The notes under the pieces are model-generated. The model saw only the letters and a program-made list of their open reading frames with translations. It was not told the origin of the DNA and did no database searches. Shown piece after piece: positions 1-64,000 of a stretch of DNA of 64,000 bases (its first letter is position 1; the number at the start of each line of letters is the position of its first letter). Location of the stretch: IMG/VR virus record IMGVR_UViG_3300035183_000733, positions 1 to 64,000 of that record. One strand, written 5' to 3'. The position numbers and the translations under genes were made by a program.

Positions 1-139
1 GAGATCGGTACCGGGCAAGATCCTGTACAGGTCATTCTCGTGGGACGAGAACAGCGGACAGGGTGACTCTGACGAGTTTGGGGACATCCGTGTAGGCAGG
101 GTGGAATAGAGGTGGAATACAAAAAAAATACTAAAAGAA

Positions 140-1411
140 ATGAAAATTCAGAGGTTCAACGATTTCGTAAACGAGTACAAGAAGTTCGGAGAGTTCGAGG
201 GCGCACTGCGCTTCGGCGACTGGTCCGACTTCGCGAAGAGGCTGTCCGCCACCACGCAGAAGGGCTTCACCACCATAGAGGAGCTCCTCGACGGGCTCGG
301 CATGGACAAGCAGACATACGACAAGGTGAAGCGCAACATGATAGACAACTGGATCGACTCCGTGTCCAAGAGCCTGCTGCACGGCATATCCGGCGTGGAC
401 CTCGAGATACCAGAGAAGGGTGATGTGATATTCAAGGACGAGAAGGCACAGACGAGGTTCATAATAGTCGGCGGACCAGGCGCTGCCACGAGGAGCATCA
501 TGGGCGACGTCAACTCGACAAGGGGCCTCGGCCTCTGGGGCTACCCGAGCATAGTGGACGCCAAGAGCGGCAAGCCTGTGAGCAGGTTCATGATGGATGT
601 ACCGCTGTCGCTCGACTCGAAGAAGCAGGACGCGCTCGACGAGCTGCTACAGTACATCTGGGTCTACGTGTTCTACAACGACCATCTCAAGAAGAGCAAG
701 GGGCTGAAGCTCCCGAAGGTGCTCTACCGCGGTATACGCGTCGCCAACTTATTCGACACGCCAGAGATAAGGGCGGAGCTTGACAAAATCAAGAATTGGG
801 GGGTAGAAGGGGAGTTCAAGCGGGAGAAGAACACCAAGATGTGCACGGACGTCGTGATAAACTACATACTAAAGAACGGGTTATCTAAGATAGCCGACGG
901 CAACTACCTCAGCTTCACAGGAAGCAGGTCGATAGCCGAGTACTTCGCGCACTCGGAGGGCATAATACTCAAGGTGGACCCTAAGAAGGTCCGAGTGGTA
1001 ACCTCGCCGCTGACCGACGAGCAGTTTGCTGAGCCAAACCCGGCCACGGGCAAGAAGGAGCAGGAGTACATAGTCATGCTGCCCGACGACTACAAGTTCG
1101 AGAGGGACGACATCATCATAAGCAGCGAAGAGTACCTCGTTGGTGCCAACAGCCCGCTCGCGGTCGCGTTCTTCGGACACGACAACAAGAAGGCGGAGTA
1201 CGACTTCGAGCACGACGGCAAGAAGTACCACATCGAGACGTGGTACTCGTGGACGAGCAACACGTCAGGCAAGCTGGCATACAAGATCGACGGCAACTGG
1301 ATGGACGGAATAAAGCAGATAAAGAGGGACTACGGGTTCGACCCAACTCCGACCGAGAAGAACCTGGACAAGATAACTAACTTCCAGATAAAGCCGAAGA
1401 AATCCTTTTAA
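140..1411 (+). CDS. ADP-ribosyltransferase-like protein with capsid-targeting-like N-terminus
   Basis: LYRG...YLSFT...AEYF...EQEY R-S-E ART motifs; starts MKIQRFNDFVNE. Confidence 0.65.
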   Translation: MKIQRFNDFVNEYKKFGEFEGALRFGDWSDFAKRLSATTQKGFTTIEELLDGLGMDKQTYDKVKRNMIDNWIDSVSKSLLHGISGVDLEIPEKGDVIFKDEKAQTRFIIVGGPGAATRSIMGDVNSTRGLGLWGYPSIVDAKSGKPVSRFMMDVPLSLDSKKQDALDELLQYIWVYVFYNDHLKKSKGLKLPKVLYRGIRVANLFDTPEIRAELDKIKNWGVEGEFKREKNTKMCTDVVINYILKNGLSKIADGNYLSFTGSRSIAEYFAHSEGIILKVDPKKVRVVTSPLTDEQFAEPNPATGKKEQEYIVMLPDDYKFERDDIIISSEEYLVGANSPLAVAFFGHDNKKAEYDFEHDGKKYHIETWYSWTSNTSGKLAYKIDGNWMDGIKQIKRDYGFDPTPTEKNLDKITNFQIKPKKSF

Positions 1412-1431
1412 ACGAGGACGGTACAATTGAA

Positions 1432-2156
1432 ATGAAGAACATCCTCACGTACGAACTGTTCGAGAAGAAGAAATACCACCAGGAGAGTCTGCCGTGGAGA
1501 AGTTCTTCAGGGTCGATCCGAAGATCAAGAGCATACTCGACAGCGTATTGTTTCCCGCGCAAAACATAGTGAACAAGGGTAGTTCGAGAGTGCCGGCAGT
1601 CAAACACAGGATACACAACAACATGCTTGTCGACTATAAGTTCAAGGGCGGTCCCAACTTCGTGTCAGCAGAGAGATTCAATAAATTAGCGGAGGGCAAG
1701 ACCGTGTTGTACAGGGGCGTACAGAGCGAGAAATACAGGGACGACCTCGAGTACGATAATGCCAAGTTCAGAGGCTCCGTGAACGTGTACCAGGGCACTT
1801 GGGTAACGGACGACAAGGAGTATGCCGCTACATTTCACTACGACAAGGAACCGCTTAGGCTTCTCCTTAAAGACGACACGAAAATAATAGACGACGACGA
1901 GGCTAACAAACTATGGGGTGATTTTGCACAAGAGATGACCCGCGCAGAAAATGCCGGCCTCGAGATGGATGATGAGCGCGAGTCCAAGACAGTGCTGTAT
2001 CAGGCGAAATACTTAAAGGACAACCTCGACCCCACATTCCTCGCTATCATGAAAGGATACGACGCAGTGAGACTATACCAGAACCCGAATAAATCCAAGC
2101 AAGAAGTCACGGTCTATGTCGTATTCAACAGGAGCAAACTAATAATAAGCAGATGA
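1432..2156 (+). CDS. ART-like protein (apparent frameshift near 1490)
   Basis: ATG 1432 MKNILTYELFE; main frame 1494-2156 has LYRGV, GTWVT..YA, KGYDAV, VVFNRSKL. Confidence 0.5.
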
Positions 2157-2538
2157 AGAATTTGAAACTATACGAGGACTTCAGCGTTAACGAGGGCGTG
2201 ACCCACCGTAAGCTCGTGCTGTACCACGGCGTCAAGGATCCGAAGAACGTGACCTCACCAAGATCAAGACCAACTGGAACAACGACCACGCGGTGTCTAC
2301 TATGACCACGCCGAAGTCGGTCGCGAGGTTCTTCGGAAGAAACATAACAATACTGCGCATAGAGTTTGAGGGCAACGTGGGAACACCGGGCGACGCGCGT
2401 TCGTATGCCAGCACGCCTCAACAGTACACCAGGGACGTAGTCGACTCCGGCATAGACGCGGTAATGCTCGACGGAGAGGGCGCAAAGCGGGTGTTCATAT
2501 ACAACACTAAGGCGATAAAAAAAATAACAAAGATGTGA
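2153..2538 (+). CDS. small ART-like protein (frameshift near 2260)
   Basis: MKNLKLYEDFSVNE...VLYHG, continues in ORF 2293-2538. Confidence 0.45.
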
Positions 2539-2756
2539 TGAAGAATATCAAGACATTTGAAAACTTCATGGGTGACCCGCTCGAGATACTCGTGGGTGTA
2601 GCAAGGAAAATCGAGAAGAGTCTCGATAAGTCGAAGCAGATCAATAAGGCAGACCTACAAAAGATAGTGACGGACTCGGGAGAGGCCGCGATGTCGTCGA
2701 AGCAGATAGACATGCTGGCCGACATCCTCACGGACCGCGGATACGAAATAAAATGA
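2538..2756 (+). CDS. small hypothetical protein with capsid-targeting-like leader
   Basis: MKNIKTFENF; ATGA-coupled to neighbours. Confidence 0.7.
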   Translation: MKNIKTFENFMGDPLEILVGVARKIEKSLDKSKQINKADLQKIVTDSGEAAMSSKQIDMLADILTDRGYEIK

Positions 2757-3265
2757 GGCACCTGCAGACATACCAGATGTTCGAGTCGTGGAAGCCTAAG
2801 TTCGACGTAAAGACCATATTCGACGCCATACCATGGTACGACGCAAACCGTGATCTGTACCCGGGATACAGCGAGGAGGAGGACACCAACAAGGCGTCGG
2901 ACGAGTACTGGTTCGACACGAAGGAGAAGACAGAGCAGTACGCAGCGGATCTCATAGACCTGTTCGACTCACTGCCAGATCCGGTGCCCGTGTACAGGGC
3001 GATCAAGGCGAAGTCGGAAGCGGACATAAACCTGGAGATGCCGGGCGAGTCGTGAAGCTTCGACAGGGACTCCGCCGTGAACTTCGGTAGGCACAACGGG
3101 TCCAACTTCCTCCTGACTGTGAAGATAAATAAGGAGGACGTGAACTGGGCCGGAACGATAAAGGCGTACGTGCTCTTCTCGGGTTCGTACTCCGAGGACG
3201 ACGAGAACGAGCTGGTGATAGACGACCAAGATAAGCTGCAGGAAATAAAAAATAGAGAAACTAAG
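2753..3265 (+). CDS. ART-like protein interrupted by in-frame TGA (3053-3055)
   Basis: VYRAI...GES*SFDRDSAVNFG...ENELVI; frame stays open after the TGA. Confidence 0.5.
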
Positions 3266-4300
3266 GTGAAGCACCTCAGGTTATACGAGAACTACGTCAA
3301 CGAGAAGATGGGCGTGCCGGGAGGCCTGGAGAAGCAGGCGGACGGCGTGACCGTGCTCGTCGTGCAGGAGTACGTGGAGATGATCGGCAACGACACCGTA
3401 TACAGGCCGGTGTGGGCGACCGTGGGCGGCGACGGCTACCCGGATGGCGAGATATTTATCAAGCTCTACATAAACAAGAAGGACACGTCGAGGATATACG
3501 TCGAGGGCGGGATCAAGTCCCAGACGATGAAGATTGACAAGGACGGCTTCACCATAGACATGCAGGTGACCATGACAGGCGAGGCCACCGACATCTGGAA
3601 TGCCCGCAAGAGGGGATCGCTCGGCGACCCGTTCGTGCTGGACCCGGCGCTCGAGAAGGAGATAAGGCGCGTGGTCTACCACGAGCTGACCCACGTCTAC
3701 GAGGCATACGTCAGGAAGGCGACCGGCGCGGTGGAGCTGCACAACACGGAGACGATGGTCTACGACGCAATGGCCAAGGAGATACGGAAGCGGTTCGGGT
3801 ACAAGCTCGCGACCAAGCCGATAATGGACTTCATGTTCCTCGTGTACCTGGCGCAGGCGACGGAGGTCTCCGCGAGGGTGCCCGAGGCGTACTCGATAAT
3901 AAAGGACATACCGGACCCGCACGAGCGGGAGAAGATAATAAGGGCATCGTCCATGTGGAAGCAGGCCGAGGACATGATCAACTACAACGCGCAGGACTAC
4001 ATCGACAGGGCCAAGCACGACGTCACGCTCGAGATGTGGCCGGAGTTCAGGAGGCTGATGTCCGACAACATGGGCGCGCTCCTGAGCATGATCGACCGCA
4101 AGGCCAAGGACTACATGATCCTGTCCAGGAGGGACGGGCAGGAGGACAGGTTGAAGGCCAGGGAGCTGGTCACGCCGAGCATGCGCAAGGGCCTCGAAGC
4201 GTCGCAGGACATAGAGAGGTTCATGCACCAGTGGCAGGGGATAATAAACAGGGCCGGCAGGAAGCTGAGGGCCAAGCTGAGCAAGCTAACAACTATATGA
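3266..4300 (+). CDS. HEXXH zinc-metalloprotease-like virion cargo protein
   Basis: GTG 3266 gives (M)KHLRLYENYVNEKMGVP; VVYHELTHVYE; paralog of 37877-38986. Confidence 0.6.
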   Translation: MKHLRLYENYVNEKMGVPGGLEKQADGVTVLVVQEYVEMIGNDTVYRPVWATVGGDGYPDGEIFIKLYINKKDTSRIYVEGGIKSQTMKIDKDGFTIDMQVTMTGEATDIWNARKRGSLGDPFVLDPALEKEIRRVVYHELTHVYEAYVRKATGAVELHNTETMVYDAMAKEIRKRFGYKLATKPIMDFMFLVYLAQATEVSARVPEAYSIIKDIPDPHEREKIIRASSMWKQAEDMINYNAQDYIDRAKHDVTLEMWPEFRRLMSDNMGALLSMIDRKAKDYMILSRRDGQEDRLKARELVTPSMRKGLEASQDIERFMHQWQGIINRAGRKLRAKLSKLTTI

Positions 4301-4329
4301 GATAGGCCGCAGGAAATAAATAAACTGAA

Positions 4330-4759
4330 ATGAGACACATCAAACTATACGAGGACTTCAAGGAGCAGAAGACGTACTACACGACCTCGTCGCCCATGAG
4401 CATATCCGAGTTCGTGGAGACCGAGGTGGAGGATCGCGGCAACTACGAGCAGGACCAGGTCGACGCCTGGATCGAGCAGTACGGGATAACCGACGACTCC
4501 GAGCTGCTGTGGATCACGACTACGCCGTGGATGGCCGCGAGGTACCAGATGAACGCCGAGGACTGGCACGACGCCGAGAGGATATACAACGCCAACAAGA
4601 GTGACTACCCGGTTCAGACGGTCGACGCGTCGGAGGGGACCATAGTGGAGGAATCCGACGACGGCGACGACGGATACATAATGATACTGAAGAAATCACC
4701 TGAGGAAGTACAACGACTTCGCCGACGACGACGGATACATAATGATACTGAAGAAATGA
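4330..4759 (+). CDS. hypothetical cargo protein (fused to next gene via tandem duplication)
   Basis: MRHIKLYEDFKE; natural end DDGYIMILKK seen in the duplicated unit. Confidence 0.55.
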
Positions 4760-4791
4760 ACCACCTGAGGAAGTACAACGACTTCGCCGAC
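4666..4791 (+). repeat. 61/65-bp tandem duplication spanning a stop/start overlap
   Basis: GACGACGGATACATAATGATACTGAAGAAAT(GAAC)CACCTGAGGAAGTACAACGACTTCGCCGAC twice. Confidence 0.9.
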
Positions 4792-5580
4792 GACGGCGAC
4801 GAAATGAAGGTGCACGCTAAGAAGGTGCACGTCGCGCAGAAGGAGGACGAGTCCGTCAAGGCGTTCAACGACGCAGGACCCATGAAGATAGCGAACGGGT
4901 GGATGCTGTACCTCGACGAGGATAAGCAGATGCCGGTTGGTTCCGCCTTCATCAACATCAACACCAACGGCGCGCTCGCGCTGAGGGAGGTTGAGATAGC
5001 GAAGGGGATGCACAACAAGGGCATCGGTACCAAGTTCATGGAGCAACTGTGTAAGGCAGCGGACGACCATGGCTGGAAGATAGTGCTGACGCCGGACACA
5101 TACAAGGGCTCCGCAATGGGCAGGCTCAAGGAGTTCTACAAAAGGTTCGGGTTTGTTGACAACAAGGGGCGCAATAAGGACTGGTCCGTGCGGGAGACGA
5201 TGTACAGGGACGCCGGATCACTGGAGGAGAAGCTGGCGGTCGTGCCGCCGGACATAAGGAAGAAGCGCGTTGAGCAGAACTCGAAGATAGCCAAGGAGCT
5301 CGGACTGCGATTCGAGGGGGACTACGTCCAGCTGTACCACGGGACGAGCAAGGCAAACCTTAGCAAGATATACAAGTCCGGCAAGTTCAAAAGCGGAACG
5401 TGGTTCGCCACAGATCTGGAGACCGCGCAGAAGTACGCGAAGGCCAATCACAACACGAGCGCGGTAGACACCGTGTGGGTGTACATGGGCTCTCTGGTGT
5501 ACAACGGTTACTTCTCGAGTCAGGAGGAACTGTACTTTGGCAACAACAGATATTCGCCGAAGGACATAATATATAAGTAG
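4756..5580 (+). CDS. GNAT acetyltransferase + ART-like domain fusion
   Basis: MNHLRKYNDF leader; KGIGTKFMEQL...FYKRFGF (GNAT); LYHGT...GTWFATDLETAQKYA (ART-like). Confidence 0.65.
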   Translation: MNHLRKYNDFADDGDEMKVHAKKVHVAQKEDESVKAFNDAGPMKIANGWMLYLDEDKQMPVGSAFININTNGALALREVEIAKGMHNKGIGTKFMEQLCKAADDHGWKIVLTPDTYKGSAMGRLKEFYKRFGFVDNKGRNKDWSVRETMYRDAGSLEEKLAVVPPDIRKKRVEQNSKIAKELGLRFEGDYVQLYHGTSKANLSKIYKSGKFKSGTWFATDLETAQKYAKANHNTSAVDTVWVYMGSLVYNGYFSSQEELYFGNNRYSPKDIIYK

Positions 5581-5598
5581 TACTAAACAGATAAAACA

Positions 5599-5892
5599 AT
5601 GAGAGACGACAACTTTGAGGATTTTTTCGACGAGGAACTTAATCACGGGCGAGGTCACACTATGTGGCCAGAGTTCGACAAGCTCAAGACGCAGATATGC
5701 GTGTTCCACTTCCTGTGGGACGAGGGTTACATCAACGAGGGTGAGTTCAAGCCGGAGGTCACCATCGACGAGGTCAACGACGCGGTCGAGGCAGAGTTCG
5801 GCATCAAGAACTACTTCGACGAGGGTCTGGAGTCCGCTACGGATGACATGCTCAACGACATGAGGAACTTCGCCGAAGCGTACATGAGATAA
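5599..5892 (+). CDS. acidic hypothetical protein
   Basis: ORF with A-rich start context. Confidence 0.65.
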   Translation: MRDDNFEDFFDEELNHGRGHTMWPEFDKLKTQICVFHFLWDEGYINEGEFKPEVTIDEVNDAVEAEFGIKNYFDEGLESATDDMLNDMRNFAEAYMR

Positions 5893-5911
5893 AAATAAAG
5901 CGTAGCCACAG

Positions 5912-6704
5912 GTGGGAAACATTAAGAAATTCGGCGATTTCGTGAACGAGCCGAGGAGCCAACTCACGATACCCTTCAAGGAGAAGCGTTAGGGCAAGAC
6001 CGTGCATGGCCACCTCGAGGACGCCTTGATAGACCTGAAGGCAGGCAACCCCAAGAGCTACTTCTCGAAGTCTAACCCGGACGCCGAGAAAAGAGAAACA
6101 TTACGACAAGACGCTTGACAGGGTCATCGACGACCTGGACACGAGCACCGAGTATGTGTACAACTTCCTCGTGAACTACGACCCGAACGACGAGGACTAC
6201 GAGGACTATTACTACAATTGGACGCTCAAGGACGACGAGGACTACCTCGACGGCGACCACACGTTCGACCTGGTCAAGTACCTGGTCGAGAACACCCGGT
6301 ACGTCAAGGACATATTCACCGAGGAGGGATTCAAAGAATTCAAGAAATTATCGATGGGCAAGTTCGACGAGGACATTGCCGACATGCAGTACACGGTGAG
6401 GGACGCTTACGACAAGGACGAGGACGGCCTGATAGACTGCTGGAGGACCGTGTTGTACACCAAGGGCAAAGAGAAGGACATCTACCTGAACATAATGAAG
6501 CACGGAGGTGTAGGATTATACTGAGCATGGGACCAGGATAAGGCCGAAGCCTACTGGGGCGAGTCTGGCGGGCACTCGATAACGCTGCACGGGAAGGTGG
6601 CGGTCGAGGACGTCGACAAGATCCTCGTGATAGGATACCACGACGTCATAGAAAAGTACACGGAATTCGAGGAGCCTTACGTGGTAAAAGTTGGAAACGA
6701 TTAG
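5912..6704 (+). pseudogene. ART-like cargo gene broken by TAG (5990), a frameshift (~6090) and TGA (6522)
   Basis: GTG GNIKKFGDFVNE leader; GVGLY*AWDQDKAEAYWG motif continues to TAG 6702-6704. Confidence 0.45.
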
Positions 6705-6711
6705 ATATATA
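6704..6711 (+). promoter_or_regulatory. phage promoter motif GATATATA
   Basis: same octamer upstream of genes or tRNA operons at 19213, 20519, 23461, 30858, 35843, 42644, 45369, 46534, 50156, 50221, 52223 and on - strand at 37686, 63644. Confidence 0.65.
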
Positions 6712-6739
6712 AACTATACTTAAAAAATATAACACGGAT

Positions 6740-7336
6740 ATGGAAAAGATAACCCTGCAACAGGATGTGTCCAAGAAATTGAAGAACCTGAAAATGTTCG
6801 AGGACTTCAACGTCAACGAAGCCGACGTGGACGCAGTTGCTGCGCGCAAGCTGCGCGTGACAAAGGACTTCAAGGACCAGGTCACCGCTATGATGGAGAT
6901 GTCCAAGAAGTACCAGGCGATGGAGGAGGAGCTCAAGAAGCTCGGGAAGCTGCTCGGGAAGCAAGAGGGCGAGGTACAGAAGGTCCTCGAGAAGTACGGC
7001 GCAGTCTTCGTAGAGATAGACTCTGCGATTGGAAAGATCGCTATAGAGCTCAAGGACAAACCCGGCAAGACCACTAAATCGTACAAGGAGATCTCCGAGG
7101 CGCTCGAGGAGCTGCTGCCTAAGACCGAAGAGGTTGTGAAGCAGACCACGGCGATATACGACAAGTTCACCAAGCACAACCCGGACAAGAAGGAGCTCCA
7201 GTACAAGGTGCAGGAGGGACTCATGGATTGGATCAAGTCCGTCGGCGGATGGTTCAAGAGCGCAATCGACAAGCTCAAGGGGCTTCTCCCTTCGTTCGAG
7301 AAGAGCGCGGACAAACTCAAAAAGGCGGTAGCATGA
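6740..7336 (+). CDS. coiled-coil protein with internal capsid-targeting-like motif
   Basis: LKNLKMFEDFNVNE at residues 14-27; helical K/E-rich. Confidence 0.75.
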   Translation: MEKITLQQDVSKKLKNLKMFEDFNVNEADVDAVAARKLRVTKDFKDQVTAMMEMSKKYQAMEEELKKLGKLLGKQEGEVQKVLEKYGAVFVEIDSAIGKIAIELKDKPGKTTKSYKEISEALEELLPKTEEVVKQTTAIYDKFTKHNPDKKELQYKVQEGLMDWIKSVGGWFKSAIDKLKGLLPSFEKSADKLKKAVA

Positions 7337-7562
7337 AGGACCTAAAACTATTCGAAGAGCACAGCGACGCAATTTTATACAGGAGGAAGTAATGGGATGG
7401 ATGCCGACATTCGGGTACGTTAAGAGCGCTTTCAAGGACAACAAGGAGGCTTTTAAGTTCATGAAGAAAAAGAAGGGCTCGGTTAAAGTTGGGGAGCTCG
7501 GCAAGGCGGCCGAATCCATAAACGCACTGGTAGACGTAAACAAGCAGACTAAGCCGCTATGA
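7333..7562 (+). CDS. small cargo protein (frameshifted)
   Basis: MKDLKLFEE start; second frame runs to TGA 7562. Confidence 0.4.
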
Positions 7563-7627
7563 AGCACTTAAAACTATTTGAGTACTTCTCAATCAACGAA
7601 GATTACAAAAATCGCACTAAAGAATGA
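7559..7627 (+). CDS. 22-aa mini-ORF that is almost only the targeting leader
   Basis: MKHLKLFEYFSINEDYKNRTKE*. Confidence 0.5.
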   Translation: MKHLKLFEYFSINEDYKNRTKE

Positions 7628-7981
7628 AGCACCTGAAACTATACGAGCAGTTCTTAAACGAGAACAAGAAGGTAGCGGGAGATTCAGTAGCCGTAACCGT
7701 CTAACACTGGCACTATACAGGATCCGTCAACAGTAATGAAGCCCGCCTCATAGGGGAAGGCGAAGCAGCTGAAGATGGTTGTATTCGCAGAGGGCAGCTC
7801 GAACATAGACAACCCGGTGTACTTTGTGATGGACGAGGACGAGAACGAGGACAACTACAAGGTGGTAATCGACGAGAAGATGGACCTCTGGTACAACAAC
7901 CCGCATAAGGCCACAAAGGCCGAGATGGATGAGTACTACACGGAGTGGATTCCAAAAAAGGAAATGGTTGAGTACAAATGA
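7624..7981 (+). CDS. small cargo protein (frameshifted; joins ORF 7775-7981)
   Basis: MKHLKLYEQFLNE start; acidic C-terminal ORF. Confidence 0.45.
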
Positions 7982-8088
7982 AGCACCTTAAACTATTCGA
8001 GTTATAGAGATCAGATACTTGGCGACATGCTATAAAGAGTGTCCTTTAGGACCGGCGGGATCAATAGGTATTCGCTACACCTACCCGT

Positions 8089-8112
8089 GAAGACCCGCAT
8101 CGGCGGGTCTTC
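8089..8112. terminator. bidirectional intrinsic terminator
   Basis: GAAGACCCGC-ATCG-GCGGGTCTTC between convergent gene blocks. Confidence 0.7.
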
Positions 8113-8203
8113 TTGTTATATGCGCTGTATGACCTCTGTGACATCAAAGAATTCGCTACTCTTCTCACGAACTCCATACTGGTTTAGCGTAGTGCTTCTA
8201 AGG

Positions 8204-8767
8204 TCATGCGAAGTGTTTTATGTATTGACTTATCATCAGTGAGATCAGCATCATCTGCACCAGCATCAGTACGGAGAACGTGGCGACTGCGAGGAGAATA
8301 CCGCCCGTGGACTTTCTAACCGCAATAGCGACGTCCTCGGCGTCAATAGTGGACATCTGGAAGCCCTTGGCCAGGGCCTGCAGCTTGATGCCTATCACGG
8401 TCGCGCGCAGCGAGTGCCGCCTGCACAGGGCGTACGACAAGAACAGCAGCAGAATCGTCGGCCACAGCATTACGTCGGCCTGCCCATCCGGCATCTGCCC
8501 CTTGTCCTCCATTGCCAGCTTCATGGCGTGCATGTCCACGGCCCTTATGAGCTGCACCACGAATAGGAGCGCACCGAGCACAAGCATTATCAGGCAGTGT
8601 AACAGCGGGCGCCTCGGCGGCGGAACGATGCCGAACAGGAACTCTGTACGCAGGTCGTGCTGTTCCACGCTTACGGCTTCGTCTACGAATGCGCTCACCT
8701 CATCTTTGATGACCTGATCCTCCTCGGGGGTCAGCTGTTGCTTTTGTTCTTCGTTATTCTGGTTCAT
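8204..8767 (-). CDS. membrane protein
   Basis: three hydrophobic segments. Confidence 0.7.
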   Translation of the reverse strand: MNQNNEEQKQQLTPEEDQVIKDEVSAFVDEAVSVEQHDLRTEFLFGIVPPPRRPLLHCLIMLVLGALLFVVQLIRAVDMHAMKLAMEDKGQMPDGQADVMLWPTILLLFLSYALCRRHSLRATVIGIKLQALAKGFQMSTIDAEDVAIAVRKSTGGILLAVATFSVLMLVQMMLISLMISQYIKHFA

Positions 8768-9455
8768 ATTCGAGTATGTTTCTCGCCTCTGTGGCGAAGT
8801 GTTTTTCTATAAGCATTATCTTGTAGTGGCGGTTCCACCCGCCGTACGAGCTGCGCCCGAGTATCTTGTCTATCTTCGGCCACAGGTTGTTGCGCTCGAT
8901 CTTGTTGGAGACCTTGGTTATCTCGCTCTCGAGCTGCGGGTCCAGTAGCAGCGAGTGCGTCTTGTAGTGCGGCTCGACCTTCTGGGCGAACACCCACTCC
9001 TTCTGGAACACCCACTGCCAGTATCCCACCTTCGGGTTCTTCGGGTTGGTCTGCTTCCACATCTGCTGGAACATCCCTTGCTGCCTCGTGGTCAGCAGGC
9101 CATCGGTTACTATCTTGTTCCACGTCTTGTGGTCGATCGGTTTGGTGAAGTGCTGCATCGGCAGCATCTTCTTCGTCTTGTAGTCCTTGTATTGGAACTT
9201 CTTGTCCCTGGAGTACTGTGTGTTCTGTAGGTACTTGAGCAGACCCCGGTAGATGTTGGCTTCGCGGCTCTTGGCGACGTCCTCCCGGAGTACGAAGTAC
9301 CGCTTGTAACCGCTGCGCACCGGCTTCTCGAGCTCCACCAGGCGCATGCTGCGCTTGGCCCTCATCAGGCGCATGTAACGCCTGTAAGTAGATATTAGAT
9401 CCTTCTCCGCCTTTGCCTTGTCGCGCCTCTGGCGCGACTTGTCGATGTCTTTCAT
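8754..9455 (-). CDS. basic hypothetical protein
   Basis: 233-aa K/R-rich ORF coupled to neighbours. Confidence 0.7.
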   Translation of the reverse strand: MKDIDKSRQRRDKAKAEKDLISTYRRYMRLMRAKRSMRLVELEKPVRSGYKRYFVLREDVAKSREANIYRGLLKYLQNTQYSRDKKFQYKDYKTKKMLPMQHFTKPIDHKTWNKIVTDGLLTTRQQGMFQQMWKQTNPKNPKVGYWQWVFQKEWVFAQKVEPHYKTHSLLLDPQLESEITKVSNKIERNNLWPKIDKILGRSSYGGWNRHYKIMLIEKHFATEARNILEYEPE

Positions 9456-10333
9456 TTCTTAGCCTTGTTAACGTGGTCGAGCCAGCTGTCCATCGACATT
9501 ATACCAACCGCGCCCATCTCGACCATCTCGTCCATGGAGTATCTGTCCCCTGCCTCGCTCTTGTAAATATAGCCGTTCTTCGTTTCGATTTTCTCGTACA
9601 GAACGCCGTTGTGCCCGAAGTAGTCCGGCAGCGGCGTGTTCTTGCGGCGCTTCTTCTTGTCGTGCCTAATGTTCACGACCTCCATTATCAGAGAGAACGC
9701 CATTGCCATGTACACGTAACCCTTTGGCACCTCGGTGCCGAGACCGTCGGCAAACAACGAGAAGCCTATGAGGATGAGGAACGACAGCGCGAGGATCTTT
9801 ATAGACGCGTGTTTCTCGACGACCCTGCTGATGGGCGTGAAGAAGAAGTACATGGCTATGATGGCCAGCAGCGTAGCACCGACCTGGATGTACCTGTCGT
9901 TCGACATGCCTATGGCCGTTATTGTGGAGTCAATGCTGAACACGAAGTCTATGAGCGCCATGGTCCCGACTATCTTGCCCATCGTGCCCGCCAGGCTCTG
10001 GTGCGATTCTTCTCTGTGCTCGACTTTGTTGTACAGTTCCTTGACGGCCTTGTACATCAGGAACAGGCCACCGGAAACCATTATCAGGTCGTGCAATGTT
10101 ATTTCCCTATTGACCACAGTGAGCAACGGTTTCTCCACAGCCGACAGGAACCCTGCCATCGAGATGAGTATCGTGTTCATCGCTATGGAGACGAGCACGC
10201 CGATTTTCCGGGCCCCGTTCCTTGTCTTCTTGTCCAGCTTGGACGTTACTATTGATAGGAATATCACGTTGTCCACGCTAAGGACTATCTGGAGCATCGC
10301 CAAGCCGAGGAATGATAGGATGAATTGCTGCAT
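9452..10333 (-). CDS. terC: TerC family membrane protein
   Basis: LQIVLSVDNVIF, DFVFSIDS, multiple TM helices. Confidence 0.85.
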   Translation of the reverse strand: MQQFILSFLGLAMLQIVLSVDNVIFLSIVTSKLDKKTRNGARKIGVLVSIAMNTILISMAGFLSAVEKPLLTVVNREITLHDLIMVSGGLFLMYKAVKELYNKVEHREESHQSLAGTMGKIVGTMALIDFVFSIDSTITAIGMSNDRYIQVGATLLAIIAMYFFFTPISRVVEKHASIKILALSFLILIGFSLFADGLGTEVPKGYVYMAMAFSLIMEVVNIRHDKKKRRKNTPLPDYFGHNGVLYEKIETKNGYIYKSEAGDRYSMDEMVEMGAVGIMSMDSWLDHVNKAKK

Positions 10334-10423
10334 ATCTCAAGTTTTGTTCGAGGTCAAAGATACGGATAAAATCCAAACTACGAAAGCCGACGATGGAATC
10401 TGTGGGAACATTTTTCGCTATAC

Positions 10424-11005
10424 TTGTGTCAAACAACAGATAAAATCGTGGATAACAAACCAAACTGGAAGAATAAACGCTACGGGCCAAAACAGCCGGA
10501 GCACAACATCAACAAAGCGATACGTCACCCACAGGTAAGGATCACCGGGGAGGGCGTTGAATCAAAGGTGGTCAGTATACAGGAGGCGCAGCGGATGGCC
10601 GACGAGCTCGGCCTCGACCTGGTGGAAATATCGGCGACGGCGCAACCGCCGGTGTGCAGGATAGTCGAGTACGGGAAATTCCTGTACGAGATGAAGCAGA
10701 AGAAGAAGGAGATAAAGAAGAACACGCAGGAGCAGAAGACCAAAGAGATGCAGCTCACGCCGAACATCGGGGAGGCGGACATACAGACTAAGTGCAAGAA
10801 CGCCCGCGAGTGGCTGGGCGACGGCGACAAGGTGCGCTGCATCGTAATATTCAAGGGCAGGAACATCGTCTACAAGGACAAGGGCGAGATGCTGCTGCTG
10901 AAGGTTTACCAACTACTCGAGGACGTCGCCAAGGCCGAGCATCTGCCCAAACTGGAGGGCAAGCGCATGAGCATGGTGCTGTCACCTAATAGAAAGAAGA
11001 AGTGA
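10424..11005 (+). CDS. infC: translation initiation factor IF-3 (start uncertain, possibly GTG ~10449)
   Basis: INKAIRHPQVR...LGLDLVEIS...PPVCRIVEYGKFLYE...GDKV...FKGR. Confidence 0.95.
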   Translation: MCQTTDKIVDNKPNWKNKRYGPKQPEHNINKAIRHPQVRITGEGVESKVVSIQEAQRMADELGLDLVEISATAQPPVCRIVEYGKFLYEMKQKKKEIKKNTQEQKTKEMQLTPNIGEADIQTKCKNAREWLGDGDKVRCIVIFKGRNIVYKDKGEMLLLKVYQLLEDVAKAEHLPKLEGKRMSMVLSPNRKKK

Positions 11006-11406
11006 TGGAGAATACTGACGAAATAAATGGGCTCAAAGAGAGGCTCAAGCATTGGGAGCGCATGCGCGACGAGGCCGAGGAGGAGGCGCAGAAATGTCGG
11101 AGGGCGTTGAGGGACCTTGATATGAAGAGCGCGCTGGCTCGTAAAAAGGCCGCGGCCAGGAAGTTCATGATGATGAAAACGGGCAAGCAAGACCAAGTGG
11201 TCGCCGCAATCAGGCACATAGGAAAGACCACTACGGCCGGGCCCATCTGTGCGCAACTGAAGAAGTACTACGGGATAGACATACACAACTCGGAATTCGC
11301 TACGAATTACCTTCAGTACATAAAGGACGACCCTCGCATAATCATCACGAAGGTGAACGCCACCAAGAACACCTACTCTCTGAGAGAATGGGAAGGTAAG
11401 AAATGA
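11002..11406 (+). CDS. hypothetical protein (coiled coil + possible winged helix)
   Basis: coupled ORF. Confidence 0.65.
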   Translation: MMENTDEINGLKERLKHWERMRDEAEEEAQKCRRALRDLDMKSALARKKAAARKFMMMKTGKQDQVVAAIRHIGKTTTAGPICAQLKKYYGIDIHNSEFATNYLQYIKDDPRIIITKVNATKNTYSLREWEGKK

Positions 11407-11699
11407 ACGTACTGTTCGTGTGCTCGGCAAACAAGCCGAGGTCGAAGACCGCGGACGATTACTTCTCGGTGAACTTCTCGGAACACACTTTCATGTCCAC
11501 ATGGACGACATTTCTCGAAGGACATGCTGTACCGGACGGACGTGGTGCTGGTCATGGAGGAGAAGCACCAGGACACGGTGAAAATCTGCACAATGTAAAG
11601 GTGCTCGGTATACCGGACGATTTCAGGTACATGCGGAAGGAACTCATAAACGGGAGACAACGAGCGATCATGCCGCATGAGAGCGTCGATGCTGCTTGA
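11403..11699 (+). pseudogene. low-molecular-weight protein tyrosine phosphatase-like, frameshifted
   Basis: VLFVCSANKPRS CX5R motif; alternate frame DVVLVMEEKH; LGIPDDFRYM. Confidence 0.65.
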
Positions 11700-11770
11700 G
11701 CCTGCAAATTTCATGGAAGTAAATTCAAACTATCGCAAATATTAACCGAAACAAAAACTAAATTCGTTAC

Positions 11771-14038
11771 ATGATAGAAAAATACACAGATATTGAACTT
11801 ACGGTAACACGCAACCCGATTCAGTACTACGCGTTCCTCGACATCGTTAACTCGGTAGACGAGGCGCAGAAGAAAAGCATCCAAGAAATACACTTCGAGA
11901 TGCTCAACGAAATTAAAGTCCTCAGAGACAAGAGTGAGAAGATTGATAACGCCGCATCGGACTTCATGCAGGAGTCGAGACAGAATCTCAAACTAAACAG
12001 GGGACTAATCTCCACGCTCGAGCAGGAGGACGATACCTACCAGAAGTTCCACAACGAGCACCTGAACTTCGTAGTCATGCTCGCGAATCTCGTCAAGAGC
12101 ATATCCAAGACTTACAAGGACGTTTACGAGGTAGCGAGTTCTCTCAACCCTCCATCCACTATGACCATAGGTGGAAAACGTAATATCACGAAGACATTCG
12201 ACAATCTCGAACAGCTCATGGGCATGCGCACCGAGATGGACATCAACGGCCCGGCAATTGAGCGTTGGGTGAAAGACCTCGCCATATTCTACACCAATTA
12301 CGACGTAGCTTCACAGCTCGCTGGCGGTTTGTACCAGGTAGTCGATAAGTACTACAAGATGCTTGTACACAGGCATACTAAGGAGGGGATAAAGATACAC
12401 AAGGACGCAATCATAACTGACGTAGCGTACCGCATATTCGAGAACATAGACTCTCATGGAGAGGTGGAGTCTGGCCGTGACGCCAAGACTGTGTCAGCGT
12501 ATACACTGCGCAAAGCTGAGATGCTTACTGCCGCAATAAAAGACGACATGGTATTCGGCTTTATCAGCGAACCGGACACGCTGTTCAAGTTCATCGAGGA
12601 CGCGCTCATACAGCTCGAGGGATTCATGAAAAGGATAACCGAGGTGATGAAGCCGCAGATCAAGCAGGTGTTCGAGAAGTTCACGATGGCCCGCGAGGCG
12701 CCGGACGTGAAGTCGACCCTGAAGAGGTCGCTCGCGGCAATTAAAGACACCAACCCGCTGAACGTGTCGTATGTGGAGTCTACCAAGATGAAAACGGAGA
12801 CCGAAGCGATGGCCGACGATCTCACGAACGAGACCATCGAGAAGATAGTCGACATGCTCACCAACGGCGCGCCGTTTCAGGAGATAGTGCAGTACGTACT
12901 CGGGCGCAAGGCAGAGCTGAAGAAGTTCTTCCACGAGGAGAACAGCTTCTACACATGCAAGATAAGCGAGGGCAACCCGTTCATGGGCCTCGCGCCAGGC
13001 GCGCTCGAGGTTGTGCCTGCTCAGAAGCCAAGAGGCGACATATCGAAGATCCTCGGAAGCGGGTTCGACGAGGTGCGCGAGTTCGCCGACTCGATAAAAT
13101 CCTCCGCCAAATGGCACGACCTGTTCATGGCAACGAGCCCGAGCGGAACCACAGACAAATCGAACATCCTGCTCATAGGACCGCAAGGTTGCGGCAAGAC
13201 CGAGGTGATGAGAGCCATCGGCGCGGCGAAAGATAGCATTGGCATATTCGCACAGGGTTCAGACTTCCAGACATGCTGGAAGGGCGAAGCAGAGAAGAAC
13301 CCTAAGAGATTGTTCGAGGCCGGAGTGAAACTCAACAAAGAGTCAGGCAAGCATGTGCACCTCCTCATCGACGAGATAGATGCAGTTTTAAACAGCGACC
13401 GCGACTTCAGCGGGTCCAACCTGACGCTCGAGTTTCAGATACTCATGGACGGCGTTGTGTCGTACCCTAACCTCAGCGTGTGGGGCGCGACGAACAACCC
13501 TGAGAGAATCCCGATTCCGATGATACGCCGCTTCAGTAAGGTGCTCATTGTGGGCGAGCTCAACCAGATACAGCGAGTGAGACTGCTCAAGGACTTCCTC
13601 GGCTACATGCCGCTCGGAGAAATAGAGGACGCGAAGTGGGAGGAGTGGGGTCGCCAACTCGAAGGAGCAACAGGCGACGTGATACGAAAAATCGCGGACT
13701 ACCTGTGGAGGAAGAAGATGAACCATTTCGTGCACACCAAGCCTACTGAGGCGGAAGCAGTCATGCAGTACCTCACGTCCAAGGGCAAGTTCGAGATAGA
13801 CAAGTTCGACCGGGCCGAGTTCAAGAAGGTGCTCGGCAAGCATTTCCACATAGGCTCGAAGGACATTACCATGTCGGTCGAAGAGAACCTAACCAACATG
13901 GCAGTGCGCTCGGAAATCAAAACCGCGATACAGACGTACGAGAGAGCAAGACAGCTACTCGAGAGCCTGAAAGGCTCTAAGATAGTGGAACCGAAAGAGG
14001 GGATGAAAGTCGCCGAGATGTCCGAGGAGAAGAAGTAG
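11771..14038 (+). CDS. AAA+ ATPase with long helical N-terminus
   Basis: GPQGCGKT, LLIDEID, WGATNNPE...MIRRF. Confidence 0.9.
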   Translation: MIEKYTDIELTVTRNPIQYYAFLDIVNSVDEAQKKSIQEIHFEMLNEIKVLRDKSEKIDNAASDFMQESRQNLKLNRGLISTLEQEDDTYQKFHNEHLNFVVMLANLVKSISKTYKDVYEVASSLNPPSTMTIGGKRNITKTFDNLEQLMGMRTEMDINGPAIERWVKDLAIFYTNYDVASQLAGGLYQVVDKYYKMLVHRHTKEGIKIHKDAIITDVAYRIFENIDSHGEVESGRDAKTVSAYTLRKAEMLTAAIKDDMVFGFISEPDTLFKFIEDALIQLEGFMKRITEVMKPQIKQVFEKFTMAREAPDVKSTLKRSLAAIKDTNPLNVSYVESTKMKTETEAMADDLTNETIEKIVDMLTNGAPFQEIVQYVLGRKAELKKFFHEENSFYTCKISEGNPFMGLAPGALEVVPAQKPRGDISKILGSGFDEVREFADSIKSSAKWHDLFMATSPSGTTDKSNILLIGPQGCGKTEVMRAIGAAKDSIGIFAQGSDFQTCWKGEAEKNPKRLFEAGVKLNKESGKHVHLLIDEIDAVLNSDRDFSGSNLTLEFQILMDGVVSYPNLSVWGATNNPERIPIPMIRRFSKVLIVGELNQIQRVRLLKDFLGYMPLGEIEDAKWEEWGRQLEGATGDVIRKIADYLWRKKMNHFVHTKPTEAEAVMQYLTSKGKFEIDKFDRAEFKKVLGKHFHIGSKDITMSVEENLTNMAVRSEIKTAIQTYERARQLLESLKGSKIVEPKEGMKVAEMSEEKK

Positions 14039-14124
14039 AAGAAGTAAGCACATAAAGACGAAAAGCACGTATTTCCAGTACGTGCTTTTTATTTTGTTAA
14101 AATCTCGTACCTTTACATCTACCA

Positions 14125-15336
14125 ATGAACCAGGGAAGGTACATAATCATAGGAGCCACTCACACCGGCATCCAGCTAACCAAAAAGCTGAAAGGCATCG
14201 CCATATCGGTAGTGCTCGCGGATACTCGCGAATGCCCTGACAGGGACGTCAAGAGCGTATACAAGCAGCTCGACATAATTGAGGATGCTGTTGTGCTCGG
14301 CGGGGATTGTTACTTCGTGACGTTCGACGAGGACAGCGCCAACGTGCGCATGTGCCTATCGATAAACAGGCAGCACAAAGACTCTCAAATATACACGATG
14401 CTCGCGCAGGAATCGCTCGGCGATAAGGTCGCCAAGTGCATGCCGAACTTCAGGTACATAAACCCGGCAAAACAAGCGGCAAAACAGTTCGTGAGGACGG
14501 CCGTGTCGAACCCCCAGCATACAGCGGAAACCAAGTTCAAGTGGCCAAAGTTGAAGTTGAAGTTGAAGCTCGATAGTCTCGTGAAGAAAGCGATAACGTT
14601 CATACTATCGGTCATGCTCGCCTCGACACTGTTCTTTCATTTCTATGACGGGCTGCTCTGGATAGATTCGTTCTACTTCACGGTGACCATGATGGCCACG
14701 GTTGGATTCGGCGACTACTCGCTCAAGGACCACTCTGGCCTCTCAAAAATAGTCGGCAGCCTCATCATGATGTTCGCCGTAACCGGTACGGCCATAATAT
14801 TCGCTCTCGTATCAGACAGCATCATCCGTAGACGGAAAGAGCTGTCCATGGGAAGAACGAGCTACAAGGGGCACGGGCACGTTCTCGTTGTCGGCGGCGG
14901 TTCGGTCGGATTCAATGTGATAAAACTATTGCTCGAGCAGGGTGAGAAACCGGTCATACTCGACAAGACGCTCGACGGCAGATACAGCCAACAGATAGTG
15001 GACCTCGGAGTTCCGTATCTGGTGGGTAACGCGAAGGACGAACAAAACTTATACAGGGCCGGACTCGGCCAATGCAAAGCCCTTATATGCGTTACGCAGG
15101 ACGACCTCACCAACCTCGAGGTCGGACTCGACGCGAGAACCGGCAGGCCGGACTTGCGCGTGGTGCTAAGGATATACGACCAGAATCTCGCGGTCAATCT
15201 CAGGGACGCTGCGGCTATAAAACACACGCTGTCTATGTCAAACATCGCGGCAGAGGAGTTCGTGGAAATGGTATCGACGCCACAGGCGCAGGCGATAATA
15301 CAGATGACAAAAAACTCGATAAAAACAACGATATGA
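14125..15336 (+). CDS. potassium channel with RCK/TrkA domains
   Basis: TM-FYFTVTMMATVGFGD-TM K+ filter; VVGGGSVG Rossmann RCK domain. Confidence 0.9.
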   Translation: MNQGRYIIIGATHTGIQLTKKLKGIAISVVLADTRECPDRDVKSVYKQLDIIEDAVVLGGDCYFVTFDEDSANVRMCLSINRQHKDSQIYTMLAQESLGDKVAKCMPNFRYINPAKQAAKQFVRTAVSNPQHTAETKFKWPKLKLKLKLDSLVKKAITFILSVMLASTLFFHFYDGLLWIDSFYFTVTMMATVGFGDYSLKDHSGLSKIVGSLIMMFAVTGTAIIFALVSDSIIRRRKELSMGRTSYKGHGHVLVVGGGSVGFNVIKLLLEQGEKPVILDKTLDGRYSQQIVDLGVPYLVGNAKDEQNLYRAGLGQCKALICVTQDDLTNLEVGLDARTGRPDLRVVLRIYDQNLAVNLRDAAAIKHTLSMSNIAAEEFVEMVSTPQAQAIIQMTKNSIKTTI

Positions 15337-15590
15337 AAAGCGACTACACGTACAAAATAGACGGCACGGTACTCTTCATAGAAGACAGAGACCTGGGCAG
15401 GATGTCAGTTACCAATAACATCGAGAACGTGCTTGAAGAGATCTCGAAGGAACTGGGCACATCGATCCAGAATTACCAGGTGATATACAGAGATTCTGAC
15501 GGTAACATAGACGGGGTAATAACGCAGGGGGGGGTAAGTTTGATAAGTTCTACTATATTGGTGAGACTGACTTTTATGCGGCCAAACTAA
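15333..15590 (+). CDS. small phage hypothetical protein
   Basis: MKSDYTY...MSVTNNIENVL...IYRDSDG. Confidence 0.6.
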   Translation: MKSDYTYKIDGTVLFIEDRDLGRMSVTNNIENVLEEISKELGTSIQNYQVIYRDSDGNIDGVITQGGVSLISSTILVRLTFMRPN

Positions 15591-15679
15591 AAATTAAGAC
15601 ACAATGATAAAGGCAAGAAAAGACAACCTCGCGATCCTCGGACTGAGCGACGCGCTCGAGCACACAATACTTAAATAAG

Positions 15680-16078
15680 ATGATAACACAGTACACTATA
15701 CACACCTGCATGGGCAAGATCTCCGGAGATTGCCCTCCGTTCCTCACATCAGAGGAGCAGAAAGAATTCGACACCATCGGGCACACCGGCAAGAACAGCC
15801 TTGGCGTTAAGTCGTCATACGGCGAGTACCTCAACAGCCTTGGCAAGGGGGAGTTCTCTATCAAGCAGACGAAAAGCGACACCGGAGACTTCTGCGAGAC
15901 CTTCGAGGTGACATGGGACAAACCGGAACCAGGCGTGAGGGCGAAGGAGGTCTTGAAGGACTGCGCACAGAAGCTTGCGAACCTGGCGGGCATGCCGTAC
16001 GCGTGGGGGGATGTTTACAACCGCCTCGCCGACGGGCAGCCTCTGCCGTTCAACTTCAGAGACGAGGTCCGGAAATAA
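15680..16078 (+). CDS. hypothetical protein
   Basis: ORF with good codon pattern. Confidence 0.65.
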   Translation: MITQYTIHTCMGKISGDCPPFLTSEEQKEFDTIGHTGKNSLGVKSSYGEYLNSLGKGEFSIKQTKSDTGDFCETFEVTWDKPEPGVRAKEVLKDCAQKLANLAGMPYAWGDVYNRLADGQPLPFNFRDEVRK

Positions 16079-16259
16079 AAAAATCACCGGCGGGAACAAA
16101 CGACGCGGCGCTTGCGTAAAAAAATTATCCAAGCGCCTTAGGTTCAATATTATTAACAACCGATAAGGCTATGAATTTTGAAATATACAACGCAAATGGT
16201 CTGGTATTCTGGACCGGCGAGGAGATCCGTCTCCGCCGACACTTTGAAGCTACCTTAAG

Positions 16260-16868
16260 TTGCTCGGCAAGGAGTTCCCAGAGCTGTTCGACAAGTCGGA
16301 GCTCAAGGAGCTGATAGCGGACCATGATGGCGGCACCATAGACAGCGATGAGAAGCGTATAATGATGGGCGCCATGAAGTTCTCTGAGAAGACGGCACAG
16401 GACGTTATCACACCGGCCACGATACTGTTCCACCTGGACGAGGACGTGATAATAACGGAGGCGACGCTCAGGCGCATAAAACACGAGCATTATTCCAGGA
16501 TACCGGTGCACAGTGGGACGAGGGACAGGATAGTCGGCATATTGTACGCGAAGGACCTCATAGGTCTGAACGTTACGGATCTTAAAGAGAATGGGCAGAC
16601 CAAGACAATCGGAGACATGTGCAAGCGTGATGGGCTGCTGTGTATTCGCGAGACCATGCACCTCGACTCCCTCATGAATTATTTCTTGAAGAACAAGACG
16701 CACATGGCCTTCGTATACAACGAGTTCAACATACTCCAGGGTATTGTGACGCTCGAGGACATCATGGAGGAGGTTCTCGACATAGAGATACTCGACGAGT
16801 CGGATACTGTGGCGGACCTGCAGAAGTTGGCGGCCAGCAGGAACAACCAGATAAACTTACAGGACTGA
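16260..16868 (+). CDS. CBS-pair (CNNM/CorC-like) protein, N-terminal membrane domain missing
   Basis: MKFSEKTAQDVITP, YSRIPV, IVGILYAKDL, GIVTLEDIMEE. Confidence 0.8.
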   Translation: MLGKEFPELFDKSELKELIADHDGGTIDSDEKRIMMGAMKFSEKTAQDVITPATILFHLDEDVIITEATLRRIKHEHYSRIPVHSGTRDRIVGILYAKDLIGLNVTDLKENGQTKTIGDMCKRDGLLCIRETMHLDSLMNYFLKNKTHMAFVYNEFNILQGIVTLEDIMEEVLDIEILDESDTVADLQKLAASRNNQINLQD

Positions 16869-16968
16869 TGAAGCTCACCGCCGTGGCAGTTTATCAAGAA
16901 CGAGCTGCACACCGAGACGTCAGACAACCACTATCAGTGATCATTTTTACAAAACATACAAAAGGACG

Positions 16969-17412
16969 ATGAAGAACGAAAAAGGTATAGACAAGCTGTG
17001 GAAGAGGTTTAACGAGGAGGTCAACGACAAAGAGCTCCAGCGCCGATTCGACGGCTTCAAGAATACGGAGAAGCGCCTTGTGGAACAACATAACGAGCTG
17101 GTGCAACCGATAAATGAGAAGCTGTCAGAGAAATCGAGGCTCGAGCACGTGATAGTCGAGTCCGCGAAGCTCGGCATCCTGCACACCGAGGCCGTTGGCA
17201 TGCTCAAGTCTGCCGAGAAGGAGCTCGCCGAGCTGACAACTAAGATAGCCAAGATAGACGAGGATCTCGAGAATGAGCGTCGGCTGATTAAGAAATACGA
17301 GGATGGCACGGAAGCCAAGCTGTTCCATTACTGGGGTATGCTCACCGCGCTCGACAATACGATCAAACCCTGGATTTCGTTCAAAGAGGATTACAGGGAC
17401 AAAATATTTTAA
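16969..17412 (+). CDS. coiled-coil hypothetical protein
   Basis: heptad-rich 147 aa. Confidence 0.7.
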   Translation: MKNEKGIDKLWKRFNEEVNDKELQRRFDGFKNTEKRLVEQHNELVQPINEKLSEKSRLEHVIVESAKLGILHTEAVGMLKSAEKELAELTTKIAKIDEDLENERRLIKKYEDGTEAKLFHYWGMLTALDNTIKPWISFKEDYRDKIF

Positions 17413-17475
17413 AAATGAAACTACTGACACGTGACGCGTTTAGGGAGGGCGTATTCGCAAGTAAACTGAACTATC

Positions 17476-17764
17476 ATGGAACTGATGGGAATAGAGAATA
17501 TGGACAAGGCCGTATACGGCCTTGTCGACTCTGGAATATTCGGCGCGAGGGTTGTCGCCGGTGTGGTGACAGGCATACGTTATACCGAGGAACGACCATT
17601 GTACGAGGTTTCTTTCGGGAAGAACTCCTGGTGGACGCCTGACATCACGGATAAGGTGGAGGAGATATGGAGGAGATAGGTGACATGTTCAAGCTTGCCA
17701 CCATAGACCGGATAAAGGAAACGCACGGTCTTAAGATAAAGTACGAAAATAAATTCCACAAATA
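17476..17764 (+). CDS. hypothetical protein frameshifted by an 11-nt duplication (GGAGGAGATA x2)
   Basis: removing one copy restores EEIGDMFKLATIDRIKETHG... Confidence 0.5.
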
Positions 17765-17799
17765 ATTCTATTTGTAACCGGTTGTTTTTATATTTGGAC

Positions 17800-18621
17800 A
17801 TGAAAGTAAAGGTAATAGATGAGCTCTCGAGGAAACGAGACGTTTCGGTCGAGAAAGTAAAGAAGGCCGAGGAAGGCCTGGCAGTCGAAGCAAAGCAACT
17901 CTTGCTTGGCGCATCGATAGCAGAACGTCAAGTACTCACAAACGCTGGGCTTGACGGTAATATCAAGAAACACGAAGATGCTAAGGGCATCAATCTCGAG
18001 CGCGAGCGCTTCGAGGGGACGTACGGCGAGAAGGTGTTCACCGAAGACGAGGTGAGGGACATCTGCCAGCAGTACGCGCTCAAGCTACTCCCGTCTAAGT
18101 ATTACAAGGGCGGTATCGACCCGGTGCTCGGGGCCAAGATTGTCGAGTTCTTCAAGAAGAACAACATCGACAGTGGCAACTATGAAGCAGCTAACAACCT
18201 CTACATCATGGCGCCACCGAGCGCATTCAGGCTCGCCAAGAAAGTTGACCCCTTCAGGGTTCAGCTCGATCCGGTTCTTTTCTATCGCATAGGCCGCAGG
18301 AACGACACACCGATGTACGTTCCGGTGCACCAGTGGGGCAATGACTTTACAGTGTTCCGCAGGTTGATTGGCGCTGTGAAGTACAATTTTTGGACCAACG
18401 CCGTGTTTGGCACAGCATATAAGGCTGTCATCCTCCTGATGATATTTGCTATGTTCAAGATAAACGTATACAATCCGAGACCGGTGATGATTGCACTTCC
18501 TATCGCGTTCCTCTGGCACTTATTAGTCTATATAGAGATGTACGGTGGCAGCAACGGCGAAAAGCCGATCTCCGGATCGGAGCACAAGTTCAGTCAGCAC
18601 GGGTGGAACAAAGAATTCTAA
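17800..18621 (+). CDS. membrane protein
   Basis: C-terminal TM pair; TATATTTG promoter upstream. Confidence 0.75.
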   Translation: MKVKVIDELSRKRDVSVEKVKKAEEGLAVEAKQLLLGASIAERQVLTNAGLDGNIKKHEDAKGINLERERFEGTYGEKVFTEDEVRDICQQYALKLLPSKYYKGGIDPVLGAKIVEFFKKNNIDSGNYEAANNLYIMAPPSAFRLAKKVDPFRVQLDPVLFYRIGRRNDTPMYVPVHQWGNDFTVFRRLIGAVKYNFWTNAVFGTAYKAVILLMIFAMFKINVYNPRPVMIALPIAFLWHLLVYIEMYGGSNGEKPISGSEHKFSQHGWNKEF

Positions 18622-18625
18622 TAAG

Positions 18626-18931
18626 ATGAGAGCAGTATTAGTATCGTTGGTGTTTGTGCTCGTGATGAGCGCAGGCATCCTGTTGGCCGGCAGTATTACG
18701 TGGCTAAGATATGGGACGCCAGAGCACGTGACCGTTGAGATAGCGGAGCCCGTGCTGAGCGTCAAGGAGGCGAAGTCCAAGAAGTGGCTCAAGTATGACG
18801 CCCGCAAGGACTACTTCTACCAGTCTACCGTGCAGTACACATACAGGAGGGGCACATTCCCGTTCCTGGCGGTCGACACAACTATTGTTGACCCGAAGGA
18901 GCTATGGAGTAAGGATCACAGGAACTACTAA
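18626..18931 (+). CDS. membrane-anchored small protein
   Basis: N-terminal TM helix. Confidence 0.6.
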   Translation: MRAVLVSLVFVLVMSAGILLAGSITWLRYGTPEHVTVEIAEPVLSVKEAKSKKWLKYDARKDYFYQSTVQYTYRRGTFPFLAVDTTIVDPKELWSKDHRNY

Positions 18932-18932
18932 G

Positions 18933-19232
18933 ATGGGAGACTCAATTTCCGCATATCACGACCGGCTCGAAGAAGAAGCGCGGAAGGAGCGCAAGAAGGA
19001 ACTCAAGGCGCTCCTCAATCACTGGCTTGATAATATCGGGGAGTTCGACAATGTCATCAAGAAGGTGGGCGACGGGATAGAATACGTGGACGAACACGCG
19101 ATCGGTGACCGTAACCTGCACTCGAGAATATCAGAGTTAAGCGATAGTTTCCAGACACTTACGACCCTGCCGGAGAAAAAGCTGGAAAAAAGTGAAACAA
19201 AAATTTCGCCGGGATATATAAAGAGTGTATAA
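18933..19232 (+). CDS. hypothetical protein
   Basis: MGDSISAYHDR... Confidence 0.6.
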   Translation: MGDSISAYHDRLEEEARKERKKELKALLNHWLDNIGEFDNVIKKVGDGIEYVDEHAIGDRNLHSRISELSDSFQTLTTLPEKKLEKSETKISPGYIKSV

Positions 19233-19253
19233 GAAGTAAAAAAACAAGAAGTC

Positions 19254-19619
19254 ATGAAGTAGGTTCAAAAACTGTACGTAGTATCGAGGAAAGACCTCGC
19301 ACCAGGTTATCAGATCGCGCAATCAGCGCACGCCATAGCCGATTTCACAATCAAGCATAATCAGCTTGCGGCAGAGTGGCACAAGAATTCCAATTACATC
19401 GTTTGTTTATCCGCTAAGGACGAGTCCGATTTATGTTTGTTATCAGGCAAACTCGAGTCTCGCGGTATTCCTTTTATCCAGTTTGTCGAACCGGATCTCG
19501 GGAACCAGGTAACTTCTATCGCCGCTTACGGCGAGGACGCCGGCAAACTATTCTCCAATCTGCCGCTCGCGTTGAAGGACCTCGGGAAGCAGGAGACTGT
19601 GAAGGGAGGCTTGATATGA
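19254..19619 (+). CDS. pth2: peptidyl-tRNA hydrolase (Pth2 family) with in-frame TAG at codon 3
   Basis: MK*VQKLYVVSRKDLAPGYQIAQSAHA...W...IVCL...FVEPDLGNQVTSIA. Confidence 0.85.
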
Positions 19620-19743
19620 ACTACGTATGCGACAAGAAGGACGGGATAACAACCCGCACACCAAGGGCAGTCTAAAGTTCAGGGGCAAGTTGAGAATCGA
19701 GGATACGGATGGGCAGGCGATAGCCACCATCCATTGATAAAAA

Positions 19744-19813
19744 GGCGATGTGACCGAGTGGTAGGTACAGGTCCGCAAGATCTGGTACGGTGGTTCGAAT
19801 CCATCCATTGCCT
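19744..19813 (+). tRNA. tRNA-Cys(GCA)
   Basis: cloverleaf, loop CC-GCA-AG, U73. Confidence 0.85.
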
Positions 19814-19829
19814 CAGTTCTTTAAAATAC

Positions 19830-19876
19830 GGGGAGACTTAGATGTTGCAGCGGGTGAGAACCCGCGCTCCCCACCA
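19830..19876 (+). ncRNA. 47-nt acceptor/T-arm minihelix ending in ACCA
   Basis: GGGGAG/CTCCCC stem, GCGGG-TGAGAA-CCCGC arm, no D or anticodon arm. Confidence 0.6.
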
Positions 19877-19951
19877 GTCTCGATAGTATAGCGGCAATTA
19901 TACAACGGTCTCTAAAACCGATAGACATGGGTTCGAATCCCATTCGAGGCA
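19877..19951 (+). tRNA. amber suppressor tRNA(CUA)
   Basis: GTCTCGA/TCGAGGC acceptor; CGGT-CT-CTA-AA-ACCG. Confidence 0.9.
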
Positions 19952-20017
19952 CTTTTTTATAGTTTGGTGTCACAGGGAAAAAGAAGCAGAATTAAGAAAT
20001 AAATTAAAACAAAAGCC

Positions 20018-20041
20018 ATGAAGTAGAACAAGCCACCGTAA
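20018..20041 (+). promoter_or_regulatory. MK(amber)NKPP minigene leader
   Basis: AAAACAAAAGCC-ATG AAG TAG, same context as 19254. Confidence 0.55.
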
Positions 20042-20139
20042 GTCGGTTGTCAAAAGAATGAGGGAGACGTTCGCAAACCCGAACCGTTCATAAACGTGAA
20101 CGCCGAGAAATAGCGAACACAACTATAAAACTCAAAACA

Positions 20140-20487
20140 ATGACAACAATGACAACAACAAAAGTTGAGGCAACGCCTCAGAACATCAATGACGCCGTAG
20201 TGCGCATAGCAGAGTACGCCAAAGCAAAGGGGTACCAATTCAACGAATCGGAAGTGCCCTTCCGCGAGCAGAACATCGCGTTCTGGCAGGGCAGGAAATA
20301 CAGGTTCCTGCACTACCTCTGGAGACACGTGATGAAGATGGACGGTCAGTCGCCAAGGGTGGAGTACTCGGAGAGAGAACAGAAGATCAAGGCCGCGCGA
20401 AAGGCCTGGAAGGCCGCTCAGGCGGAGGCGGAGAAGCTCCAGAAGGAGTACAAGGAGATTAAAGGGGACTTCTACAAGTCCAAGTAA
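20140..20487 (+). CDS. hypothetical protein, basic helical C-terminus
   Basis: ORF followed by terminator hairpin ~20490-20514. Confidence 0.75.
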   Translation: MTTMTTTKVEATPQNINDAVVRIAEYAKAKGYQFNESEVPFREQNIAFWQGRKYRFLHYLWRHVMKMDGQSPRVEYSEREQKIKAARKAWKAAQAEAEKLQKEYKEIKGDFYKSK

Positions 20488-20608
20488 CAAAAAGGGACCC
20501 GCAGGTCCCTTTCTCTTCGATATATAAATAAATTTAGAAATCTTCCTAAATGGAGCACCTGATGGAATTCGAATCCTTCAAGAAGTAAATCACAAAACAA
20601 CACAGACA

Positions 20609-20830
20609 ATGGAGAAACCTGTACTCTATTCACTGCCGTGCGGATCTTGCGGCACACTCGAATCGCTCAAGGTAACGGAACTCGGTCACGTAATGGCCAG
20701 GTTCAGGATAGAGGAGGACGGGCACTCCAGGTGGATAAATTACGGCGTCGCGATGGTCGACGACTTGCTTGCGACTAAGAAGATCTTCAACACAAAGAGC
20801 TGGAATAATGAGGAAGTTACAAGGGTTTGA
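20609..20830 (+). CDS. small hypothetical protein
   Basis: CxxC motif. Confidence 0.6.
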   Translation: MEKPVLYSLPCGSCGTLESLKVTELGHVMARFRIEEDGHSRWINYGVAMVDDLLATKKIFNTKSWNNEEVTRV

Positions 20831-21053
20831 TAAGTTCGGTATAAACGAGGACGATGACCAGGAGCTTTTGGCGAAGCTGAGTCTTCCCGTCGAGGACAGG
20901 ACAGACGAACTGACCGGTATTGCCGAGGAAGTATCCAAGCGCGTCGATTACGAGTCCGACCTCGCGAGGTACATCTGCTACAAGATGCTCGCTGATTGCA
21001 ACGACCACGAGCTGGCGCTTAAATTCCTGCGCCTGTGCAACGAAGTAAAATGA
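20808..21053 (+). CDS. small protein with targeting-like leader
   Basis: MRKLQGFDKFGINE. Confidence 0.55.
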   Translation: MRKLQGFDKFGINEDDDQELLAKLSLPVEDRTDELTGIAEEVSKRVDYESDLARYICYKMLADCNDHELALKFLRLCNEVK

Positions 21054-21544
21054 GACATGTTAAGACATATAAGGTTTTCGAAGCCGAGTACGACGTATTT
21101 GCGAACAAGGCTGGCGAGGATTTTTGGGGCGATACTGGGGCCGGAATACTACCCATTTGCAGAGCAACTGGGAGAGTACTGGTTACCTACCGCTCTAAAT
21201 ACGTTAACGAACCTCACTCGTGGGGCGTCGTCGGCGGTAAGCTCGACGACGGCGAGACGGATGTTAAGGATGCTGCGAAGCGGGAGCTCCAGGAGGAACT
21301 GGGGTACGAAGGAGAATTCGAGCTCGTGCCGGCGTATGTATTCAAGAGTCAGGGCGGCGGGTTCGAGTACCACAACTTCATCGGGGTGGTGGAAGAGGAG
21401 TTCGAACCGACGTTAGACTGGGAAACGGAGAAGGCGAAGTGGGTGACGCTCGACGAGCTGATGAAACTTAGGCCGAAGCACTTCGGACTTGAGACGCTGA
21501 TCAAGAACAGCGGTGATATAATTAGGAAGTATGCAATTAAATAG
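21050..21544 (+). CDS. NUDIX hydrolase with targeting-like leader
   Basis: GGKLDDGETDVKDAAKRELQEELG Nudix box; MRHVKTYKVFE. Confidence 0.9.
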   Translation: MRHVKTYKVFEAEYDVFANKAGEDFWGDTGAGILPICRATGRVLVTYRSKYVNEPHSWGVVGGKLDDGETDVKDAAKRELQEELGYEGEFELVPAYVFKSQGGGFEYHNFIGVVEEEFEPTLDWETEKAKWVTLDELMKLRPKHFGLETLIKNSGDIIRKYAIK

Positions 21545-22181
21545 TTTGCATGTCAATCCATCTTTCTTTAGACAGATCTAAACCGTGAGGTTCGAGTTCA
21601 AGTCTCACCTCGCTTATCAACTTTCTATATTCGTCCGCATAGAACCTATCATAAAATTCTATTCCAGAATTTTCCACAAGAGCAGCTTTGCGTAGATCGT
21701 TGTAGTTGAATTTGTAAAGATGTCTTTCGAGTTTGGCATTAGCTTTCACCCACGCTTGGAATGCGTCATTGTTCCTGACCATCCCATAAAATTTACCATC
21801 GCTTATAACATACGCGTTTATCAGATACCAGCCATCCTTTCTGAAGCTACTAAGTGAATATATGGATATGGATGTAGAGTTCTTTACATCGACATATTCT
21901 ATCAACATCGTGTTGCTGTTAACGAAACACAGGTCCCCATTTATGTGGTTGATATTTATAGAATCCATATTATTCTCATCAACGTCCGGAGTGAACCAAA
22001 CCCCTTTGTTGCCAATAGCCTGGCGTTTGAATGCCTCCATGGCGACCTTCTCCCCGTTCTTGCCATAAACTATACGGCCATTCTCCCCGTGCTTTTCCGA
22101 TAAATTGAACGTCCCTACGTAGAGACCGAGCCTTTCCAAAATATTCATATCAGTTTGAATTTTATTATTATATTTGTCCAA
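21537..22181 (-). CDS. AT-rich hypothetical protein
   Basis: 214-aa ORF, visibly lower GC than flanks. Confidence 0.65.
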   Translation of the reverse strand: MDKYNNKIQTDMNILERLGLYVGTFNLSEKHGENGRIVYGKNGEKVAMEAFKRQAIGNKGVWFTPDVDENNMDSININHINGDLCFVNSNTMLIEYVDVKNSTSISIYSLSSFRKDGWYLINAYVISDGKFYGMVRNNDAFQAWVKANAKLERHLYKFNYNDLRKAALVENSGIEFYDRFYADEYRKLISEVRLELEPHGLDLSKERWIDMQTI

Positions 22182-22195
22182 TCAATTAAGTTGCG

Positions 22196-22678
22196 ATGGA
22201 ACTATCACCACACACAGATAAGAAGATATACTGGGAGCATAAGCTCACCGAGCTCTTGAACAAGGACAACCAGGACGGCTCTACCGTACACTTCGAGTAC
22301 GAGCGGATAAACCAGATCGACAACATCTTCAAGCCGAAGCTCACACCGCGCCGCATGGTCCCGATGACCCATACATACGCGCTAAAGGTCAAGACATATA
22401 ACCCCAAGAAGGACGTAATGTTCCTGCTCGTGGAAACAACAGGCAAGAACGAGGGCACTTGCGCGGAGGACGCGTACCAGGAGCTCATACGCATGAGGAA
22501 CCAACAGGGGTACTCCAGCTACACGCTCGAGTGGGGCAAGAAGAACGCGACGAGCACCGGCATCCAGACGTCGTACTTCTTCGCGGCGAACGAGTTCGAG
22601 GTCCTCACCAAGTTCTACTCCGATATGGGGCCGGAGAACGTGGTGTTCTATTCATTGAAGATAAATCCAATAAGCTAA
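22196..22678 (+). CDS. hypothetical protein
   Basis: 160-aa ORF. Confidence 0.7.
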   Translation: MELSPHTDKKIYWEHKLTELLNKDNQDGSTVHFEYERINQIDNIFKPKLTPRRMVPMTHTYALKVKTYNPKKDVMFLLVETTGKNEGTCAEDAYQELIRMRNQQGYSSYTLEWGKKNATSTGIQTSYFFAANEFEVLTKFYSDMGPENVVFYSLKINPIS

Positions 22679-22679
22679 T

Positions 22680-23056
22680 ATGGGAGCAGACGCGCACGCA
22701 TACCTATACCTCGGCGTTAAGTTCGAGGAAGACGTTGATGTGCAGGAGTGCAGGAGTACGATCTCCACGATCCGAAGACCGGGCAGAAGACCGGGCAGGG
22801 CCAAGAGAAGACCAAGTTATTCGTGAACCTCCACACGAAGGAGAAATTTGTCGGCGCCGATAGGTACGACCTGCCGACCGAGAACCTCACGCACGGGTTG
22901 CAGCAGGAATCGGATGACTACATCATTGGGGTAACCGTCGTCAGGATAAGTGAGTCGAACGGTGGATATGAAGAGGTCGACCCCAAAGACCTCGAGAAGG
23001 CGAGAGCCGAGTTCGAGCAGAAAGTCCGCCCGTTCTGCGGGGGATCTCGTGCCTAA
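22680..23056 (+). CDS. hypothetical protein (frameshift near 5' end)
   Basis: ATG 22680 joins ORF 22748-23056. Confidence 0.5.
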
Positions 23057-23138
23057 ATTAGTGTTGAACCTTTACTGGAGTTACTGATGCTGTTAAAGGT
23101 AAGGTGCTAACGTGTGTTCCTGAAATATCAAAGAAAGG

Positions 23139-23375
23139 TTAGTTCAGCCGGTAGTTCTTCCCTTTATCATTGGGGTTTTGTGGTTTAAGCGGGGCCGTCT
23201 TCGATAGTCTTCTGCCGAATTCAGTCATAGACATAGGGACTAACCACATAACGCAGAAGCCAAACTTAACTGCGGTCAGATTCTTGCCTCTCTCTACGCC
23301 CAGTCCTCTCCAAGGACCGAAGTCGAATGCTATTGTGTACATGGCATGACCGGGTTTAATTTTCGGAGCGCCCAA
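23139..23375 (-). CDS. small hypothetical protein
   Basis: 78-aa ORF. Confidence 0.45.
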   Translation of the reverse strand: MGAPKIKPGHAMYTIAFDFGPWRGLGVERGKNLTAVKFGFCVMWLVPMSMTEFGRRLSKTAPLKPQNPNDKGKNYRLN

Positions 23376-23489
23376 ATCTCCTTATACTATATATCTGCAA
23401 TAAGCGCACCGAGTCGTGTTTATACACAGCCACTTAATAAGCAAAGCCGGCCATTTAAAAGATATATAAACAAAATAAAATGCTTAGCT

Positions 23490-23900
23490 ATGCTTTTACA
23501 AATTCTACCTTTGGCCGGACAAATCAGAGACACAGTCGCTACTGCTGCGTCGCAGGGTAGGGGTCTTGAGATAGAACACCTCAACATAGACATACCTGAG
23601 CTGCAGCCCCTTCACTGGATCCTGGCGTACACGGGCCTCGCTGTGCACTTACTGCTGAAGATGGCGGAAACGCCCGGCGGATTGCTCGATGGGTTCACGA
23701 AGAAGGACGTGCTGATAACTCTTGCGTCCATACTCGCCATACCGGCAATACTCATCGTCTGCACGGACACCAGCCTGCGCGAGCTGTTGCCCATCAACTA
23801 TGTTACGGCATTCCTTGCCGGATACCAGACGCAGTCGTTATTGAGGACGTTCGGTGCGATCGGCGGAAAGTACATGGACAAGGCGTCCAAACAGCCGTAA
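23490..23900 (+). CDS. small multi-pass membrane protein (holin-like topology)
   Basis: 3 hydrophobic helices; GATATATA at 23461; terminator after. Confidence 0.65.
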   Translation: MLLQILPLAGQIRDTVATAASQGRGLEIEHLNIDIPELQPLHWILAYTGLAVHLLLKMAETPGGLLDGFTKKDVLITLASILAIPAILIVCTDTSLRELLPINYVTAFLAGYQTQSLLRTFGAIGGKYMDKASKQP

Positions 23901-24105
23901 GCAACGGAAATAAATTGGGAAGCCCGCATCGCTGCGGGCTTTTTATTTGTATAATCGTAGTGTTACCACGTCGCGCTGATAGAAAGCGGCCTCGGAAATA
24001 AAACGAGAAAATTCTGCCATAGAGAAAAAATATTTCTAATTTTGTGAAACATTTTATACTCGGGCGAATATATAGGGTAAGTGAATGTTTGTTCATTGAT
24101 TTATT

Positions 24106-24241
24106 GGGGAAGTAGCCAAACGGTAAAGGCACAAGTCTGTTAAAACTTGCAACACGTACAAAACCATAACGTTACTCTACTTTCTATTGAAAGAACTAAA
24201 TGTTATTTCAGTATCTGGAGGTTCGAATCCTTCCTTCCCCA
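24106..24241 (+). ncRNA. Tyr-like tRNA scaffold with TTCAGTA module in the variable arm
   Basis: GGGGAAG/CTTCCCC acceptor, T arm, 8-nt anticodon loop CTGTTAAA, ~60-nt insert. Confidence 0.75.
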
Positions 24242-24368
24242 CTTTGTTAGTTCATTGATATTTTGAAATTTGATTGGTCGTAAGACGGACAGACAAACAC
24301 ACGCCGCTACGAAAGTAGAATGAATCCTCGGAAGCGTACCGGGCTGTCCCAAGACAGATCAGATAAAT

Positions 24369-24507
24369 GGGGGAGTAGCTAAGTAAGTTACACACCTAAC
24401 GCTACTCTACTCTGGCAACAGAGAACTATGGCGATAGTTCAGTACAAGGTAAAGCAATTGTTTTGGATAACAATCAACCGCTGGTTCAACTCCAGCCTCC
24501 CCCACCA
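24369..24507 (+). ncRNA. tRNA scaffold (Gln-like) with TTCAGTA module in the D loop, encoded CCA
   Basis: GGGGGAG/CTCCCCC-ACCA; insert between AGCTAAGT and GGTAAAGC; distorted anticodon loop. Confidence 0.75.
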
Positions 24508-24530
24508 CTTTAAAGTTCTTTTACAAAATA

Positions 24531-24725
24531 TTGGAAGTAACTCTTCCACAAGCAAAGAGAGAAACTTGGCGAGTTTTCAGTAAAATTAGCTCAACTGGAA
24601 GAGCGTTTGCCTACTAAGCAGAATGTTGCGGGTTCGACTTCCGTATTTTATACCTAACAATTCGCTTCCATATCTCTCCCACACTGCCGATTAAACGGCA
24701 CAGGAGACTAAGTGCACCTTCAGTA
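24531..24725 (+). ncRNA. Arg-like tRNA scaffold (anticodon ACT, 24580-24652) flanked by two TTCAGTA modules
   Basis: cloverleaf GTAAAAT/ATTTTAT; TTTGC-CT-ACT-AA-GCAGA; modules end at 24582 and 24725. Confidence 0.7.
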
Positions 24726-24798
24726 ACAATCTTCGGATGATACCACGGGACACTAAAAACTCCGAACCATTACCCTGGTCGAGCAATCGGTCGGGGTT

Positions 24799-25248
24799 TT
24801 GTTTTTAATGAATAAACCGATGACGATAGAACAAAGAATAACACCAGAAGACATCACCGCGGACTACGTGCTCGCGGGCTGCGGAGCCTTGTGCTTCCTG
24901 TTTGGGTCTAACAAGTCCGGCATACACGGAGGTGGCGCAGCCAACTTCGCGCACAAGGAACTTGGGGCTGAGTGGAGCGTGGCGTTCGGTCCTACCGGTT
25001 ACTGCTTCGCGTTGCCGACTAAGGACTTCAACGTCGTCGACACGCTGCCCGTATCGGAAATAAAGACGTACGTCGACGGGTTCATCGAGCATGCCAGGCT
25101 GACGCCAGGTGTCCGATACCTCGTCACGGAGATAGGCTGCGGGCTCGCCGGCTATGAGCCTAAAGACATTGCGCCGTTGTTCGAAGCCGCGGTGTCAGTG
25201 GACAACATAAGTTTACCACAGAGGTTCTGGGAAATTCTCGGGGGATAG
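24799..25248 (+). CDS. macro-domain-like phage protein (A1S_2505-like)
   Basis: FLFGSNKSGIHGGGAA...FALPTK...VTEIGCGLAG. Confidence 0.7.
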   Translation: MFLMNKPMTIEQRITPEDITADYVLAGCGALCFLFGSNKSGIHGGGAANFAHKELGAEWSVAFGPTGYCFALPTKDFNVVDTLPVSEIKTYVDGFIEHARLTPGVRYLVTEIGCGLAGYEPKDIAPLFEAAVSVDNISLPQRFWEILGG

Positions 25249-25352
25249 TATTCTACATTGTAGGAAATATGAAGCCGGGATTTTCGTCTCGGCTTTTTTT
25301 ATTTTTAGTAATTTCGTTACCTCAGATAAAGATAAAAGAAATAAACAATATC

Positions 25353-26984
25353 ATGAAAGACCTAATAGTATCGAACAAGCAGCTACCTACCATAAAGGAA
25401 GGTATCGTGAAAGGACTCGAAGTTGCAAGCGGCGCGAGATCGTCTGCCACTTACTATCACAAGAAGGGAGAGATGCAAGTCGCAGTTCGCAACTCAGTTA
25501 CGAACTTGTACCAGATAAGCAAGGAGCTCCCATTGTTGCTCGCCGTTCAACACGGGGCAACCGGGTTCTTCATTCAGGAGGCCATCATGAACGAGCTGAA
25601 GCAGACCGAAAAAGGAGGCGCGTGTAATATCGTCAACCCTTCGGACTGGTACGACGAGGGCTTTGGCCAGCACCTGTTGCTTCACGCGCTGTACAACCTC
25701 GATACTGAGGCGGGCATCACATACGTGCTCCGCATGTTCACGCAGTACCGCGATAACAAGATAAACAACGCTCGTGCGAGGAAACTTGCTCTACGTTTCA
25801 TCTGGGGACACCCGAACCTCGAGTTCATCTCCGTGAAATACCGCGGAAAGCTAAGGGAGATCTTGTCGCACGTTTACGGCAAGAAGGTCGCCTATGGAAT
25901 TCTCAAGGCGAGCAAGCGCTACGTCGAGGCCGGTATATTCGACAACGACAAGTCTCGTAAACTGTTGCAGAAGAATATGGCGAGGTTCACGGACAACCTC
26001 GAGCGCTCGGCAAGGATATACATGTTCATATTCGGAAGCGCGAGGAAGGATCACTTCGACGCGTCTTTCAAAATCATAACTCAGTTCTTCGGCGCGCGCC
26101 AAGACATCTTCGGCGCAACTTCGGTTCCCGAGGAGATTCTCGTCGGCATCATCGGCGACAAGTCTCACCCTCAGTACCGCGAGTTCTGGGGTTCCAAGGA
26201 GAAGCGTCAGGACACGCTCAAGCGTATCCGCGAGCGCAACGTTGTCACCACGGCCAACCAGCAGGTTCGTCAGACCAAGAAGAACCAGGAGCTCGGCGTG
26301 ACTAAAGAGGTCGACCTGAAGAAGGTCACGGATTTCCTCGCGTTGTACAAGACCGGATACGAGACGGGATTCGTTCCCGCGCTCAACGAGGCCATTGAGG
26401 ACCTTGCAGGCAAGCGCAGATTGGTCGGATTCGCGTACCAGAACATCGGTATTGTCCTCGACAGGAGCGCGTCCATGACAGGACACAAGCAGGAGTCCAA
26501 GAACACACCACGCGCCATCGCCGAATTCACGGCGCTCGTTCTGCGCAAGTCGGTTAACACTGCCGACGTTGCCATGACCGCTGCCGGTGACAACTCGGAC
26601 ATCGCGTCCGCGTTCCTTGAGTTGGTGGATTCGGATAAGAACTACGAGGCGATATTCATCATCTCGGACGGATACGAGAACAGCTATGACGGATTGCTCA
26701 ACGAGGTGATCAAGGCCTGGAGGGACATGACCGAATCGGCAACGCCGATCTACCACATCTCCCCTGTTGTCGGGGCGGAACTCAATGCCAAAGTTCGCTC
26801 TATGGGCAACCAAATCTCCACCATCGCGGTCAACAGGCCGGAGGCGCTCAACGCTCAGATAAGCGCGAAGCTACTCGAGCAGGACACTAAGCGCTGGCTG
26901 GAGAACCAGTTCCGCATGCTGTCCGAGCAGGTGTCTAAGAGGGCATCTAAATTAAACGCAAACAAAGAAACAGAAACAAGATAA
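25353..26984 (+). CDS. helical N-terminus + C-terminal VWA protein (TROVE/Ro60-like architecture)
   Basis: VLDRSASM MIDAS, IISDGYEN; large alpha-helical N-terminal region. Confidence 0.6.
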   Translation: MKDLIVSNKQLPTIKEGIVKGLEVASGARSSATYYHKKGEMQVAVRNSVTNLYQISKELPLLLAVQHGATGFFIQEAIMNELKQTEKGGACNIVNPSDWYDEGFGQHLLLHALYNLDTEAGITYVLRMFTQYRDNKINNARARKLALRFIWGHPNLEFISVKYRGKLREILSHVYGKKVAYGILKASKRYVEAGIFDNDKSRKLLQKNMARFTDNLERSARIYMFIFGSARKDHFDASFKIITQFFGARQDIFGATSVPEEILVGIIGDKSHPQYREFWGSKEKRQDTLKRIRERNVVTTANQQVRQTKKNQELGVTKEVDLKKVTDFLALYKTGYETGFVPALNEAIEDLAGKRRLVGFAYQNIGIVLDRSASMTGHKQESKNTPRAIAEFTALVLRKSVNTADVAMTAAGDNSDIASAFLELVDSDKNYEAIFIISDGYENSYDGLLNEVIKAWRDMTESATPIYHISPVVGAELNAKVRSMGNQISTIAVNRPEALNAQISAKLLEQDTKRWLENQFRMLSEQVSKRASKLNANKETETR

Positions 26985-26987
26985 GTC

Positions 26988-28076
26988 ATGGTAAATTTCA
27001 AAGACCTACTAAAGGGATGCAGGCTGCACAAAGATGCGGACGGCAACATAATCGTTCAGTCAATCCTGAACATGCAGCTGGTTTGTCTGACCACCGACAG
27101 TGAGTTCAGCCACAACAAGTTCGCTAACCCTATGGACGTGCTTGGTTCTAACCAAAGATACGGGCACCTCAACCTTACCAACCCCGAGAACAAGGACATG
27201 ATAGTCCCTGCTCAGATAGCCGTTCTCACCAAGCAGAGCGCGCAGAACCACGGGATGGTGAAGGCCGCGTACATCCCGTCGAAGTCGAGATCCGACTTCT
27301 ACGACGCTGGGTGTGTGCAGGGATCGCAGCCCGGTTACATCCGCGCTAACAAGAACGACCAGGAGATCCGTTTCCTTCCGTTTGGTGTGCGCGAGTACAT
27401 CTGGAACAAGGTGAACAAGACCGGTAGCCACGATAACATCTACGCAGCCATCGACAAGGTTGGTCGCGATACTGGAGCTAACTCCGGAACGTATATCGAC
27501 CAGTACTTCAAGAAGTTCGATAAGGAGATAAACGAGTTCATCGCGCACTTCGAGCGCCCGAAGAACACCATCGGCACCATCGTGCTCATCGACGGTGAGA
27601 TAATCGCCATCGACAAGTTCCCGAGCTTCGAGTACTGCGAGCAGGTGTGGGACGCGCTGATACGCGACTGCTACGGTGCCATTGCCATTACGCAGGAAAG
27701 GCAGGGCAAGAAGGCCCAGTCACTGTTCACCGAGAACATGTCTAAGCAGAAGCGCAAGGCAAACGAATCGCCGGCAGCGTACCTGAAGAGGATCATGACT
27801 TCCACCAAGAAGTCTATCGAGGACAACGTGCGCGCTAAGCTTGAGGAAATTCTCGAGCTCAGCTTCAGCGAGAGGCAGGACACCGACCTCAATGGCCAGA
27901 ACGGGTACACATCTAAGATCCTCACCGCGGAGGGCTACATAGGACAGAAGATTTCCGAGTCCAACTACCACCACCTGGTGTCTGTTGTGCGCAAGGAGTC
28001 GTTCGACCCGGAGCGTTTCCGCAAGGCAAACGAGATGCGCTCGAAAGCGAGCAAGCAGAGGGGATTCGAGATTTAA
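26988..28076 (+). CDS. ARPP-1/DUF6569-like protein
   Basis: L.N...AQNH...GCVQG; IGTIVLIDGEIIAIDKF...WDALIRDCY. Confidence 0.6.
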   Translation: MVNFKDLLKGCRLHKDADGNIIVQSILNMQLVCLTTDSEFSHNKFANPMDVLGSNQRYGHLNLTNPENKDMIVPAQIAVLTKQSAQNHGMVKAAYIPSKSRSDFYDAGCVQGSQPGYIRANKNDQEIRFLPFGVREYIWNKVNKTGSHDNIYAAIDKVGRDTGANSGTYIDQYFKKFDKEINEFIAHFERPKNTIGTIVLIDGEIIAIDKFPSFEYCEQVWDALIRDCYGAIAITQERQGKKAQSLFTENMSKQKRKANESPAAYLKRIMTSTKKSIEDNVRAKLEEILELSFSERQDTDLNGQNGYTSKILTAEGYIGQKISESNYHHLVSVVRKESFDPERFRKANEMRSKASKQRGFEI

Positions 28077-28317
28077 GAATAGGGTTGTAAGTCCGCACAC
28101 CCACCAGGTAGTCTCGCGGAGTAGCTTGAGTTCCAACTGCGGAACGTGAGGCGGATGGAGCCTGGTAGTACACAAGAAGGTAACCGTGATAAAGGCGCGT
28201 GGCCGATACACCAGTCACGCATCGTGGAACAAAAGCGGTGAAGATATTGTTAGGACATCGGAACCGGAAAAACCGCCGGTCTAACTGAACCATCATGTAG
28301 TGCGGAGAAGGTATTGG

Positions 28318-28347
28318 AGGCGACAGGAAACTGTCGCCTTCTTCATT
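28318..28347 (+). terminator. intrinsic terminator
   Basis: GGAGGCGACAG-GAAA-CTGTCGCCTT then T-rich. Confidence 0.65.
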
Positions 28348-28381
28348 TACAAAATACTCATTTTTCACTTATCTTCGGTAC

Positions 28382-30214
28382 ATGATCGCCGATAATGATA
28401 ATACGCAGATGGAAGAGCAACGCGATGTTGCCGAGGGCGAACAGACCAGGACGGAGGCTGTTGACAACGTGAGGCGACAGCTCGAGGAAATGGTAATGTA
28501 TGAGCCCATAACCGCCACCAACGTTGCGGCGGCGATAGAACTGGCCAGGATTAGCGGCAGCGATACATCCGAACTACGCGCCTTACAAACAACATCATCG
28601 GCAACCTCCGAGTGGGTCTCTATGGAATCGTACGGGGGCGGATACGAATCCGGCCTCGACGATTGGAACAACATTGGCACCGCGGAACCGCAGCCGGTGC
28701 GAGAGGATACCGAGGAGGAGAAAGCGGCCAAGTTCGCCGAGCGGCTCCGACTCGCCGAGGAACTGAAGATTAAAGTATTAAAAACAAAATCGAGGAAAAT
28801 GTCAAGAACACGCACCGTAATACTGGAAGAGATAGCCACCAGCGTCATCAACAACGTAGACAGCGCGCTTGCATCCATAACCGAGCAATCGACCCACGAA
28901 AATTTCGTGAGCTACTTGAGCTACTTGTCCGAGTATATGGACCGGTGCGACACGCACATAGATAACCAGATAAGCAAGGAACAGCTGAAGAAGAAGAAGC
29001 TTGCCGAGTCTATGCTTAGGAATAAGCCGGACATGCGGTCGAAACTGTTCTGTCCGATGGGGATAGAGTACACGTACCATCCAAAGATCAGAAGACCAAA
29101 AATAAAAGAATCTGCTATAAGCGAGAATTCCAGACTAAACAACATAGCCTACGCGGGCGGTAATATAAAGTTCAGGACCTACACAATGACTTTGGATTTA
29201 GATGGATCTCCAAGATTTACTCCTAATCAAATAGAATCCACGGAACAGACCACACCAGAGAACACGGAACGTCAAGAAATACCTGATGACTTATTGTCTG
29301 CGAAGCTTGCTACAGAGGATCCAGTCGCGGAGGAACAACCACAGGAGCCAGAGCCGGTGGCACCTAACCCCAATTACGAGCCATCTGTATTCTCCCGCGG
29401 GAATAGACGAGATACATTGGACAAAATAGTGACGAGGATATTGACGAGGATAAATGAAGTCAAGCGGGCCACCGGTCTCTATCCGGAGGCAAGGGTATAC
29501 GCGGACAACGGCGTCGTAGAGGTGTGCTCTCCGGTGCACCGAGACTGGAAGTCCATGCGAGAATGGTACAGGTGGATGGTGAACGAGCTCGGCTCCTCTG
29601 TGACTGTCATAAACAAGAAGAAGGGTAGCGGTGGCGGACACATCAACTGCGCCATGCCAAAAAAACTGAAGGAGAAGTTCATGTACAACCTGCTCGTGGA
29701 CATCGGCAACAGGCCGTACCTCAACTGGATATTCAATGACCCGAGCGATAACCACACAGCCAACTGCATGTGGGACTCTAAGGATATGCAGCGCATCTAC
29801 GAGCACGTACACAAAAACAAAGAGAAGTGGGACGCCGACGACAGCGACTTCATAAGTACCTTGGGCGAACTGATAACTCTCACCAACTCAAGAGGCTTCG
29901 CCATCAGAGTGAAATCTGAATACCACTTCGAGTTCAGGTGTTTCGACGCCATAAGAAACGAGCGGGACCTCGAGGACATTGTCATATTCGTTAGTGAGTA
30001 CATGCGCAGCATATACTCCATGACAGTAGCGGGTAACATGTTTGACAGCATCGGTGGGACCACGGATGACCTCCCGAATTTTGCGGCCACTGCCCGGACA
30101 GATTTCAACAGGCTGCTGCGGAAAATTGGGCTCGATCCGGAAAATTACCGCAGGTTCATCGACCGCAATTTCGAGGTTCGGCGGAAAGTTTATGGAAAAA
30201 ATAACCTCATTTGA
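28382..30214 (+). CDS. putative amidoligase (COOH-NH2 ligase) with acidic N-terminal extension
   Basis: VEVCSPV, GGGHIN, FEFRCFD; alternative start at ATG ~28800. Confidence 0.55.
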   Translation: MIADNDNTQMEEQRDVAEGEQTRTEAVDNVRRQLEEMVMYEPITATNVAAAIELARISGSDTSELRALQTTSSATSEWVSMESYGGGYESGLDDWNNIGTAEPQPVREDTEEEKAAKFAERLRLAEELKIKVLKTKSRKMSRTRTVILEEIATSVINNVDSALASITEQSTHENFVSYLSYLSEYMDRCDTHIDNQISKEQLKKKKLAESMLRNKPDMRSKLFCPMGIEYTYHPKIRRPKIKESAISENSRLNNIAYAGGNIKFRTYTMTLDLDGSPRFTPNQIESTEQTTPENTERQEIPDDLLSAKLATEDPVAEEQPQEPEPVAPNPNYEPSVFSRGNRRDTLDKIVTRILTRINEVKRATGLYPEARVYADNGVVEVCSPVHRDWKSMREWYRWMVNELGSSVTVINKKKGSGGGHINCAMPKKLKEKFMYNLLVDIGNRPYLNWIFNDPSDNHTANCMWDSKDMQRIYEHVHKNKEKWDADDSDFISTLGELITLTNSRGFAIRVKSEYHFEFRCFDAIRNERDLEDIVIFVSEYMRSIYSMTVAGNMFDSIGGTTDDLPNFAATARTDFNRLLRKIGLDPENYRRFIDRNFEVRRKVYGKNNLI

Positions 30215-30258
30215 GGGAAAAATTTTCACAATTATGTTCACGATTCAAAAAAAGCTCG

Positions 30259-30266
30259 TACATTTG
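30259..30266 (+). promoter_or_regulatory. Bacteroidota housekeeping promoter -7 element TAnnTTTG
   Basis: TACATTTG; also ~17791, 31869, 42081, 46514, 51892. Confidence 0.65.
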
Positions 30267-30298
30267 TATCGTTAAATAATAAACAAAGTTCAGAAACT

Positions 30299-30475
30299 AT
30301 GGCAAAAACAGCTAAAAAGTCGACAGCAAAAAAAGCTAAGGCTACTAAAAAAGCAAAGCCTGCGGCTAAGAAAGCTGCGGTAAAGAAAACTGCTAAACCT
30401 GCGAAGAAGAGCACGCCGAAGGCGAAGGCTACTCCGAAGGCTGAGCCAGCGAAGAAGGAAACTTCACCTCGCTAA
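30299..30475 (+). CDS. 58-aa histone H1-like Lys/Ala/Pro-rich protein
   Basis: MAKTAKKSTAKKAKATKKAKPAAKKAAVKKTAKPAKK...; below ORF-track cutoff. Confidence 0.75.
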   Translation: MAKTAKKSTAKKAKATKKAKPAAKKAAVKKTAKPAKKSTPKAKATPKAEPAKKETSPR

Positions 30476-30650
30476 GCTCAAAAAGGTTGTGTGACGTCGC
30501 TGAGGGAACCCAGTGGACACAGAGGATTATCGTTCCATTCCAGATTGACCATCCTCAAGCAACACTCTCCTGAAAACTGGCGTACGCCCGGAGCAATCCG
30601 GGCCGCGGCCAAGCTGAGTCTCTTAGCCCCCTAAGGCTCAGCGGAACATT

Positions 30651-30777
30651 TGTCGAGTACAACTGGAGGTCAAGCGCTGATCAAAGGTGGTCCTGACGGG
30701 AAGCAGCAGTCTAATTAACTGCTGGAGCCCGATCAAACTCAGCAAAGGAAGTGCGGGTTCGAATCCCGCCTCGACGG
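30651..30777 (+). ncRNA. enlarged tRNA-like RNA (127 nt)
   Basis: TGTCGAG/CTCGACG acceptor, GCGGG-TTCGAAT-CCCGC T arm, multi-hairpin interior. Confidence 0.6.
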
Positions 30778-30958
30778 CAGTGCAAGAACTACGGTGAACA
30801 TGGGTTCGTCCCTCCGCCGTAGTTTTTAAAAATGAATTAAAAACCGAAACAATTCGGGATATATAGAGTATAAAGATAAGATTGTTCTACCTTATTCCCA
30901 ACAAATGGCAGATATACAAACAGGGACTTGCCAGGTAAAATAGTCGAACTAAAAAGAC

Positions 30959-31045
30959 ATGAAGAAGTATAACGCATATCAGCAGTATAATCAAAATCAG
31001 AATCAAAGTTCTGGGCTGAGCGTTATTTCCCCATTTGAAAAGTAG
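30959..31045 (+). CDS. attenuator leader peptide (Tyr/Asn/Gln-rich, 28 aa)
   Basis: MKKYNAYQQYNQNQNQSSGLSVISPFEK*. Confidence 0.85.
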   Translation: MKKYNAYQQYNQNQNQSSGLSVISPFEK

Positions 31046-31065
31046 TAACACACTATACAACGCGT

Positions 31066-31097
31066 AAAAGGCCCAGGACAAAATCCTGGGTCTTTTT
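31066..31097 (+). terminator. attenuator terminator of the Asn/Tyr/Gln tRNA operon
   Basis: GGCCCAGGA-CAAAA-TCCTGGGTC-TTTTT. Confidence 0.85.
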
Positions 31098-31101
31098 ACT
31101 T

Positions 31102-31190
31102 GGGTGGATTACCGTAGAGGCCGAACGGTCCAGACTGTTAATCTGGTGTGACGACGAGTCCCATCGCAGGTTCGAATCCTGCTCCGCCCG
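31102..31190 (+). tRNA. tRNA-Asn(GTT), long variable arm
   Basis: CCAGA-CT-GTT-AA-TCTGG, G73. Confidence 0.9.
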
Positions 31191-31226
31191 CAAAAATAGG
31201 TCCGACACGGGTAGATAGTAAATTAT

Positions 31227-31300
31227 GGACATGTAGCTCAGCAGGTCAGAGCAGCTCACTGTTAATGAGAAGGCCGGGGGTTCGAATCCCTCCTTGTCCG
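31227..31300 (+). tRNA. tRNA-Asn(GTT)
   Basis: cloverleaf. Confidence 0.95.
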
Positions 31301-31305
31301 CAAAT

Positions 31306-31380
31306 TTCTTGGGTGAGTCGGCTGTTTATTACGCGCGCAGCTGACGGTTGGAAGAAGAGGTTCGAGTCCTCCCTAAGGAG
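31306..31380 (+). ncRNA. D-armless tRNA-like element
   Basis: TTCTTGG/CTAAGGA, GAGG-TTCGAGT-CCTC, single GTCGGCTG/CAGCTGAC arm. Confidence 0.4.
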
Positions 31381-31390
31381 CAACAAATAT

Positions 31391-31480
31391 GGGTGTACGG
31401 TCGCGACGGTGGAGCGACCCCAGTCTGTAAAACTGGGACATTTAAAGAAACGCCGGGGGTTCGAAATCCCTCTACACCCA
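31391..31480 (+). tRNA. tRNA-Tyr(GTA)
   Basis: CCAGT-CT-GTA-AA-ACTGG; 8-nt T loop. Confidence 0.85.
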
Positions 31481-31485
31481 CACAT

Positions 31486-31567
31486 TGAGGAGCGCTAACG
31501 TTGGAGAGTTAGACCAGTCTGTAAAACTGGTGCTTCGGCTGAGTGGGTTCGAATCCCATCTCCTCAA
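31486..31567 (+). tRNA. tRNA-Tyr(GTA)
   Basis: cloverleaf with class II arm. Confidence 0.9.
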
Positions 31568-31574
31568 CTTAAAT

Positions 31575-31658
31575 TGTCCGATCGCCTAATGGCATGGCGC
31601 CGGGTTTTGGCCCCGGTGGGAAGTAATTCCTGTGTAGGTTCGACCCCTGCTCGGACAA
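31575..31658 (+). tRNA. tRNA-Gln(TTG), long variable arm
   Basis: CCGGG-TT-TTG-GC-CCCGG; GGGAA-GTAA-TTCCT arm. Confidence 0.9.
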
Positions 31659-31776
31659 CAAGACATCGACAGAGGTACTCGTCCGCAGACGTGTGGAAAA
31701 GTGTGTGCTTGCGACCATTAAAGTCTCTGTGTATCCCAATAGGTAGGAAGTAATTACTCTGAATGATTGGGAATAC

Positions 31777-31849
31777 TGTCCTGTAGTGTAACTGGCAACA
31801 CGTCGGGTTTTGGCCCCGAAGATTCCAGGTTCGAACCCTGGTGGGACAA
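31777..31849 (+). tRNA. tRNA-Gln(TTG)
   Basis: cloverleaf. Confidence 0.95.
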
Positions 31850-31887
31850 CAAAACGAAATTTATTTCGTATCTTTGAAGTATTATAT

Positions 31888-31960
31888 TGTCCTGTAGTTC
31901 AACTGGCAGAGCGCCTGATTCTGGATCAGGATGTTGGAGGTTCGAACCCTCCCGGGACAA
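31888..31960 (+). tRNA. tRNA-Gln(CTG)
   Basis: CCTGA-TT-CTG-GA-TCAGG. Confidence 0.95.
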
Positions 31961-32045
31961 CATGGGAATTAAGAACAACAATTAGTAGATAGATGCTGTA
32001 ATCCTAAATACACACAAAAGACTGGTGGCGGATATATTTGGAAAT

Positions 32046-33587
32046 ATGAGCATAATAACTAAAAAAGATTCGGGGAGGGTACGCGTACGTTTCGCGCCCT
32101 CCCCTACGGGACCCCTGCACTTAGGAGGGATCAGGACCGCATTATACAACTACCTGTTTGCTAAGAAGCACGGCGGCGATTTCATACTTCGCATCGAAGA
32201 TACCGATGCGATGAGGTTCGTGCCAGGCGCCGAAGAGTATATCATCGAAGCGCTGAAGTGGTGCGGTATATCGCCCAACGAAGGCGTTGGATTTGGCGAT
32301 GGTCCGCATGCACCATACAGGCAGTCGGAGAGAAAATCCATTTACAAGGAATACGCTATTAAGCTCGTGGAGCTCGGCCATGCATACTATGCGTTTGATA
32401 CTGGGGTATCGCTCGAAGAGAGACGCGCTGTCAACAAGAATTTTATGTATAACGGGGTGACTCGCGAGTCGCTGAGAAATAGTTTGACGTTGTCTTCTGA
32501 TGAGGTGAAATCGCTATTAGACTCGGAGACGCCGTACGTTATTCGGTTTAAGATACCGCGCAACACCGAGGTCGTGGTTAACGACATAGTTCGTGGTGCA
32601 ATAAGGGTCAACACGAACACGCTCGACGACAAGGTATTGTTCAAGAGTGACGGCATGCCTACTTACCACCTGGCGAACATTGTGGATGACCATCTCATGG
32701 GGATCACCCATGTAATCCGAGGTGAGGAGTGGTTGCCGTCTGCCCCGCTGCACGTTCTTTTGTACGAGGCTCTCGAGTGGGACGCCCCAGAGTTCTGCCA
32801 CCTTGCGTTGATACTTGGGCCTAACGGCAAGATGAGCAAGCGCGACATGGATTCTCTCGGGTTCCCAGTGTACCCGCTTGATTGGACAGATCCCAACACG
32901 GGGGAAAAGGCATCCGGATACCGTGAGATGGGATTCCTACCGGAAGCGTTCATCAACATGCTTGCGTTCATCGGATGGAACCCCGGCAACGGCAAGGAGA
33001 TAATGGGTCTCGACGAGATGGCAGAGGTGTTCGACCTCAGGAAGGTTCAGAGAGCTGGTGCCAAGTTCGACCCAAAGAAGGCGGAGTGGTACAGCAAGGA
33101 GTACATGAGGGTCGCTGACGACGCCGTGCTCGTCGAGAAGTGGATACCGGATCTGTGGGATAACGTTGATAAAAGCATTCCGCTTTCTCGCGTTTCTTCC
33201 GAGTACCGCACGAAGGTCGTCCACTTACTGAAGGAGAAGGTGGCATATCTCGGAAAGTTTTGGGAGAACGGCAGTTACTTCTTTATTGATCCAACCGATA
33301 TGTCGGTGCTCGATGAGTTGGCCGCGTCTAATGATAAGGTAACTCCGTTTATATTAAGCATGATGTCTAAGCTGATCGCCGATGATGTATTCGATATGAC
33401 TACCACTAAGGCTTGCTTTGATTCTGCCATAGCAGAATCCGGCATTGAGCCGCGCGAGGCCGGTAAGGCATTGCGTGCTGCAGTTTGCGGCAACAAAGTG
33501 GGGCCGCCGATGTTCGACATATTGGTGGTGCTCGGAAAGAACACCACGTTGTCTCGTCTTAAGAACTGCGCAACTGCACGAAGCTAA
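32046..33587 (+). CDS. gltX: glutamyl-tRNA synthetase
   Basis: RFAPSPTGPLHLGG, LRIEDTD, HVIRGEEW, KMSKR. Confidence 0.95.
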   Translation: MSIITKKDSGRVRVRFAPSPTGPLHLGGIRTALYNYLFAKKHGGDFILRIEDTDAMRFVPGAEEYIIEALKWCGISPNEGVGFGDGPHAPYRQSERKSIYKEYAIKLVELGHAYYAFDTGVSLEERRAVNKNFMYNGVTRESLRNSLTLSSDEVKSLLDSETPYVIRFKIPRNTEVVVNDIVRGAIRVNTNTLDDKVLFKSDGMPTYHLANIVDDHLMGITHVIRGEEWLPSAPLHVLLYEALEWDAPEFCHLALILGPNGKMSKRDMDSLGFPVYPLDWTDPNTGEKASGYREMGFLPEAFINMLAFIGWNPGNGKEIMGLDEMAEVFDLRKVQRAGAKFDPKKAEWYSKEYMRVADDAVLVEKWIPDLWDNVDKSIPLSRVSSEYRTKVVHLLKEKVAYLGKFWENGSYFFIDPTDMSVLDELAASNDKVTPFILSMMSKLIADDVFDMTTTKACFDSAIAESGIEPREAGKALRAAVCGNKVGPPMFDILVVLGKNTTLSRLKNCATARS

Positions 33588-33605
33588 TGAGTACTATGCC
33601 GTATA

Positions 33606-34271
33606 TCAAGCCGCGCTATTCTTGATTCTTCGAGTCCACTTCTTTCTGACCTTCTTTATGTTCAGTAAAAGATTTCTCTCTTTTTTAATCATGTTGTCGA
33701 CCTTGCTTATTGTGGTACCCAGTTCCTTCGCGATGTCTTTCATTATCACGTCACCCCGATGCTTAAGTATTATGTTTAACGCCGGGTATTTGTTCGGACA
33801 TTTACGTAGCACATGCTTGGCCTTGTCGAGCTTGTCGAGCTGTACATCGTACTTTTTTCGGACCATCTCCTTTACCTGAAAGTGTATGTTTGAGTCTATG
33901 CCGGCATACCTCCTATACACGGACATGGTCTCGTTGCCCGAGAGGTGTAACTTGACATCCTCACATCTGTCGTACTTTGAATCTTGTTTGATCCATTGCA
34001 AGCACTCCATGTATGCTATATGATGCAGCCAAGTGGTGAATTTAGACTTGGTCTTGTCAAATTTTTTATGATACTGTAACAACCGCAAGAATGTCTGCGA
34101 CACTATATCGTCAGCAACTATAGGCCCCACTTTATTTGCTGCAAAATGCCGAATTTTCGACCCGAACACCTCGAACGCCATACCGACGAGCTCGGGGTCC
34201 TCGGCAATGCCATCTTGTATTATCCTTACCTTGTCTTTGTCCATAAGCATTATATCGCGACCATGACGCAT
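33606..34271 (-). CDS. sigma-70 (ECF-like) sigma factor
   Basis: DDIVSQTFLRL...FDKTKSKFTTWLHHIA; C-terminal HTH IAKELG. Confidence 0.8.
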   Translation of the reverse strand: MRHGRDIMLMDKDKVRIIQDGIAEDPELVGMAFEVFGSKIRHFAANKVGPIVADDIVSQTFLRLLQYHKKFDKTKSKFTTWLHHIAYMECLQWIKQDSKYDRCEDVKLHLSGNETMSVYRRYAGIDSNIHFQVKEMVRKKYDVQLDKLDKAKHVLRKCPNKYPALNIILKHRGDVIMKDIAKELGTTISKVDNMIKKERNLLLNIKKVRKKWTRRIKNSAA

Positions 34272-34340
34272 GTTTCGCGTATGAATATTGGTTATATTGG
34301 TAGATAAATATAGGGCGCTGATAAATTAAATACAAACAAC

Positions 34341-34655
34341 ATGGCAAAAGAGATTACAGATTCAAACTTCGCAGAGATTATAGGCCAGGACAAATTGGTC
34401 GTGGTTGACTTCTGGGCGGAATGGTGCGGCCCCTGCCGCATAGTTGGGCCGGTAGTAGAGGACCTCGCCAACGATTACGAGGGACGGGCGGTGATAGGCA
34501 AGGTTGACGTCGATACAAACCCGGAGACGTCTTTGAAGTATGGAATACGTAACATCCCTACGATCCTCTTCATCAAAGACGGACAGGTTGTCGACAAACA
34601 AGTAGGCGTGGCTCCGAAGTCGGTGCTCGAAGAAAAAATAAAGCGGCACCTGTGA
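34341..34655 (+). CDS. trxA: thioredoxin
   Basis: VDFWAEWCGPC. Confidence 0.95.
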   Translation: MAKEITDSNFAEIIGQDKLVVVDFWAEWCGPCRIVGPVVEDLANDYEGRAVIGKVDVDTNPETSLKYGIRNIPTILFIKDGQVVDKQVGVAPKSVLEEKIKRHL

Positions 34656-34924
34656 TGGTCTGGACTGAAGATAAGAAGGAGAAGGCTTAGCCGAACTCAT
34701 TAAGTACTTCGAGAAGCACGGCATCGGTGAGTGCATACAGCAGAGCGACTCTGCCATAATAGAGGCGCCCGATGTTCTAAGCCACATAGCCGATCGGATT
34801 CCCTCTCCCTCTTTCAGAATAAATTATCAGGAAACCGAGGAATATAAAGTCATAGAATCGTGTCGGTACGACCGAGTGCGCGCACGATGACATTAAAAAG
34901 CCCCAGATTGCTCTGGGCTTTTTG

Positions 34925-35809
34925 TTATTTAGTATCCTTGTTAAAATTCTCGAACATCTTCAGGTGCCTCATCTCGTACCTGTGTCCCTCGTGCGCGACC
35001 GGCTCCTTGAAATTTATCACACCGGCCTTCAGTAGGTCAGACCAGGATCCCGCGCTGTCTTCCGCGTCGTCGGTCTGAGGCATCACGCTCCGGTCTGGTG
35101 CGTCCTTAACCGGCTGAGAGGTCTTTTGCATGTTGCTTACGTTGCCCCAGATGTAATCGGCGGACTCGTCTTTGCCGCCATGCTCTATCTTTTTGTTGTC
35201 GTTCAGCACTTGCACCGTGGTGTCCGATATTTTTGAAATGACGTAAGTCTTGAGCTTGCGCTCGCTTATCTTTAGCAGGTTATCGCCCTCCACCCTTGCC
35301 ACTGGGAGATCCTTTAATTTGGCGACTATCGCCATCTGCACGGCCTTCAATACGGTCAGCGGATCCTCGTCAATAGTCATGTTCAGCGCGATCATAGTCG
35401 CATGGTCGTTCATGACGTAAACCCGTGACCACCTGTGGTGACCGTCTATGATATACTTGCCATTCAGTGTTATTATCGGAGCCTTGATGACTATCTCTTT
35501 GCCCTTGAGTATCTCTCCGAGCTGACCCGGGAATTTGCCCTCGAGCTGGAATTTGAGGGACTTGTCCACATCTATCTCGTTCTGCGTGGGGTGCAGTTTC
35601 CTCACCGGTATCTCTATCTTCGTGAACGATACCCTCTCGTCGCCGAGCTTCCCGTCGCGCCTCCCGGCCCTTATGGCGGCAACGATCTTATCGTCGTCGG
35701 CCATCTCGCCGAGCTCCTTTACGAACTCCTCGTAGCTGAGGTTTAGGAGGTTCTTAAGTTTGTGGAGCGCCTCCGGCTTGGCGGTGGCACCTGGTCCTTT
35801 TTCTGCCAT
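34925..35809 (-). CDS. ParB/Srx-like domain protein with C-terminal targeting-like motif
   Basis: LHPTQNEID...YIIDGHHRW; ends MRHLKMFENFNKDTK. Confidence 0.7.
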   Translation of the reverse strand: MAEKGPGATAKPEALHKLKNLLNLSYEEFVKELGEMADDDKIVAAIRAGRRDGKLGDERVSFTKIEIPVRKLHPTQNEIDVDKSLKFQLEGKFPGQLGEILKGKEIVIKAPIITLNGKYIIDGHHRWSRVYVMNDHATMIALNMTIDEDPLTVLKAVQMAIVAKLKDLPVARVEGDNLLKISERKLKTYVISKISDTTVQVLNDNKKIEHGGKDESADYIWGNVSNMQKTSQPVKDAPDRSVMPQTDDAEDSAGSWSDLLKAGVINFKEPVAHEGHRYEMRHLKMFENFNKDTK

Positions 35810-35871
35810 GTTTAACTGGTTCAATTTTATTATATATCCAGCGATATATACATAAATTAACTCAAGCAGAG

Positions 35872-36102
35872 ATGAAGAAACTTGGACAATTACTCGAGAA
35901 TTTCGACCAGACAAGGGTGCTCGAACTCATAGCCCAGATAGAGGCTGCACAGCAGGCAATGCAAGGAGCAGTGGCTTCCGTGAAGCTCGTGGAGGAAGAG
36001 CTCAGGGCAAACGGTCTCGGGTCGGTGGCAGAGAAGCTATCCGCGCTCGACTGGAACACCATCGACAGCATCAAGGAAGAGCTGCGCAATCAAGTCGCTT
36101 AA
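35872..36102 (+). CDS. small helical protein
   Basis: MKKLGQLLENF; GATATATA upstream. Confidence 0.7.
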   Translation: MKKLGQLLENFDQTRVLELIAQIEAAQQAMQGAVASVKLVEEELRANGLGSVAEKLSALDWNTIDSIKEELRNQVA

Positions 36103-36105
36103 ACC

Positions 36106-36429
36106 ATGAAGAACCTCAAGAAATACGAGGGCTTTGCCGGAGAGGATGACAACCTCAGCCACGGCAAGAACTACATGCTCATATCCAACCTCAAGAAGAT
36201 TAAGAGGATGGCATCGTACCTGCTCGACCGTGTTGATGATGAAGCTGACGTGGACGAGTGGGCGAAGGACCACATAGCCACATCGGCGGACGACATCGAG
36301 GAGGTGTACAATTTCATAAAGGGTAAGGAGGACGAGCCTGATGAACTGGTATCCGATTCGGAGAAACTGGATGACATTCCGGCCAGCATACCCGTGTCGA
36401 GCAGGCGAGGGAGACCGCGTATAAACTAA
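36106..36429 (+). CDS. small virion-type protein with targeting-like leader
   Basis: MKNLKKYEGFAGE; WAKDHIATSADDIEEVYNF. Confidence 0.7.
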   Translation: MKNLKKYEGFAGEDDNLSHGKNYMLISNLKKIKRMASYLLDRVDDEADVDEWAKDHIATSADDIEEVYNFIKGKEDEPDELVSDSEKLDDIPASIPVSSRRGRPRIN

Positions 36430-36566
36430 TGGAAGTTGCAAACCATCCGTACAAGGGAACAAATGAAGCACCTAAAGGCACTCCGCGCACGTAGACGAGA
36501 TGGCGATGATTACCAAGAAAGGTAAGAACGTCTACGTCGATAGCAGGCTGATAAAGGGACTCCAAC

Positions 36567-36851
36567 GTGAAGGAGCTCGAGGACAACGTCGCTCTGTATC
36601 ACGAGAAGACCGGTAATTGGATGGTGTCCAAGGGCAAGTTCTGGCTTTGGTTTGTCGACACAACAGAGTGGATAGAGAAGCTCAAGGCCGGGGAGTACGA
36701 CATGCTCATGTTCCCGTGGCGCAGACGGTTCGACTTTACGGCGGCGCCGATAACTGACGTTTGGAAGAAGAGTATGCAGAAGAATACGAGAGGTGCTGAG
36801 CATGTGATAGGACTCGTGGAAGGATTCGCTGACGAGGATAAGACGAAGTGA
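36567..36851 (+). CDS. hypothetical protein (5' part likely frameshifted)
   Basis: ORF followed by terminator. Confidence 0.5.
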   Translation: MKELEDNVALYHEKTGNWMVSKGKFWLWFVDTTEWIEKLKAGEYDMLMFPWRRRFDFTAAPITDVWKKSMQKNTRGAEHVIGLVEGFADEDKTK

Positions 36852-36950
36852 CCGATGGAAATAAGGAAGCCTGACAAAACGTCAGGCTTTTTCATTTGGC
36901 GCAGTTTGTGTATCTTGGTATAAAACTTTTAAAATAAAACTTTTACACAG

Positions 36951-37352
36951 ATGTTCGACGACAAATTTTTCGATGAGGTGTTTGCCAGTTTCGGCAAAAC
37001 CATGAAGTCTATAGAAGACGAGGCCAGCAAGTTCCGGAAGAGAATGGAAGAGCGCATGAAGGAGGTCATGGACCTCCCGCAGATGTTCGGCAAGCCGTAC
37101 AACTACAAGGTTGAGACCGGCGAGGACGCCAACAGCACCTGGAAGCAGGAGACCTGGACGGACAAGTCGGGCATGTTCAAGTACAGCCGCAAGACGGTGA
37201 CGGCCAAGACCGGCTCGAAGATGACCAAGGAGGACGAGGTGAAGGCGCCGACCGTCGACGAGCTTAAGGCCAAGATGGAGGAGCACGCGAAGAACCACGA
37301 GTATGAGAAGGCGGCCGAGCTGAGGGACATCATAAAGGAGATGTCAAAATAA
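36951..37352 (+). CDS. protein with C-terminal UVR (UvrB/C) motif
   Basis: KMEEHAKNHEYEKAAELRDII. Confidence 0.75.
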   Translation: MFDDKFFDEVFASFGKTMKSIEDEASKFRKRMEERMKEVMDLPQMFGKPYNYKVETGEDANSTWKQETWTDKSGMFKYSRKTVTAKTGSKMTKEDEVKAPTVDELKAKMEEHAKNHEYEKAAELRDIIKEMSK

Positions 37353-37533
37353 ATTAAGGGGCTTAACGCCCCTTTATTATTCTATAAGTATCTTGTATCA
37401 TCCCGGATTCGTCCAACCCGAATGCGAGCATCATGGGGTTCTCCAGGTCCTGTGATTTTATCACCACGAGGTAATCCCCTGTGCGTTTGTATATTTCGGC
37501 CCCCCGCTTATCAGTATGACGTGATGGTGCAGC

Positions 37534-37674
37534 TTAGGCTTCAGGACAGTGAAGTCGCCGGTGCCGATGGCTTGGATTAGGCGCACGGAGTTGGAATTTG
37601 GTGGTGTCCTCGGTCCCCGATTTGGCGACCATGGGGGGCAGCGCGAGTGCCAGTATAATGAACAATTTCTTCAT
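37534..37674 (-). CDS. small secreted or membrane peptide (approximate)
   Basis: MKKLFIILALAL signal-like start; promoter motif on - strand at 37686. Confidence 0.35.
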   Translation of the reverse strand: MKKLFIILALALPPMVAKSGTEDTTKFQLRAPNPSHRHRRLHCPEA

Positions 37675-37723
37675 CCCTTTTAATATATATATCGAAAGCA
37701 TTTTAAAATAACCCAACCATGAG

Positions 37724-37870
37724 ATGGCAAAGAAGTCGTTAAGCGCGCCGGTGAGGACACACCTGGCAAAGCCTAAAAAGAAAAGGGCAGGAGTCCACGC
37801 CAAGAGCAAGAGCTCCAAGATTAAGCGCTCGAAAAACTACAAGAAGCCGTACAAGGGACAGGGTAGATAA
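37724..37870 (+). CDS. 48-aa highly basic protein
   Basis: MAKKSL...KKKRAGVHAKSKSSKIKRSKNYKKPYKGQGR*. Confidence 0.7.
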   Translation: MAKKSLSAPVRTHLAKPKKKRAGVHAKSKSSKIKRSKNYKKPYKGQGR

Positions 37871-37876
37871 TACACC

Positions 37877-47535: not shown

Positions 47536-47629
47536 GTGAGATAGGTCAAGGCTCACAAATAGGCGGATACCGTTGGTTGGTAAGTTGCGATTGCATCAAA
47601 CGTGGGTTCGAGCCCCACTCCGCCTACCA
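47536..47629 (+). ncRNA. hairpin + D-armless tRNA-like RNA, copy 1 (CCA end)
   Basis: GTGAG-ATAGGTCAAGG-CTCAC; AGGCGGA/TCCGCCT-ACCA; T arm. Confidence 0.7.
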
Positions 47630-48016
47630 TTTTTCCGTTTTATAAATTTGCATCATGCAAGAACGGATTGCCGAGATACGAGAACTGCTCTGGATATAGG
47701 TGCAGACTCGGTCGGCGCCTCGTCCGCGGCCGGCAGTTGCCATATACCGGTGACCGGGAATATTCGGACAGAATTGGTACCGTACCAGGAGTTTCTATTC
47801 AGGAGCTGCGCGGGTGGACGCCGAGCGTGCAAGCGCCGAACTGTCGTGGCCGATGGAAACATTGAATATCTCGGGACATATTTTTCAAGGCGTGGATAAC
47901 CAACTGGCTCCGTGACTTCGACAATTTCCTCCGTAGGAAGAGAATGTGCGAAATAACGTCTATCTTCGAGAAACGATTGTGGACGCGAACAGCGTGGAGA
48001 ACGCGCAAGATATAAG

Positions 48017-48085
48017 GGCCCGTAGCTCAGTTGGTTAGGTTCAACGAGGACTGGAACGCGTTTAAGCCTCGAGTCATCCGGCCCC
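48017..48085 (+). pseudogene. degenerate tRNA
   Basis: GGGCCCG-TAGCTCAGTTGGTTAG start; no valid anticodon or T arm. Confidence 0.4.
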
Positions 48086-48103
48086 AACCGTGGTGAGGCG
48101 CAC

Positions 48104-48221
48104 GATGGATAGGTCAAGGCCATCAAATTTCGGCAGGTACCGTTGGTGTCTTATACACACTATACACGTAGCTGGTATGTTGAGATCACATCAAACGTGG
48201 GTTCGAGTCCCACCCTGCCGA
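48104..48221 (+). ncRNA. hairpin + D-armless tRNA-like RNA, copy 2
   Basis: GATGG-ATAGGTCAAGG-CCATC; CGGCAGG/CCTGCCG; same conserved linkers as copy 1. Confidence 0.7.
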
Positions 48222-48672
48222 CTTTTCTAATTCGTTCTTTTTATTTAATTTTGCCATTATGTGCAGGCTCGAAGAAATCAGATCATCGCTAATGGCTGAG
48301 GCCAGGGCCCAGGTGGACCGCATGCGTATAAACGTGAGCGTTCCTACGATGGACGGAAGGCCGACGAGCATGTCACGCAGCTGTGTATCGCGAACGAGAA
48401 GAAGTACAAGCTGAACCAGACATTCGACTCCATAGCGCTTCCGAAGCTGACGGTGGACTCGGTTGTTAACCCGTTCGCAGAGGAGGCCAAGCAGATAAAT
48501 AATGCAGCAGGAGGGCGAGTTCTTCAAGGCGTGGATACACAGCTGGCTGCGGTTTCCTTACGCGAGTCAGGAATATCCGTGCAAAAATGAAGTGGTGGAT
48601 ATATTGGCGATCTTTTGCCCTAACACAAAATGGACAGAAGCAAAAAATAAAACGCGCAGATGATTATTTACC

Positions 48673-48747
48673 GGTCCCTTAGCTCAGGTGGTTTAGAGCA
48701 AATCACTCATAATGATAAGGTCGGGGGTTCAAGTCCCTCAGGGACCA
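48673..48747 (+). tRNA. tRNA(CAT), probably Ile2 (lysidine, reads AUA)
   Basis: resembles bacterial Ile2 scaffold (GGTCCCT-TAGCTCAG...CT-CAT-AA); upstream leader uses only ATA for Ile. Confidence 0.85.
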
Positions 48748-48766
48748 CAATTAGAAAAGCAAAAGC

Positions 48767-49072
48767 ATGTCAGATTTTAAAGTAGAGCGGACTTACAAAG
48801 AAGTCGGCGTCATTAAGAAGCAGGGCACAGACCTAACACACCTCGTAACAAAGTTCAATGGTCCCCTCGATGGTCTTAAAACAATGACCGTCAAACCGGG
48901 CGTGGGCGAGTACTCGTGGGTGCAGAGCCTGATAGTCCCGCTCAAGAGCAACGAGACTATATACATTCACCCGGACCAGACCGGCGTCGGCGTCGGATTC
49001 GTCCGCATAATTCATTCCCATTTAAAGGCTATCGCCGTATTCCACAAGTCACATTTCGATACCATATTATGA
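48767..49072 (+). CDS. hypothetical protein
   Basis: 101-aa ORF. Confidence 0.6.
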   Translation: MSDFKVERTYKEVGVIKKQGTDLTHLVTKFNGPLDGLKTMTVKPGVGEYSWVQSLIVPLKSNETIYIHPDQTGVGVGFVRIIHSHLKAIAVFHKSHFDTIL

Positions 49073-49587
49073 AGTGCGTGAGAGTCGGCAAGTCGGCGAT
49101 TGTGGGCAAGGGACTGTTCGCGTGCGAGCCCATAAGACCAGGAGACGAAATCGCGGAATACGTCGGCCGCAAGCTAACCAACAAAGAATTCGACATCTTG
49201 TTCTCCGCGGGCATGTGGCTCTATGCAGTTTCCGTGCCGAACGGCGTTATCGACGCCGCGGGGGCGGAGTGGGACGGTTATCCTGCAAAGTTCAGCAACG
49301 ACGCCATGGGGCTAACAAGAACCGGCGCAAGGAACAACGCGACATTCAGGTACTCCGGCAAGAGGGGCAACTACCGGGTGCACATCGTGGCGACCAGGTA
49401 CATAAAATCCGGCGACGAGATATTCACTTCATACGGCCGGAGCTATTGGAGCAATTTTAAAAATGAGCAAGAACTAAATAGAGCAGCCTGCATTACTACG
49501 GTCTCGGTGAGGACCGGGAGAAGGATCCCCTCGACGACCCCCACTTCTACGACAGGATGCGGAGCATCGGATACACCAAGCGTGTGA
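49069..49587 (+). CDS. SET-domain methyltransferase
   Basis: GKGLFA...IAEYVG...AKFSND...NATF...IKSGDEIFTSYG..YW. Confidence 0.85.
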   Translation: MKCVRVGKSAIVGKGLFACEPIRPGDEIAEYVGRKLTNKEFDILFSAGMWLYAVSVPNGVIDAAGAEWDGYPAKFSNDAMGLTRTGARNNATFRYSGKRGNYRVHIVATRYIKSGDEIFTSYGRSYWSNFKNEQELNRAACITTVSVRTGRRIPSTTPTSTTGCGASDTPSV

Positions 49588-49767
49588 TACCGTTGCCGAT
49601 GAGGTGCGTCTGTATGTATATTACGAGCGACAAACCGGTTCGTCCATTGATGAATTGAAACCGGTATCCGGCCCGCGCAAGCATGAAATGAACGTGTATA
49701 CTGCTCTCGAGTATGTGTTCACCAAGAAGGTGCTTAATCACGAGGAGCTTCGCATATCCATAAAAGA

Positions 49768-50130
49768 ATGATAGGAGATATTTGTTTTTGGACGACCAGA
49801 GACAGCCGGATGAAGTTGTAGGTTACGAAGGCATAGAATGGAGTCGTAAAAAAACGGTCACGAATTCGAAGATTACCTGAACCAGAACGGTATCCCCGAC
49901 GTCATATCGTTTGACCACGACCACGACGACGAACATTACGACATAGACTGGGAGAAGGTATACTTCTTCGGGGAGCTATATTCGTACAAGGAGGACACCG
50001 GTTTGGACTGCCTTAAGAAGCTCATCCGCAGGCTCACAATGAAGGAACCGCATCCGGACAACTGGCCGAGGTGCACGTCGCATTCACTCAATTCGGTAGG
50101 CCGGGCCGAAATAAACAAACTCCTCGAAAC
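49768..50130 (+). pseudogene. cyclic-phosphate-processing receiver-domain gene, frameshifted
   Basis: fragments (F)LDD, GIPDVISFDHD, TGLDC. Confidence 0.5.
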
Positions 50131-50250
50131 TTGGTCGTTTCCTCAATTTGGCCAGGATATATAAGAAAACAACGCCGGAATTCAAGTCAACGCCGGAAGC
50201 ACTTTCTCCTATCCGGACAGGATATATAAGAAAAATATCAATCCTTAAAA

Positions 50251-50730
50251 ATGAAAATATTCAGGTTCGAAGAGTTCTCGGTCAACGAGAAACTAACCGA
50301 CGCTGGTCAGGACTATGTGTCGAAAAAGATCGCGAAGCTCCGCGGTGAGGGTAAGGGCCCAAAGCAGGCGGCGGCCATAGCGTACAGCTACGCAAGGCGC
50401 AAGGGATACAAGGTACCCGCGAAGAAAAACGAGTCGGACAACCCGCTCAACGACGATAACTCTACGCTCGACATCAAGACGATGACGTCGCTCCAGTTCT
50501 ACAAACTGATAGACCTGCTCGAGGCGGACATCACCGCATACGGGCAGGAGGATCTCCAGTACTACGAGGAGATGACTGGGCTCGACACAGGGACCCTGCT
50601 CGACCTCTACACAACATACGGTTACAACCTGCATAAATACGCAGAGACCGAGAAGCTCAAGAGGGCGTATATGAGTCACGCGGGTAAGACCTGGGAGCAA
50701 ATTAAAAAAGAAGCCGAAGAGGCCGAGTAA
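50251..50730 (+). CDS. virion-type protein with targeting-like leader
   Basis: MKIFRFEEFSVNE; tandem GATATATA promoters at 50156 and 50221. Confidence 0.75.
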   Translation: MKIFRFEEFSVNEKLTDAGQDYVSKKIAKLRGEGKGPKQAAAIAYSYARRKGYKVPAKKNESDNPLNDDNSTLDIKTMTSLQFYKLIDLLEADITAYGQEDLQYYEEMTGLDTGTLLDLYTTYGYNLHKYAETEKLKRAYMSHAGKTWEQIKKEAEEAE

Positions 50731-50732
50731 TC

Positions 50733-51533
50733 ATGGCAACAAGAAAAGCATTCCAAGGGGAGAACTACAAGAGGTCCGGCGAGTACGTAGGCAACTACAA
50801 CGGCGGCAGATCCGAGGTTCAGGAAATGACGAGCACCCTCAAGAGAAGGAACGTAAGGTCCATGGCGGGCAACAGCTCATACATCGGCAAGCGCGTCCTG
50901 CTCATACACAACAACGACCTCGAGAAGGCGGTCAAGGTGCTGAAGGAGTTCTACCCGAAGCACTACGCCACAGAGCTCGCGGCAAATCTTAAGAGGGATG
51001 TTGATACAGACAAGAAGATGGGTGTGTTCGAGAGTGGGATGAAGAACCTCATGACCTTTGAGAATTACTCACATAAAAAGGCAGTATTCGGTGATTTTTC
51101 CAAGAAGGACCAAGAGCAGATCGACTACTTTATAGAGAAGTTTGCGACCAAGATGGGTGGCACCACGAGACAATCAGCCGCATGGTGGGTCGATGGCATA
51201 ACAGAGATCAGCGACGATATCAAGCGTGCGGTATGGGCCGGGATACAGGAGTACATACCCAAGAGGCCGTTCCCTCTTAATAAGGCAGACTTACCTGAGT
51301 GGACAAATGAGTCCGAGCTTAAGGATGACAAGGCAGACGAGACTCACATCTCATTGACCGAGGATGACTTCCGTGCACTCGTTGCCGGCGAAATAATTAC
51401 TCCTGAGGACTTCCCGCCGCACCTGGACAAGCTAAAGCTCGCGCTGCAGGACATCGGCCAGGATAACATGATCCGTATAATAACGGACGAGATGTACAAG
51501 GCGCGCAAAGCCGGAGATAAAAATATGAACTAA
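50733..51533 (+). CDS. modular protein with internal targeting-like motif
   Basis: ...GVFESGMKNLMTFENY...WTNESE. Confidence 0.7.
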   Translation: MATRKAFQGENYKRSGEYVGNYNGGRSEVQEMTSTLKRRNVRSMAGNSSYIGKRVLLIHNNDLEKAVKVLKEFYPKHYATELAANLKRDVDTDKKMGVFESGMKNLMTFENYSHKKAVFGDFSKKDQEQIDYFIEKFATKMGGTTRQSAAWWVDGITEISDDIKRAVWAGIQEYIPKRPFPLNKADLPEWTNESELKDDKADETHISLTEDDFRALVAGEIITPEDFPPHLDKLKLALQDIGQDNMIRIITDEMYKARKAGDKNMN

Positions 51534-51606
51534 CCGGGAATCCTGAACCACTCTCACGGCAGAACACGGATGGAAGCACAGGAGCTACTCATAAAATAAT
51601 CATTAC

Positions 51607-51855
51607 ATGAATAAGATAAAGGACGCGCTATACTGGATGACGCACACGAAGCTCGGGTGGCTTTTAATATCGTTCGTGTGGTTCGCCGTGTTCATGGCCA
51701 TAGACAATAACGTGGAAGGATCCTGGGCTTTCTGGACAGCGATGCCCGCCCTCGCATACATAACGGGGCTGACACTCGTGATGATTGCGTACGCCTGGGT
51801 GATAAACCCCATAAGAGAGCACAAGGAAAACAAGAGGCTGCGGGAGGGAAAATAG
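51607..51855 (+). CDS. small two-TM membrane protein
   Basis: two hydrophobic helices. Confidence 0.7.
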   Translation: MNKIKDALYWMTHTKLGWLLISFVWFAVFMAIDNNVEGSWAFWTAMPALAYITGLTLVMIAYAWVINPIREHKENKRLREGK

Positions 51856-51928
51856 TTTTCTGACGGTAGCGTACGGTTAGAATAATTGTGTTATCTTTGT
51901 ATCTGTAACTAATAAAACTGTAAGTAAA

Positions 51929-52177
51929 ATGAAAAACATCTTCGTAAGCAGCTTGCCTTTCAAGCTGACTGAGAGCGAGCTTCAGGCCGCTTTCGAAAAG
52001 CATGGTGAGGTAACCTCTGCCAAAATTATCAAGGACCGCGAAACCAACCGTAGCAAGGGATATGGGTTCGTAGAGATGTCTGACGATGAAGCCGCAACAA
52101 AGGCTATCGCAGCTCTTAACGGTTCTGAGTTTGGTGGTCGTTCCATCATCGTTAATGAGGCACGCCCGAAAGCATAA
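51929..52177 (+). CDS. RRM (RNP-1) RNA-binding protein
   Basis: IFVSSLP...RSKGYGFVEM...IVNEARP. Confidence 0.95.
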   Translation: MKNIFVSSLPFKLTESELQAAFEKHGEVTSAKIIKDRETNRSKGYGFVEMSDDEAATKAIAALNGSEFGGRSIIVNEARPKA

Positions 52178-52237
52178 TAAAGAAAAAACAAAGTAATTGC
52201 AGCCGAAACAAAACGCGCCGCAGATATATAATGTACG

Positions 52238-52318
52238 ATGAAGCAAATGATTAACATAGTTCGAATTAGCAGAAGGCGCTCAGACGTCCTGTCCGGATTA
52301 TGTCCAATCGTAAGCTGA
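52238..52318 (+). CDS. attenuator leader peptide (Ile/Arg, 26 aa)
   Basis: MKQMINIVRISRRRSDVLSGLCPIVS*. Confidence 0.85.
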   Translation: MKQMINIVRISRRRSDVLSGLCPIVS

Positions 52319-52344
52319 TAACATCGCTTTTCTTTTGGGACAAG

Positions 52345-52373
52345 AAACCCGGACCTAATCGTCCGGGTTTTTT
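52345..52373 (+). terminator. attenuator terminator of the Ile/Arg tRNA operon
   Basis: AAACCCGGAC-CTAATC-GTCCGGGTTT-TTT. Confidence 0.85.
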
Positions 52374-52382
52374 ATTTTACAC

Positions 52383-52456
52383 TGGTGTGTGACCAAGCTG
52401 GTTAAGGCACCTCCCTGATACGGAGGAAATCGTGGGTTCGACTCCCACCGCACCAA
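52383..52456 (+). tRNA. tRNA-Ile(GAT)
   Basis: CCTCC-CT-GAT-AC-GGAGG. Confidence 0.9.
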
Positions 52457-52461
52457 CAAAT

Positions 52462-52514
52462 AGTCGCTTAGCTCAGTTGGTTGGTCCCCAGTTCGAGTCT
52501 GGAAGCGACTACCA
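52462..52514 (+). ncRNA. 53-nt tRNA lacking the anticodon arm, CCA end
   Basis: AGTCGCT/AGCGACT-ACCA; GCTCAGTTGGTT joined directly to GGTC-T arm. Confidence 0.55.
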
Positions 52515-52580
52515 AGCCAGTCAATATGCGGGATGGCTTGCATTGTTACCGGACATTAAACCACCCGGGCGTTAGAGAAT

Positions 52581-52654
52581 GCACGCGTAGATCAACTGGA
52601 TAGATCACCTGACTACGGATCAGGAGGCTGGGGGTTCGAATCCTTTCGCGTGTA
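52581..52654 (+). tRNA. tRNA-Arg(ACG)
   Basis: cloverleaf. Confidence 0.95.
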
Positions 52655-52716
52655 CAAAATGCCTCAGTAGTCCCGTCGGCTTCGGAACCGATAGGGCAGA
52701 ATATGAATTAAGATAC

Positions 52717-52789
52717 GGTCCCGTAGCTCAGCGGATAGAGCATTTGCCTTCTAAGCAAAGGGTCACTGGTTCGAATCCAGTCGGGATCA
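52717..52789 (+). tRNA. tRNA-Arg(TCT)
   Basis: TTTGC-CT-TCT-AA-GCAAA. Confidence 0.95.
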
Positions 52790-52803
52790 CAAAAAGTAAA
52801 GTT

Positions 52804-53209
52804 ATGAAACTGAACATCAAAAAAAGTAAAACAGATCCCTAAGGAAGTCAATTCCAAGTTCGGAGTGTGCATATTCGGGGAACCGGATGCTGAGGTGTCC
52901 ACATGGATTGCAGCGCACGGTTTCGAGGTAGAAAAAGTTGGTCCTTATACGAATGTGTACATCGACAAGGACATCGATGAGGTGTTCGAGCCGGCGGGGA
53001 AGTTCCAGTACATGGACGGGTTCAGCCCGAACATGAACAAGCACCTGCACGTTGGCCATCTGTCCAACCTGGTGCTCGCAAAGGCGTTCCTCGGCATGGG
53101 TGTCACCAATGGCACGGTGGCCATACTTGGCGACACTCTCGAGGGCGATGTTTCCAAGGACGAGGCGCTCGATAAGTTCAAGTTGTACGAATGGTCGTCA
53201 ACCGTGTAG
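52804..53209 (+). pseudogene. argS: arginyl-tRNA synthetase N-terminal fragment (frameshifted, truncated)
   Basis: GPYTNVYI...DGFSPNMNKHLHVGHL HIGH region; ends ~53188. Confidence 0.7.
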
Positions 53210-53652
53210 GTCACCCTCGTGCCGAATTGTATGCGCTTGGCGGCCCACTCTTTAAACAGTATCACCGAGTACACTATAGCTGCGGCAACTATGGCTCCGA
53301 CAAACAGAGCTACCGTAACGGCTATCAGTCCGGGAAACCCGAGCGCCCAAGCGAACAACAGCTTGTCCCACCAACCAGCAAATGATGGTTCGGCAAAGAA
53401 CACATCCCAGATGCAGACACCGGTGGCGCAAGCTATCGGCATGGCGAATATGGACAGCAGCAGTGGGAACGGCTTGCTCATTTCGTCTCTCCGGCTTTTC
53501 ATGGTCAGGAAGTTTACGAGAACGCCGATCCACGATATTGGCAGTATTATCACGGCCGTTATACAGGCCATCACATACCAGAAGAGCGTTTCGGGTTTAA
53601 CGCCGAACGTCGCCTGGACGAACAGCGGCCAAAATTTTGATTCTATTTTCAT
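53186..53652 (-). CDS. multi-pass membrane protein (3' end collides with argS fragment)
   Basis: four hydrophobic helices. Confidence 0.6.
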
Positions 53653-53662
53653 TGTATTGTCA

Positions 53663-55090
53663 TTATGCGTACATCTCTTTCAAAGTTATGAATCGCCTGT
53701 GGTCGCCACAGGCGACGAGCAGGTCCTCCTTCTTGAACTCGGAAGGGTGGTGGTACCCGCAAGCGTTGGACATCTCGTGGATCTCTTTGCGCAGCTGCTT
53801 GATGTAGTTAGCTGCGCGGACGGATTTGAGCGTCGGGTCTATGCCGTTCTGCAGCCACTTGTTCTGTGTGGCCACGCCAGACGGACACCTGTTCGTGTGA
53901 CAAACCTGTGCCTGGATACAACCGATGGACATCAGCGCTTCCCTACCGACGTTAACCATATCACAGCCGAGCGCAAATGCCTTTATGGCATTGGCTGGAA
54001 GCCCGAGCTTGCCAGACCCGATGAACACTACGTTGTCGAGCGCCGGGTAAACTCTGAATATTTTTATGATGCTGTGTATTGCCTCGTTGAACGGCAGAGA
54101 CAGGTGGTCTGTGAATGATGGTGGTGCTGCACCAGTGCCGCCCTCGCCGCCGTCTATTGTGATGAAATCCGGGCCGAAACCGGACATGGCCATTTGCGTG
54201 GCGAGCTCCTCCCAGTCTTTTACGCTTCCAATCGCCGCCTTTATACCGACAGGCAGACCGGTTGCGTTTGCTATCTCTTCGATAAAGTTTATCATGCTTG
54301 TCACGTCCTTGAACGCGCTGTGAGTGCTTGGCGACACGGCGGCCTTGCCCATTTCGATGCCCCTGGCGTCTGCGATCTCCTGTGTCATCTTCGCGGCCGG
54401 CAGAATTCCTCCCTTGCCGGGCTTCGCGCCCTGGGACAGCTTTATCTCGATTGCCTTTATGCAGGGATTATCTTGCACGAGTTTCTTCAGCTTCTCGAGC
54501 GAGAACTTACCCTTCTCGTCGCACACTCCGAAGTATCCAGTTCCGAACTGGAACACCACGTCAGCCCCTTGCTTGTGATACACTGACAATCCGCCCTCCC
54601 CAGTGTTGTGGTAACAACCAGCGAGCTTAGCTCCGCCGTTAAGTGACTCTACAGCCTTTGCCGATAACGCGCCGAAGCTCATGCCAGATATGTTCACTAT
54701 AGAGTTTGGTGTGTATGGTTTTGCACGCTTGCCTTTGCCGAGCTGTTTCTTGCATGGCAGGTGACCGATGTTGTCGGAGTGCACCGGCATCATCTTGTGC
54801 TTTATGATTATGTGACCGGGTTCGTTGAAGTCCATGTCTGTACCGAACCCTGTGAGGTTGTTCTCATCCTTCGCCGAGGCATATATCCAAGCTCTGTGTC
54901 GCCTCGAGAATGGAAGCTCCTCTCTATTGTTGGCGATGAAGTACTGCCGGATTTCTGGACCTATCTTCTCGAACAGATAACGGATGTGTCCTATCACCGG
55001 GAAGTTGTGGGTTATTGCGTGTCTGTTTTGCATTATGTCGCGTATGGCAACTACGGCCAGGAAAGCGACGAACAATAATAAATATAACAT
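53663..55090 (-). CDS. FMN-binding glutamate synthase family protein
   Basis: SGMSFGALS, NTGEGG, EIKLSQGAKPGKGG, IDGGEGGTGAAP, CIQAQVCHTNRC. Confidence 0.92.
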   Translation of the reverse strand: MLYLLLFVAFLAVVAIRDIMQNRHAITHNFPVIGHIRYLFEKIGPEIRQYFIANNREELPFSRRHRAWIYASAKDENNLTGFGTDMDFNEPGHIIIKHKMMPVHSDNIGHLPCKKQLGKGKRAKPYTPNSIVNISGMSFGALSAKAVESLNGGAKLAGCYHNTGEGGLSVYHKQGADVVFQFGTGYFGVCDEKGKFSLEKLKKLVQDNPCIKAIEIKLSQGAKPGKGGILPAAKMTQEIADARGIEMGKAAVSPSTHSAFKDVTSMINFIEEIANATGLPVGIKAAIGSVKDWEELATQMAMSGFGPDFITIDGGEGGTGAAPPSFTDHLSLPFNEAIHSIIKIFRVYPALDNVVFIGSGKLGLPANAIKAFALGCDMVNVGREALMSIGCIQAQVCHTNRCPSGVATQNKWLQNGIDPTLKSVRAANYIKQLRKEIHEMSNACGYHHPSEFKKEDLLVACGDHRRFITLKEMYA

Positions 55091-55143
55091 AGGACGAAAC
55101 CTTATCTCATTTTAGAATACAAATATAATCAAAATACGTATCG

Positions 55144-55782
55144 ATGAAGTACTCGTTTGGAGTTCCCCCAAAGTGGGATGTGTCGGAAAATGAGCTCGAG
55201 TGCACGGTCAACTCGCGTGATCTCGACCTGCCGACACAGAATCTCCACGTGCCGTTCTGCAAGAAACAGTACCTCCGACAAGCGGTTGTGAGCGCCGGTC
55301 CGAAGGAGATGGGCAAGATAGCCGAGAAGATAGCCGAGAAGAAGTACGATCTCGACCCGGTCGAGTCCGACGAGTTCGACTACTACATGGACGGCATCAG
55401 GCTGGAAGTTAAGAGCTCTCGGGCTTTCGTCAAGGACAAGAGAAAAGTTCTCGTAAACGCGAAGGACCTCCCGTTCGAGCGCACGTACAACTGCAACATC
55501 CAGCAGATAAAGCGCGGCCTGTTCGACGAACTGATGTACATGATATTCGCGCACGACAAGATCCAGGTGTTCATAATAAAGTCTGACGACATAGAATCCG
55601 CGGACATAGGATACTCGAACAAGCAGCACAGGAACAACGAGGGCGAGGGTCAGTTCCACATACACTCCGGGAATTACTCGATGCACATAGACATGCTGAT
55701 AGGCGAACTCGACTACGCCGAGTGCTACGAGATGCTATCCACGGACAAGGAATCCATGGAATTGCTCGCGAGATTTAATTAG
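55144..55782 (+). CDS. possible PD-(D/E)XK nuclease
   Basis: FDYYMDGIRLEVKSS...IQQIK. Confidence 0.45.
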   Translation: MKYSFGVPPKWDVSENELECTVNSRDLDLPTQNLHVPFCKKQYLRQAVVSAGPKEMGKIAEKIAEKKYDLDPVESDEFDYYMDGIRLEVKSSRAFVKDKRKVLVNAKDLPFERTYNCNIQQIKRGLFDELMYMIFAHDKIQVFIIKSDDIESADIGYSNKQHRNNEGEGQFHIHSGNYSMHIDMLIGELDYAECYEMLSTDKESMELLARFN

Positions 55783-56182
55783 ACCTCACCAGACCGCCGC
55801 TAACGATGTCCCTCACGAAGTAATCCTTGTACTTTGGACCGACCTCGAACGCGTCGCCGGCATCGCTCATGAACGCGTACGATCCCATGTTTGGCTTGGT
55901 CTCGTTTTCGAACCTCGCGTCCATCTCGTAAAGCACATAAAGCTCCATGTTCATCTCACTTGCTATCTCGCGCAAAGCGACCTCGTCCTTCGTGATGTCA
56001 AGATCCCCATACCACACCTTCTCGAACTCCTTGAGTCCGCGCAGTGTCATAACGACGTTTGCGTTGAATATGACTGCGTTCTTTGGGTTCCTCTCCCTGT
56101 AACCTGATTTAGACATCGATATGATGCGCCCGGAGGCTCCGAGCTTCTCGATGAATAGGCTTCTGATTTTACCCTCGTCCAT
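55775..56182 (-). CDS. hypothetical protein
   Basis: MDEGKIRSLF...; 135 aa. Confidence 0.65.
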   Translation of the reverse strand: MDEGKIRSLFIEKLGASGRIISMSKSGYRERNPKNAVIFNANVVMTLRGLKEFEKVWYGDLDITKDEVALREIASEMNMELYVLYEMDARFENETKPNMGSYAFMSDAGDAFEVGPKYKDYFVRDIVSGGLVRSN

Positions 56183-56184
56183 TA

Positions 56185-57675
56185 TTATCTGTGTATTGAT
56201 AGACCAGCAATATAATTGTTTACGGCGAATACGGTATCGTTGTACAGCTCGGCAACCTTGTCGGAATCCGGCTCGTCCATCAGGTCGGCCTGCTCGAACG
56301 CGGTGCCGAGGTCCTTCAACTTCTGTGCTGCGTCGTCCATGAGCTTGTTCAGCTCCACCTTGCCGTACCGTATACTCTTCAGGTACTCGGCCTCCGGCCT
56401 CCTCACTATAATGCCGCGGCCGGCGGCGATGTCCTCGCTCATGTATATGAGGCGCATGCAATGCAGCATGTTCTTGCCGTCGATCTTCTGGTTGTGTCCC
56501 TCAACGTCGATCCACCTCGCCTCGTTACGCTCGCGCCTCCAGGTCATGTACCGGTTGTACAACTTGCAGTGGGACATGAAACCGTCCTTGTTGTAACTCA
56601 TGTAGCACATTGGTACTGCATCCTTAGGCGTCTTGCTTAGACGGATAGTATCCGAGTCGTCGAGCACGATGCCCTTGTACCCGAGCATCTTCAATCCGTG
56701 TGATTTGACCCATTCAAGGGTCCGCTCCGGATCATCGGCGAAGTACGCACTGAACATGCCTCCGTTTAATTCCCCGAGATACCCACGGACTACATCGTTG
56801 TCCTTTATATCTGTCGCAGGTCGAGCCCCCTCTATTATCTCTTTCAGGTACACGATGGTATGTGCGAGTCGGTCGTAATATACGCCATACATGTCGCGCA
56901 TGTGCTCCACAGCGTTCAGCGCGCAGAACCTCTGTTCCATGCCTCTTTCGGAGAGCCACTGCTCTATGGGAACACTACCCTGACCAACGAACGTGTAGCA
57001 GAAGTCGAGTGGACCCTTGCGTTCCATCTTCTCCTTCTCCCAGTTGTTCAGCTTGTCCTGACCGTCGGCCTTGCGTATCTGACTCTCCCCGTAACCGAGG
57101 AACGCCTTGTAACAAAGCTTCGACAGAAACACTTCCGGGCGTTTGAGCAATATGTCCATCTCTGGGTGTTTGTAAACGAGGCAGTCGTCCGGTATGTCGA
57201 AAACCTCGAGCATGTTTGGGTTGTTCACCGCGAGCAGCGATATGAACTTGCGCATCGAGTAGTAAGTGGTCTCCTCGTTGGTTTCCATGTTCTTCTCCTT
57301 TATTTCCTCCCAGTCGGGGTTGAAATCGAACATGGAGTAGTACGAATCCGGGAATATGAACACGGCCTTGTAGTCGGTGTCGGACGTCGGCACGTTGGTG
57401 CCGTATGCCCTGCTGCCGGTTATGTACTTTAGCACGATGTACTGCTCGATGTCCTTTGACGTGAGGGCCTTCCGGAAGTTGTGCCTCGCGTGCCCGTACT
57501 CGAATCTGTACTTGTCGCCAAGGTAATCGACGTAGACGAACCCATCGAGTATGTCGGTAATGGGGAACGCGTAGTCCTTCTTCTCGAACACCCTCGTGCT
57601 GTCGTCGGTCACGCACAGTGCGGACATCTTATTCTCCACCTTGTAGAACTCTCCTATTTTGAGATTTATTAGCAT
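56185..57675 (-). CDS. DNA polymerase beta superfamily nucleotidyltransferase (RlaP/NrdC.11-like)
   Basis: ITGSRAYGTNVPTSDTDYK; NNPNMLE; KNMLHCMRL. Confidence 0.85.
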   Translation of the reverse strand: MLINLKIGEFYKVENKMSALCVTDDSTRVFEKKDYAFPITDILDGFVYVDYLGDKYRFEYGHARHNFRKALTSKDIEQYIVLKYITGSRAYGTNVPTSDTDYKAVFIFPDSYYSMFDFNPDWEEIKEKNMETNEETTYYSMRKFISLLAVNNPNMLEVFDIPDDCLVYKHPEMDILLKRPEVFLSKLCYKAFLGYGESQIRKADGQDKLNNWEKEKMERKGPLDFCYTFVGQGSVPIEQWLSERGMEQRFCALNAVEHMRDMYGVYYDRLAHTIVYLKEIIEGARPATDIKDNDVVRGYLGELNGGMFSAYFADDPERTLEWVKSHGLKMLGYKGIVLDDSDTIRLSKTPKDAVPMCYMSYNKDGFMSHCKLYNRYMTWRRERNEARWIDVEGHNQKIDGKNMLHCMRLIYMSEDIAAGRGIIVRRPEAEYLKSIRYGKVELNKLMDDAAQKLKDLGTAFEQADLMDEPDSDKVAELYNDTVFAVNNYIAGLSIHR

Positions 57676-57752
57676 ACGCGAATATATGAATAAAAAAAGA
57701 AACCCGCGGCCCTTTACGAACCACAGGTTTCCTCCGACTTAGTTGATGGTGA

Positions 57753-57941
57753 TTACTTTTTCTTTATGGTTATCTGGACCTTCTTGTTGGGGTCCGAAAT
57801 GTCTTGCGCGATGAACACGATGTGCTCATCCTTGCTATCATTGGCGAATATCCTGCACTCCGACAGTTCCGCCTTGAAGTTTCCGAAGTCTATTACTACT
57901 TCGGCAGTCGCGTCCTTATGGACTTTAAGTTGTTCTGACAT
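57753..57941 (-). CDS. small hypothetical protein
   Basis: 62-aa ORF. Confidence 0.55.
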   Translation of the reverse strand: MSEQLKVHKDATAEVVIDFGNFKAELSECRIFANDSKDEHIVFIAQDISDPNKKVQITIKKK

Positions 57942-57998
57942 TTGTTCTTTATTTTGTGTGCTGTCGTCTTTATGTGGCCGCCGACTGCCGCGACAGGA

Positions 57999-58205
57999 TT
58001 AGTTCGGGAGAAGTAGAAATACAGACCAAAGAATAGCGCTGCCACAAAGTAGAATATTCCAGTAGTCACCCAATAGCTCCCAGTCAAGTCCAAAATCATT
58101 TTGAACAAGACGTCGAAGCCCAGCGGGTTGAAGAACATCCCGAGCATTAAGCAAATTATGGCGATTCTGTTTCTCACCCTTTATACTGTCATCTTCCATT
58201 TTCAT
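57999..58205 (-). CDS. small membrane protein region (overlapping frames 57896-58205)
   Basis: hydrophobic stretch; frame ambiguous. Confidence 0.4.
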   Translation of the reverse strand: MKMEDDSIKGEKQNRHNLLNARDVLQPAGLRRLVQNDFGLDWELLGDYWNILLCGSAILWSVFLLLPN

Positions 58206-58220
58206 AAAACACCCAGGTGG

Positions 58221-58454
58221 TCACGCTACGTTTTTGAACACAATGTGATCCATCGGAATACCGCTCCTCACCAGCTCCACATAGTTAACGTCGTAGAACA
58301 ACAGGATCTTGGCGAATCCGCTGTCCGGCAGGTAATCAACTATCTTGCCGATTTCCCCCCCCGATCCGTTTGCCGAGTACACCGGACCGCCGTTGACTAT
58401 GTTCCTATCCAGGCCAGTTCCGACCTGCAGATAGTATTGGTTTACCCTGAACAT
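58221..58454 (-). CDS. small hypothetical protein
   Basis: 77-aa ORF. Confidence 0.6.
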   Translation of the reverse strand: MFRVNQYYLQVGTGLDRNIVNGGPVYSANGSGGEIGKIVDYLPDSGFAKILLFYDVNYVELVRSGIPMDHIVFKNVA

Positions 58455-58474
58455 TCTTATTATATATTCAGGAC

Positions 58475-59194
58475 TTACTGAGCAACAGCGTTAGAAACGA
58501 GATTGCTCAGCGTGTTCGAGAACTCGGTGCATAAATCCATGGTAGCAACAACGTCGCCCTCGCAGTATTTCTTTATGCCCTCGTGGTCTCCGGCATAGTA
58601 GCTAAGGTGCACGCGGTTGGCCTGCATCTCAGCCTTAGGCGATGCGATGCCGAACACGGCCGACATTGTGTCGAGCGATGTGAAGCTCTCCTGCCATGCG
58701 CCTCCGCTCCAGAACTTGGCGATGTCCATGAACTTTAGGTCCCAAGGCTTCTTGTCGTACACGGTGATTATGCCGGACGGCTTGATCTTGTTTATGAGCA
58801 TGCGCTTCCAAAGGAACGGAACGTCAAACCTCTCTATGGTGTGCCCACCGAGGGTGTGCCCGGTTGCGTAAGCGTTGTTTAATACGATGTTGGTCTTTTT
58901 GAGAATGTCGAGCTCGTCGCCCCCGTAGAACGAGTTGATCTTGTACTCGCCGGACGAATCCCACTGGCCGAACGTTACGCACACAACACGACCGAACTCG
59001 GGATGCAACCCGGACTTCAACTTCCACATCTCGTCGACCCCGAGATCTTTGTTCTCGGGGTATCTTTCCCTCAGCCAATCTGTTCTTTTGTGCCAGAGCT
59101 CGGCGAGGCGGGGATGAGCGACCGTCAGGTCGTCGTAGGTAGAGACGATACCTGCTGTCTCAATATCTACAATTACGAGTTTCTTTAAATCCAT
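58475..59194 (-). CDS. DEDD 3'-5' exonuclease (PolB-exo-like)
   Basis: VIVDIET, GHTIERFDVPFL, YCEGDV. Confidence 0.85.
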   Translation of the reverse strand: MDLKKLVIVDIETAGIVSTYDDLTVAHPRLAELWHKRTDWLRERYPENKDLGVDEMWKLKSGLHPEFGRVVCVTFGQWDSSGEYKINSFYGGDELDILKKTNIVLNNAYATGHTLGGHTIERFDVPFLWKRMLINKIKPSGIITVYDKKPWDLKFMDIAKFWSGGAWQESFTSLDTMSAVFGIASPKAEMQANRVHLSYYAGDHEGIKKYCEGDVVATMDLCTEFSNTLSNLVSNAVAQ

Positions 59195-59211
59195 GCCCTT
59201 TATACGGCATG

Positions 59212-59499
59212 TCAGAAGAGAGGTCGCGCTTTTATTTCCTTGATGTCGCTGTGAATGTCGACGTAGAACTTGGACTTCTCCGTGTACACCTTAACGTTCT
59301 TGAGTTTGGCACCCGGCGCAAGGCGCAGGAACTTCTTGGACTGGTTGTACCCGTCTATCACATAGAGCTGGTACTTATTGTGGTCGTCGCCGTTCATGTT
59401 CTTGAATACGAGCCGACGGTACACGTTGCCGCGCACGCGCTCGGGCTTGCCGACCGTAACGAGCTCGGCACATATAATACCCATCTGCTGTTTCATCAA
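59212..59499 (-). CDS. OB-fold-like small protein
   Basis: 95-aa beta-rich ORF. Confidence 0.55.
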   Translation of the reverse strand: MMKQQMGIICAELVTVGKPERVRGNVYRRLVFKNMNGDDHNKYQLYVIDGYNQSKKFLRLAPGAKLKNVKVYTEKSKFYVDIHSDIKEIKARPLF

Positions 59500-59578
59500 A
59501 ACAAATATAAGATAAATAAAGTAATGGAAACGCGTATCGGCATATTCGTTTTCTTTTTGTAAATTTACCCATTAAGTT

Positions 59579-59806
59579 ATGTCAATGAAACAACTCATGA
59601 AGCGATTTACGCAAGGCAAAAAATCACCGGCTGTGTTGCCGACTAAGGCCATAGAGAAGGCCAAGGCCGTGATACGTAGCTGCGAGACATCACTGCAACT
59701 GAGCTCGGCACAGAACTACATCGAACTCGTAAACAAAAAAATAGGGTCTAAATGTAACGAACTGGAGGTACTGTACCAGGACCAGCTCCAAAATTTAAAA
59801 GGATGA
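59579..59806 (+). CDS. small hypothetical protein
   Basis: coupled ORF. Confidence 0.6.
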   Translation: MSMKQLMKRFTQGKKSPAVLPTKAIEKAKAVIRSCETSLQLSSAQNYIELVNKKIGSKCNELEVLYQDQLQNLKG

Positions 59807-60225
59807 AAATAATAAACGGGAAATCTTATATTGAGGTTATCGCCATGGAGTCGAAGCTCGGGAAGGTGAGCACGAACGAGGCGACCATGACGCAGTGGAT
59901 GGCGCTCGGCCAGGTAAAAAAATGTGTGGACAAATCGGAGGCGAAGCTACTCGCTAAGCTCGACGAGAAGTGGAAGAAGCTGTCAGAATCTAAGGTAGTC
60001 ATGTACTATTGCGAGGCGGATCGGACGTCCATCAGCGCGCTCGACATAGATTACTCGTATATGGTTGACAGTGCGCCGACGACTGCGTACGAACTCATCA
60101 TGATGGCGCAGCGCAAGGTTGACCGCGAGATATTCGACACCAAGCTGGCTGCTCGGGCCCTCGCACAGAAAGGGTATTCTATATCGACCAACCCCACACC
60201 AACAAAAAAGTACAGCCTACGATGA
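59803..60225 (+). CDS. hypothetical protein
   Basis: coupled ORF. Confidence 0.6.
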   Translation: MKIINGKSYIEVIAMESKLGKVSTNEATMTQWMALGQVKKCVDKSEAKLLAKLDEKWKKLSESKVVMYYCEADRTSISALDIDYSYMVDSAPTTAYELIMMAQRKVDREIFDTKLAARALAQKGYSISTNPTPTKKYSLR

Positions 60226-60340
60226 ACATCATAATTTCGGACCTCTGGGTTCCGGTAAGGGCACACAGGCCAAGCGCATAGCCGCTCTGGGATTCAACCA
60301 TATCTGCAGGGCGACGTGCTGGATGGAACAAACCCAATAG
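60222..60340 (+). pseudogene. adk: adenylate kinase remnant
   Basis: MNIII..GPLGSGKGTQAKRIA..GFNHI, then truncated. Confidence 0.65.
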
Positions 60341-60368
60341 AAATAATATTCAAAAAAAATAAAACAGT

Positions 60369-60995
60369 ATGTCGATAACAAAAAGTAGAAGTTACAGCAA
60401 AGAGCGCGAATCCCTAACGGAAGCTGCGATGAAGAGCATCGTGTTTAATAAAGAATACAGGTGCTTCAAAAAGGGAGAGCGATATGAGTTCAAGCCCGGA
60501 CTGAACCTGCTCGTCGGAGACCAAGGGTGCGGCAAGAGCACGATAATATCCTGCATGCGCGATGACAAGAACGACCAGTGGACTATAGACGTAGACCCGG
60601 TGGAGTTCAGGTTCCTCGACACCGAGAAGATGAACCCGCGCACGGTCGGAAACCTCAATTACGCGAGAGACGTTGGCTACACAATAGCTTCCAACTTCAT
60701 GTCGCACGGACAGATTCTTCTACCGATGGTCGGGGCGTGCAAGGACATGAAGGGATACATCCTGTTTCTCGACGAGCCAGAGGCGGCGTTGTCTATCCGC
60801 AGTCAGATCAAGGTCGCGGACGCTATTGCCGAGTGCGCCAAGCACAACCAGGTGTTCGCGTGCACGCACAACCCATACATAATCCGCAAGGCCAAGGAAG
60901 TGCTCGACCTCGAGCGCAAGATGTGGACCGACGCGGAGGAATTCATAAAGCACCAAGAGAGTAGAAACCCAAGAAAGAAAAAAGTAAACAGGTAA
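60369..60995 (+). CDS. ABC-type ATPase (AAA_21-like)
   Basis: GDQGCGKST, SHGQ signature, FLDEPE, H-loop THN. Confidence 0.85.
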   Translation: MSITKSRSYSKERESLTEAAMKSIVFNKEYRCFKKGERYEFKPGLNLLVGDQGCGKSTIISCMRDDKNDQWTIDVDPVEFRFLDTEKMNPRTVGNLNYARDVGYTIASNFMSHGQILLPMVGACKDMKGYILFLDEPEAALSIRSQIKVADAIAECAKHNQVFACTHNPYIIRKAKEVLDLERKMWTDAEEFIKHQESRNPRKKKVNR

Positions 60996-61136
60996 TCGTA
61001 ATGCGGGCGTAATCGTCCGGATTGCCGTGCGCGCTGATACTCGACGCAGGACTCACAGAATTCGATAAGCCTACGTATACCTGCCATGTCGGTCGGTCCA
61101 GGATGGTCCGACGAAGTAGACGCCGTCACGGGCGGT

Positions 61137-61499
61137 TTATCTCTGCTTTAATGCCGGCGCGTTATCTATTATTCGCTGTATCCGCTCGAGCTGAATGAGA
61201 TTGTATTTGTTAAACCAGGTGTGCAGCAACTCCATCTTCATCTCGTCCTCGAGCGTTGGGATCGGAACAGAGTACTTCAAAACACCATCATCGTAATCGG
61301 CATTCTCCTCGAGTTCTTCCGCTTCGTCCTTTATGGTCGTGATGTTGTCTTCAATCTCTTCAAGCTTGTCGAGCGCTTCGTCCATGAAGTCGTCTATCTC
61401 GCCTTCCTCGTCCTCTCCGGTGAAGTTGTCTTTCAGATCGGTAACAAGTTCGCGCAGGTCTCTTACCGCGTCTTTGATGTCTTCGATTTCGTCTTCCAT
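61137..61499 (-). CDS. acidic coiled-coil protein
   Basis: D/E-rich heptads. Confidence 0.7.
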   Translation of the reverse strand: MEDEIEDIKDAVRDLRELVTDLKDNFTGEDEEGEIDDFMDEALDKLEEIEDNITTIKDEAEELEENADYDDGVLKYSVPIPTLEDEMKMELLHTWFNKYNLIQLERIQRIIDNAPALKQR

Positions 61500-62098
61500 T
61501 ACTGCATATTTTGGAAATCGTCCAGGTGCATCTTAGGTATCATTATCTTAGAGACCGGACTCAGGTTGTAGAATCCAACGTTCTTGTTCGCGAGGGCCCT
61601 GTGCAGCTGCACGTACTCGTTGCTTATGGTCCCCGCCTTCTTAGACAGCGGGTGGTCACCAGTCTTCGCGAAGAAGTGGTTCGGCGTGAAATCAACGCCG
61701 AGAAGCCCAATATTCTTTGCGCCCATCTTGTACGCGAGTATGACCGCTATGTATGGCGAATTGCTCGTGTAGTCGATAGCTGGTTTGTCGAGTTCACACG
61801 CCCCGTACCTGCCGAGAGTTATCACGCACTTCCGGGCGTCGTCAACTTTCATGCCACGTAGGTGCGTGAATATGACCTGTGCTTGAGTGCTCTCTATGAA
61901 AGACCACCTCTGCTGGCTGAAGCTCACCTTGTCGTTGACGACCACGAGGTAGTTCGGCGAAAATAATCGTTGAATATCATTAACACCAATAGTTATATTT
62001 CTATGTGGTTCAACTAACAAAGTAGCGCTTTCACCACATCCACAAACTATTATGTTTGATCCTTTATGTTTGTTTAATATGCTACCTAACTCTATCAT
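61499..62098 (-). CDS. DUF115/Maf-like glycosyltransferase-associated protein
   Basis: IIVCGCGES, IGVND, GAKNIGLLGVDF. Confidence 0.6.
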   Translation of the reverse strand: MIELGSILNKHKGSNIIVCGCGESATLLVEPHRNITIGVNDIQRLFSPNYLVVVNDKVSFSQQRWSFIESTQAQVIFTHLRGMKVDDARKCVITLGRYGACELDKPAIDYTSNSPYIAVILAYKMGAKNIGLLGVDFTPNHFFAKTGDHPLSKKAGTISNEYVQLHRALANKNVGFYNLSPVSKIMIPKMHLDDFQNMQ

Positions 62099-62399
62099 TC
62101 AAATAGTTTATCATATTTTGAAGCATATTGCAGGAGTCACATAGTAATCCTCACCGCGCCTGTCATCCTCACACGTTGAACAAATCTTTTCATGGTTGCG
62201 GATCCAGAATTTCTACCTCCGTGAATGCAGCCAAATGGAGCACATGTTTTTTGTCCTTGTCCAGAACGAGTACATCCCGTCGATATGGTCGAAGAATATA
62301 ATCTCGCCGACCTTATCGGCGCGCATCCTACCGGTACGTGCACGTCTTCAAGCACTTTGATAGGTCTCCCTTGGTACGTCGTAAAGTTTCATGTGTATT

Positions 62400-63599
62400 T
62401 TATTTGAATCCTATGCCCTTCGTTGGTTTTGAGTCCCCAAGTAGTACAGTGTCGTCCTCGTCCTGCCTCAGCGAGAATATGTCGGCCAGACTCATAGGCC
62501 CGGTTGCCGTATGCTTGATCTCATACTTGTCTATCACCCTCTGAGCATCCTCTTTAGACAGCTTGTTGAACTCCTTTATGGAGAGCATGCGCTGTTTTCT
62601 GAGTATCGCTTCGTCTATCATCTTTATGTCGGAGTTGAATGTGGCAAGCACCTGAATGTTCAGGAAGTCGTTGAGTATGCCATCGGACGAGTTGAGTATG
62701 TTGGACACGCCGTCTCCGCCGTACTGGTTTATGTCCCTCTTGATGAGCACGCGCTCGGCGTCCTCTATCACGAGCAGTATGCCTGGCTTCTTCTTGCCGC
62801 CCTCTTCGTCTATCCTGTCATCAGCCCAGTCGAGCAGGAAGTTGTTGAACACCGGGGTTCCTATCATGTCGACCATGTTGTTCGGCATGTACAGGATATT
62901 CTTCTTCGTTTTCGCCAGGTCTCTTATCAGCCTGCGTATGTAGTACGACTTGCCAGTTCCTGGCGTGCCGTACAGGAGTATGATGCCCTTGTTCTTCTCG
63001 CTTATCCTCTTCAGGTTAAGCTCGTGGAACTTGGAAAACCCGTCTCCGTAGTGAATGTCGAGGTCGAACTTCAGGTCCGCGCTTATCATCGGCAGCTCCT
63101 TGGTGTACAATCCGGACTCTGAGTCCTGGCACAACAAGTGAATCCTGTTTATCTCGTCCGACGTCTCGAGCTTTATCTTGTGCAGCGCCTCGACAAGCTC
63201 ATCGGGGACACCCACATACTGATTGTACATGATGTCAACCTCCTGACACACGAGCGTGCCGTGTTCCTTGTCCTTGAACTTCTTCTGCGCCGGCTTTATC
63301 TTGTAGTGATCGTCGTCGGCAGAGTGAGACCTCCTGTTGCGAACGTACACGATGCTGTCCTTGTACTTTATGCGCATGAGGACCTGCTGGTACTCGTCGT
63401 CCTGGTACTTCCAGTCCAGGCTGCAGTCCTCCTTGTAGATGTCCTGTATAACAGATATGAACTGGTTAAACAAGAACGGCCCGTTGATCCGCATCCATGA
63501 CGGTACGACCGAGTTGTCCTTTACGAAGAAGTTTAGCGCGTCAGATTCCTCCTCGTGTATCCTGTGCCCGAGCTTGTCTATCTTTAGTTTATCCATCAT
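62400..63599 (-). CDS. AAA+ ATPase (BCS1-like)
   Basis: LLYGTPGTGKS, VIEDAE, ATFN...DEAILR. Confidence 0.85.
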   Translation of the reverse strand: MMDKLKIDKLGHRIHEEESDALNFFVKDNSVVPSWMRINGPFLFNQFISVIQDIYKEDCSLDWKYQDDEYQQVLMRIKYKDSIVYVRNRRSHSADDDHYKIKPAQKKFKDKEHGTLVCQEVDIMYNQYVGVPDELVEALHKIKLETSDEINRIHLLCQDSESGLYTKELPMISADLKFDLDIHYGDGFSKFHELNLKRISEKNKGIILLYGTPGTGKSYYIRRLIRDLAKTKKNILYMPNNMVDMIGTPVFNNFLLDWADDRIDEEGGKKKPGILLVIEDAERVLIKRDINQYGGDGVSNILNSSDGILNDFLNIQVLATFNSDIKMIDEAILRKQRMLSIKEFNKLSKEDAQRVIDKYEIKHTATGPMSLADIFSLRQDEDDTVLLGDSKPTKGIGFK

Positions 63600-63696
63600 G
63601 TTGTTTTTATTTGATTTATCTGCAATGTTGCGCCTCCCTGTTTTATATATCGGAAAAAATTAGGGGGCTTTTGTCGCCCCCCCTAATAAACTGGTT

Positions 63697-64000
63697 TTAA
63701 ATAGTGTAACCGCCACAGCGGATCTTCTTACCGCGGTGCGTGAAATCTGGAGCCGGCGCTTCATCGTACAGCACCACGAAATTCTGGTCTATGTACCTCC
63801 TGAAGTCTTCGGGCGTTATCAGGTTGATGTTATCGTAAGTGTTCAGCCCGAGCAGGTTGACGTAGAACTGCGCGAACTCACTGCAGATGAACCGGTCGGA
63901 CTTGCCGAGACCGGTAAGGTCTATTCCGGTCTTCTTTATTAAAGCGATGCGCAGCAGCAACGTGTTGTCGTACTTGACCTCCTTGCCGCCCCAATAAGAG
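63697..64000 (-). CDS. permuted papain-like (YiiX/YebB) enzyme, partial
   Basis: RFICSEF...ITPEDF; runs off window end. Confidence 0.55.
   Translation of the reverse strand, partial: SYWGGKEVKYDNTLLLRIALIKKTGIDLTGLGKSDRFICSEFAQFYVNLLGLNTYDNINLITPEDFRRYIDQNFVVLYDEAPAPDFTHRGKKIRCGGYTI

Follow-up and report, generated by a model that had tools for sequence, protein, structure and literature searches.

A short N-terminal leader of about 10-14 residues is carried by otherwise unrelated proteins throughout the 374-kb genome of an uncultured "huge" phage. By sequence and analogy we read it, with moderate confidence, as a portable propeptide for capsid targeting and processing, similar in type to the T4 capsid-targeting sequence (CTS) but longer, which probably loads the tagged enzymes into the capsid for injection. 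The window analysed is the whole stretch of 64,000 nucleotides at IMGVR_UViG_3300035183_000733:1-64000, and the leader is repeated there as an array at 140-8010. Its consensus is M-[KR]-x-[LIV]-[KR]-x-[FY]-[EN]-x-[FY], and (V/I/L)-N-E often comes next. The array holds 15 leader-type starts, where a preliminary description of the sequence had counted about 14, and the six further sites that it placed at 20808, 21050, 36106, 37877, 45399 and 50251 were all confirmed. On the + strand of the array, leaders start at 140, 1432, 2153, 2538, 2753, 3266 (GTG), 4330, 4756, 5912 (GTG), 6779 (TTG, 13 codons within an ORF beginning at 6740), 7333, 7559, 7624 and 7978; in addition, a leader fragment is duplicated at 4694, and the leader at 5599 is weak. 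The genome-wide leader search proposed in the preliminary description brings the count to about 45 tagged genes, or about 10% of the genes of the genome. The start-codon-anchored regular expression [KRN]x[ILV][KRQ]x[FY]xx[FYW] has 26 matches in the 374 kb, against 3 in the reversed sequence and 0-3 in ten Markov resamples, and a degenerate 30-nt leader pattern has 21 matches against 2 in its control. The leader is not peculiar to the 8-kb array, being found across the genome and in many huge phages.

Leader position 7 is F or Y in all 32 strong leaders, and position 10 is F, Y or W in 28 of the 32. Because these conserved residue classes use varied codons (8 different codons for L, I or V at position 4, with positions 5 and 7 also variable, the latter being TAC, TTT or TTC), selection acts on the leader peptide and not on the DNA. 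It is highly improbable that the conservation serves nucleic acid instead, as a translation-initiation or mRNA element in a host without Shine-Dalgarno use or as a mere recombination site, with the peptide having no role. The codon variety, both synonymous and non-synonymous, argues against such an explanation, as does the retention of the motif across genomes from 36% to 50% GC, and the leader also occurs 13-33 residues inside some ORFs. The ATG of some genes does lie 11 nt after a late promoter-like motif, which suggests very short 5' leaders, and breakpoints, duplications and remnants do coincide with leaders; however, a functional peptide can also go together with recombination at leaders, the T-even internal protein (IP) loci being an example (PMC3012670).

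In the T4 CTS, residues 4 and 7 are reported to determine targeting, and residues 8 and 10 to determine processing (PMC9026906). T4 IPII and IPIII start with MKTYQEFIAE|A, and the leaders described here read ...[FY][EN]x[FY](x)[VIL]NE (e.g. YENYVNE, FNDFVNE and YEQFLNE), so that their positions 7 and 10 align with Y4 and F7 of MKTYQEFIAE. The T4-CTS-like character first ascribed to the leader is thus found at the mapped targeting and processing positions, as a resemblance of about seven residues, which are too few to prove homology; the exact leader pattern is absent from T4. As with the CTS of IPI, IPII, IPIII and Alt, the leader is a short N-terminal propeptide common to otherwise unrelated proteins, with an aromatic pair three residues apart and then aliphatic-x-Glu. 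As at the T4 and T-even IP loci, the cargo includes an ADP-ribosyltransferase (ART), and loci differ between relatives with the leader alone conserved. Unlike the T4 CTS, the leader is extended at its N-terminus by three to four residues (MKxLK...), its preferred site (V/I/L)NE is often missing, its role is a predicted one, and it marks about 45 genes per genome rather than a handful. Of 47 leader ORFs, 14 have a [VILM]NE tripeptide that ends at residues 12-14, whereas about 0.2 would be expected (about 80-fold over background). The cleavage after Glu that had been suggested may take place at the (V/I/L)NE site, which is present in only about a third of leaders. Since about two thirds are without it, as are most leaders of the relative G013, cleavage cannot be general.

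The head genes of this phage also recall T4, which likewise has a gp21-type protease, a scaffolding core and a gp23-type capsid protein. Here, unlike in T4, the prohead protease (Peptidase_S77, phrog_207, gp21-type) is fused to a scaffold of 14-aa repeats, and the gene adjoins that of a gp23-like capsid protein; the fusion is present in all 12 leader-rich relatives checked (12/12). The capsid protein (504 aa) has exactly three [IL]NE tripeptides, at residues 6, 19 and 43, and none beyond the first 43 residues. An [LIM]NE near residue 43 is kept in 11 of 13 capsid proteins of the clade, and it does not align with the known site of T4 gp23.

It is against these observations that a different kind of peptide tag, bound for a place other than the capsid, has to be weighed. 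Such a tag could dock proteins to a chaperone or AAA+ unfoldase, belong to a degradation or timing system, or direct proteins to the tail, the baseplate, another part of the virion or a subcellular site. We regard this as rather unlikely. It would accommodate the selection on the peptide, the portability of the tag and the lack of an NE site in most leaders; a 755-aa AAA protein is encoded in the window at 11771-14038, and some leader genes adjoin baseplate or tail genes. The tagged tenth of the gene set is also many for head cargo, which counts against the capsid reading. What a tag of this kind leaves unexplained is the match to the T4 CTS at both targeting and processing positions, the enrichment at residues 12-14 of a tripeptide that the capsid protein confines to its propeptide, and the invariant E|KMGVP junction behind the leader in the family of protein F (below).

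The array sits in a late-gene context. Upstream, on the same strand, lies a 587-aa head-closure-like gene (phrog_679), and the transcription unit of this gene and the array opens with the promoter-like motif GATATATAA; the synteny is retained in the relatives L125 and G008. Motifs of this type also precede the protease-scaffold, portal, sheath, baseplate and tail-fibre genes. They stand ahead of 8 of 47 leader ORFs and 27 of 390 other genes, a modest enrichment (odds ratio 2.8, p = 0.04), and none of the cassettes at 140-5580 has a late motif of its own. A terminator-like hairpin at 8089-8112, the sole one on the + strand in 1-8400, closes the transcription unit. The array locus was contained in none of the RNA runs in which it was looked for.

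All cassettes of the array are on the + strand. Cassette A (140-1411) is intact and encodes the leader MKIQRFNDFVNE followed by a predicted R-S-ExE ART, 423 aa in all. Y196-R197-G198, S258-F259, E307 and E309 are invariant in 27 homologues, and the motifs YRG, SFT and ExE, at R197, S258-F259-T260 and E307-x-E309, vary little or not at all across 27 sequences. In the AF2 model (pLDDT 87) residues 1-12 fall below 50, i.e. the leader is predicted to be disordered, and structural comparison of residues 190-336 ranks ARTs first, with modest Z values (4-6); motifs and modelled fold together assign protein A to the R-S-E ARTs. Near homologues bear the leader, and distant ones, including a Bacillus chromosomal one, begin directly at the domain. 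In cassette B a frameshift separates the leader ORF (1432-1569, 45 aa) from its cargo (1494-2156, 220 aa). Homologues P0039-P0049 have leader and cargo in a single ORF of 234-263 aa, and the source reads give the same sequence at the break. The model of protein B (pLDDT 87) has an ART fold, its best 27 structural matches being all ART folds, among them 9k3a_B, a chain from the ejection complex of cyanophage A4. The sequences YYRG and QGTW are close to invariant. These two models supply the structure prediction that had been recommended for the cargo.

Cassette C (2153-2538) is broken, with the leader MKNLKLYEDFSVNE and an N-terminal part at 2153-2305 and the rest in another frame at 2212-2538. 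Behind position 2250 the sequence of a relative in run X3 is longer by 25 bases, so the present copy carries a frame-breaking deletion. Cassette D (2535-2756) encodes a small protein of 72-73 aa with the leader MKNIKTFENF and no NE site. Cassette E (2753-3265), with the leader MRHLQTYQMFES, has a TGA in frame at 3053-3055; what follows this codon reads on in frame into F with no stop between. Cassettes C and E are ART-like by a short motif. About five ART-like domains had been proposed for the array; three are borne out, in A, B and G2 (the last an ART-PolyVal domain below the cut-off), whereas starts 2153 and 2753 offer the motif only. Cassette F (3266-4300) starts at GTG with KHLRLYENYVNE followed by KMGVP... 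and encodes a putative zincin-like HEXXH protein. In alignment A1 the leader is retained in 5 homologues of 24-45% identity, which, together with the differing cargo sets of relatives, agrees with the interchangeable cassettes of the preliminary description. E12-K13-M14-G15-P17 and H138-E139-H142-E145 are invariant in the family. Of the HEXXH protease announced for the array, the motif itself stands, invariant in six homologues, but protein F has no significant Pfam or PDB sequence match and weak Pfam peptidase hints, so the metallopeptidase assignment is putative and by motif.

Cassette G1 (4330-4755) has the leader MRHIKLYEDFKE and a domain of about 120 aa of an unassigned family, and is fused in frame to G2 (4756-5580), in which the leader MNHLRKYNDF precedes a GNAT acetyltransferase and a domain resembling ART-PolyVal. 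A tandem duplication of the end of G1 plus the leader of G2 (4659-4798, 61/65-nt spacing) abolishes the stop/start overlap and thereby fuses the cassettes; read contigs span it at raised depth. The GNAT cargo named earlier lies at 4759-5577, above the Pfam cut-offs (PF13508, Acetyltransf_7, 29.0 bits against 27; PF00583, 26.2 against 20.7), the ART-PolyVal domain scores 25.3 bits, below its cut-off of 31.2, and G2 matches phrog_10691, a family of 3925 positions. The ORF at 4330-5580 is the only cassette to unite several domains in this way (the G1 domain, GNAT and ART). Behind it, a late-promoter-like motif (5568-5577) precedes ORF H (5599-5892, 97 aa), which is acidic and has a degenerate leader. 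Cassette I (5912-6704), with the GTG-initiated leader GNIKKFGDFVNE, has three breaks. A TAG stands in frame at 5990-5992, the reading frame shifts between 6039 and 6115, and a TGA stands in frame at 6522-6524, where a relative found in run X5 shows a sense codon. Another late-promoter-like motif (6704-6712) stands before cassette J (6740-7336), a coiled coil whose leader KNLKMFEDFNVNE starts 13 residues in, a relative having CTC for the TTG before the leader. The tail of the array (7333-8007) is decayed, with leader remnants at 7333-7392, 7559-7627 and 7978-8007, a leader with a 26-aa ORF at 7624-7704, the conserved leaderless small gene K at 7392-7562 (with homologues in L125 and G008) and the acidic ORF L at 7775-7981.

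Outside the array, leader genes on the + strand are found at 20808-21053 (81 aa, MRKLQGFDKFGINE); at 21050-21544, where MRHVKTYKVFEAE precedes the Nudix domain already noted in the preliminary description (Pfam NUDIX, E = 2.6e-20); at 36106-36429 (107 aa, MKNLKKYEGF); and at 37877-38986, a 369-aa paralogue of F with MNRIKRYKDFGQVDE and then KMGVP. Two more follow late-promoter-like motifs, at 45370-46304 (MKLKRFNTLNE, 301 aa) and 50222-50730 (MKIFRFEEFSVNE, 159 aa). On the - strand a leader remnant, MRHLKMFENFNKDTK, lies at 34925-34972, where it is in frame with a 329-aa ORF and forms its final 15 codons. A topoisomerase IB elsewhere in the genome bears the leader, and an alpha/beta hydrolase is also among the tagged cargo. 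BLAST finds the cargos unrelated apart from the leader, so the array is not one paralogue family.

ART, MPTase-like HEXXH, GNAT and Nudix domains belong to the polyvalent proteins, for which packaging and injection are predicted (Iyer et al. 2017, PMC5512222). The array shares with these the effector repertoire (ART-PolyVal, HEXXH MPTase-like, GNAT and Nudix), the position among late and structural genes and the predicted delivery with DNA. Polyvalent proteins carry 2-15 effector domains in one giant polypeptide, whereas most cassettes here are single-domain, separate genes with one leader each, and a likeness to small polyvalent fusions is confined to G (G1 domain, GNAT and ART) and to the E-F read-on. 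A gp21-like protease processes many head proteins of phiKZ, 201phi2-1 and SPN3US by cleavage after Glu, and head paralogues of giant phages share identical N-termini, for which a CTS-like role was suggested (PMC5694885). Unlike the leader, the propeptides of these phages are mostly at least 100 aa, with S/A/G-x-E sites, and phiKZ-type phages have a different capsid lineage and no single portable 10-residue tag.

For the capsid-targeting propeptide that we favour, we infer core binding, cleavage, packaging, injection and host targets. Leader-tagged proteins would be produced late in infection, and the amphipathic leader, with its two aromatics three residues apart, would bind the scaffolding core, presumably the repeat-rich C-terminal half of the protease-scaffold fusion, so that the cargo is enclosed in the prohead. 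Leaders ending in (V/I/L)-x-E, mostly (V/I/L)NE, would be removed by the gp21-type prohead protease, which is also predicted to cut the propeptide of the capsid protein. The freed enzymes (ARTs, GNAT, Nudix, the HEXXH protein, the alpha/beta hydrolase and topoisomerase IB) would remain in the head and go into the host along with the DNA. The leader probably doubles as recombination homology, through which cassettes are swapped or fused in frame, junctions are duplicated and leader remnants arise. As a tentative extension, this clade of huge phages (with gp23-like capsid protein and protease-scaffold fusion, and including GenBank LR756500.1) might have expanded the CTS principle into a general address label on about a tenth of its genes, so that dozens of enzymes, several ARTs and a type IB topoisomerase among them, would be loaded into the capsid and delivered, with E-F, G1-G2 and J as mini-polyproteins cut apart in the head. 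If so, in-frame fusions with internal leaders would form an evolutionary bridge from tagged single effectors to giant polyvalent proteins.

The 8-kb array is a fast-changing, hypervariable late-operon locus. The relative G008, with a capsid protein 78% identical, has a short array with different cargo and without A, and in a soil relative similarity begins inside the leaders. Contigs of the clade have 3-50 leader matches each, against about 0 for the control, and pattern searches found the leader in no cultured relative, PTm1 and pT24 included, nor in Lak-A1. About half of the array cassettes are broken or bare leader remnants, which the preliminary description had overlooked, and several cassettes in this copy are decaying. 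It is nevertheless scarcely credible that the array is mostly junk, either a decaying paralogue cluster or an assembly artefact with no current function. Several features would fit that explanation: B, C and I are frameshifted, three stops lie in frame, four leaders are bare remnants, and the terminal overlap shows an A7/A8 difference. However, when the source reads were assembled independently, at about 30x, every break was recovered with 0 differences. A, D, F, G2, J and K have remained intact and have conserved homologues, the cargos are unrelated, and the tag is clade-wide. Nothing points to an alternative genetic code with TAG or TGA as sense: coding density is 0.830 with code 11, 0.839 with TAG and 0.796 with TGA as sense, and candidate read-through sites number only 6 in the whole genome, of which 3 are in the array. 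Two tRNA(CUA) genes are present in the genome.

The proteins encoded by the cluster of cassettes at 140-8010 of the window (the array) have in common an N-terminal leader of about 10-14 residues. Leader-type starts occur on the plus strand at 140, 1432, 2153, 2538, 2753, 3266, 4330, 4756, 5912, 6779, 7333, 7559, 7624 and 7978, with a duplicated leader fragment at 4694 and a weak trace at 5599. The preliminary description, which had reported multiple leader starts across these 8 kb and six sites outside them, is borne out on both counts, all six outlying sites being real, and a position matrix returns about 45 plausible leader ORFs in the genome. A start-codon-anchored regular expression gives 26 matches in the genome, versus 0-3 in reversed or Markov-resampled sequence. 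Leader position 4 (L/I/V) is written with eight codons and the conserved residue classes vary widely in codon; the conservation is therefore due to selection on the peptide, not on the DNA.

The resemblance to the capsid-targeting sequence (CTS) of phage T4, proposed in the same description, holds for the aromatic pair and the aliphatic-x-Glu end. Leaders here end in [FY]-[EN]-x-[FY]-(x)-[VIL]-N-E (e.g. YENYVNE, FNDFVNE and YEQFLNE) and therefore carry both features. The specific ending (V/I/L/M)NE at residues 12-14 is seen in 14 of the 47 leader ORFs, against an expectation of about 0.2. The T4 N-termini, as read from AF158101, are MKTYQEFIAE|A for IPII and IPIII and MKTFKEF...ITE|A for IPI. 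Mutagenesis of the T4 CTS has assigned targeting to residues 4 and 7 and processing to residues 8 and 10 (PMC9026906), and the IP loci of T-even phages encode diverse proteins with nothing in common except the conserved CTS (PMC3012670). On balance we favour, with some reserve, the view that the leader is a T4-CTS-like propeptide expanded to a clade-wide tag, and the array a hypervariable hot spot; from this we infer that leader proteins would be packaged, cleaved and injected. A literature search did not find a description of this leader. Should the tag act in this way, the proteins injected by a large clade of uncultured phages could be predicted from a simple sequence rule, which would point directly to candidate host-takeover and anti-defence enzymes. 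It would also explain diversification of the locus by recombination at the leader, and would represent a second, longer capsid-targeting tag with which to load foreign proteins into large capsids.

Beyond the leader, the cargos have no similarity to each other. About five ART-like domains had been suggested, and structure prediction, as had been recommended, assigns the ART fold to two. The model of cassette A (140-1411), in which YRG, SFT and ExE are invariant in 27 homologues, has a pLDDT of 87 with a disordered leader, and its structural matches are ARTs when an all-against-all aligner is used; a Foldseek search of this model against PDB gave no significant match. The structural matches of the predicted B cargo (1494-2156) include diphtheria/exotoxin-A-type and PARP domains, and one chain from the pre-ejectosome of cyanophage A4. 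G2 (4756-5580) carries a GNAT domain and a sub-threshold ART-PolyVal hit, and in hhalign has just a short GTWxTxD motif in common with the B family; the ART likeness of C (2153-2538) and E (2753-3265) is limited to short motifs. The Nudix protein with a leader, already named in the preliminary description together with a GNAT, lies at 21050. The protease is putative: HExxHxxE is invariant in F (3266-4300), and the identification is motif-based. Elsewhere in the genome the leader fronts an ART-PolyVal domain above the cut-off, a UPF0227 hydrolase and a eukaryotic-type topoisomerase IB (full-genome positions 352614-353663, plus strand; Pfam Topoisom_I, E = 1e-18), which is a candidate virion-packaged topoisomerase. 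The leader of the latter is MKHIKSFDDHVSE, and its gene starts 11 nt 3' of the late motif described below. These domain types match those of polyvalent proteins, for which packaging and injection have been predicted (PMC5512222, PMC7824862).

The leader is portable. Close homologues of A carry an N-terminal leader ending in VNE, INE, LLE, LNE or ILE, and distant ones, among them a protein from a Bacillus chromosome, lack it and start with the domain; one apparent exception is a mis-called start. The leader is retained in homologues of F with 24-45% identity, and the E|KMGVP junction is invariant among them. The array has no megablast match among GenBank phages, tblastn with F matched only two uncultured huge phages, and no IMG/VR relatives were found for the cassette pieces E1 and I3. 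The exact MKHLK[LF][FY]E DNA pattern occurs in more than 119 IMG/VR stretches, nearly always at ORF starts. A 30-nt leader pattern has 3-50 matches in each of 32 large contigs, against a control of about 0, and seven of the eight complete contigs encode a homologous capsid protein. The uncultured huge phage LR756500.1 has 15 matches to the leader pattern, and none above control were found in Lak-A1, T4 and the cultured relatives PTm1 and pT24.

Many cassettes of the array are broken. Assembly error can be ruled out as the cause, since Logan contigs of the source runs show zero differences over 1400-4694 and 4766-7390, and so the breaks are real. The B leader and its cargo are in different frames (in homologues of B they share one), C lacks 25 nt that are present in a soil relative, and E is interrupted in frame by a TGA at 3053, after which it reads on into F with no stop between. 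G1 (4330-4755) and G2 are fused by a 61/65-nt tandem duplication of the end of G1 plus the leader of G2. Cassette I (5912-6704) contains one TAG, one frameshift and one TGA, the last being a sense codon in a wastewater relative. Remnants consisting of a bare leader occur at 7333, 7559, 7978 and 34972 (minus strand), and at 136860 (minus strand) of the full genome, where the remnant belongs to a 52-nt repeat. An alternative genetic code is rejected as the explanation of the in-frame stops: gene calls are no better under another code, and of the six stops in the genome that are flanked by coding sequence three fall within the 8 kb of the array. The stops are therefore treated as local decay rather than recoding. 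Among the stops TAG is the least frequent (38 of 423 calls), yet the genome as a whole shows no sign of TAG read-through; the sole in-frame TAG with coding sequence on either side is at 5990, inside the array. Two tRNA genes with CUA anticodons (amber-suppressor type) are present at 19877-19952 and 42187-42258 of the window. ARAGORN also predicts a tRNA whose anticodon has four bases (ttgc) at genome positions 212306-212380 (minus strand); a link to the array frameshifts was rejected, as there is no matching in-frame quadruplet at the sites. Similarity to the soil relative starts inside leaders, and the syntenic array of the close relative G008 carries different cargo.

The genome encodes a gp23-like capsid protein of 504 aa (109686-111200, minus strand), with its nearest GenBank relatives in uncultured huge phages (LR756500.1, 45% identity), Lak megaphages and Tenacibaculum jumbo phages. 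Directly upstream adjoins the gene for a 662-aa prohead protease-scaffold fusion (111219-113207, minus strand), comprising an N-terminal Peptidase_S77/phrog_207 domain, about 12 tandem 14-residue repeats (YSEYLAENLDKNIS) and a C-terminal part. The fusion is kept in 12 relatives and carries the same annotation in Tenacibaculum phage PTm1. Of 32 leader-rich contigs, only 10 have a protease that the Pfam S77 model detects; a search with this phage's own protein found the fusion in all 12 contigs examined. The capsid protein contains exactly three [IL]NE, at residues 6, 19 and 43, and 11 of 13 capsid proteins of the clade have [LIM]NE near residue 43, a site that does not align with the cleavage site of T4 gp23 itself. 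(V/I/L/M)NE also closes many leaders, and from these sequences would be the predicted preference of the prohead protease.

Of the 69 genomic sites of the motif GATATATAA(A/G), 43 are no more than 60 nt upstream of a called gene; the motif is strongly over-represented and lies 11 nt or about 25-35 nt 5' of start codons. It stands before the genes for the protease-scaffold, portal, tail sheath, baseplate wedge and tail fibre, and so is read as probably the late promoter. Leader genes directly behind it start at 45399, 50251, 102721, 103198, 141625, 194944, 337547, 348871 and 352614; sites in the window include 5568 and 6704, inside the array, and 45369 and 50221. The enrichment is modest (8/47 leader ORFs versus 27/390 other genes, p = 0.04). 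The array lies downstream, on the same strand, of a gene pair that opens with the GATATATAA motif and encodes an approximately 160-aa protein and a 587-aa head-closure-like protein (phrog_679). Positions 1-8400 contain a single plus-strand terminator-like hairpin, at 8089-8112. Synteny of the head-closure pair and array is also seen in the Logan contig L125 and in G008. In the latter the head-closure gene and a short leader array lie apart: between them, at approximately 3.9-6.3 kb of the stretch 354000-372000 (L157), are a small RRM-like ORF and some 2.5 kb without clear plus-strand coding sequence. A similar motif, AATATATA, is found 5' of leader genes in AT-rich IMG/VR relatives.

The IMG/VR virus record, whose first 64 kb form the window, comprises 373,759 bp with 50% GC and a CheckV completeness of 100%, and is covered at about 30x in two microbial-mat metagenome runs. 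Its end (373594-373759) overlaps window positions 1-166 (about 166 nt) with a single A7/A8 homopolymer difference, and one more leader-like start (MKHIKRR...) is present immediately 5' of the array. The genome has 49 tRNA genes, 23 within the window, several being 85-91 nt long. Auxiliary genes of the window, at 11771-15336, 32025-33587 and 53663-57675, encode an AAA ATPase, a TrkA-type K+ channel, a Glu/Gln-tRNA synthetase, a glutamate-synthase domain protein and an RlaP nucleotidyltransferase.

What the first reader, a model, noticed from the sequence alone, without database searches (positions are those of the whole stretch)
24106..24725. Repeated TTCAGTA RNA module grafted onto three non-decoding tRNA scaffolds
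SEEN: four copies ending in TTCAGTA (24207, 24438, 24576, 24719), with core CTCT(A/T/C)C-hairpin-GA(G)A(A)CT. Copies 1 and 2 have a covarying outer stem (ATAACGTT/AATGTTAT; CTAACGCT/GGCGATAG) and inner hairpins (CTTTC-TATT-GAAAG; CTCTG-GCAA-CAGAG). The module sits in the variable arm of a Tyr-like tRNA, in the D loop of a Gln-like tRNA, and on both sides of an Arg-like tRNA. All three anticodon loops are altered (two 8-nt loops; TCT to ACT). INFERENCE: tRNA-mimic scaffolds displaying a protein-binding aptamer, conceptually like the tRNA-like YrlA Y RNAs bound by Ro60/Rsr.
Basis: partly seen in the sequence, partly recalled or inferred. Interest (0 to 1): 0.88.

Follow-up and report, generated by a model that had tools for sequence, protein, structure and literature searches.

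The report
Y-RNA-like tRNA mimics in jumbo phage
A giant phage carries a row of four small RNAs, three built on tRNA-shaped bodies. All four share one conserved helix, and they sit just upstream of a very divergent relative of the RNA-binding protein Ro60, so this looks like an unrecognised, phage-specific version of the known Ro60/Y-RNA particle.

Summary

- **The four copies.** The four TTCAGTA copies (24207, 24438, 24576, 24719) mark four small RNAs in one terminator-bounded unit, about 24106-24797.
- **The shared module.** Each RNA has the same two-strand helix: P_in, then an internal loop with invariant AACU, then P_out of 8-9 bp, then single-stranded U(U/A)CAGUA.
- **Where it is grafted.** It sits in the variable region of one tRNA-like body and in the D loop of a second. 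It forms the leader/trailer helix around a third. The fourth RNA has only a UUCG hairpin as its body.
- **Conservation.** In 63 non-redundant related phage loci the module occurs 251 times. Every copy is on the gene strand and within 3.5 kb upstream of homologues of the 25353 gene, and none is elsewhere. The helices show compensatory changes.
- **The neighbouring protein.** The 25353 protein has no Pfam match, but its AlphaFold model hits only Ro60/TROVE structures at the top. It is always paired with, and once fused to, an ARPP-1 protein.
- **Circular permutation.** Orthologues of RNA 1 are circularly permuted tRNA-like genes with YrlA topology.

Best reading: Y-RNA-like partners of a remote Ro60 homologue. 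No binding experiment has been done. Verdict: new variant of a known kind.

The parts
23916..23945 (+). Intrinsic terminator of the upstream gene; it marks the 5' boundary of the RNA unit.
   Evidence: 13-bp stem followed by a T run.
24106..24241 (+). RNA 1: a tRNA-like RNA with acceptor stem, D arm and T arm. It has an 8-nt anticodon loop at 24137-24144 and the module inserted in the variable region.
   Evidence: Rfam tRNA 47.8 bits with a large insert. The cloverleaf appears in the MFE fold. Its D and anticodon arms match the type IV consensus.
24166..24213 (+). Module of RNA 1. P_out 24166-24173/24199-24206; 5' loop 24174-24179; P_in 24180-24184/24189-24193; AACT 24194-24197; TTCAGTA 24207-24213.
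   Evidence: Sequence; PWM score 24.6 bits; partner search found 8/8 and 5/5 pairs.
24369..24507 (+). RNA 2 (type I): a tRNA-like RNA with the module in the D loop. It has an 8-nt anticodon loop at 24462-24469 and an encoded CCA at 24505-24507.
   Evidence: Partial Rfam tRNA hit at 24435-24496. It is a member of alignment A2 (43 orthologues, 94.9% of cells paired).
24396..24444 (+). Module of RNA 2. P_out 24396-24403/24430-24437; P_in 24410-24414/24419-24423; AACT 24424-24427; TTCAGTA 24438-24444.
   Evidence: The MFE fold contains both helices. Family covariation: P_out has 6 of 8 pairs compensatory and P_in has 4 of 5.
24557..24678 (+). RNA 3 (type II): a complete tRNA (24580-24652, anticodon ACT) enclosed by the module as a leader/trailer helix. 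P_in 24557-24562/24673-24678; AACT 24563-24566; P_out 24568-24575/24659-24666; TTCAGTA 24576-24582.
   Evidence: Rfam tRNA 56.6 bits; the MFE fold forms the long-range helix; alignment A4 of 30 orthologues.
24703..24763 (+). RNA 4 (type V-like mini RNA). P_in 24703-24706/24760-24763; P_out region 24710-24718/24747-24754; TTCAGTA 24719-24725. The body is a UUCG hairpin at 24729-24738.
   Evidence: MFE fold. The AATCTTCGGA body is shared with the gene-proximal RNAs of L003 and L005. This is the most degenerate copy: ACT instead of AACT, and 6 of 9 P_out pairs.
24772..24797 (+). Intrinsic terminator that ends the RNA array.
24811..25245 (+). A1S_2505-family phage protein (145 aa). It is not conserved at this locus in the other phages.
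   Evidence: NCBIfam NF049995, E 4e-36; phrog_2072; no tblastn hits in the other loci.
25353..26984 (+). Remote Ro60-like protein (543 aa): a helical TROVE-like ring followed by a vWA domain with a MIDAS motif. It is the proposed protein partner of the RNAs.
   Evidence: AF2 model pLDDT 81; Foldseek results; invariant D370, S372 and S374; no Pfam TROVE match.
26988..28076 (+). ARPP-1 domain protein (362 aa), the conserved partner gene of the Ro60-like gene.
   Evidence: Pfam PF20208, E 1.3e-14; present downstream in 75 of 79 loci; fused to the Ro60-like protein in P0260.

Best explanation
Region 24106-24797 is one transcription unit. It encodes four small non-coding RNAs that are the Y-RNA-like partners of the adjacent, highly divergent Ro60 homologue (25353-26984), and possibly of its obligate neighbour ARPP-1 (26988-28076).

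**Module.** Each RNA carries the same bipartite helix: P_in (4-6 bp), an asymmetric internal loop whose 3' side is invariant AACU, a G.U-rich P_out of 8-9 bp, and a single-stranded U(U/A)CAGUA.

**Proposed mechanism.** The module is the docking site for the protein ring. The variable body is displayed to tRNA-recognising enzymes or effectors, as YrlA does for Rsr. That body can be a tRNA-like fold joined through the D loop, the variable loop or the acceptor ends, or it can be a small hairpin. The likely purpose is tRNA/RNA surveillance, repair or counter-defence during infection.

**Shown.** The RNAs and their folds, their conservation and covariation, their strict linkage to the gene pair, and the Ro60-like predicted fold.

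**Inferred.** That the protein binds the module, and what the particle does.
For: 1. **Linkage.** At a PWM threshold of 18 bits there are 251 module hits in 63 non-redundant loci. All are on the gene strand and 0-3.5 kb upstream of the homologue. None is on the other strand or downstream. The mode is 4-5 modules per locus.
2. **Database-wide search.** An exact-pattern search of IMG/VR found multi-copy arrays only next to the gene or on contigs truncated before it could appear.
3. **RNA-level selection.** Type I: 94.9% of cells paired, P_out 6/8 and P_in 4/5 pairs compensatory. Type IV: 98.6% paired, acceptor 7/7 compensatory. Type II: 93.6% paired, 10/13 compensatory. In each case 0 of 500 shuffles reached the observed values.
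4. **Topology-independent module.** The partner strand lies upstream in 68 modules (closed) and downstream in 148 (open). The window's RNA 1 is the unpermuted form of a body that is circularly permuted in 42 other sequences.
5. **Protein fold.** AF2 model pLDDT 81, pTM 0.76. The top 12 PDB hits are all Ro60/Rsr/TROVE, aligned over 490-575 columns with probability 1.00. The named top hit in the viral library is 'Ro-like RNA binding protein'. The MIDAS residues DxSxS are invariant.
6. **YrlA-like order.** One type IV RNA aligns full-length to Rfam YrlA (37 bits).
7. **Precedent.** Y RNAs are encoded next to Ro60 genes in bacteria and phages (PMC4201824, PMC12135203).
8. **ARPP-1 coupling.** It is adjacent in 75 of 79 loci and in distant relatives, and it is fused in P0260.
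9. **A distant, GC-rich relative.** L167 also has two GGAACU...GUCAGUA mini-RNAs upstream on the same strand.
10. **Anticodons.** They are not conserved: 16 different among 24 type II orthologues.
Against: - There is no binding or expression data.
- The Ro60 relationship rests on a predicted structure only. TM-scores are modest (0.3-0.46). No sequence method detects TROVE.
- The module lacks the GNCGAA(N)G/CGAA motif that defines known bacterial and phage Ro60 sites.
- No Rfam Y-RNA family reaches its threshold.
- The RNA could equally bind ARPP-1 or a host factor.
- Three distant relatives of the protein (L168, L169, L085) showed no recognisable module in the flanks available.
Confidence: 0.62

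Rival explanations
1. The module is a processing or splicing signal, analogous to the archaeal/algal bulge-helix-bulge motif. It would mark disrupted and circularly permuted tRNA genes. Cleavage at the helix plus ligation, together with RNase P/Z opening of the acceptor loop, would yield functional tRNAs.
For: - The same helix sits at a D loop, at a variable loop, at a leader/trailer junction and at the ends of permuted genes. That is the distribution BHB motifs show in archaea and in Cyanidioschyzon (PMC3978253).
- The loop closing the permuted acceptor stem starts with N-CCA in 26 of 42 sequences and with CCA in 6 more.
- The orthologues mostly keep 7-nt anticodon loops with U33 and A37.
Against: - The helix is not a BHB. 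Its internal loop is 4-7 nt opposite 4 nt, not two 3-nt bulges 4 bp apart.
- Removing it would still leave 10-20-nt A/C-rich spacers in the D or variable loop.
- Two of the five RNA types have no tRNA body at all (bodies of 31-50 nt).
- Anticodons differ freely among orthologues.
- None of the other 20 tRNA genes in the window carries the module.
- The CCA has a known Y-RNA precedent: M. smegmatis YrlA is cut by RNase P and receives CCA (bioRxiv 10.1101/312249).
Confidence: 0.12
2. The RNAs are free-standing tRNA decoys or sponges. They would soak up host tRNA-targeting defences such as anticodon nucleases or modification enzymes, independently of the Ro60-like protein. The shared helix would serve only stability or processing.
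For: - The bodies are tRNA-like, with canonical loop geometry but freely varying anticodons.
- The phage invests heavily in tRNAs: 23 in the window.
Against: - This does not explain the 25-nt sequence-invariant module.
- It does not explain the mini RNAs that have no tRNA body.
- It does not explain the strict linkage to the Ro60-like/ARPP-1 pair.
- It is compatible with the best explanation as a downstream function rather than excluding it.
Confidence: 0.1
3. The repeated 25-nt element acts at the DNA level, as a phage-specific promoter or operator placed before each small RNA gene.
For: It has a repeated, strand-specific, sequence-invariant core, with several copies per locus at intervals of 90-500 nt.
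Against: - Compensatory changes link it to partner strands up to 110 nt away on either side. That makes sense only in RNA.
- In two RNA types it lies inside the tRNA-like fold.
- It is absent from the rest of the 64-kb window.
Confidence: 0.03

Closest known systems
YrlA-type bacterial and phage Y RNAs with Ro60/Rsr (Rfam RF02553; PMC4201824; bioRxiv 10.1101/312249; Thermus phage phiLo Yrl1/Yrl2, PMC12135203)
   Same: - Several small RNAs are encoded next to a Ro60-type gene on the same strand.
- The design is modular: a conserved helix with an internal loop plus a tRNA-like effector domain.
- In the orthologues of RNA 1 the order is T arm, closed acceptor stem, D arm, enclosed by the terminal helix, as in YrlA.
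- A 7-bp acceptor stem with CCA recalls M. smegmatis YrlA, which is an RNase P substrate.
   Different: - The conserved motif is AACU ... GUKUU-U(U/A)CAGUA, mainly on the strand that leads into the body. It is not GNCGAA(N)G or CGAA.
- The bodies keep a full anticodon arm.
- The module is joined at the variable loop, the D loop or the acceptor ends rather than replacing the anticodon stem.
- There are four to six RNAs per locus.
- The protein is undetectable as TROVE by sequence.
- It is coupled to ARPP-1 rather than to RtcB/RtcA.
- The best Rfam YrlA score is 37 bits against a threshold of 69.
Circularly permuted and disrupted tRNA genes of Cyanidioschyzon merolae and archaea (BHB-dependent; PMC3978253)
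   Same: - The 3' half (T arm plus 3' acceptor strand) lies upstream of the 5' half, joined by a short linker.
- A helix is formed by the transcript ends.
- The same helix also sits at non-canonical positions in unpermuted relatives.
   Different: - There is no BHB geometry.
- The setting is a bacteriophage.
- Anticodons are not conserved.
- Body-less versions exist.
- Nothing here shows splicing.
tRNA-like elements such as tmRNA and viral 3' tRNA-like structures
   Same: An acceptor/T-arm mimic is joined to a non-tRNA module. Weak Rfam hits to permuted tmRNA arise from this.
   Different: There is no mRNA-like reading frame or tag peptide, and the hits are far below threshold (26 bits against 47).

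Membership tests
Y RNA / YrlA (RF02553) | Encoded adjacent to a Ro60 (TROVE + vWA) gene. | tested here: met
   The array ends about 550 nt upstream of 25353, whose model matches Ro60 structures. The linkage holds in 60 of 63 loci. The Ro60 assignment is by fold only.
Y RNA / YrlA (RF02553) | Reaches the Rfam gathering score. | tested here: not met
   There is no YrlA or Y_RNA hit in window 23900-24900 even at E<=10. The best hit in a relative is 37 bits against 69 (L009).
Y RNA / YrlA (RF02553) | Ro60-binding motif GNCGAA(N)G or CGAA in the stem near the 5' end. | tested here: not met
   The conserved core is RRARAACU...CAGUA. CGAA or CAAA appears only as the variable 5'-side loop of some RNA types.
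Y RNA / YrlA (RF02553) | tRNA-like effector domain in the order T arm, closed acceptor, D arm, enclosed by a helix formed from the RNA ends. | tested here: met
   This holds for the 42 type IV orthologues (98.6% of cells paired; YrlA alignment). The window's own RNA 1 is the unpermuted form.
Y RNA / YrlA (RF02553) | Physically bound by Ro60. | not testable with these tools
   This needs pull-down, CLIP or gel-shift experiments.
Ro60 / TROVE protein family (25353 gene) | HEAT-like helical ring followed by a vWA domain with a MIDAS motif; about 540 aa. | tested here: met
   The AF2 model is helical over residues 11-354 and alpha/beta over 364-525. The top 12 Foldseek hits are Ro60/Rsr/TROVE. D370, S372 and S374 are invariant.
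Ro60 / TROVE protein family (25353 gene) | Matches Pfam TROVE (PF05731), or Ro60 chains, by sequence. | tested here: not met
   There is no TROVE hit for the protein, for 32 close relatives or for 30 distant relatives. Profile searches of PDB sequences find nothing.
Decoding tRNA (RF00005) | Cloverleaf that reaches the Rfam threshold. | tested here: met
   RNA 3 body scores 56.6 bits and RNA 1 scores 47.8 bits with its insert. RNA 2 scores only 21.7 bits, below the threshold of 29.
Decoding tRNA (RF00005) | 7-nt anticodon loop, with the anticodon conserved among orthologues. | tested here: not met
   RNAs 1 and 2 have 8-nt loops. There are 16 different anticodons among 24 type II orthologues and 24 different loop sequences among 42 type IV RNAs.
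BHB-dependent permuted or intron-containing tRNA genes | Bulge-helix-bulge motif (two 3-nt bulges 4 bp apart) at the junction. | tested here: not met
   The junction helix has a single internal loop of 4-7 nt opposite AACU(N).
BHB-dependent permuted or intron-containing tRNA genes | The 3' half of the tRNA is encoded upstream of the 5' half. | tested here: met
   This holds for the type IV orthologues, where the acceptor helix has its 3' strand first and all 7 pairs are compensatory. It does not hold in the window itself.

The most novel reading that the evidence does not exclude
The shared helix would be more than a docking site. It would be a phage-encoded RNA processing and ligation signal. 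The Ro60-like/ARPP-1 pair would use it to assemble or open tRNA-like molecules with a genuine CCA end from disrupted and circularly permuted genes. That would be the first permuted or split tRNA maturation pathway outside archaea and algae, and it would produce a pool of tRNAs with freely evolving anticodons during infection.
Probability: 0.1. Interest if true: 0.88.

Novelty: new variant of a known kind. Interest (0 to 1): 0.62.

Why it matters
Ro60/Y-RNA particles are conserved from bacteria to humans, but their bacterial and phage roles are poorly understood. Known Y RNAs are found by one motif and one covariance model.

This locus reveals a large clade (435 clusters at 50% identity), found in this study only on viral contigs or metagenomic contigs of unassigned origin, that sequence tools do not recognise as Ro60. 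It has three unusual features:
- It uses a different RNA signature.
- It has an obligate ARPP-1 partner, a protein previously linked only to ADP-ribose systems.
- It has four to six RNA partners per genome.

The same helix is grafted at three different places on tRNA bodies, and orthologues differ by natural circular permutation. Together these amount to a ready-made 'mutational series' showing which parts of a Y RNA matter.

The family also offers testable material for what a giant phage gains by displaying tRNA mimics on a Ro60 ring. Candidates are tRNA repair, RNA decay and defence evasion.

Tried and rejected
- **Known RNA families.** Rfam 15 at E<=10 over the region gave only tRNA hits. 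Sixteen related loci gave only tRNA hits, one GOLLD RNA and sub-threshold YrlA and tmRNA hits.
- **DNA similarity.** blastn of the region against 50,697 phage records found nothing.
- **Sequence detection of Ro60.** Pfam, PHROGs, NCBIfam and PDB phmmer/hmmsearch were run with the single protein, with 32 close relatives and with 30 distant relatives. All failed. A 23%-identical MAG relative (L085) did not bridge to TROVE either.
- **A local hairpin within the invariant strand.** ACUGA/UCAGU or GAGAAC/GUUUUC could be drawn, but the variable positions do not covary with the invariant partners. This was rejected in favour of pairing with a separate 5' strand.
- **Solitary high-scoring module matches in IMG/VR.** About 20 single high-scoring matches fall in this group; the four of them inspected lie inside a DnaB-like helicase ORF, so they are read as chance coding matches.
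- **A cognate versus non-cognate strand-swap test.** It was only weakly discriminating (12.3 against 11.2 of 13 pairs). AT-rich flanks pair easily, so the column-wise counts are the real evidence.
- **GOLLD RNA adjacency.** It was seen in one phage (L009) and in none of 11 others.
- **The 145-aa neighbouring gene.** It is not conserved with the locus.
Full report
**1. Setting**

The window corresponds to the first 64 kb of a 373,759-bp viral contig, IMGVR_UViG_3300035183_000733. This is a jumbo phage with 23 predicted tRNAs, including two CTA suppressors. The finding lies in an AT-rich gap between two intrinsic terminators, 23916-23945 and 24772-24797. It is on the same strand as the three downstream genes.

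**2. The observation**

TTCAGTA occurs at 24207, 24438, 24576 and 24719. From the window-wide expectation (7.3 copies per 128 kb of both strands), about 0.04 copies would be expected in this stretch.

Rfam finds three tRNA-type matches here and nothing else, even at E<=10:
- 24106-24241, 47.8 bits, with a roughly 65-nt insert after the anticodon arm.
- 24435-24496, 21.7 bits, running from the D arm to the T arm only.
- 24580-24652, 56.6 bits, anticodon ACT.

**3. The element is conserved and gene-linked**

The 543-aa protein at 25353 has hundreds of homologues with no Pfam domain. I fetched 80 viral loci that encode it at 45-52% identity.

- In nearly all of them TTCAGTA, or TTACAGTA, recurs upstream.
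- The conserved core is RRARAACU-N4-GUKUU-U(U/A)CAGUA-AA.
- A 27-nt weight matrix at 18 bits or more finds 251 copies in 63 non-redundant loci. All are on the gene strand and within 3.5 kb upstream. None is on the other strand or downstream. The usual number is 4-5 per locus.
- An exact 16-base pattern search of all IMG/VR gave 84 stretches.
- Among those stretches, every multi-copy array either has the gene downstream or sits on a contig that ends before the gene could appear.
- About 20 solitary high-scoring matches form one group, and the four I inspected lie inside a helicase ORF, so I read them as chance coding matches.
- Only this gene and the ARPP-1 gene after it are conserved across the loci: 75 of 79.

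**4. Anatomy of the module**

The invariant stretch is one strand of a two-strand helix. Its order is P_in (about 5 bp), AACU, P_out (8-9 bp, rich in G.U), then single-stranded U(U/A)CAGUA leading into the body. The other strand is P_out-5', a 4-7-nt loop, then P_in-5'.

It lies downstream in 148 modules, where P_in is formed by the RNA ends.

Column-wise counts support the helices:

| RNA type | Sequences | Cells paired | Compensatory pairs |
|---|---|---|---|
| Type I (D-loop insert) | 43 | 94.9% | P_out 6/8, P_in 4/5 |
| Type IV (permuted) | 42 | 98.6% | all six helices |
| Type II (leader/trailer) | 30 | 93.6% | 10/13 |

In every case 0 of 500 shuffles reached the observed values, and versions with the partner slid by 1-3 columns fall to about 50% pairing.

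**5. Five orthologous RNA types**

- **Type I.** A tRNA-like RNA with the module in the D loop. This is window RNA 2.
- **Type II.** A full tRNA enclosed by the module as a leader/trailer helix. This is window RNA 3, whose 5' strand is 24659-24678.
- **Type III.** A mini RNA placed after a tRNA-Met. It is absent from the window.
- **Type IV.** The module 3' strand, T arm, 3' acceptor strand, an N-CCA linker, 5' acceptor strand, D arm, anticodon arm and module 5' strand, in that order. This is a circularly permuted tRNA-like gene.
- **Type V.** A mini RNA nearest the gene. Window RNA 4 belongs here and shares the AATCTTCGGA hairpin with L003 and L005.

Window RNA 1 has the D and anticodon arms and the GGGGAAG/CTTCCCC acceptor of type IV, but it is not permuted. 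In it the module is closed by a loop and the acceptor is open. Orthologues therefore differ by circular permutation while keeping the same fold. This is strong evidence that the fold, with the module attached, is what selection preserves.

**6. The bodies are probably not decoders**

- Type II orthologues show 16 different anticodons among 24 calls.
- Type IV RNAs show 24 different loop sequences among 42.
- In the window, two loops have 8 nt.
- The other 20 tRNAs of the window lack the module.

**7. The protein**

No sequence method names it. An AlphaFold2 model built from 32 homologues has pLDDT 81 and pTM 0.76. It is all-helical to about residue 354 and then forms an alpha/beta domain.

- Foldseek against the PDB returns Ro60, Rsr or TROVE structures as the top 12 hits. 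These include 1yvp, 2i91, 9nfa, 2nvo and the Thermus phage phiLo entries 9l5y and 9kop. They align over 490-575 columns with probability 1.00 and E from 3e-5 to 1e-3. The next hits have E above 0.05.
- In the viral library the top hits include 'Ro-like RNA binding protein' of Gordonia phage VanLee (TM 0.46) and TROVE proteins.
- The vWA MIDAS residues D370, S372 and S374 are invariant.
- TM-scores are modest (0.3-0.46), so I call the relationship remote.

The superfamily has 435 clusters at 50% identity. It is almost absent from 185,579 species genomes: only five MAG contigs carry it, and one of those is the same length as a phage contig. ARPP-1 follows the gene in distant members too and is fused to it in P0260.

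One GC-rich distant locus (L167) has two GGAACU...GUCAGUA mini RNAs upstream. L166 has tRNA-like RNAs with variant motifs. Three other distant loci showed nothing recognisable.

**8. Comparison with what is known**

- Y RNAs are encoded next to Ro60 genes in more than 250 bacteria and phages. They are modular, and at least one per species mimics tRNA (PMC4201824).
- Most YrlA RNAs resemble circularly permuted tRNAs with a closed acceptor stem. M. smegmatis YrlA, which has a 7-bp acceptor stem, is cut by RNase P and receives CCA (bioRxiv 10.1101/312249).
- Phage phiLo Ro60 binds two upstream Y-like RNAs (PMC12135203).

Type IV here has the same topology. One member aligns end to end with Rfam YrlA, but at 37 bits against a threshold of 69. 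The encoded N-CCA in the acceptor-closing loop (26 of 42) fits the M. smegmatis precedent.

The differences are these:
- The recognition motif is not GNCGAA(N)G.
- The full anticodon arm is kept.
- There are three different attachment points.
- There are four to six RNAs per locus.
- The protein is invisible to sequence-based detection.
- The partner gene is ARPP-1. It was described only as a predicted enzyme acting on ribose or ADP-ribose moieties in ARG-centred systems, where vWA 'chaperones' were also noted (PMC9503650).

I found no paper describing this family.

**9. Mechanism and rivals**

The best reading is a Ro60/Y-RNA-type particle. The ring docks on the AACU/P_out/CAGUA module and the RNA displays tRNA-like or hairpin bodies. 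Confidence is 0.62, because binding is inferred.

- **Processing or splicing signal.** This rival is attractive because of the BHB-like distribution and the CCA. It fails on geometry, on the body-less RNAs, on the unconserved anticodons and on the restriction to this one locus.
- **Free decoys.** This is compatible with the best reading as a downstream role.
- **A DNA-level promoter.** This is excluded by the long-range compensatory changes.

**10. Unexplained**

- In type I RNAs, nucleotides 4-10 are complementary to a segment that overlaps the module's own 5' strand, and the two covary. In the window this is 24373-24379 with 24401-24407. This may be an alternative fold.
- I did not explain the 127 nt between RNA 1 and RNA 2 (24242-24368).

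**Verdict**

This is a new variant of the Ro60/Y-RNA kind.

Noticed in passing
window 31102-31191, 31575-31659, 43088-43174, 47316-47401, 31391-31481: tRNA-Asn, -Gln, -Val and -His (85-90 nt) and one tRNA-Tyr (91 nt) carry long variable arms, although Asn, Gln, Val and His are normally short-arm tRNAs. Each sits beside a normal-length isoacceptor.
   Followed up: no
window 19877-19952 and 42187-42258: Two tRNAs have anticodon CTA (amber suppressors; ARAGORN labels them 'Pyl'). This suggests that TAG is recoded in part of this phage's genes.
   Followed up: no
L009 4347-4776: A GOLLD RNA (Rfam RF02032, 205 bits) lies directly upstream of that phage's Y-like RNA array. None was found in 11 other loci.
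   Followed up: partly
window 24373-24379 with 24401-24407; alignment A2: In the D-loop-insert RNAs, the end of the 5' acceptor strand plus nucleotides 8-10 is complementary to a segment overlapping the module's 5' strand, and the two covary between subfamilies. The mean longest Watson-Crick run is 6.0 against 4.1 in shuffles. This pairing is mutually exclusive with the module helix, so it may be a conformational switch.
   Followed up: partly
alignment A3, columns 57-60 (type IV RNAs of related loci): The loop that closes the permuted acceptor stem begins with N-CCA in 26 of 42 sequences and with CCA in 6 more. This is either a CCA-end mimic or a real processing site.
   Followed up: partly
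P0260 (L166 1122-3776): This is a natural fusion of the Ro60-like protein with a C-terminal ARPP-1 domain (884 aa; ARPP-1 at residues 565-823, E 9e-30). tRNA-like RNAs lie upstream.
   Followed up: partly
window 24811-25245 and 21035-21541: An A1S_2505-family phage protein sits between the RNA array and the Ro60-like gene, only in this phage, and a NUDIX hydrolase gene lies 3 kb upstream.
   Followed up: no
L098 ~1070-1100, L126, L159, L093 and about 16 further IMG/VR stretches: A DnaB-like helicase gene encodes ...GTESVFSN... with DNA that matches the module core by chance. It is a trap for motif-only searches.
   Followed up: yes
window 24242-24368: The 127-nt spacer between RNA 1 and RNA 2 contains a GGACAG...CTGTCC stem but no module. 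Other phages have a tRNA-Met plus a mini RNA at the corresponding place.
   Followed up: no

What the first reader, a model, noticed from the sequence alone, without database searches (positions are those of the whole stretch)
24799..28076. Macro-like + VWA/TROVE-like + ARPP-1 operon downstream of the RNA array
SEEN: a macro-fold-like gene, a 543-aa helical+VWA (MIDAS DRSAS) gene and a DUF6569/ARPP-1-like gene, directly after the tRNA-mimic array. A hairpin + T-tract (~24755-24805) lies between the array and the genes. KNOWN: Ro60 is a TROVE+VWA ring that binds Y RNAs and is linked to RNA repair. INFERENCE: a ribonucleoprotein RNA-repair or counter-defence module, possibly autoregulated by binding the repeated leader motif. 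The TROVE and ARPP-1 calls are from recalled motif similarity only.
Basis: inference. Interest (0 to 1): 0.72.

Follow-up and report, generated by a model that had tools for sequence, protein, structure and literature searches.

The report
Ro60-like protein pair with tRNA-mimic RNAs
A huge phage encodes a very divergent Ro60-like ring protein, a tightly coupled enzyme-like partner (ARPP-1) and, just upstream, tRNA-mimicking RNAs with a conserved stem; the same trio recurs in about 140 phage and bacterial loci, so it is probably an undescribed relative of the Ro60/Y-RNA particle.

Summary
Three + strand genes follow the RNA array.

- **g1 (24808-25248):** a macrodomain by fold, closest to TARG1 and DarG. 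It belongs to NCBIfam A1S_2505.
- **g2 (25353-26984):** no Pfam family. The model is a helical ring plus a VWA domain with a full MIDAS motif. Its best structural matches are all Ro60/TROVE (Z 12-15 over about 400 residues).
- **g3 (26988-28076):** Pfam ARPP-1, E 1e-14.

It is not one operon. Terminator-like hairpins follow the array, g1 and g3.

The conserved unit is g2+g3. g3 follows g2 in 76 of 79 phage loci and in 56 of 62 bacterial loci. One natural fusion protein joins both. g1 occurs only in the closest relatives.

Upstream of g2, 81 of 88 phage loci carry 2-5 copies of a 25-nt motif. In this 374-kb genome the motif occurs only here. It is the 5' strand of a two-part stem that encloses tRNA-like modules. 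In relatives the modules have the YrlA-like permuted order, with strong covariation. Window unit 1 is the circular permutation of that RNA.

Best reading: a Ro60/Y-RNA-like particle with ARPP-1 docked on the MIDAS face. RNA binding and chemistry are untested. I rate it a new variant of a known kind.

The parts
24106..24241 (+). RNA unit 1: a tRNA-like element (acceptor stem, D arm, anticodon-like arm, T arm) with a capped two-part stem of about 65 nt inserted before the T arm. Motif copy 1 is at 24189-24213. Inner helix: 24166-24173 with 24199-24206. Outer helix: 24180-24184 with 24189-24193.
   Evidence: Rfam tRNA 47.8 bits with a long insert. ARAGORN with the intron option. The MFE keeps the acceptor, D, anticodon and T stems. 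It is a circular permutation of the L065-type unit: 107/136 identical after rotation, score 45 against -8.5 unrotated and <=8 for shuffles.
24370..24508 (+). RNA unit 2: a second tRNA-like element, with the capped two-part stem inserted after the 5' acceptor strand. Motif copy 2 starts at about 24418. The element ends in CCA.
   Evidence: Repeat family D3. Regex hit at 24422. The MFE shows the two-part hairpin, the T arm and the closing acceptor stem, z -2.8. Homologous elements occur in L086, L088 and L089.
24557..24678 (+). RNA unit 3: a Y-RNA-like arrangement. The 5' strand is the outer helix 24557-24562, AACU, the inner helix 24568-24575 and UUCAGUA. It encloses a tRNA-like body (24580-24654, anticodon-like ACU). 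The 3' strand is the inner helix 24659-24666, an internal loop and the outer helix 24673-24678.
   Evidence: ARAGORN and Rfam tRNA hit at 24580-24654. Motif hit at 24562. The MFE of 24556-24704 forms both helices around the D, anticodon and T arms.
24772..24807 (+). Terminator-like hairpin plus T-tract that ends the RNA array unit.
   Evidence: Read directly.
24808..25248 (+). g1: macrodomain protein of the A1S_2505 family (146 aa from the ATG at 24808). It is a lineage-specific neighbour and not part of the conserved module.
   Evidence: Present only in L088 (92%) and L086 (52%). Absent from 79 phage loci and 62 bacterial loci.
25271..25296 (+). Terminator-like hairpin between g1 and g2.
25353..26984 (+). 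g2: Ro60/TROVE-like helical ring plus a C-terminal VWA domain with a MIDAS motif (D370, S372, S374, D439). 543 aa.
26988..28076 (+). g3: ARPP-1 domain protein (362 aa), the obligate partner of g2.
   Evidence: Pfam match. Adjacency in 76/79 phage and 56/62 bacterial loci. Natural fusion P0383. Predicted docking on the MIDAS face. Invariant residues include D16, Q86, H88, C109, H187, E189 and C228.
28316..28341 (+). Terminator-like hairpin that ends the g2-g3 unit.

Best explanation
The core is a conserved module of two genes and an RNA. g1 is not part of it.

**Proposed particle.** g2 is a very divergent Ro60-like protein: a helical ring closed by a VWA domain. g3 (ARPP-1) is its fixed partner and most likely docks on the metal-binding (MIDAS) face of the VWA domain. 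The RNA array just upstream encodes tRNA mimics. Each carries the same two-part stem: an outer helix, an AACU-containing internal loop, an inner helix, then UUUACAGUAA.

I propose that g2 binds this stem as Ro60 binds the conserved stem of Y RNAs. The tRNA-like module would recruit or imitate tRNA substrates. ARPP-1 would be the catalytic or effector subunit, acting on RNA ends or on ADP-ribose-type sugar adducts. The particle would then work in tRNA/RNA surveillance or repair during infection.

**g1.** The macrodomain, and the NUDIX gene upstream, are lineage-specific additions with the same ADP-ribose theme.

**Shown:**
- the folds of g1 and g2;
- the g2-g3 gene pairing and the natural fusion;
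- the RNA structure and its covariation;
- the co-occurrence of the motif with the pair in phages and bacteria.

**Inferred:**
- RNA binding by g2;
- g3 docking (weak support only);
- the enzymatic chemistry;
- the biological role.
For: **g2 fold.**
- Foldseek PDB ranks 1-13 are all Ro60/Rsr/TROVE, E 2e-5.
- VIA-align gives Z 12.4-15.0 with 392-406 residues aligned across residues 16-523.
- ESM Atlas nearest named clusters, by features and by structure, are TROVE/vWA_Ro60, with TM up to 0.72/0.82.
- hhalign against genuine TROVE proteins gives probability 95%, E 1.7e-8, over the last helix plus the VWA domain.

**g2-g3 pairing.**
- g3 follows g2 in 76/79 IMG/VR loci. The three exceptions end at the contig edge.
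- The usual gap is 11 nt.
- 56/62 bacterial loci have the pair.
- P0383 is a single 884-aa protein joining a g2-like part and ARPP-1.
- Complex prediction scores ipSAE 0.56 against a best control of 0.00, verdict 'weak support'. The interface is the MIDAS residues 372-374 and 439-448 against g3 residues 16-28 and 186-189.

**RNA link.**
- The motif occurs 2-5 times on the + strand within 3 kb upstream of g2 in 81/88 loci. Only 3 of 235 copies lie downstream and 18 lie on the minus strand.
- The core has a fixed 22-nt length in 149/160 distinct copies.
- In the 374-kb genome it occurs only at this locus.
- Strict two-part complementary partners exist for 63/166 copies, against 0-7 in 20 shuffles.
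- In alignment A7, 34 pairs are 99.1% paired, against 40-51% when slid. 21 pairs show compensatory changes.
- The order T arm, acceptor stem-loop, D arm inside a 5'/3' stem is the order reported for YrlA (PMC4201824).
- Bacterial loci carry a variant of the motif upstream of g2 in 34/48 cases.

**Context.**
- Remote locus L097 has the pair beside Macro, RNase_T and RtcB genes, with 13 tRNAs.
- Bacterial copies sit in same-strand tRNA arrays: 425 same-strand tRNAs and 0 on the opposite strand.
Against: - No Pfam TROVE match for g2 or for 45 diverse relatives.
- Profile-profile similarity covers only the VWA end of the protein.
- Foldseek TM-scores to solved Ro60 are only 0.3-0.43. A helical repeat plus VWA could be convergent.
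- Rfam YrlA and Y RNA models do not hit these RNAs. I did not see the GNCGAA Ro-binding motif of bacterial Y RNAs.
- The complex prediction is formally 'weak support'.
- There is no expression or binding data. The laid runs looked like DNA.
- The sequences in alignment A7 were chosen for perfect pairing of helices 1 and 2. Only helices 3-6 are unbiased there.
- The phage has no RtcB, so a repair pathway is not complete in this genome.
Confidence: 0.6

Rival explanations
1. g2+g3 is a protein-directed ADP-ribose system: a VWA peptide-binding co-chaperone with an ARPP enzyme, as proposed for the ARG-centred host systems. The neighbouring RNAs would only reflect hitch-hiking inside mobile tRNA arrays, not a physical partnership.
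For: ARPP was defined in ADP-ribosylglycohydrolase-centred neighbourhoods that also hold vWA, Macro and NADAR genes (PMC9503650). Here a macrodomain (g1) and a NUDIX gene (21035-21544) lie nearby. Long tRNA arrays are known to be horizontally mobile (PMC8421152).
Against: - The motif is not a general feature of tRNA genes. The other 20 tRNAs of this genome lack it.
- It keeps a fixed position and strand upstream of g2 in distant phage clades and in bacteria, even where only 1-3 tRNA-like genes are present.
- The N-terminal 340 residues of g2 model as a Ro-like ring and not as a plain VWA protein.
- Phages with canonical Ro60 lack ARPP-1, so the pairing is specific to this family.
Confidence: 0.15
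2. The pair is a maturation machine for these unusual RNAs. The 25-nt motif would be a processing signal: cleavage near CA|GUA, ligation or circularisation. That could explain why the same RNA exists in permuted and unpermuted gene orders. g3 would be the nuclease or ligase-like enzyme and g2 the RNA clamp.
For: The 3' edge of the motif coincides with the 5' end of tRNA-like bodies in many units. Permuted and unpermuted versions of one RNA exist. ARPP-1 has invariant Cys, His, Glu and Gln residues that suggest catalysis.
Against: No nuclease or ligase fold has been shown for ARPP-1. The stems covary as stable structure rather than as a transient substrate. M. smegmatis YrlA is processed by the ordinary RNase P and CCA-adding enzyme, so no dedicated machine is needed.
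Confidence: 0.15
3. One reading: a three-gene macro+TROVE+ARPP operon that regulates itself by binding the repeated leader motif.
For: The three genes are adjacent, on the same strand and share a theme. g1 is kept in the two closest relatives.
Against: Terminator-like hairpins lie between the array and g1 and between g1 and g2. g1 is absent from 79 phage and 62 bacterial loci that keep g2+g3 and the RNA motif. There is no motif copy in the g1 or g2 leaders.
Confidence: 0.07

Closest known systems
Ro60 (Rsr)/Y RNA ribonucleoproteins, including bacterial Rsr-YrlA and phage Ro60 with Y-RNA-like genes upstream (Thermus phage phiLo, mycobacteriophages, CcrColossus, Bacillus phage G)
   Same: - A helical ring plus a VWA domain with a MIDAS motif.
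- Small structured RNAs encoded just upstream on the same strand.
- RNAs built from a conserved 5'/3' stem with an internal loop plus a tRNA-like module.
- In relatives the module has the same permuted order as YrlA: T arm, acceptor stem-loop, D arm.
   Different: - No Pfam TROVE match.
- The RNAs do not match the Rfam Y/YrlA models and carry a different conserved motif: GRARAACU...UUUACAGUAA instead of GNCGAA.
- An obligate ARPP-1 partner, which the canonical Ro60 phages G and CcrColossus lack.
- Arrays of 2-5 RNA units.
- Both permuted and unpermuted RNA gene orders.
- Bacterial copies are embedded in long tRNA arrays.
ARPP-containing, ARG-centred ADP-ribose conflict systems (Iyer, Burroughs, Anantharaman, Aravind 2022, PMC9503650)
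   Same: The same ARPP-1 domain with conserved Cys and Gln. vWA, Macro and Nudix domains occur in the wider neighbourhoods.
   Different: No ARG and no rhodanese-phosphatase gene here. The partner is a Ro-like ring-VWA protein. The paper lists two-gene ARPP contexts with HIRAN, WYL and a deacetylase, not with a TROVE-like protein. The link to tRNA-like RNAs is not mentioned there.
[quoted passage not shown]
   Same: tRNA-like or tRNA genes are linked with RNA surveillance and repair genes. Remote relative L097 carries RtcB, RNase T and Macro beside the pair.
   Different: This phage has no RtcB. The L-array paper, as far as I searched it, does not describe this gene pair.
TARG1/DarG-type macrodomains (for g1)
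   Same: Full-length fold match, Z about 12. In other proteins the A1S_2505 domain is fused to ADP-ribosylglycohydrolase, PARG, NUDIX and VWA domains.
   Different: No Pfam Macro match. Catalytic residues were not mapped. No DarT-like toxin gene lies next to it.

Membership tests
Ro60/TROVE (Pfam PF05731) | Significant match to the TROVE sequence model | tested here: not met
   No hit at E<=1 for g2. No TROVE hit in 45 diverse family members. No hit in the whole genome at E<=0.1, while the control genomes were found.
Ro60/TROVE (Pfam PF05731) | Architecture: alpha-helical (HEAT-like) ring closed by a C-terminal VWA domain | tested here: met
   On a predicted model (pLDDT 79): the top 13 PDB hits are Ro60. 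Z is 12.4-15 over about 400 residues spanning both domains. Atlas TM is 0.55-0.72 to TROVE clusters. Ring closure itself could not be inspected.
Ro60/TROVE (Pfam PF05731) | VWA domain with a MIDAS motif, related to the Ro60 VWA | tested here: met
   DRSAS at 370-374. D370, S372, D439 are invariant and S374 nearly so across 45 distant relatives. hhalign to genuine TROVE proteins gives probability 95.4%, E 1.7e-8, over 120 columns.
Ro60/TROVE (Pfam PF05731) | Binds an adjacent Y-type RNA | not testable with these tools
   Only co-occurrence was shown.
YrlA / bacterial Y RNA | Match to the Rfam covariance models, and the GNCGAA Ro-binding motif | tested here: not met
   No Y RNA or YrlA hit at E<=0.1 in window 18000-33000, nor at E<=1 in five relatives' loci. 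I did not see the motif in the units I read.
YrlA / bacterial Y RNA | 5'/3' stem with an internal loop enclosing a tRNA-like domain in the order T arm, acceptor stem-loop, D arm; encoded next to the Ro-like gene | tested here: met
   Met in relatives (alignment A7). In the window, unit 3 has the stem around an unpermuted tRNA-like body. Unit 1 is the circular permutation.
ARPP-1 (Pfam PF20208) | Match above the gathering threshold | tested here: met
   E 1.3e-14, 54.7 bits against 27, profile positions 51-268 of 297. Confirmed on the genome.
ARPP-1 (Pfam PF20208) | Absolutely conserved Cys and Gln reported for ARPP | tested here: inconclusive
   C109, C228, Q86 and Q219 are invariant in the phage family. 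I did not map them onto the residues meant in PMC9503650.
Macrodomain | Pfam Macro sequence match | tested here: not met
   No Pfam hit. A profile search against PDB gives only E 0.6-0.95 to macrodomain chains.
Macrodomain | Macro fold | tested here: met
   Model pLDDT 92.5. TARG1 Z 12.5 and DarG Z 12.2, full length, rmsd 2.5-3.2 A. Nearly all of the top 50 hits are macrodomains.
Macrodomain | ADP-ribose binding or hydrolysis | not testable with these tools
   Not assayed. Domain fusions to ARG, PARG and NUDIX in other proteins are suggestive.
Known anti-phage defence systems (PADLOC) | Match to a defence-system protein model | tested here: not met
   No hit for g1, g2 or g3.

The most novel reading that the evidence does not exclude
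A widespread, undescribed ribonucleoprotein family in huge phages and in Planctomycetota, Myxococcota and Bacteroidota. Its parts would be:
- a cryptic Ro60-like ring;
- an ARPP-1 enzyme held on the ring's MIDAS site;
- modular tRNA-mimic RNAs that exist in both circularly permuted and unpermuted gene orders.

The module is embedded in, or next to, tRNA arrays. It would sense or repair damaged or sugar-modified tRNA ends. For a phage that would be counter-defence against tRNA-targeting immunity. This reading would give ARPP-1 its first substrate class and give the Ro60 MIDAS site its first ligand.
Probability: 0.35. Interest if true: 0.88.

Novelty: new variant of a known kind. Interest (0 to 1): 0.8.

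Why it matters
- **Ro60 MIDAS site.** Ro60/Y-RNA particles are conserved from bacteria to humans, yet the role of the Ro60 MIDAS site is unknown. Here a Ro-like protein has a fixed partner that is sometimes fused to it and is predicted to dock on that site.
- **ARPP-1.** ARPP-1 has no known activity. A stable link to tRNA-like RNAs points to nucleic-acid ends as its substrate.
- **RNA gene evolution.** The RNAs show the same molecule encoded in two circular permutations, which is a rare and clean case.
- **Testability.** The module marks long tRNA arrays in bacteria, whose function is still debated, and the tRNA islands of huge phages. It occurs in cultivable bacteria such as Stieleria, Novipirellula, Rhodopirellula and Minicystis rosea, so it can be studied genetically.

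Tried and rejected
- **Phage megablast** with 24000-30300: no match.
- **PDB sequence searches** for g2, as a single sequence and as two profiles: nothing below E 0.4.
- **PADLOC:** nothing for the three genes.
- **ARPP-2 (PF22549)** looked at first like a name for the g2 family. It overlaps the ARPP-1 region of the fusion protein and is a paralogue of g3, not of g2.
- **The motif as a simple hairpin (ACUG/CAGU):** rejected. Position 6 varies without a matching change at position 17.
- **The motif as a promoter:** unlikely. It lies inside covarying RNA structure, it is limited to this locus, and sigma-70-like boxes precede the arrays in L007 and L015 (read).
- **First partner search with one mismatch allowed:** uninformative in AT-rich DNA, since shuffles scored almost as well. 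I replaced it with the strict test.
- **First bacterial motif regex:** too narrow. I replaced it.
- **Sequencing runs:** the two runs labelled RNA-Seq look like DNA, so there is no expression or RNA-end information.
- **The spacer 24245-24372:** it folds no better than shuffles, z 0.04.
- **g4 as part of the module:** rejected. It is absent from 79 of 79 loci.
Full report
**Setting.** The window is the first 64 kb of a 373,759-bp IMG/VR virus record that CheckV rates complete, so this is a huge phage. The same DNA is held by microbial-mat metagenome runs. ARAGORN finds 23 tRNA genes, all on the + strand. Two of them have a CUA anticodon.

**The observation.** All three ORFs are present.

g1: the TTG at 24799 overlaps the T-tract of a terminator-like hairpin at 24772-24797. 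The ATG at 24808 is therefore the likely start.

g2: the 571-aa ORF would begin inside a second terminator-like hairpin at 25271-25296. The 543-aa reading from 25353 is therefore right. It carries DRSAS at residues 370-374.

g3: it starts 3 nt after the g2 stop. A further terminator-like hairpin lies at 28316-28341.

The layout is therefore four consecutive units and not one operon: the RNA array, then g1, then g2-g3, then g4.

**g1.** It has no Pfam family. It matches phrog_2072 at E 3e-34 and NCBIfam A1S_2505_Nterm at E 4e-36. More than 3,300 homologues were found.

An AF2 model built on 30 sequences has pLDDT 92.5. By VIA-align its best matches are TARG1 (Z 12.5) and DarG macrodomains (Z 12.2). 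They cover the full length at 2.5-3.2 A. Nearly every other hit is also a macrodomain.

In the ESM Atlas the same domain is found fused to ADP-ribosylglycohydrolase, PARG, NUDIX and VWA domains. The macro-like call therefore holds by fold, and an ADP-ribose-related role is plausible.

**g2.** It has no Pfam, PHROG, NCBIfam or PADLOC family. The only trace is a VWA_2 hit at E 0.12. The family is nonetheless large: more than 367 close homologues and 445 clusters at 50% identity in an exhaustive profile search.

The AF2 model (pLDDT 79) has about 20 helices followed by an alpha/beta domain. The structural comparisons all point the same way:
- Foldseek against PDB puts Ro60, Rsr or TROVE structures at ranks 1-13, at E 2e-5 to 3e-3. 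TM-scores are only 0.3-0.43.
- VIA-align gives Z 12.4-15.0 with 392-406 residues aligned across residues 16-523. These hits sit above the plain VWA domains, which score Z about 10-13 on the C-terminal part only.
- The nearest named ESM Atlas clusters, by features and by structure, are TROVE/vWA_Ro60, with TM up to 0.72/0.82.

At sequence level the link is weaker. The Pfam TROVE model does not match g2, 45 diverse relatives or the genome. I built a genuine TROVE alignment starting from the CcrColossus and Bacillus phage G proteins. hhalign against it gives probability 95%, E 1.7e-8, but only over the last helix plus the VWA domain.

I therefore call g2 Ro60-like in architecture, with a Ro60-type VWA domain. 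It is not a demonstrated TROVE family member.

**g3 and the pairing.** g3 matches Pfam ARPP-1 at E 1.3e-14. ARPP was described in ADP-ribosylglycohydrolase-centred systems as a probable enzyme with conserved Cys and Gln that acts on sugar moieties (PMC9503650).

The evidence that g2 and g3 belong together:
- g3 follows g2 in 76 of 79 IMG/VR loci. The three exceptions end at the contig edge.
- The usual gap is 11 nt.
- All nine contexts fetched by protein identity show the same arrangement: eight have an ARPP-1-type gene right after g2, and in one the two are fused.
- g3 follows g2 in 56 of 62 bacterial or archaeal genome loci. These are mainly Planctomycetota, Myxococcota and Bacteroidota and include complete chromosomes.
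- P0383 is one 884-aa protein that joins a g2-like part to an ARPP-1 domain.
- A complex prediction with controls scored 0.56 against 0.00 for the best control. The tool's verdict is 'weak support'. The contact surface is the MIDAS face of g2 (residues 372-374 and 439-448). On g3 it includes the invariant D16 region and H187/E189.
- Phages with canonical Ro60 (G, CcrColossus) have no ARPP-1. This genome has no canonical TROVE and no RtcB.

g1 and g4 are not part of this unit. Both are absent from 79 of 79 loci. g1 was found only in the two closest relatives, L088 and L086.

**The RNA partner.** A motif recurs upstream of g2. Its consensus is G-R-A-R-A-A-C-U, N2, U, N, G-U, K, U-U-U, W, C-A-G-U-A-A.
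- Its core has a fixed 22-nt length in 149 of 160 distinct copies.
- It occurs 2-5 times on the + strand within 3 kb upstream of g2 in 81 of 88 phage loci. Only 3 of 235 copies lie downstream and 18 lie on the minus strand.
- In this 374-kb genome the search pattern hits only 24193 and 24562. A variant copy lies at 24422. None of the other 20 tRNA genes has it.

The motif is the 5' strand of a two-part stem. I required perfect 5+7 bp pairing across a 4-8 nt internal loop. Under that test 63 of 166 distinct copies have a partner, against 0-7 in 20 shuffles. The partner lies downstream for 46 copies, enclosing 48-136 nt. It lies upstream for 17 copies, giving a capped hairpin.

The units that enclose 115-136 nt contain, in order, a T arm, an acceptor stem closed by a loop, a D arm and an anticodon-like arm. 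This is the circularly permuted tRNA-like layout reported for YrlA (PMC4201824).

RNAalifold on 16 such units predicts 34 pairs, 21 of them with compensatory changes. In the pair count 99.1% of cells are paired, against 40-51% when the partners are slid by 1-3 columns. No shuffle out of 500 reaches the observed values. One caveat applies: these sequences were chosen for perfect pairing in helices 1 and 2, so only helices 3-6 are unbiased.

The window holds three units:
- Unit 3 (24557-24678) has the two-part stem around an ordinary-order tRNA-like body. The minimum-free-energy fold shows this.
- Units 1 and 2 (24106-24241 and 24370-24508) are closed by an acceptor stem and carry the two-part stem as a capped insert.
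- Unit 1 is the circular permutation of the L065-type unit. After a 56-nt rotation, 107 of 136 positions are identical. The alignment score is 45, against -8.5 unrotated and at most 8 for shuffles.

The pattern extends to more distant loci:
- Remote phage locus L097 has a variant motif (GRGGGACUU, N7, UAUUACCGAUAA) with matching 3' partners. The pair there lies beside Macro, RNase_T and RtcB genes.
- Bacterial loci carry another variant, for example GGACUAGCACGUCAUUACAG, upstream of g2 in 34 of 48 cases. 69 of the 117 + strand hits fall in the 900 nt upstream of g2, which is about 9% of the sequence searched.
- In bacteria the pair often sits inside long tRNA arrays on the same strand. There are 425 same-strand tRNAs and none on the opposite strand. 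22 of 61 loci have five or more, and one has 39.

Rfam has no family for these RNAs beyond partial tRNA hits.

**Mechanism.** The best-supported model is a Ro60/Y-RNA-like particle. g2 clamps the conserved two-part stem. The tRNA-like module mimics or recruits tRNA-handling factors. ARPP-1 sits on the MIDAS face as the effector.

The context points to surveillance or repair of tRNA or RNA ends, or removal of ADP-ribose-type adducts. It includes tRNA arrays, RtcB and RNase T in a relative, and Macro and NUDIX genes here (NUDIX at 21035-21544). In a phage such a function would counter tRNA-targeting host immunity.

Only the folds, the pairing, the RNA structure and the co-occurrence are shown. 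Binding, chemistry and role are inferred.

**Novelty.** Ro60 with Y-like RNAs is known in phages (PMC4201824, PMC12135203, PMC7824862). ARPP is known as a domain. In the held library I found no paper that describes any of the following:
- a TROVE-like/ARPP-1 pair;
- its RNA motif;
- the permuted and unpermuted RNA forms;
- its place in tRNA arrays.

That is absence from the library I could search. It is not proof that the combination is unpublished. I rate the finding as a new variant of a known kind.

Noticed in passing
window 19877-19952 and 42187-42258: Two tRNA genes with a CUA anticodon (amber-suppressor type, labelled 'Pyl' by ARAGORN). L086 has one as well. This hints at TAG read-through or recoding in part of this phage's genes.
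   Followed up: no
window 31102-31961: A cluster of paired tRNA genes (Asn x2, Tyr x2, Gln x3). Several are unusually long (85-91 nt), and two score better as tRNA-Sec in Rfam. Relatives L086 and L088 keep the same Asn/Tyr/Gln cluster downstream of the module.
   Followed up: partly
window 21035-21544: A NUDIX hydrolase gene (Pfam E 3e-20) lies about 3.5 kb upstream. A NUDIX gene holds the same relative position in L086, L088 and L089.
   Followed up: partly
window 28382-30214: g4 (610 aa) has no family hit. ESM Atlas features and structure point weakly to an amidoligase or glutamine-synthetase-like C-terminal half. It is present only in L088 (64%) and L086 (36%).
   Followed up: partly
L022, L023, L024, L060-L063, L073, L081 (between g2 and g3): In several relatives a 544-571-nt insertion separates g2 from g3. 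It could be a small mobile gene such as a homing endonuclease. A NUMOD3-type gene lies just upstream of g2 in L004.
   Followed up: no
L095:1122-3776 (protein P0383): A natural fusion of a g2-like Ro-like/VWA protein with an ARPP-1 domain in one 884-aa polypeptide.
   Followed up: partly
L112 (Minicystis rosea CP016211, 8.26 Mb region) and other bacterial loci L099-L149: The g2+g3 pair is embedded in very dense same-strand tRNA arrays, with up to 39 tRNA genes in 11 kb. No tRNA lies on the opposite strand in any of 61 loci.
   Followed up: partly
L007-L085, 450-2000 nt upstream of g2: Most AT-rich relatives have a 'tRNA-Met(CAU)' call. It is often preceded about 40 nt upstream by a tRNA-like gene whose anticodon differs from locus to locus (Leu, Ile, Ser, Glu, Lys, Tyr, Thr, Ala, Asp, Cys, Arg, UCA, UUA).
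   Followed up: partly
window 24245-24372 and 24655-24775: Two stretches of the array lie outside the three units. The first holds a GNRA-capped hairpin but folds no better than shuffles. The second has two hairpins (z -2.05). Their role is unknown.
   Followed up: partly
window 28077-28315: About 240 nt lie between the g3 stop and the terminator-like hairpin, with no ORF examined. In two wastewater runs the contigs replace 11 nt here (28204-28216) with 53 other letters.
   Followed up: no

What the first reader, a model, noticed from the sequence alone, without database searches (positions are those of the whole stretch)
30480..30825. Large structured RNA region ending in a 127-nt expanded tRNA-like molecule
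SEEN: after the H1-like gene, about 170 nt of hairpins (GAGGAT/ATCCTC; CCCGG-AGCAAT-CCGGG; GCTGAG...CTCAGC), then an acceptor + T-arm RNA. Its interior has nested helices and the AGGTCAAG and ATCAAAC words also found in the 47.5/48.1 kb RNAs. It ends in a terminator. INFERENCE: a related, more elaborate member of the same tRNA-mimic family, or a larger ncRNA.
Basis: partly seen in the sequence, partly recalled or inferred. Interest (0 to 1): 0.62.

Follow-up and report, generated by a model that had tools for sequence, protein, structure and literature searches.

The report
Expanded tRNA-like RNA, truncated phage ncRNA
Behind a small histone-H1-like gene, this 374-kb phage carries a real, conserved non-coding RNA that ends in a 127-nt tRNA with an extra hairpin in its D-loop and a tripled anticodon arm; the copy here has recently lost the front half of a 650-950-nt modular RNA kept by sister phages, and no known RNA family matches it.

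Summary
Window 30492-30827 (+) is a structured, non-coding stretch. It has three hairpins, then a 127-nt tRNA-shaped module (30651-30777), then an intrinsic terminator (30788-30827).

Two syntenic sister phages carry the same module, 88-91% identical and without indels, while flanking genes are 62-85% identical. Of the 13 variable columns that lie in stems, 12 keep their pair, and four pairs changed on both sides.

The module is a full cloverleaf:
- a 7-bp acceptor, U8, and a canonical T-arm;
- a 3-bp D-stem with an invariant GG, plus a 15-nt hairpin inserted in the D-loop;
- a 59-nt "anticodon" arm ending in an invariant CUAAUUA loop;
- G73 followed by CA, as in most of this phage's own tRNA genes.

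It is too long to decode. ARAGORN and Rfam (tRNA, tmRNA, GOLLD, ROOL and the rest) do not call it.

In sister phages and in near-identical strains the RNA starts about 335 nt earlier, so the window copy is a recent 5' deletion. One strain lacks the whole cassette.

Kinship with the 47.5/48.1-kb RNAs is not supported beyond general tRNA shape, and the shared words are not conserved.

Function is inferred, not shown. I take it to be a non-decoding tRNA mimic, co-transcribed with the H1-like gene and cut out by tRNA-processing enzymes.

The parts
30299..30475 (+). Lys/Ala-rich H1-like gene (58 aa); the RNA follows its TAA stop and probably shares its transcript
   Evidence: ORF list. No Pfam hit. 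Syntenic small K/A-rich genes in L091, L092, L094, L111 and L112. No promoter-like site was found between it and the RNA on the + strand.
30484..30491 (+). Deletion junction: sister phages and near-identical strains carry about 335 nt more here (the 5' domain of the RNA)
   Evidence: Blastn of the L091 RNA matches the window only from 30492, and the 5' part is absent from the whole 373,759-bp genome. A soil contig (X3) places 30483 and 30492 at its own positions 532 and 868. X3 and X4 have the letters GACGTTAGGCA before 30492, as in L091.
30492..30650 (+). 3'-domain part A: three conserved hairpins (30522-30556; 30586-30603 with a GCAA tetraloop; 30613-30642 with a C-rich loop) joined by invariant single strands such as CTCTCCTGAAAACTGGCGT
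   Evidence: Folding. Alignment and RNAalifold with L091 and L092 show compensatory changes in each hairpin, for example GAGGAT/ATCCTC versus GAGGACA/TGTCCTC and GCCCGGA/TCCGGGC versus GCTCGGA/TCCGAGC.
30651..30777 (+). 127-nt expanded tRNA-like module: acceptor 30651-57/30770-76; U8 A9; D-stem 30662-64/30686-88 with invariant GGA 30665-67; inserted hairpin 30668-72/30678-82 (loop AGCGC); long anticodon-like arm 30691-94/30746-49, 30697-700/30728-31, 30704-10/30718-24 (loop CUAAUUA 30711-17); T-arm 30753-57/30765-69; discriminator G30777, then CA
   Evidence: Structure and pair counts. 88-91% identity and no indels against L091 and L092. Model R1 aligns ordinary tRNAs end to end. The N73-CA 3' context is the norm for this phage's tRNA genes. 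G-U pairs fix the strand as +.
30788..30827 (+). Intrinsic terminator; its inner part GGTGAACATGGGTTCGTCCCTCCGCC is conserved in L091 and L092
   Evidence: 13-pair stem in the MFE and centroid folds, followed by TTTTT. Conserved element seen. The simple scan missed it because the loop is longer than 8 nt.
30897..30946 (+). Cassette boundary: a roughly 45-nt motif (CCCAACAAATGGCAGATATAC...TTGCCA, hairpin GGCAG/CUUGCC) that stands both before and after the RNA in L091 and L092
   Evidence: Motif scan. A wastewater contig (X5) joins 30483 to 30903 and so lacks the whole RNA.

Best explanation
This is a genuine, selected non-coding RNA of a huge phage.

Shown:
- The last 127 nt fold as a tRNA cloverleaf whose core is intact: 7-bp acceptor, U8, D-stem with GG, canonical T-loop, and G73.
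- Two parts are expanded. A hairpin is inserted in the D-loop, and the anticodon arm is 59 nt long, with 15 bp and two internal loops.
- The module is the 3' end of a modular RNA that is 650-950 nt long in sister phages. The window's phage has recently deleted its first roughly 335 nt.

Inferred mechanism:
1. The RNA is transcribed from the H1-like gene's promoter and ends at the terminator at 30788-30827.
2. RNase P cuts before 30651. The 3' end is trimmed and completed by the phage's own CCA-adding enzyme. This releases a stable tRNA mimic and sets the 3' end of the upstream RNA.
3. The long arm puts the loop far beyond anticodon distance, so the mimic cannot decode.
4. Its invariant loops (AGCGC, CUAAUUA, and the AAG/GAG internal loop) are recognition surfaces for a partner. 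The partner would be a tRNA-binding protein of phage or host, or another copy of the RNA.

The mimic would therefore act as a decoy or scaffold in the phage's large translation toolkit, not as an adaptor.
For: - Conservation above that of the neighbouring genes, with no indels.
- 99% of cells paired, 4 double-sided compensatory pairs in the module and 8 over the 3' domain.
- Strain variants keep pairing: 30651 T>C, 30681 T>C, 30707 C>T and 30754 C>T each switch a pair between G-U and Watson-Crick.
- Model R1, built only from this module, aligns ordinary tRNAs over its whole length at 17-28 bits, so the shape is tRNA-like.
- About 32 of 50 tRNA genes of this phage end N73-CA and 7 end N73-CCA. 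The module ends G-CA and has U at -1.
- The phage encodes a PolyA_pol/CCA-adding family protein.
- RNase P is known to process tRNA-like non-tRNA substrates, including pre-tmRNA and phage M3 and C4 RNAs (PMC11143913).
- All loop sequences are invariant in three phages whose flanking proteins are 47-65% identical.
- A 196-nt contig from a soil metatranscriptome library covers 30488-30673.
Against: - Only three clear homologues exist, plus one divergent one (L111), so covariation statistics are weak: 39 of 500 shuffles reach 4 double changes.
- No raw RNA reads were available, so transcript ends, processing, CCA addition and stability are all unobserved. The metatranscriptome contig could come from DNA carry-over.
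- The window copy lost its 5' half very recently, since strains 95-99% alike still have it. Its sequence conservation therefore does not prove that the truncated RNA still works.
- One strain lacks the whole cassette and sister phage L094 has none, so it is dispensable.
- No binding partner is identified.
Confidence: 0.5

Rival explanations
1. It is a GOLLD/ROOL-type large "ornate" phage RNA. The long form (5' domain, 3' domain, covalently linked tRNA-like unit) would assemble into an RNA-only multimer. The tRNA-like unit is a tethered passenger or an assembly module, and the window holds a crippled remnant.
For: - The long form has 650-950 nt of structured non-coding RNA next to a tRNA island in a phage.
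- It has a better conserved 3' part and a variable, dispensable 5' part.
- GOLLD is described as having just that layout, often near tRNA islands and sometimes with tRNAs in its linker. GOLLD and ROOL form cages (bioRxiv 10.1101/2024.12.08.627333; PMC5737381).
- Two invariant loops of the module hold self-complementary words, AGCGCU and UAAUUA.
Against: - No match to the GOLLD or ROOL models at E up to 10 in the window, in the long forms, or in the whole genome at this place.
- Palindromic loops may be chance. UAAUUA is all A-U, and AGCGC is only a 5-nt loop.
Confidence: 0.2
2. It is only a 3'-end processing and stabilising element for the H1-like mRNA, like the mascRNA of MALAT1 or plant mitochondrial t-elements. 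The released tRNA-like piece would have no function of its own.
For: - It lies directly behind a probably highly expressed small gene with no promoter between them.
- tRNA-like elements are used this way elsewhere (PMC1920247 and PMC6152437, listed).
- Sister phages without the RNA have a plain U run (L094) or a plain hairpin (L112) at the same place.
Against: A processing signal needs only the acceptor and T-arm. Here the loops and internal loops of the two expansions are invariant, and about 160-500 nt of further conserved structure lie between the stop codon and the module.
Confidence: 0.15
3. The window copy is a decaying remnant, a non-functional leftover after the 335-nt deletion.
For: - The deletion is recent and flanked by microhomology.
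- A further roughly 100-nt hairpin domain behind the terminator, present in L091 and L092, is also missing from the window.
- One strain lacks the whole cassette.
Against: - The remaining part has no disrupting change: every helix is intact.
- The modules vary independently among phages, including an L091-only insertion of about 190 nt and the different 5' part of L111. That fits separable functional units.
Confidence: 0.1
4. It is a working adaptor: a second tmRNA-like RNA (tRNA-like domain plus a short tag frame with UAA in a hairpin loop) or a decoding tRNA with introns.
For: - The phage encodes SmpB.
- The loop carries UAA, like helix 5 of tmRNA, and the D region (UA CAACUGGA) resembles the stem-less D-loop of tmRNA (my recollection of E. 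coli tmRNA).
Against: - A canonical 435-nt tmRNA is present elsewhere in the genome at 131661-132095 (-), 86.7 bits, so SmpB has its partner.
- The module is not even among the weak tmRNA hits.
- Position 3:70 is U-A, not G-U, and the discriminator is G.
- Changes in the putative frame are compensated in the stem and alter the residue (CAG to UCG), so the constraint is on structure.
- No excision gives a 5-bp stem with a 7-nt loop. Position 37 would be U.
- ARAGORN finds nothing here even in intron mode.
Confidence: 0.03

Closest known systems
tRNA (Rfam RF00005)
   Same: Four-arm cloverleaf, 7-bp acceptor, U8, GG in the D-loop, 5-bp T-stem with a TTCGAAT loop and the G53-C61 pair, a discriminator base, and the same N73-CA gene ending as the phage's real tRNAs.
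   Different: 127 nt long. A 15-nt hairpin is inserted in the D-loop. The anticodon arm is 59 nt with 15 bp. Loop position 37 is U. It scores 16.7 bits against a threshold of 29, and ARAGORN is silent.
GOLLD and ROOL large phage RNAs
   Same: Large structured RNA of phages beside tRNA islands. The 3' part is conserved and the 5' part variable. A tRNA can be covalently linked.
   Different: No similarity detectable by the covariance models. Here the tRNA-shaped unit is a non-canonical mimic at or near the 3' end. Oligomerisation is untested.
tRNA-like domain of tmRNA
   Same: Acceptor plus T-arm, with a long helix leaving from the anticodon-stem position. Expected to be processed by RNase P.
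   Different: It has a D-stem, no G3-U70, no pseudoknots and no credible tag frame. The phage's true tmRNA is elsewhere.
Phage stable tRNA-like RNAs and RNase P substrates (T-even "tRNA-like molecules", phage M3 RNA, P1/P7 C4 RNA)
   Same: Phage-encoded small RNAs with tRNA-like ends that depend on tRNA-processing enzymes and lie in or near tRNA clusters (PMC11143913; details of the T4 species 1/2 RNAs are from my memory).
   Different: No sequence relation was tested or known. Here the module is the tail of a much larger structured RNA.
mascRNA/MALAT1 and plant t-elements
   Same: A tRNA-like unit at the 3' end of a longer transcript that is cut off by RNase P.
   Different: Those are eukaryotic or organellar. 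Here the expansions carry invariant loops, which suggests a role for the unit itself.
Bacterial Y RNA (YrlA) with Ro/Rsr
   Same: A non-coding RNA with a tRNA-mimicking domain. Some jumbo phages carry Ro/TROVE (PMC7824862).
   Different: No TROVE gene in this genome. In YrlA the RNA ends form the Ro-binding stem, not an acceptor stem. No Rfam hit.

Membership tests
tRNA | 7-bp acceptor stacked on a 5-bp T-stem with a 7-nt T-loop (T54 Psi55 C56 ... A58) | tested here: met
   30651-57/30770-76 and 30753-69 (GCGGG TTCGAAT CCCGC). All pairs are kept in 3 phages.
tRNA | 5-bp anticodon stem with a 7-nt loop, U33 and a purine at 37, at fixed distance from the acceptor end | tested here: not met
   The arm is 59 nt (4+4+7 bp with two internal loops). 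The loop is CUAAUUA, with U at position 37.
tRNA | Recognised by tRNA detectors (Rfam gathering score, ARAGORN) | tested here: not met
   RF00005 gives 16.7 bits on a partial alignment against a 29-bit threshold. ARAGORN finds nothing, with or without intron mode.
tRNA | Aminoacylation and decoding | not testable with these tools
   Needs biochemistry.
tmRNA | G3-U70 alanine identity, A73, a tag reading frame, pseudoknots, and a match to the tmRNA models | tested here: not met
   3:70 is U-A and the discriminator is G. No hit at E up to 10. A canonical tmRNA lies elsewhere at 131661-132095.
GOLLD (RF02032) | Match to the conserved 3' domain model | tested here: not met
   Nothing at this locus in the window, L091 or L092. 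The whole genome gives only a 10-bit hit elsewhere.
ROOL (RF03087) | Match to the ROOL model | tested here: inconclusive
   No hit. The tool warns that the control search rang nowhere, so that call alone proves little. The cmscan calls are the better test.
   AGGTCAAG becomes ATGCCAAG or AGGCCAAG, and ATCAAAC becomes GGCAAAAC in L091. The positions differ.
   29.3 and 25.0 bits, against 24-28 bits for tRNA-Tyr, Gln and Val. Only the acceptor, UAC..GG and the T-arm align.
Y RNA / YrlA | Partner Ro (TROVE) gene in the genome | tested here: not met
   No PF05731 match in the 373,759-bp genome.

The most novel reading that the evidence does not exclude
The RNA would be the first seen member of a new class of large modular phage RNAs built around an expanded tRNA scaffold. 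The two expansions point from the elbow and from the anticodon end, and each ends in an invariant self-complementary loop (AGCGCU, UAAUUA). The L-shaped units could therefore link loop to loop into a defined multimer, a natural counterpart of GOLLD/ROOL cages or of designed tRNA polyhedra. Alternatively, the mimic is a dedicated decoy that soaks up a host tRNA-cleaving defence enzyme or a tRNA-binding factor.
Probability: 0.15. Interest if true: 0.8.

Novelty: new variant of a known kind. Interest (0 to 1): 0.58.

Why it matters
Huge phages carry dozens of tRNAs, synthetases, tmRNA and SmpB, but their non-coding RNAs are hardly charted. This one is a conserved RNA with an intact tRNA core and two deliberate-looking expansions. 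It hangs on a large modular RNA next to a tRNA island, and no Rfam model sees it.

If it is processed and stable, it adds a new type of tRNA mimic to phage biology. Nature has also supplied the comparison set: long, short and empty alleles among near-identical strains. If the long form turns out to be a multimer like GOLLD or ROOL, it would link those enigmatic RNAs to tRNA biology more directly than anything known so far.

Tried and rejected
**Searches for more homologues.** All of these failed or returned chance hits.
- blastn against phage GenBank records found nothing.
- Protein-seeded scans of IMG/VR with the 610-aa and GlxRS neighbours found nothing.
- Exact-pattern scans of IMG/VR found either nothing or coding-region chance hits.
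- Exact-pattern scans of JGI metagenomes found nothing or one chance hit inside an ATPase gene.
- Contigs found through the ARPP-1 neighbour either ended too early (L114) or had lost synteny (L115-L118).
- The Logan records behind L091, L092 and L094 could not be searched for homologues of the 47.5/48.1-kb RNAs. The conservation of those RNAs therefore remains untested.

**Hypotheses tested and dropped.**
- tmRNA. I raised it when SmpB turned up and dropped it when the canonical tmRNA was found.
- GOLLD and ROOL.
- Y RNA, because there is no TROVE gene.
- Hammerhead. A CUGAUGAG word lies in the L091-only insertion, but cmscan gives no ribozyme hit.
- Protein coding under any stop reassignment.
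- A tRNA with introns (and inspection).

**Uncertain relative.** L111 shares the place, a 5' motif (GACAGGA ... GAGATCTGTTAGT), a GCAA hairpin and a T-loop. Its 3' end folds more readily into a 10-bp stem than into a tRNA shape. I treat it as a doubtful relative and left it out of the pair counts.

**Reads.** Read laying was given 901 letters.

Full report
**Setting**

The window is the first 64 kb of a 373,759-bp IMG/VR virus record rated complete. It is a huge phage from a microbial-mat metagenome.
- ARAGORN calls about 50 tRNA genes, two of them with a CUA anticodon.
- It has a canonical tmRNA, SmpB and a CCA-adding-family enzyme.
- A Glu/Gln-tRNA synthetase lies just downstream of the finding.

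The finding lies between a 58-aa Lys/Ala-rich "H1-like" gene (30299-30475) and an array of tRNA-Asn, Tyr and Gln genes.

**Observation**

- Hairpins at 30522-30556, 30586-30603 (GCAA tetraloop) and 30613-30642.
- An acceptor and T-arm unit of exactly 127 nt (30651-30777).
- A terminator (30788-30827).

The 355-nt stretch folds 4.1 sd better than shuffles. No reading frame is open, and no single stop reassignment opens one. Rfam gives nothing but a sub-threshold partial tRNA match of 16.7 bits. ARAGORN gives nothing, even with introns allowed.

**Relatives**

Direct DNA and protein-seeded scans of phage GenBank records and IMG/VR found nothing.

The 610-aa upstream protein has a handful of relatives in Logan assemblies. 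Their contigs are syntenic: ARPP-1 gene, 610-aa gene, H1-like gene, then the tRNA-Asn/Tyr/Gln array and GlxRS.
- L091 (protein 65% identical) and L092/L093 (47%) carry the RNA.
- L094 (34%) has none.
- L112 has an unrelated hairpin.
- L111 has a divergent RNA of about 430 nt.

**The window copy is truncated**

In L091 and L092 the non-coding RNA begins right after the H1-like stop and runs about 630-700 nt to the tRNA-like end. The window aligns only from 30492, which corresponds to position 340 of the L091 RNA. The missing roughly 335 nt are nowhere else in the genome.

Contigs from a soil run and a freshwater run are 95-99% like the window over the parts they cover, and they carry the extra segment. 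In the soil contig, 30483 and 30492 lie 336 positions apart. Both contigs show the L091-like letters before 30492. The deletion is therefore recent. It is also real, because the source runs hold all sampled words of the stretch.

A wastewater contig joins 30483 directly to 30903, so that strain lacks the whole cassette. The joint lies in a roughly 45-nt motif that stands both before and after the RNA in L091 and L092.

Other modules vary too. L091 has about 190 nt more between the tRNA-like unit and the terminator. L091 and L092 both have a further hairpin domain of about 100 nt behind the terminator. The locus is thus a mosaic of structured RNA modules that are gained and lost. Rfam matches none of them.

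**Structure of the module**

I combined RNAalifold on the three sequences with my own check. The result is a cloverleaf:
- Acceptor 30651-57/30770-76. The first pair is U-G here and C-G in all relatives and in the strain variants.
- U8 and A9.
- A 3-bp D-stem (30662-64/30686-88). Its loop starts with an invariant GGA and holds an inserted 5-bp hairpin (30668-72/30678-82, loop AGCGC).
- An anticodon-like arm of 59 nt: 4 bp, an internal loop, 4 bp, an AAG/GAG internal loop, 7 bp, then the loop CUAAUUA.
- A 3-nt variable region.
- A canonical T-arm.
- G73, then CA.

On this structure 104 of 105 cells are standard pairs, against 25-56% when partners are slid. Four pairs changed on both sides. Of the 13 variable columns that lie in stems, 12 keep their pair. 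The four strain variants inside stems do the same. G-U pairs on this strand fix the orientation as +.

The unit is 88-91% identical to its homologues without a single indel. The flanking genes are 62-85% identical at the DNA level.

With three sequences the shuffling control is not decisive: 39 of 500 shuffles reach the observed number of double changes. I rest the case on the sum of the evidence, not on one statistic.

**It is tRNA-shaped but not a tRNA**

A covariance model built only from the module (R1) aligns ordinary tRNA genes end to end at 17-28 bits. That is an independent sign that the architecture is that of a tRNA.

The gene ending fits as well. About 32 of 50 tRNA genes of this phage end N73-CA and 7 end N73-CCA, and most have A/U with U or A at -1. 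The module ends G-CA and has U at -1.

On the other side, the anticodon arm is three times the normal length and position 37 would be U. Decoding on a ribosome is therefore not credible.

**Rejected identities**

- **tmRNA.** Finding SmpB made me test the tmRNA idea, because the loop carries UAA and the D region is tmRNA-like. The phage has a normal 435-nt tmRNA at 131661-132095 on the minus strand (86.7 bits). The module lacks G3-U70. Changes in the would-be tag frame are compensated in the stem and alter the residue.
- **GOLLD and ROOL.** They do not match the window, the long forms, or the genome at this place. The biology is similar, though: large phage RNAs beside tRNA islands, a conserved 3' and a variable 5' part, and sometimes a tRNA in the linker.
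- **Y RNA.** There is no TROVE/Ro gene.

**Relation to the 47.5/48.1-kb RNAs**

The two words are present in all three RNAs. AGCTCAAG-type evidence is weak, however:
- AGGTCAAG occurs 6 times in the window against 1.8 expected, and 25 times in the genome.
- In the homologues of the module the word is not kept, because it lies in the covarying inserted hairpin.
- In the other two RNAs it sits in a hairpin upstream of the acceptor.
- ATCAAAC is likewise at non-equivalent places.
- R1 scores those RNAs like ordinary tRNAs and aligns only the tRNA core.

I conclude that they share tRNA shape, possibly including a common U8-A9-C...GG D region, but no specific family tie is shown. I could not fetch the homologous regions of the sister phages to test those RNAs themselves.

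**How it most likely works**

Shown: a conserved, structured, non-coding, + strand element with an intact tRNA core, expanded arms and invariant loops. It has a modular long form in relatives and natural long, short and empty alleles.

Inferred:
1. It is co-transcribed with the H1-like gene. No promoter-like site lies between them, and a conserved terminator follows.
2. RNase P cuts at 30650/30651. RNase P is known to accept such tRNA-like substrates (PMC11143913).
3. The 3' end is trimmed and CCA is completed by the phage enzyme.
4. The released RNA acts as a non-decoding mimic. Its invariant loops bind a partner.

Both expansion loops contain self-complementary words, AGCGCU and UAAUUA. That keeps open an RNA-RNA assembly like that of GOLLD or ROOL. 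I rate this as possible but unproven.

A pure 3'-end processing role for the mRNA does not explain the invariant loops. Decay of the truncated copy cannot be excluded, because the deletion is recent.

**Novelty**

tRNA-like RNAs and large phage RNAs beside tRNA islands are both known kinds. This one matches no described family and combines the two in a new way, so I file it as a new variant of a known kind. The number of known representatives is small (three clear, one doubtful) and the function is untested.

Noticed in passing
window 30863-31097 (ORF 30959-31045; terminator 31070-31097): This looks like a leader-peptide attenuator for the tRNA array. A phage promoter-like box (TATATAGAGTATAAAGATAAG) and a conserved hairpin precede a 28-codon ORF, MKKYNAYQQYNQNQNQSSGLSVISPFEK, rich in Asn, Gln and Tyr. 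A strong terminator follows, and then come the tRNA-Asn, Tyr and Gln genes and GlxRS. The end of the ORF (GUUCUGGGCU, 31008-17) pairs with the 5' half of the terminator (31070-79): -23.4 kcal/mol, z -3.3, against -20.8 kcal/mol for the terminator. L094 and L111 have N/Q/Y-rich leaders too, and L111 shows a compensatory change (ACCGGGC/GCCCGGU). cmscan gave a weak Phe_leader hit on L092. If real, the phage senses shortage of charged Asn, Gln or Tyr tRNA and then switches on its own tRNAs.
   Followed up: partly
G000 131661-132095 (-), 195025-195441 (+), 303121-303492 (+) (outside the window): The phage encodes a canonical tmRNA (86.7 bits) that ARAGORN missed. It also encodes SmpB (E 1.8e-49) and a PolyA_pol/CCA-adding family protein.
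   Followed up: partly
window 24106-24242, 24369-24507, 31310-31385; G000 about 274.40-274.49 kb and 295.44-295.59 kb: There are more non-canonical tRNA-shaped RNAs. One is a tRNA-Asn(GUU) with a variable arm of about 62 nt. Another is a 139-nt acceptor and T-arm RNA with encoded CCA. Several more units have an acceptor and T-arm with odd interiors.
   Followed up: partly
whole genome, e.g. window 31102-31191 versus 31227-31301 and 47316-47401 versus 47415-47489: Many isoacceptors come in pairs: one tRNA of normal length and one 80-91-nt version with a long variable arm. This holds for Asn, Gln, His, Val, Lys, Gly, Glu, Thr and Met, amino acids whose tRNAs normally have short variable arms.
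   Followed up: no
all tRNA genes of G000: About 32 of 50 tRNA genes end N73-CA, not N73-CCA or an arbitrary trailer, and 7 encode the full CCA. This suggests a particular 3'-maturation route, perhaps tied to the phage's own CCA-adding enzyme.
   Followed up: no
window 19877-19952 and 42187-42258: Two tRNAs with a CUA anticodon (amber suppressors, labelled Pyl by ARAGORN) hint at TAG recoding in part of the genome. The leader ORF above ends TAG followed directly by TAA.
   Followed up: no
L092 8290-8420; L091 8190-8260; L111 2068-2125: The 5' domain missing from the window contains a repeated module (GGACAGGA ... hairpin ... GAGATCYGTTAGTYG). It is present once in L091 and L111 and twice in tandem in L092.
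   Followed up: no
window 48016-48080: A canonical-looking tRNA 5' half (GGGCCCGTAGCTCAGTTGGTTAG) is followed by sequence that does not complete a normal tRNA. It lies just upstream of the 48.1-kb tRNA-like RNA.
   Followed up: no
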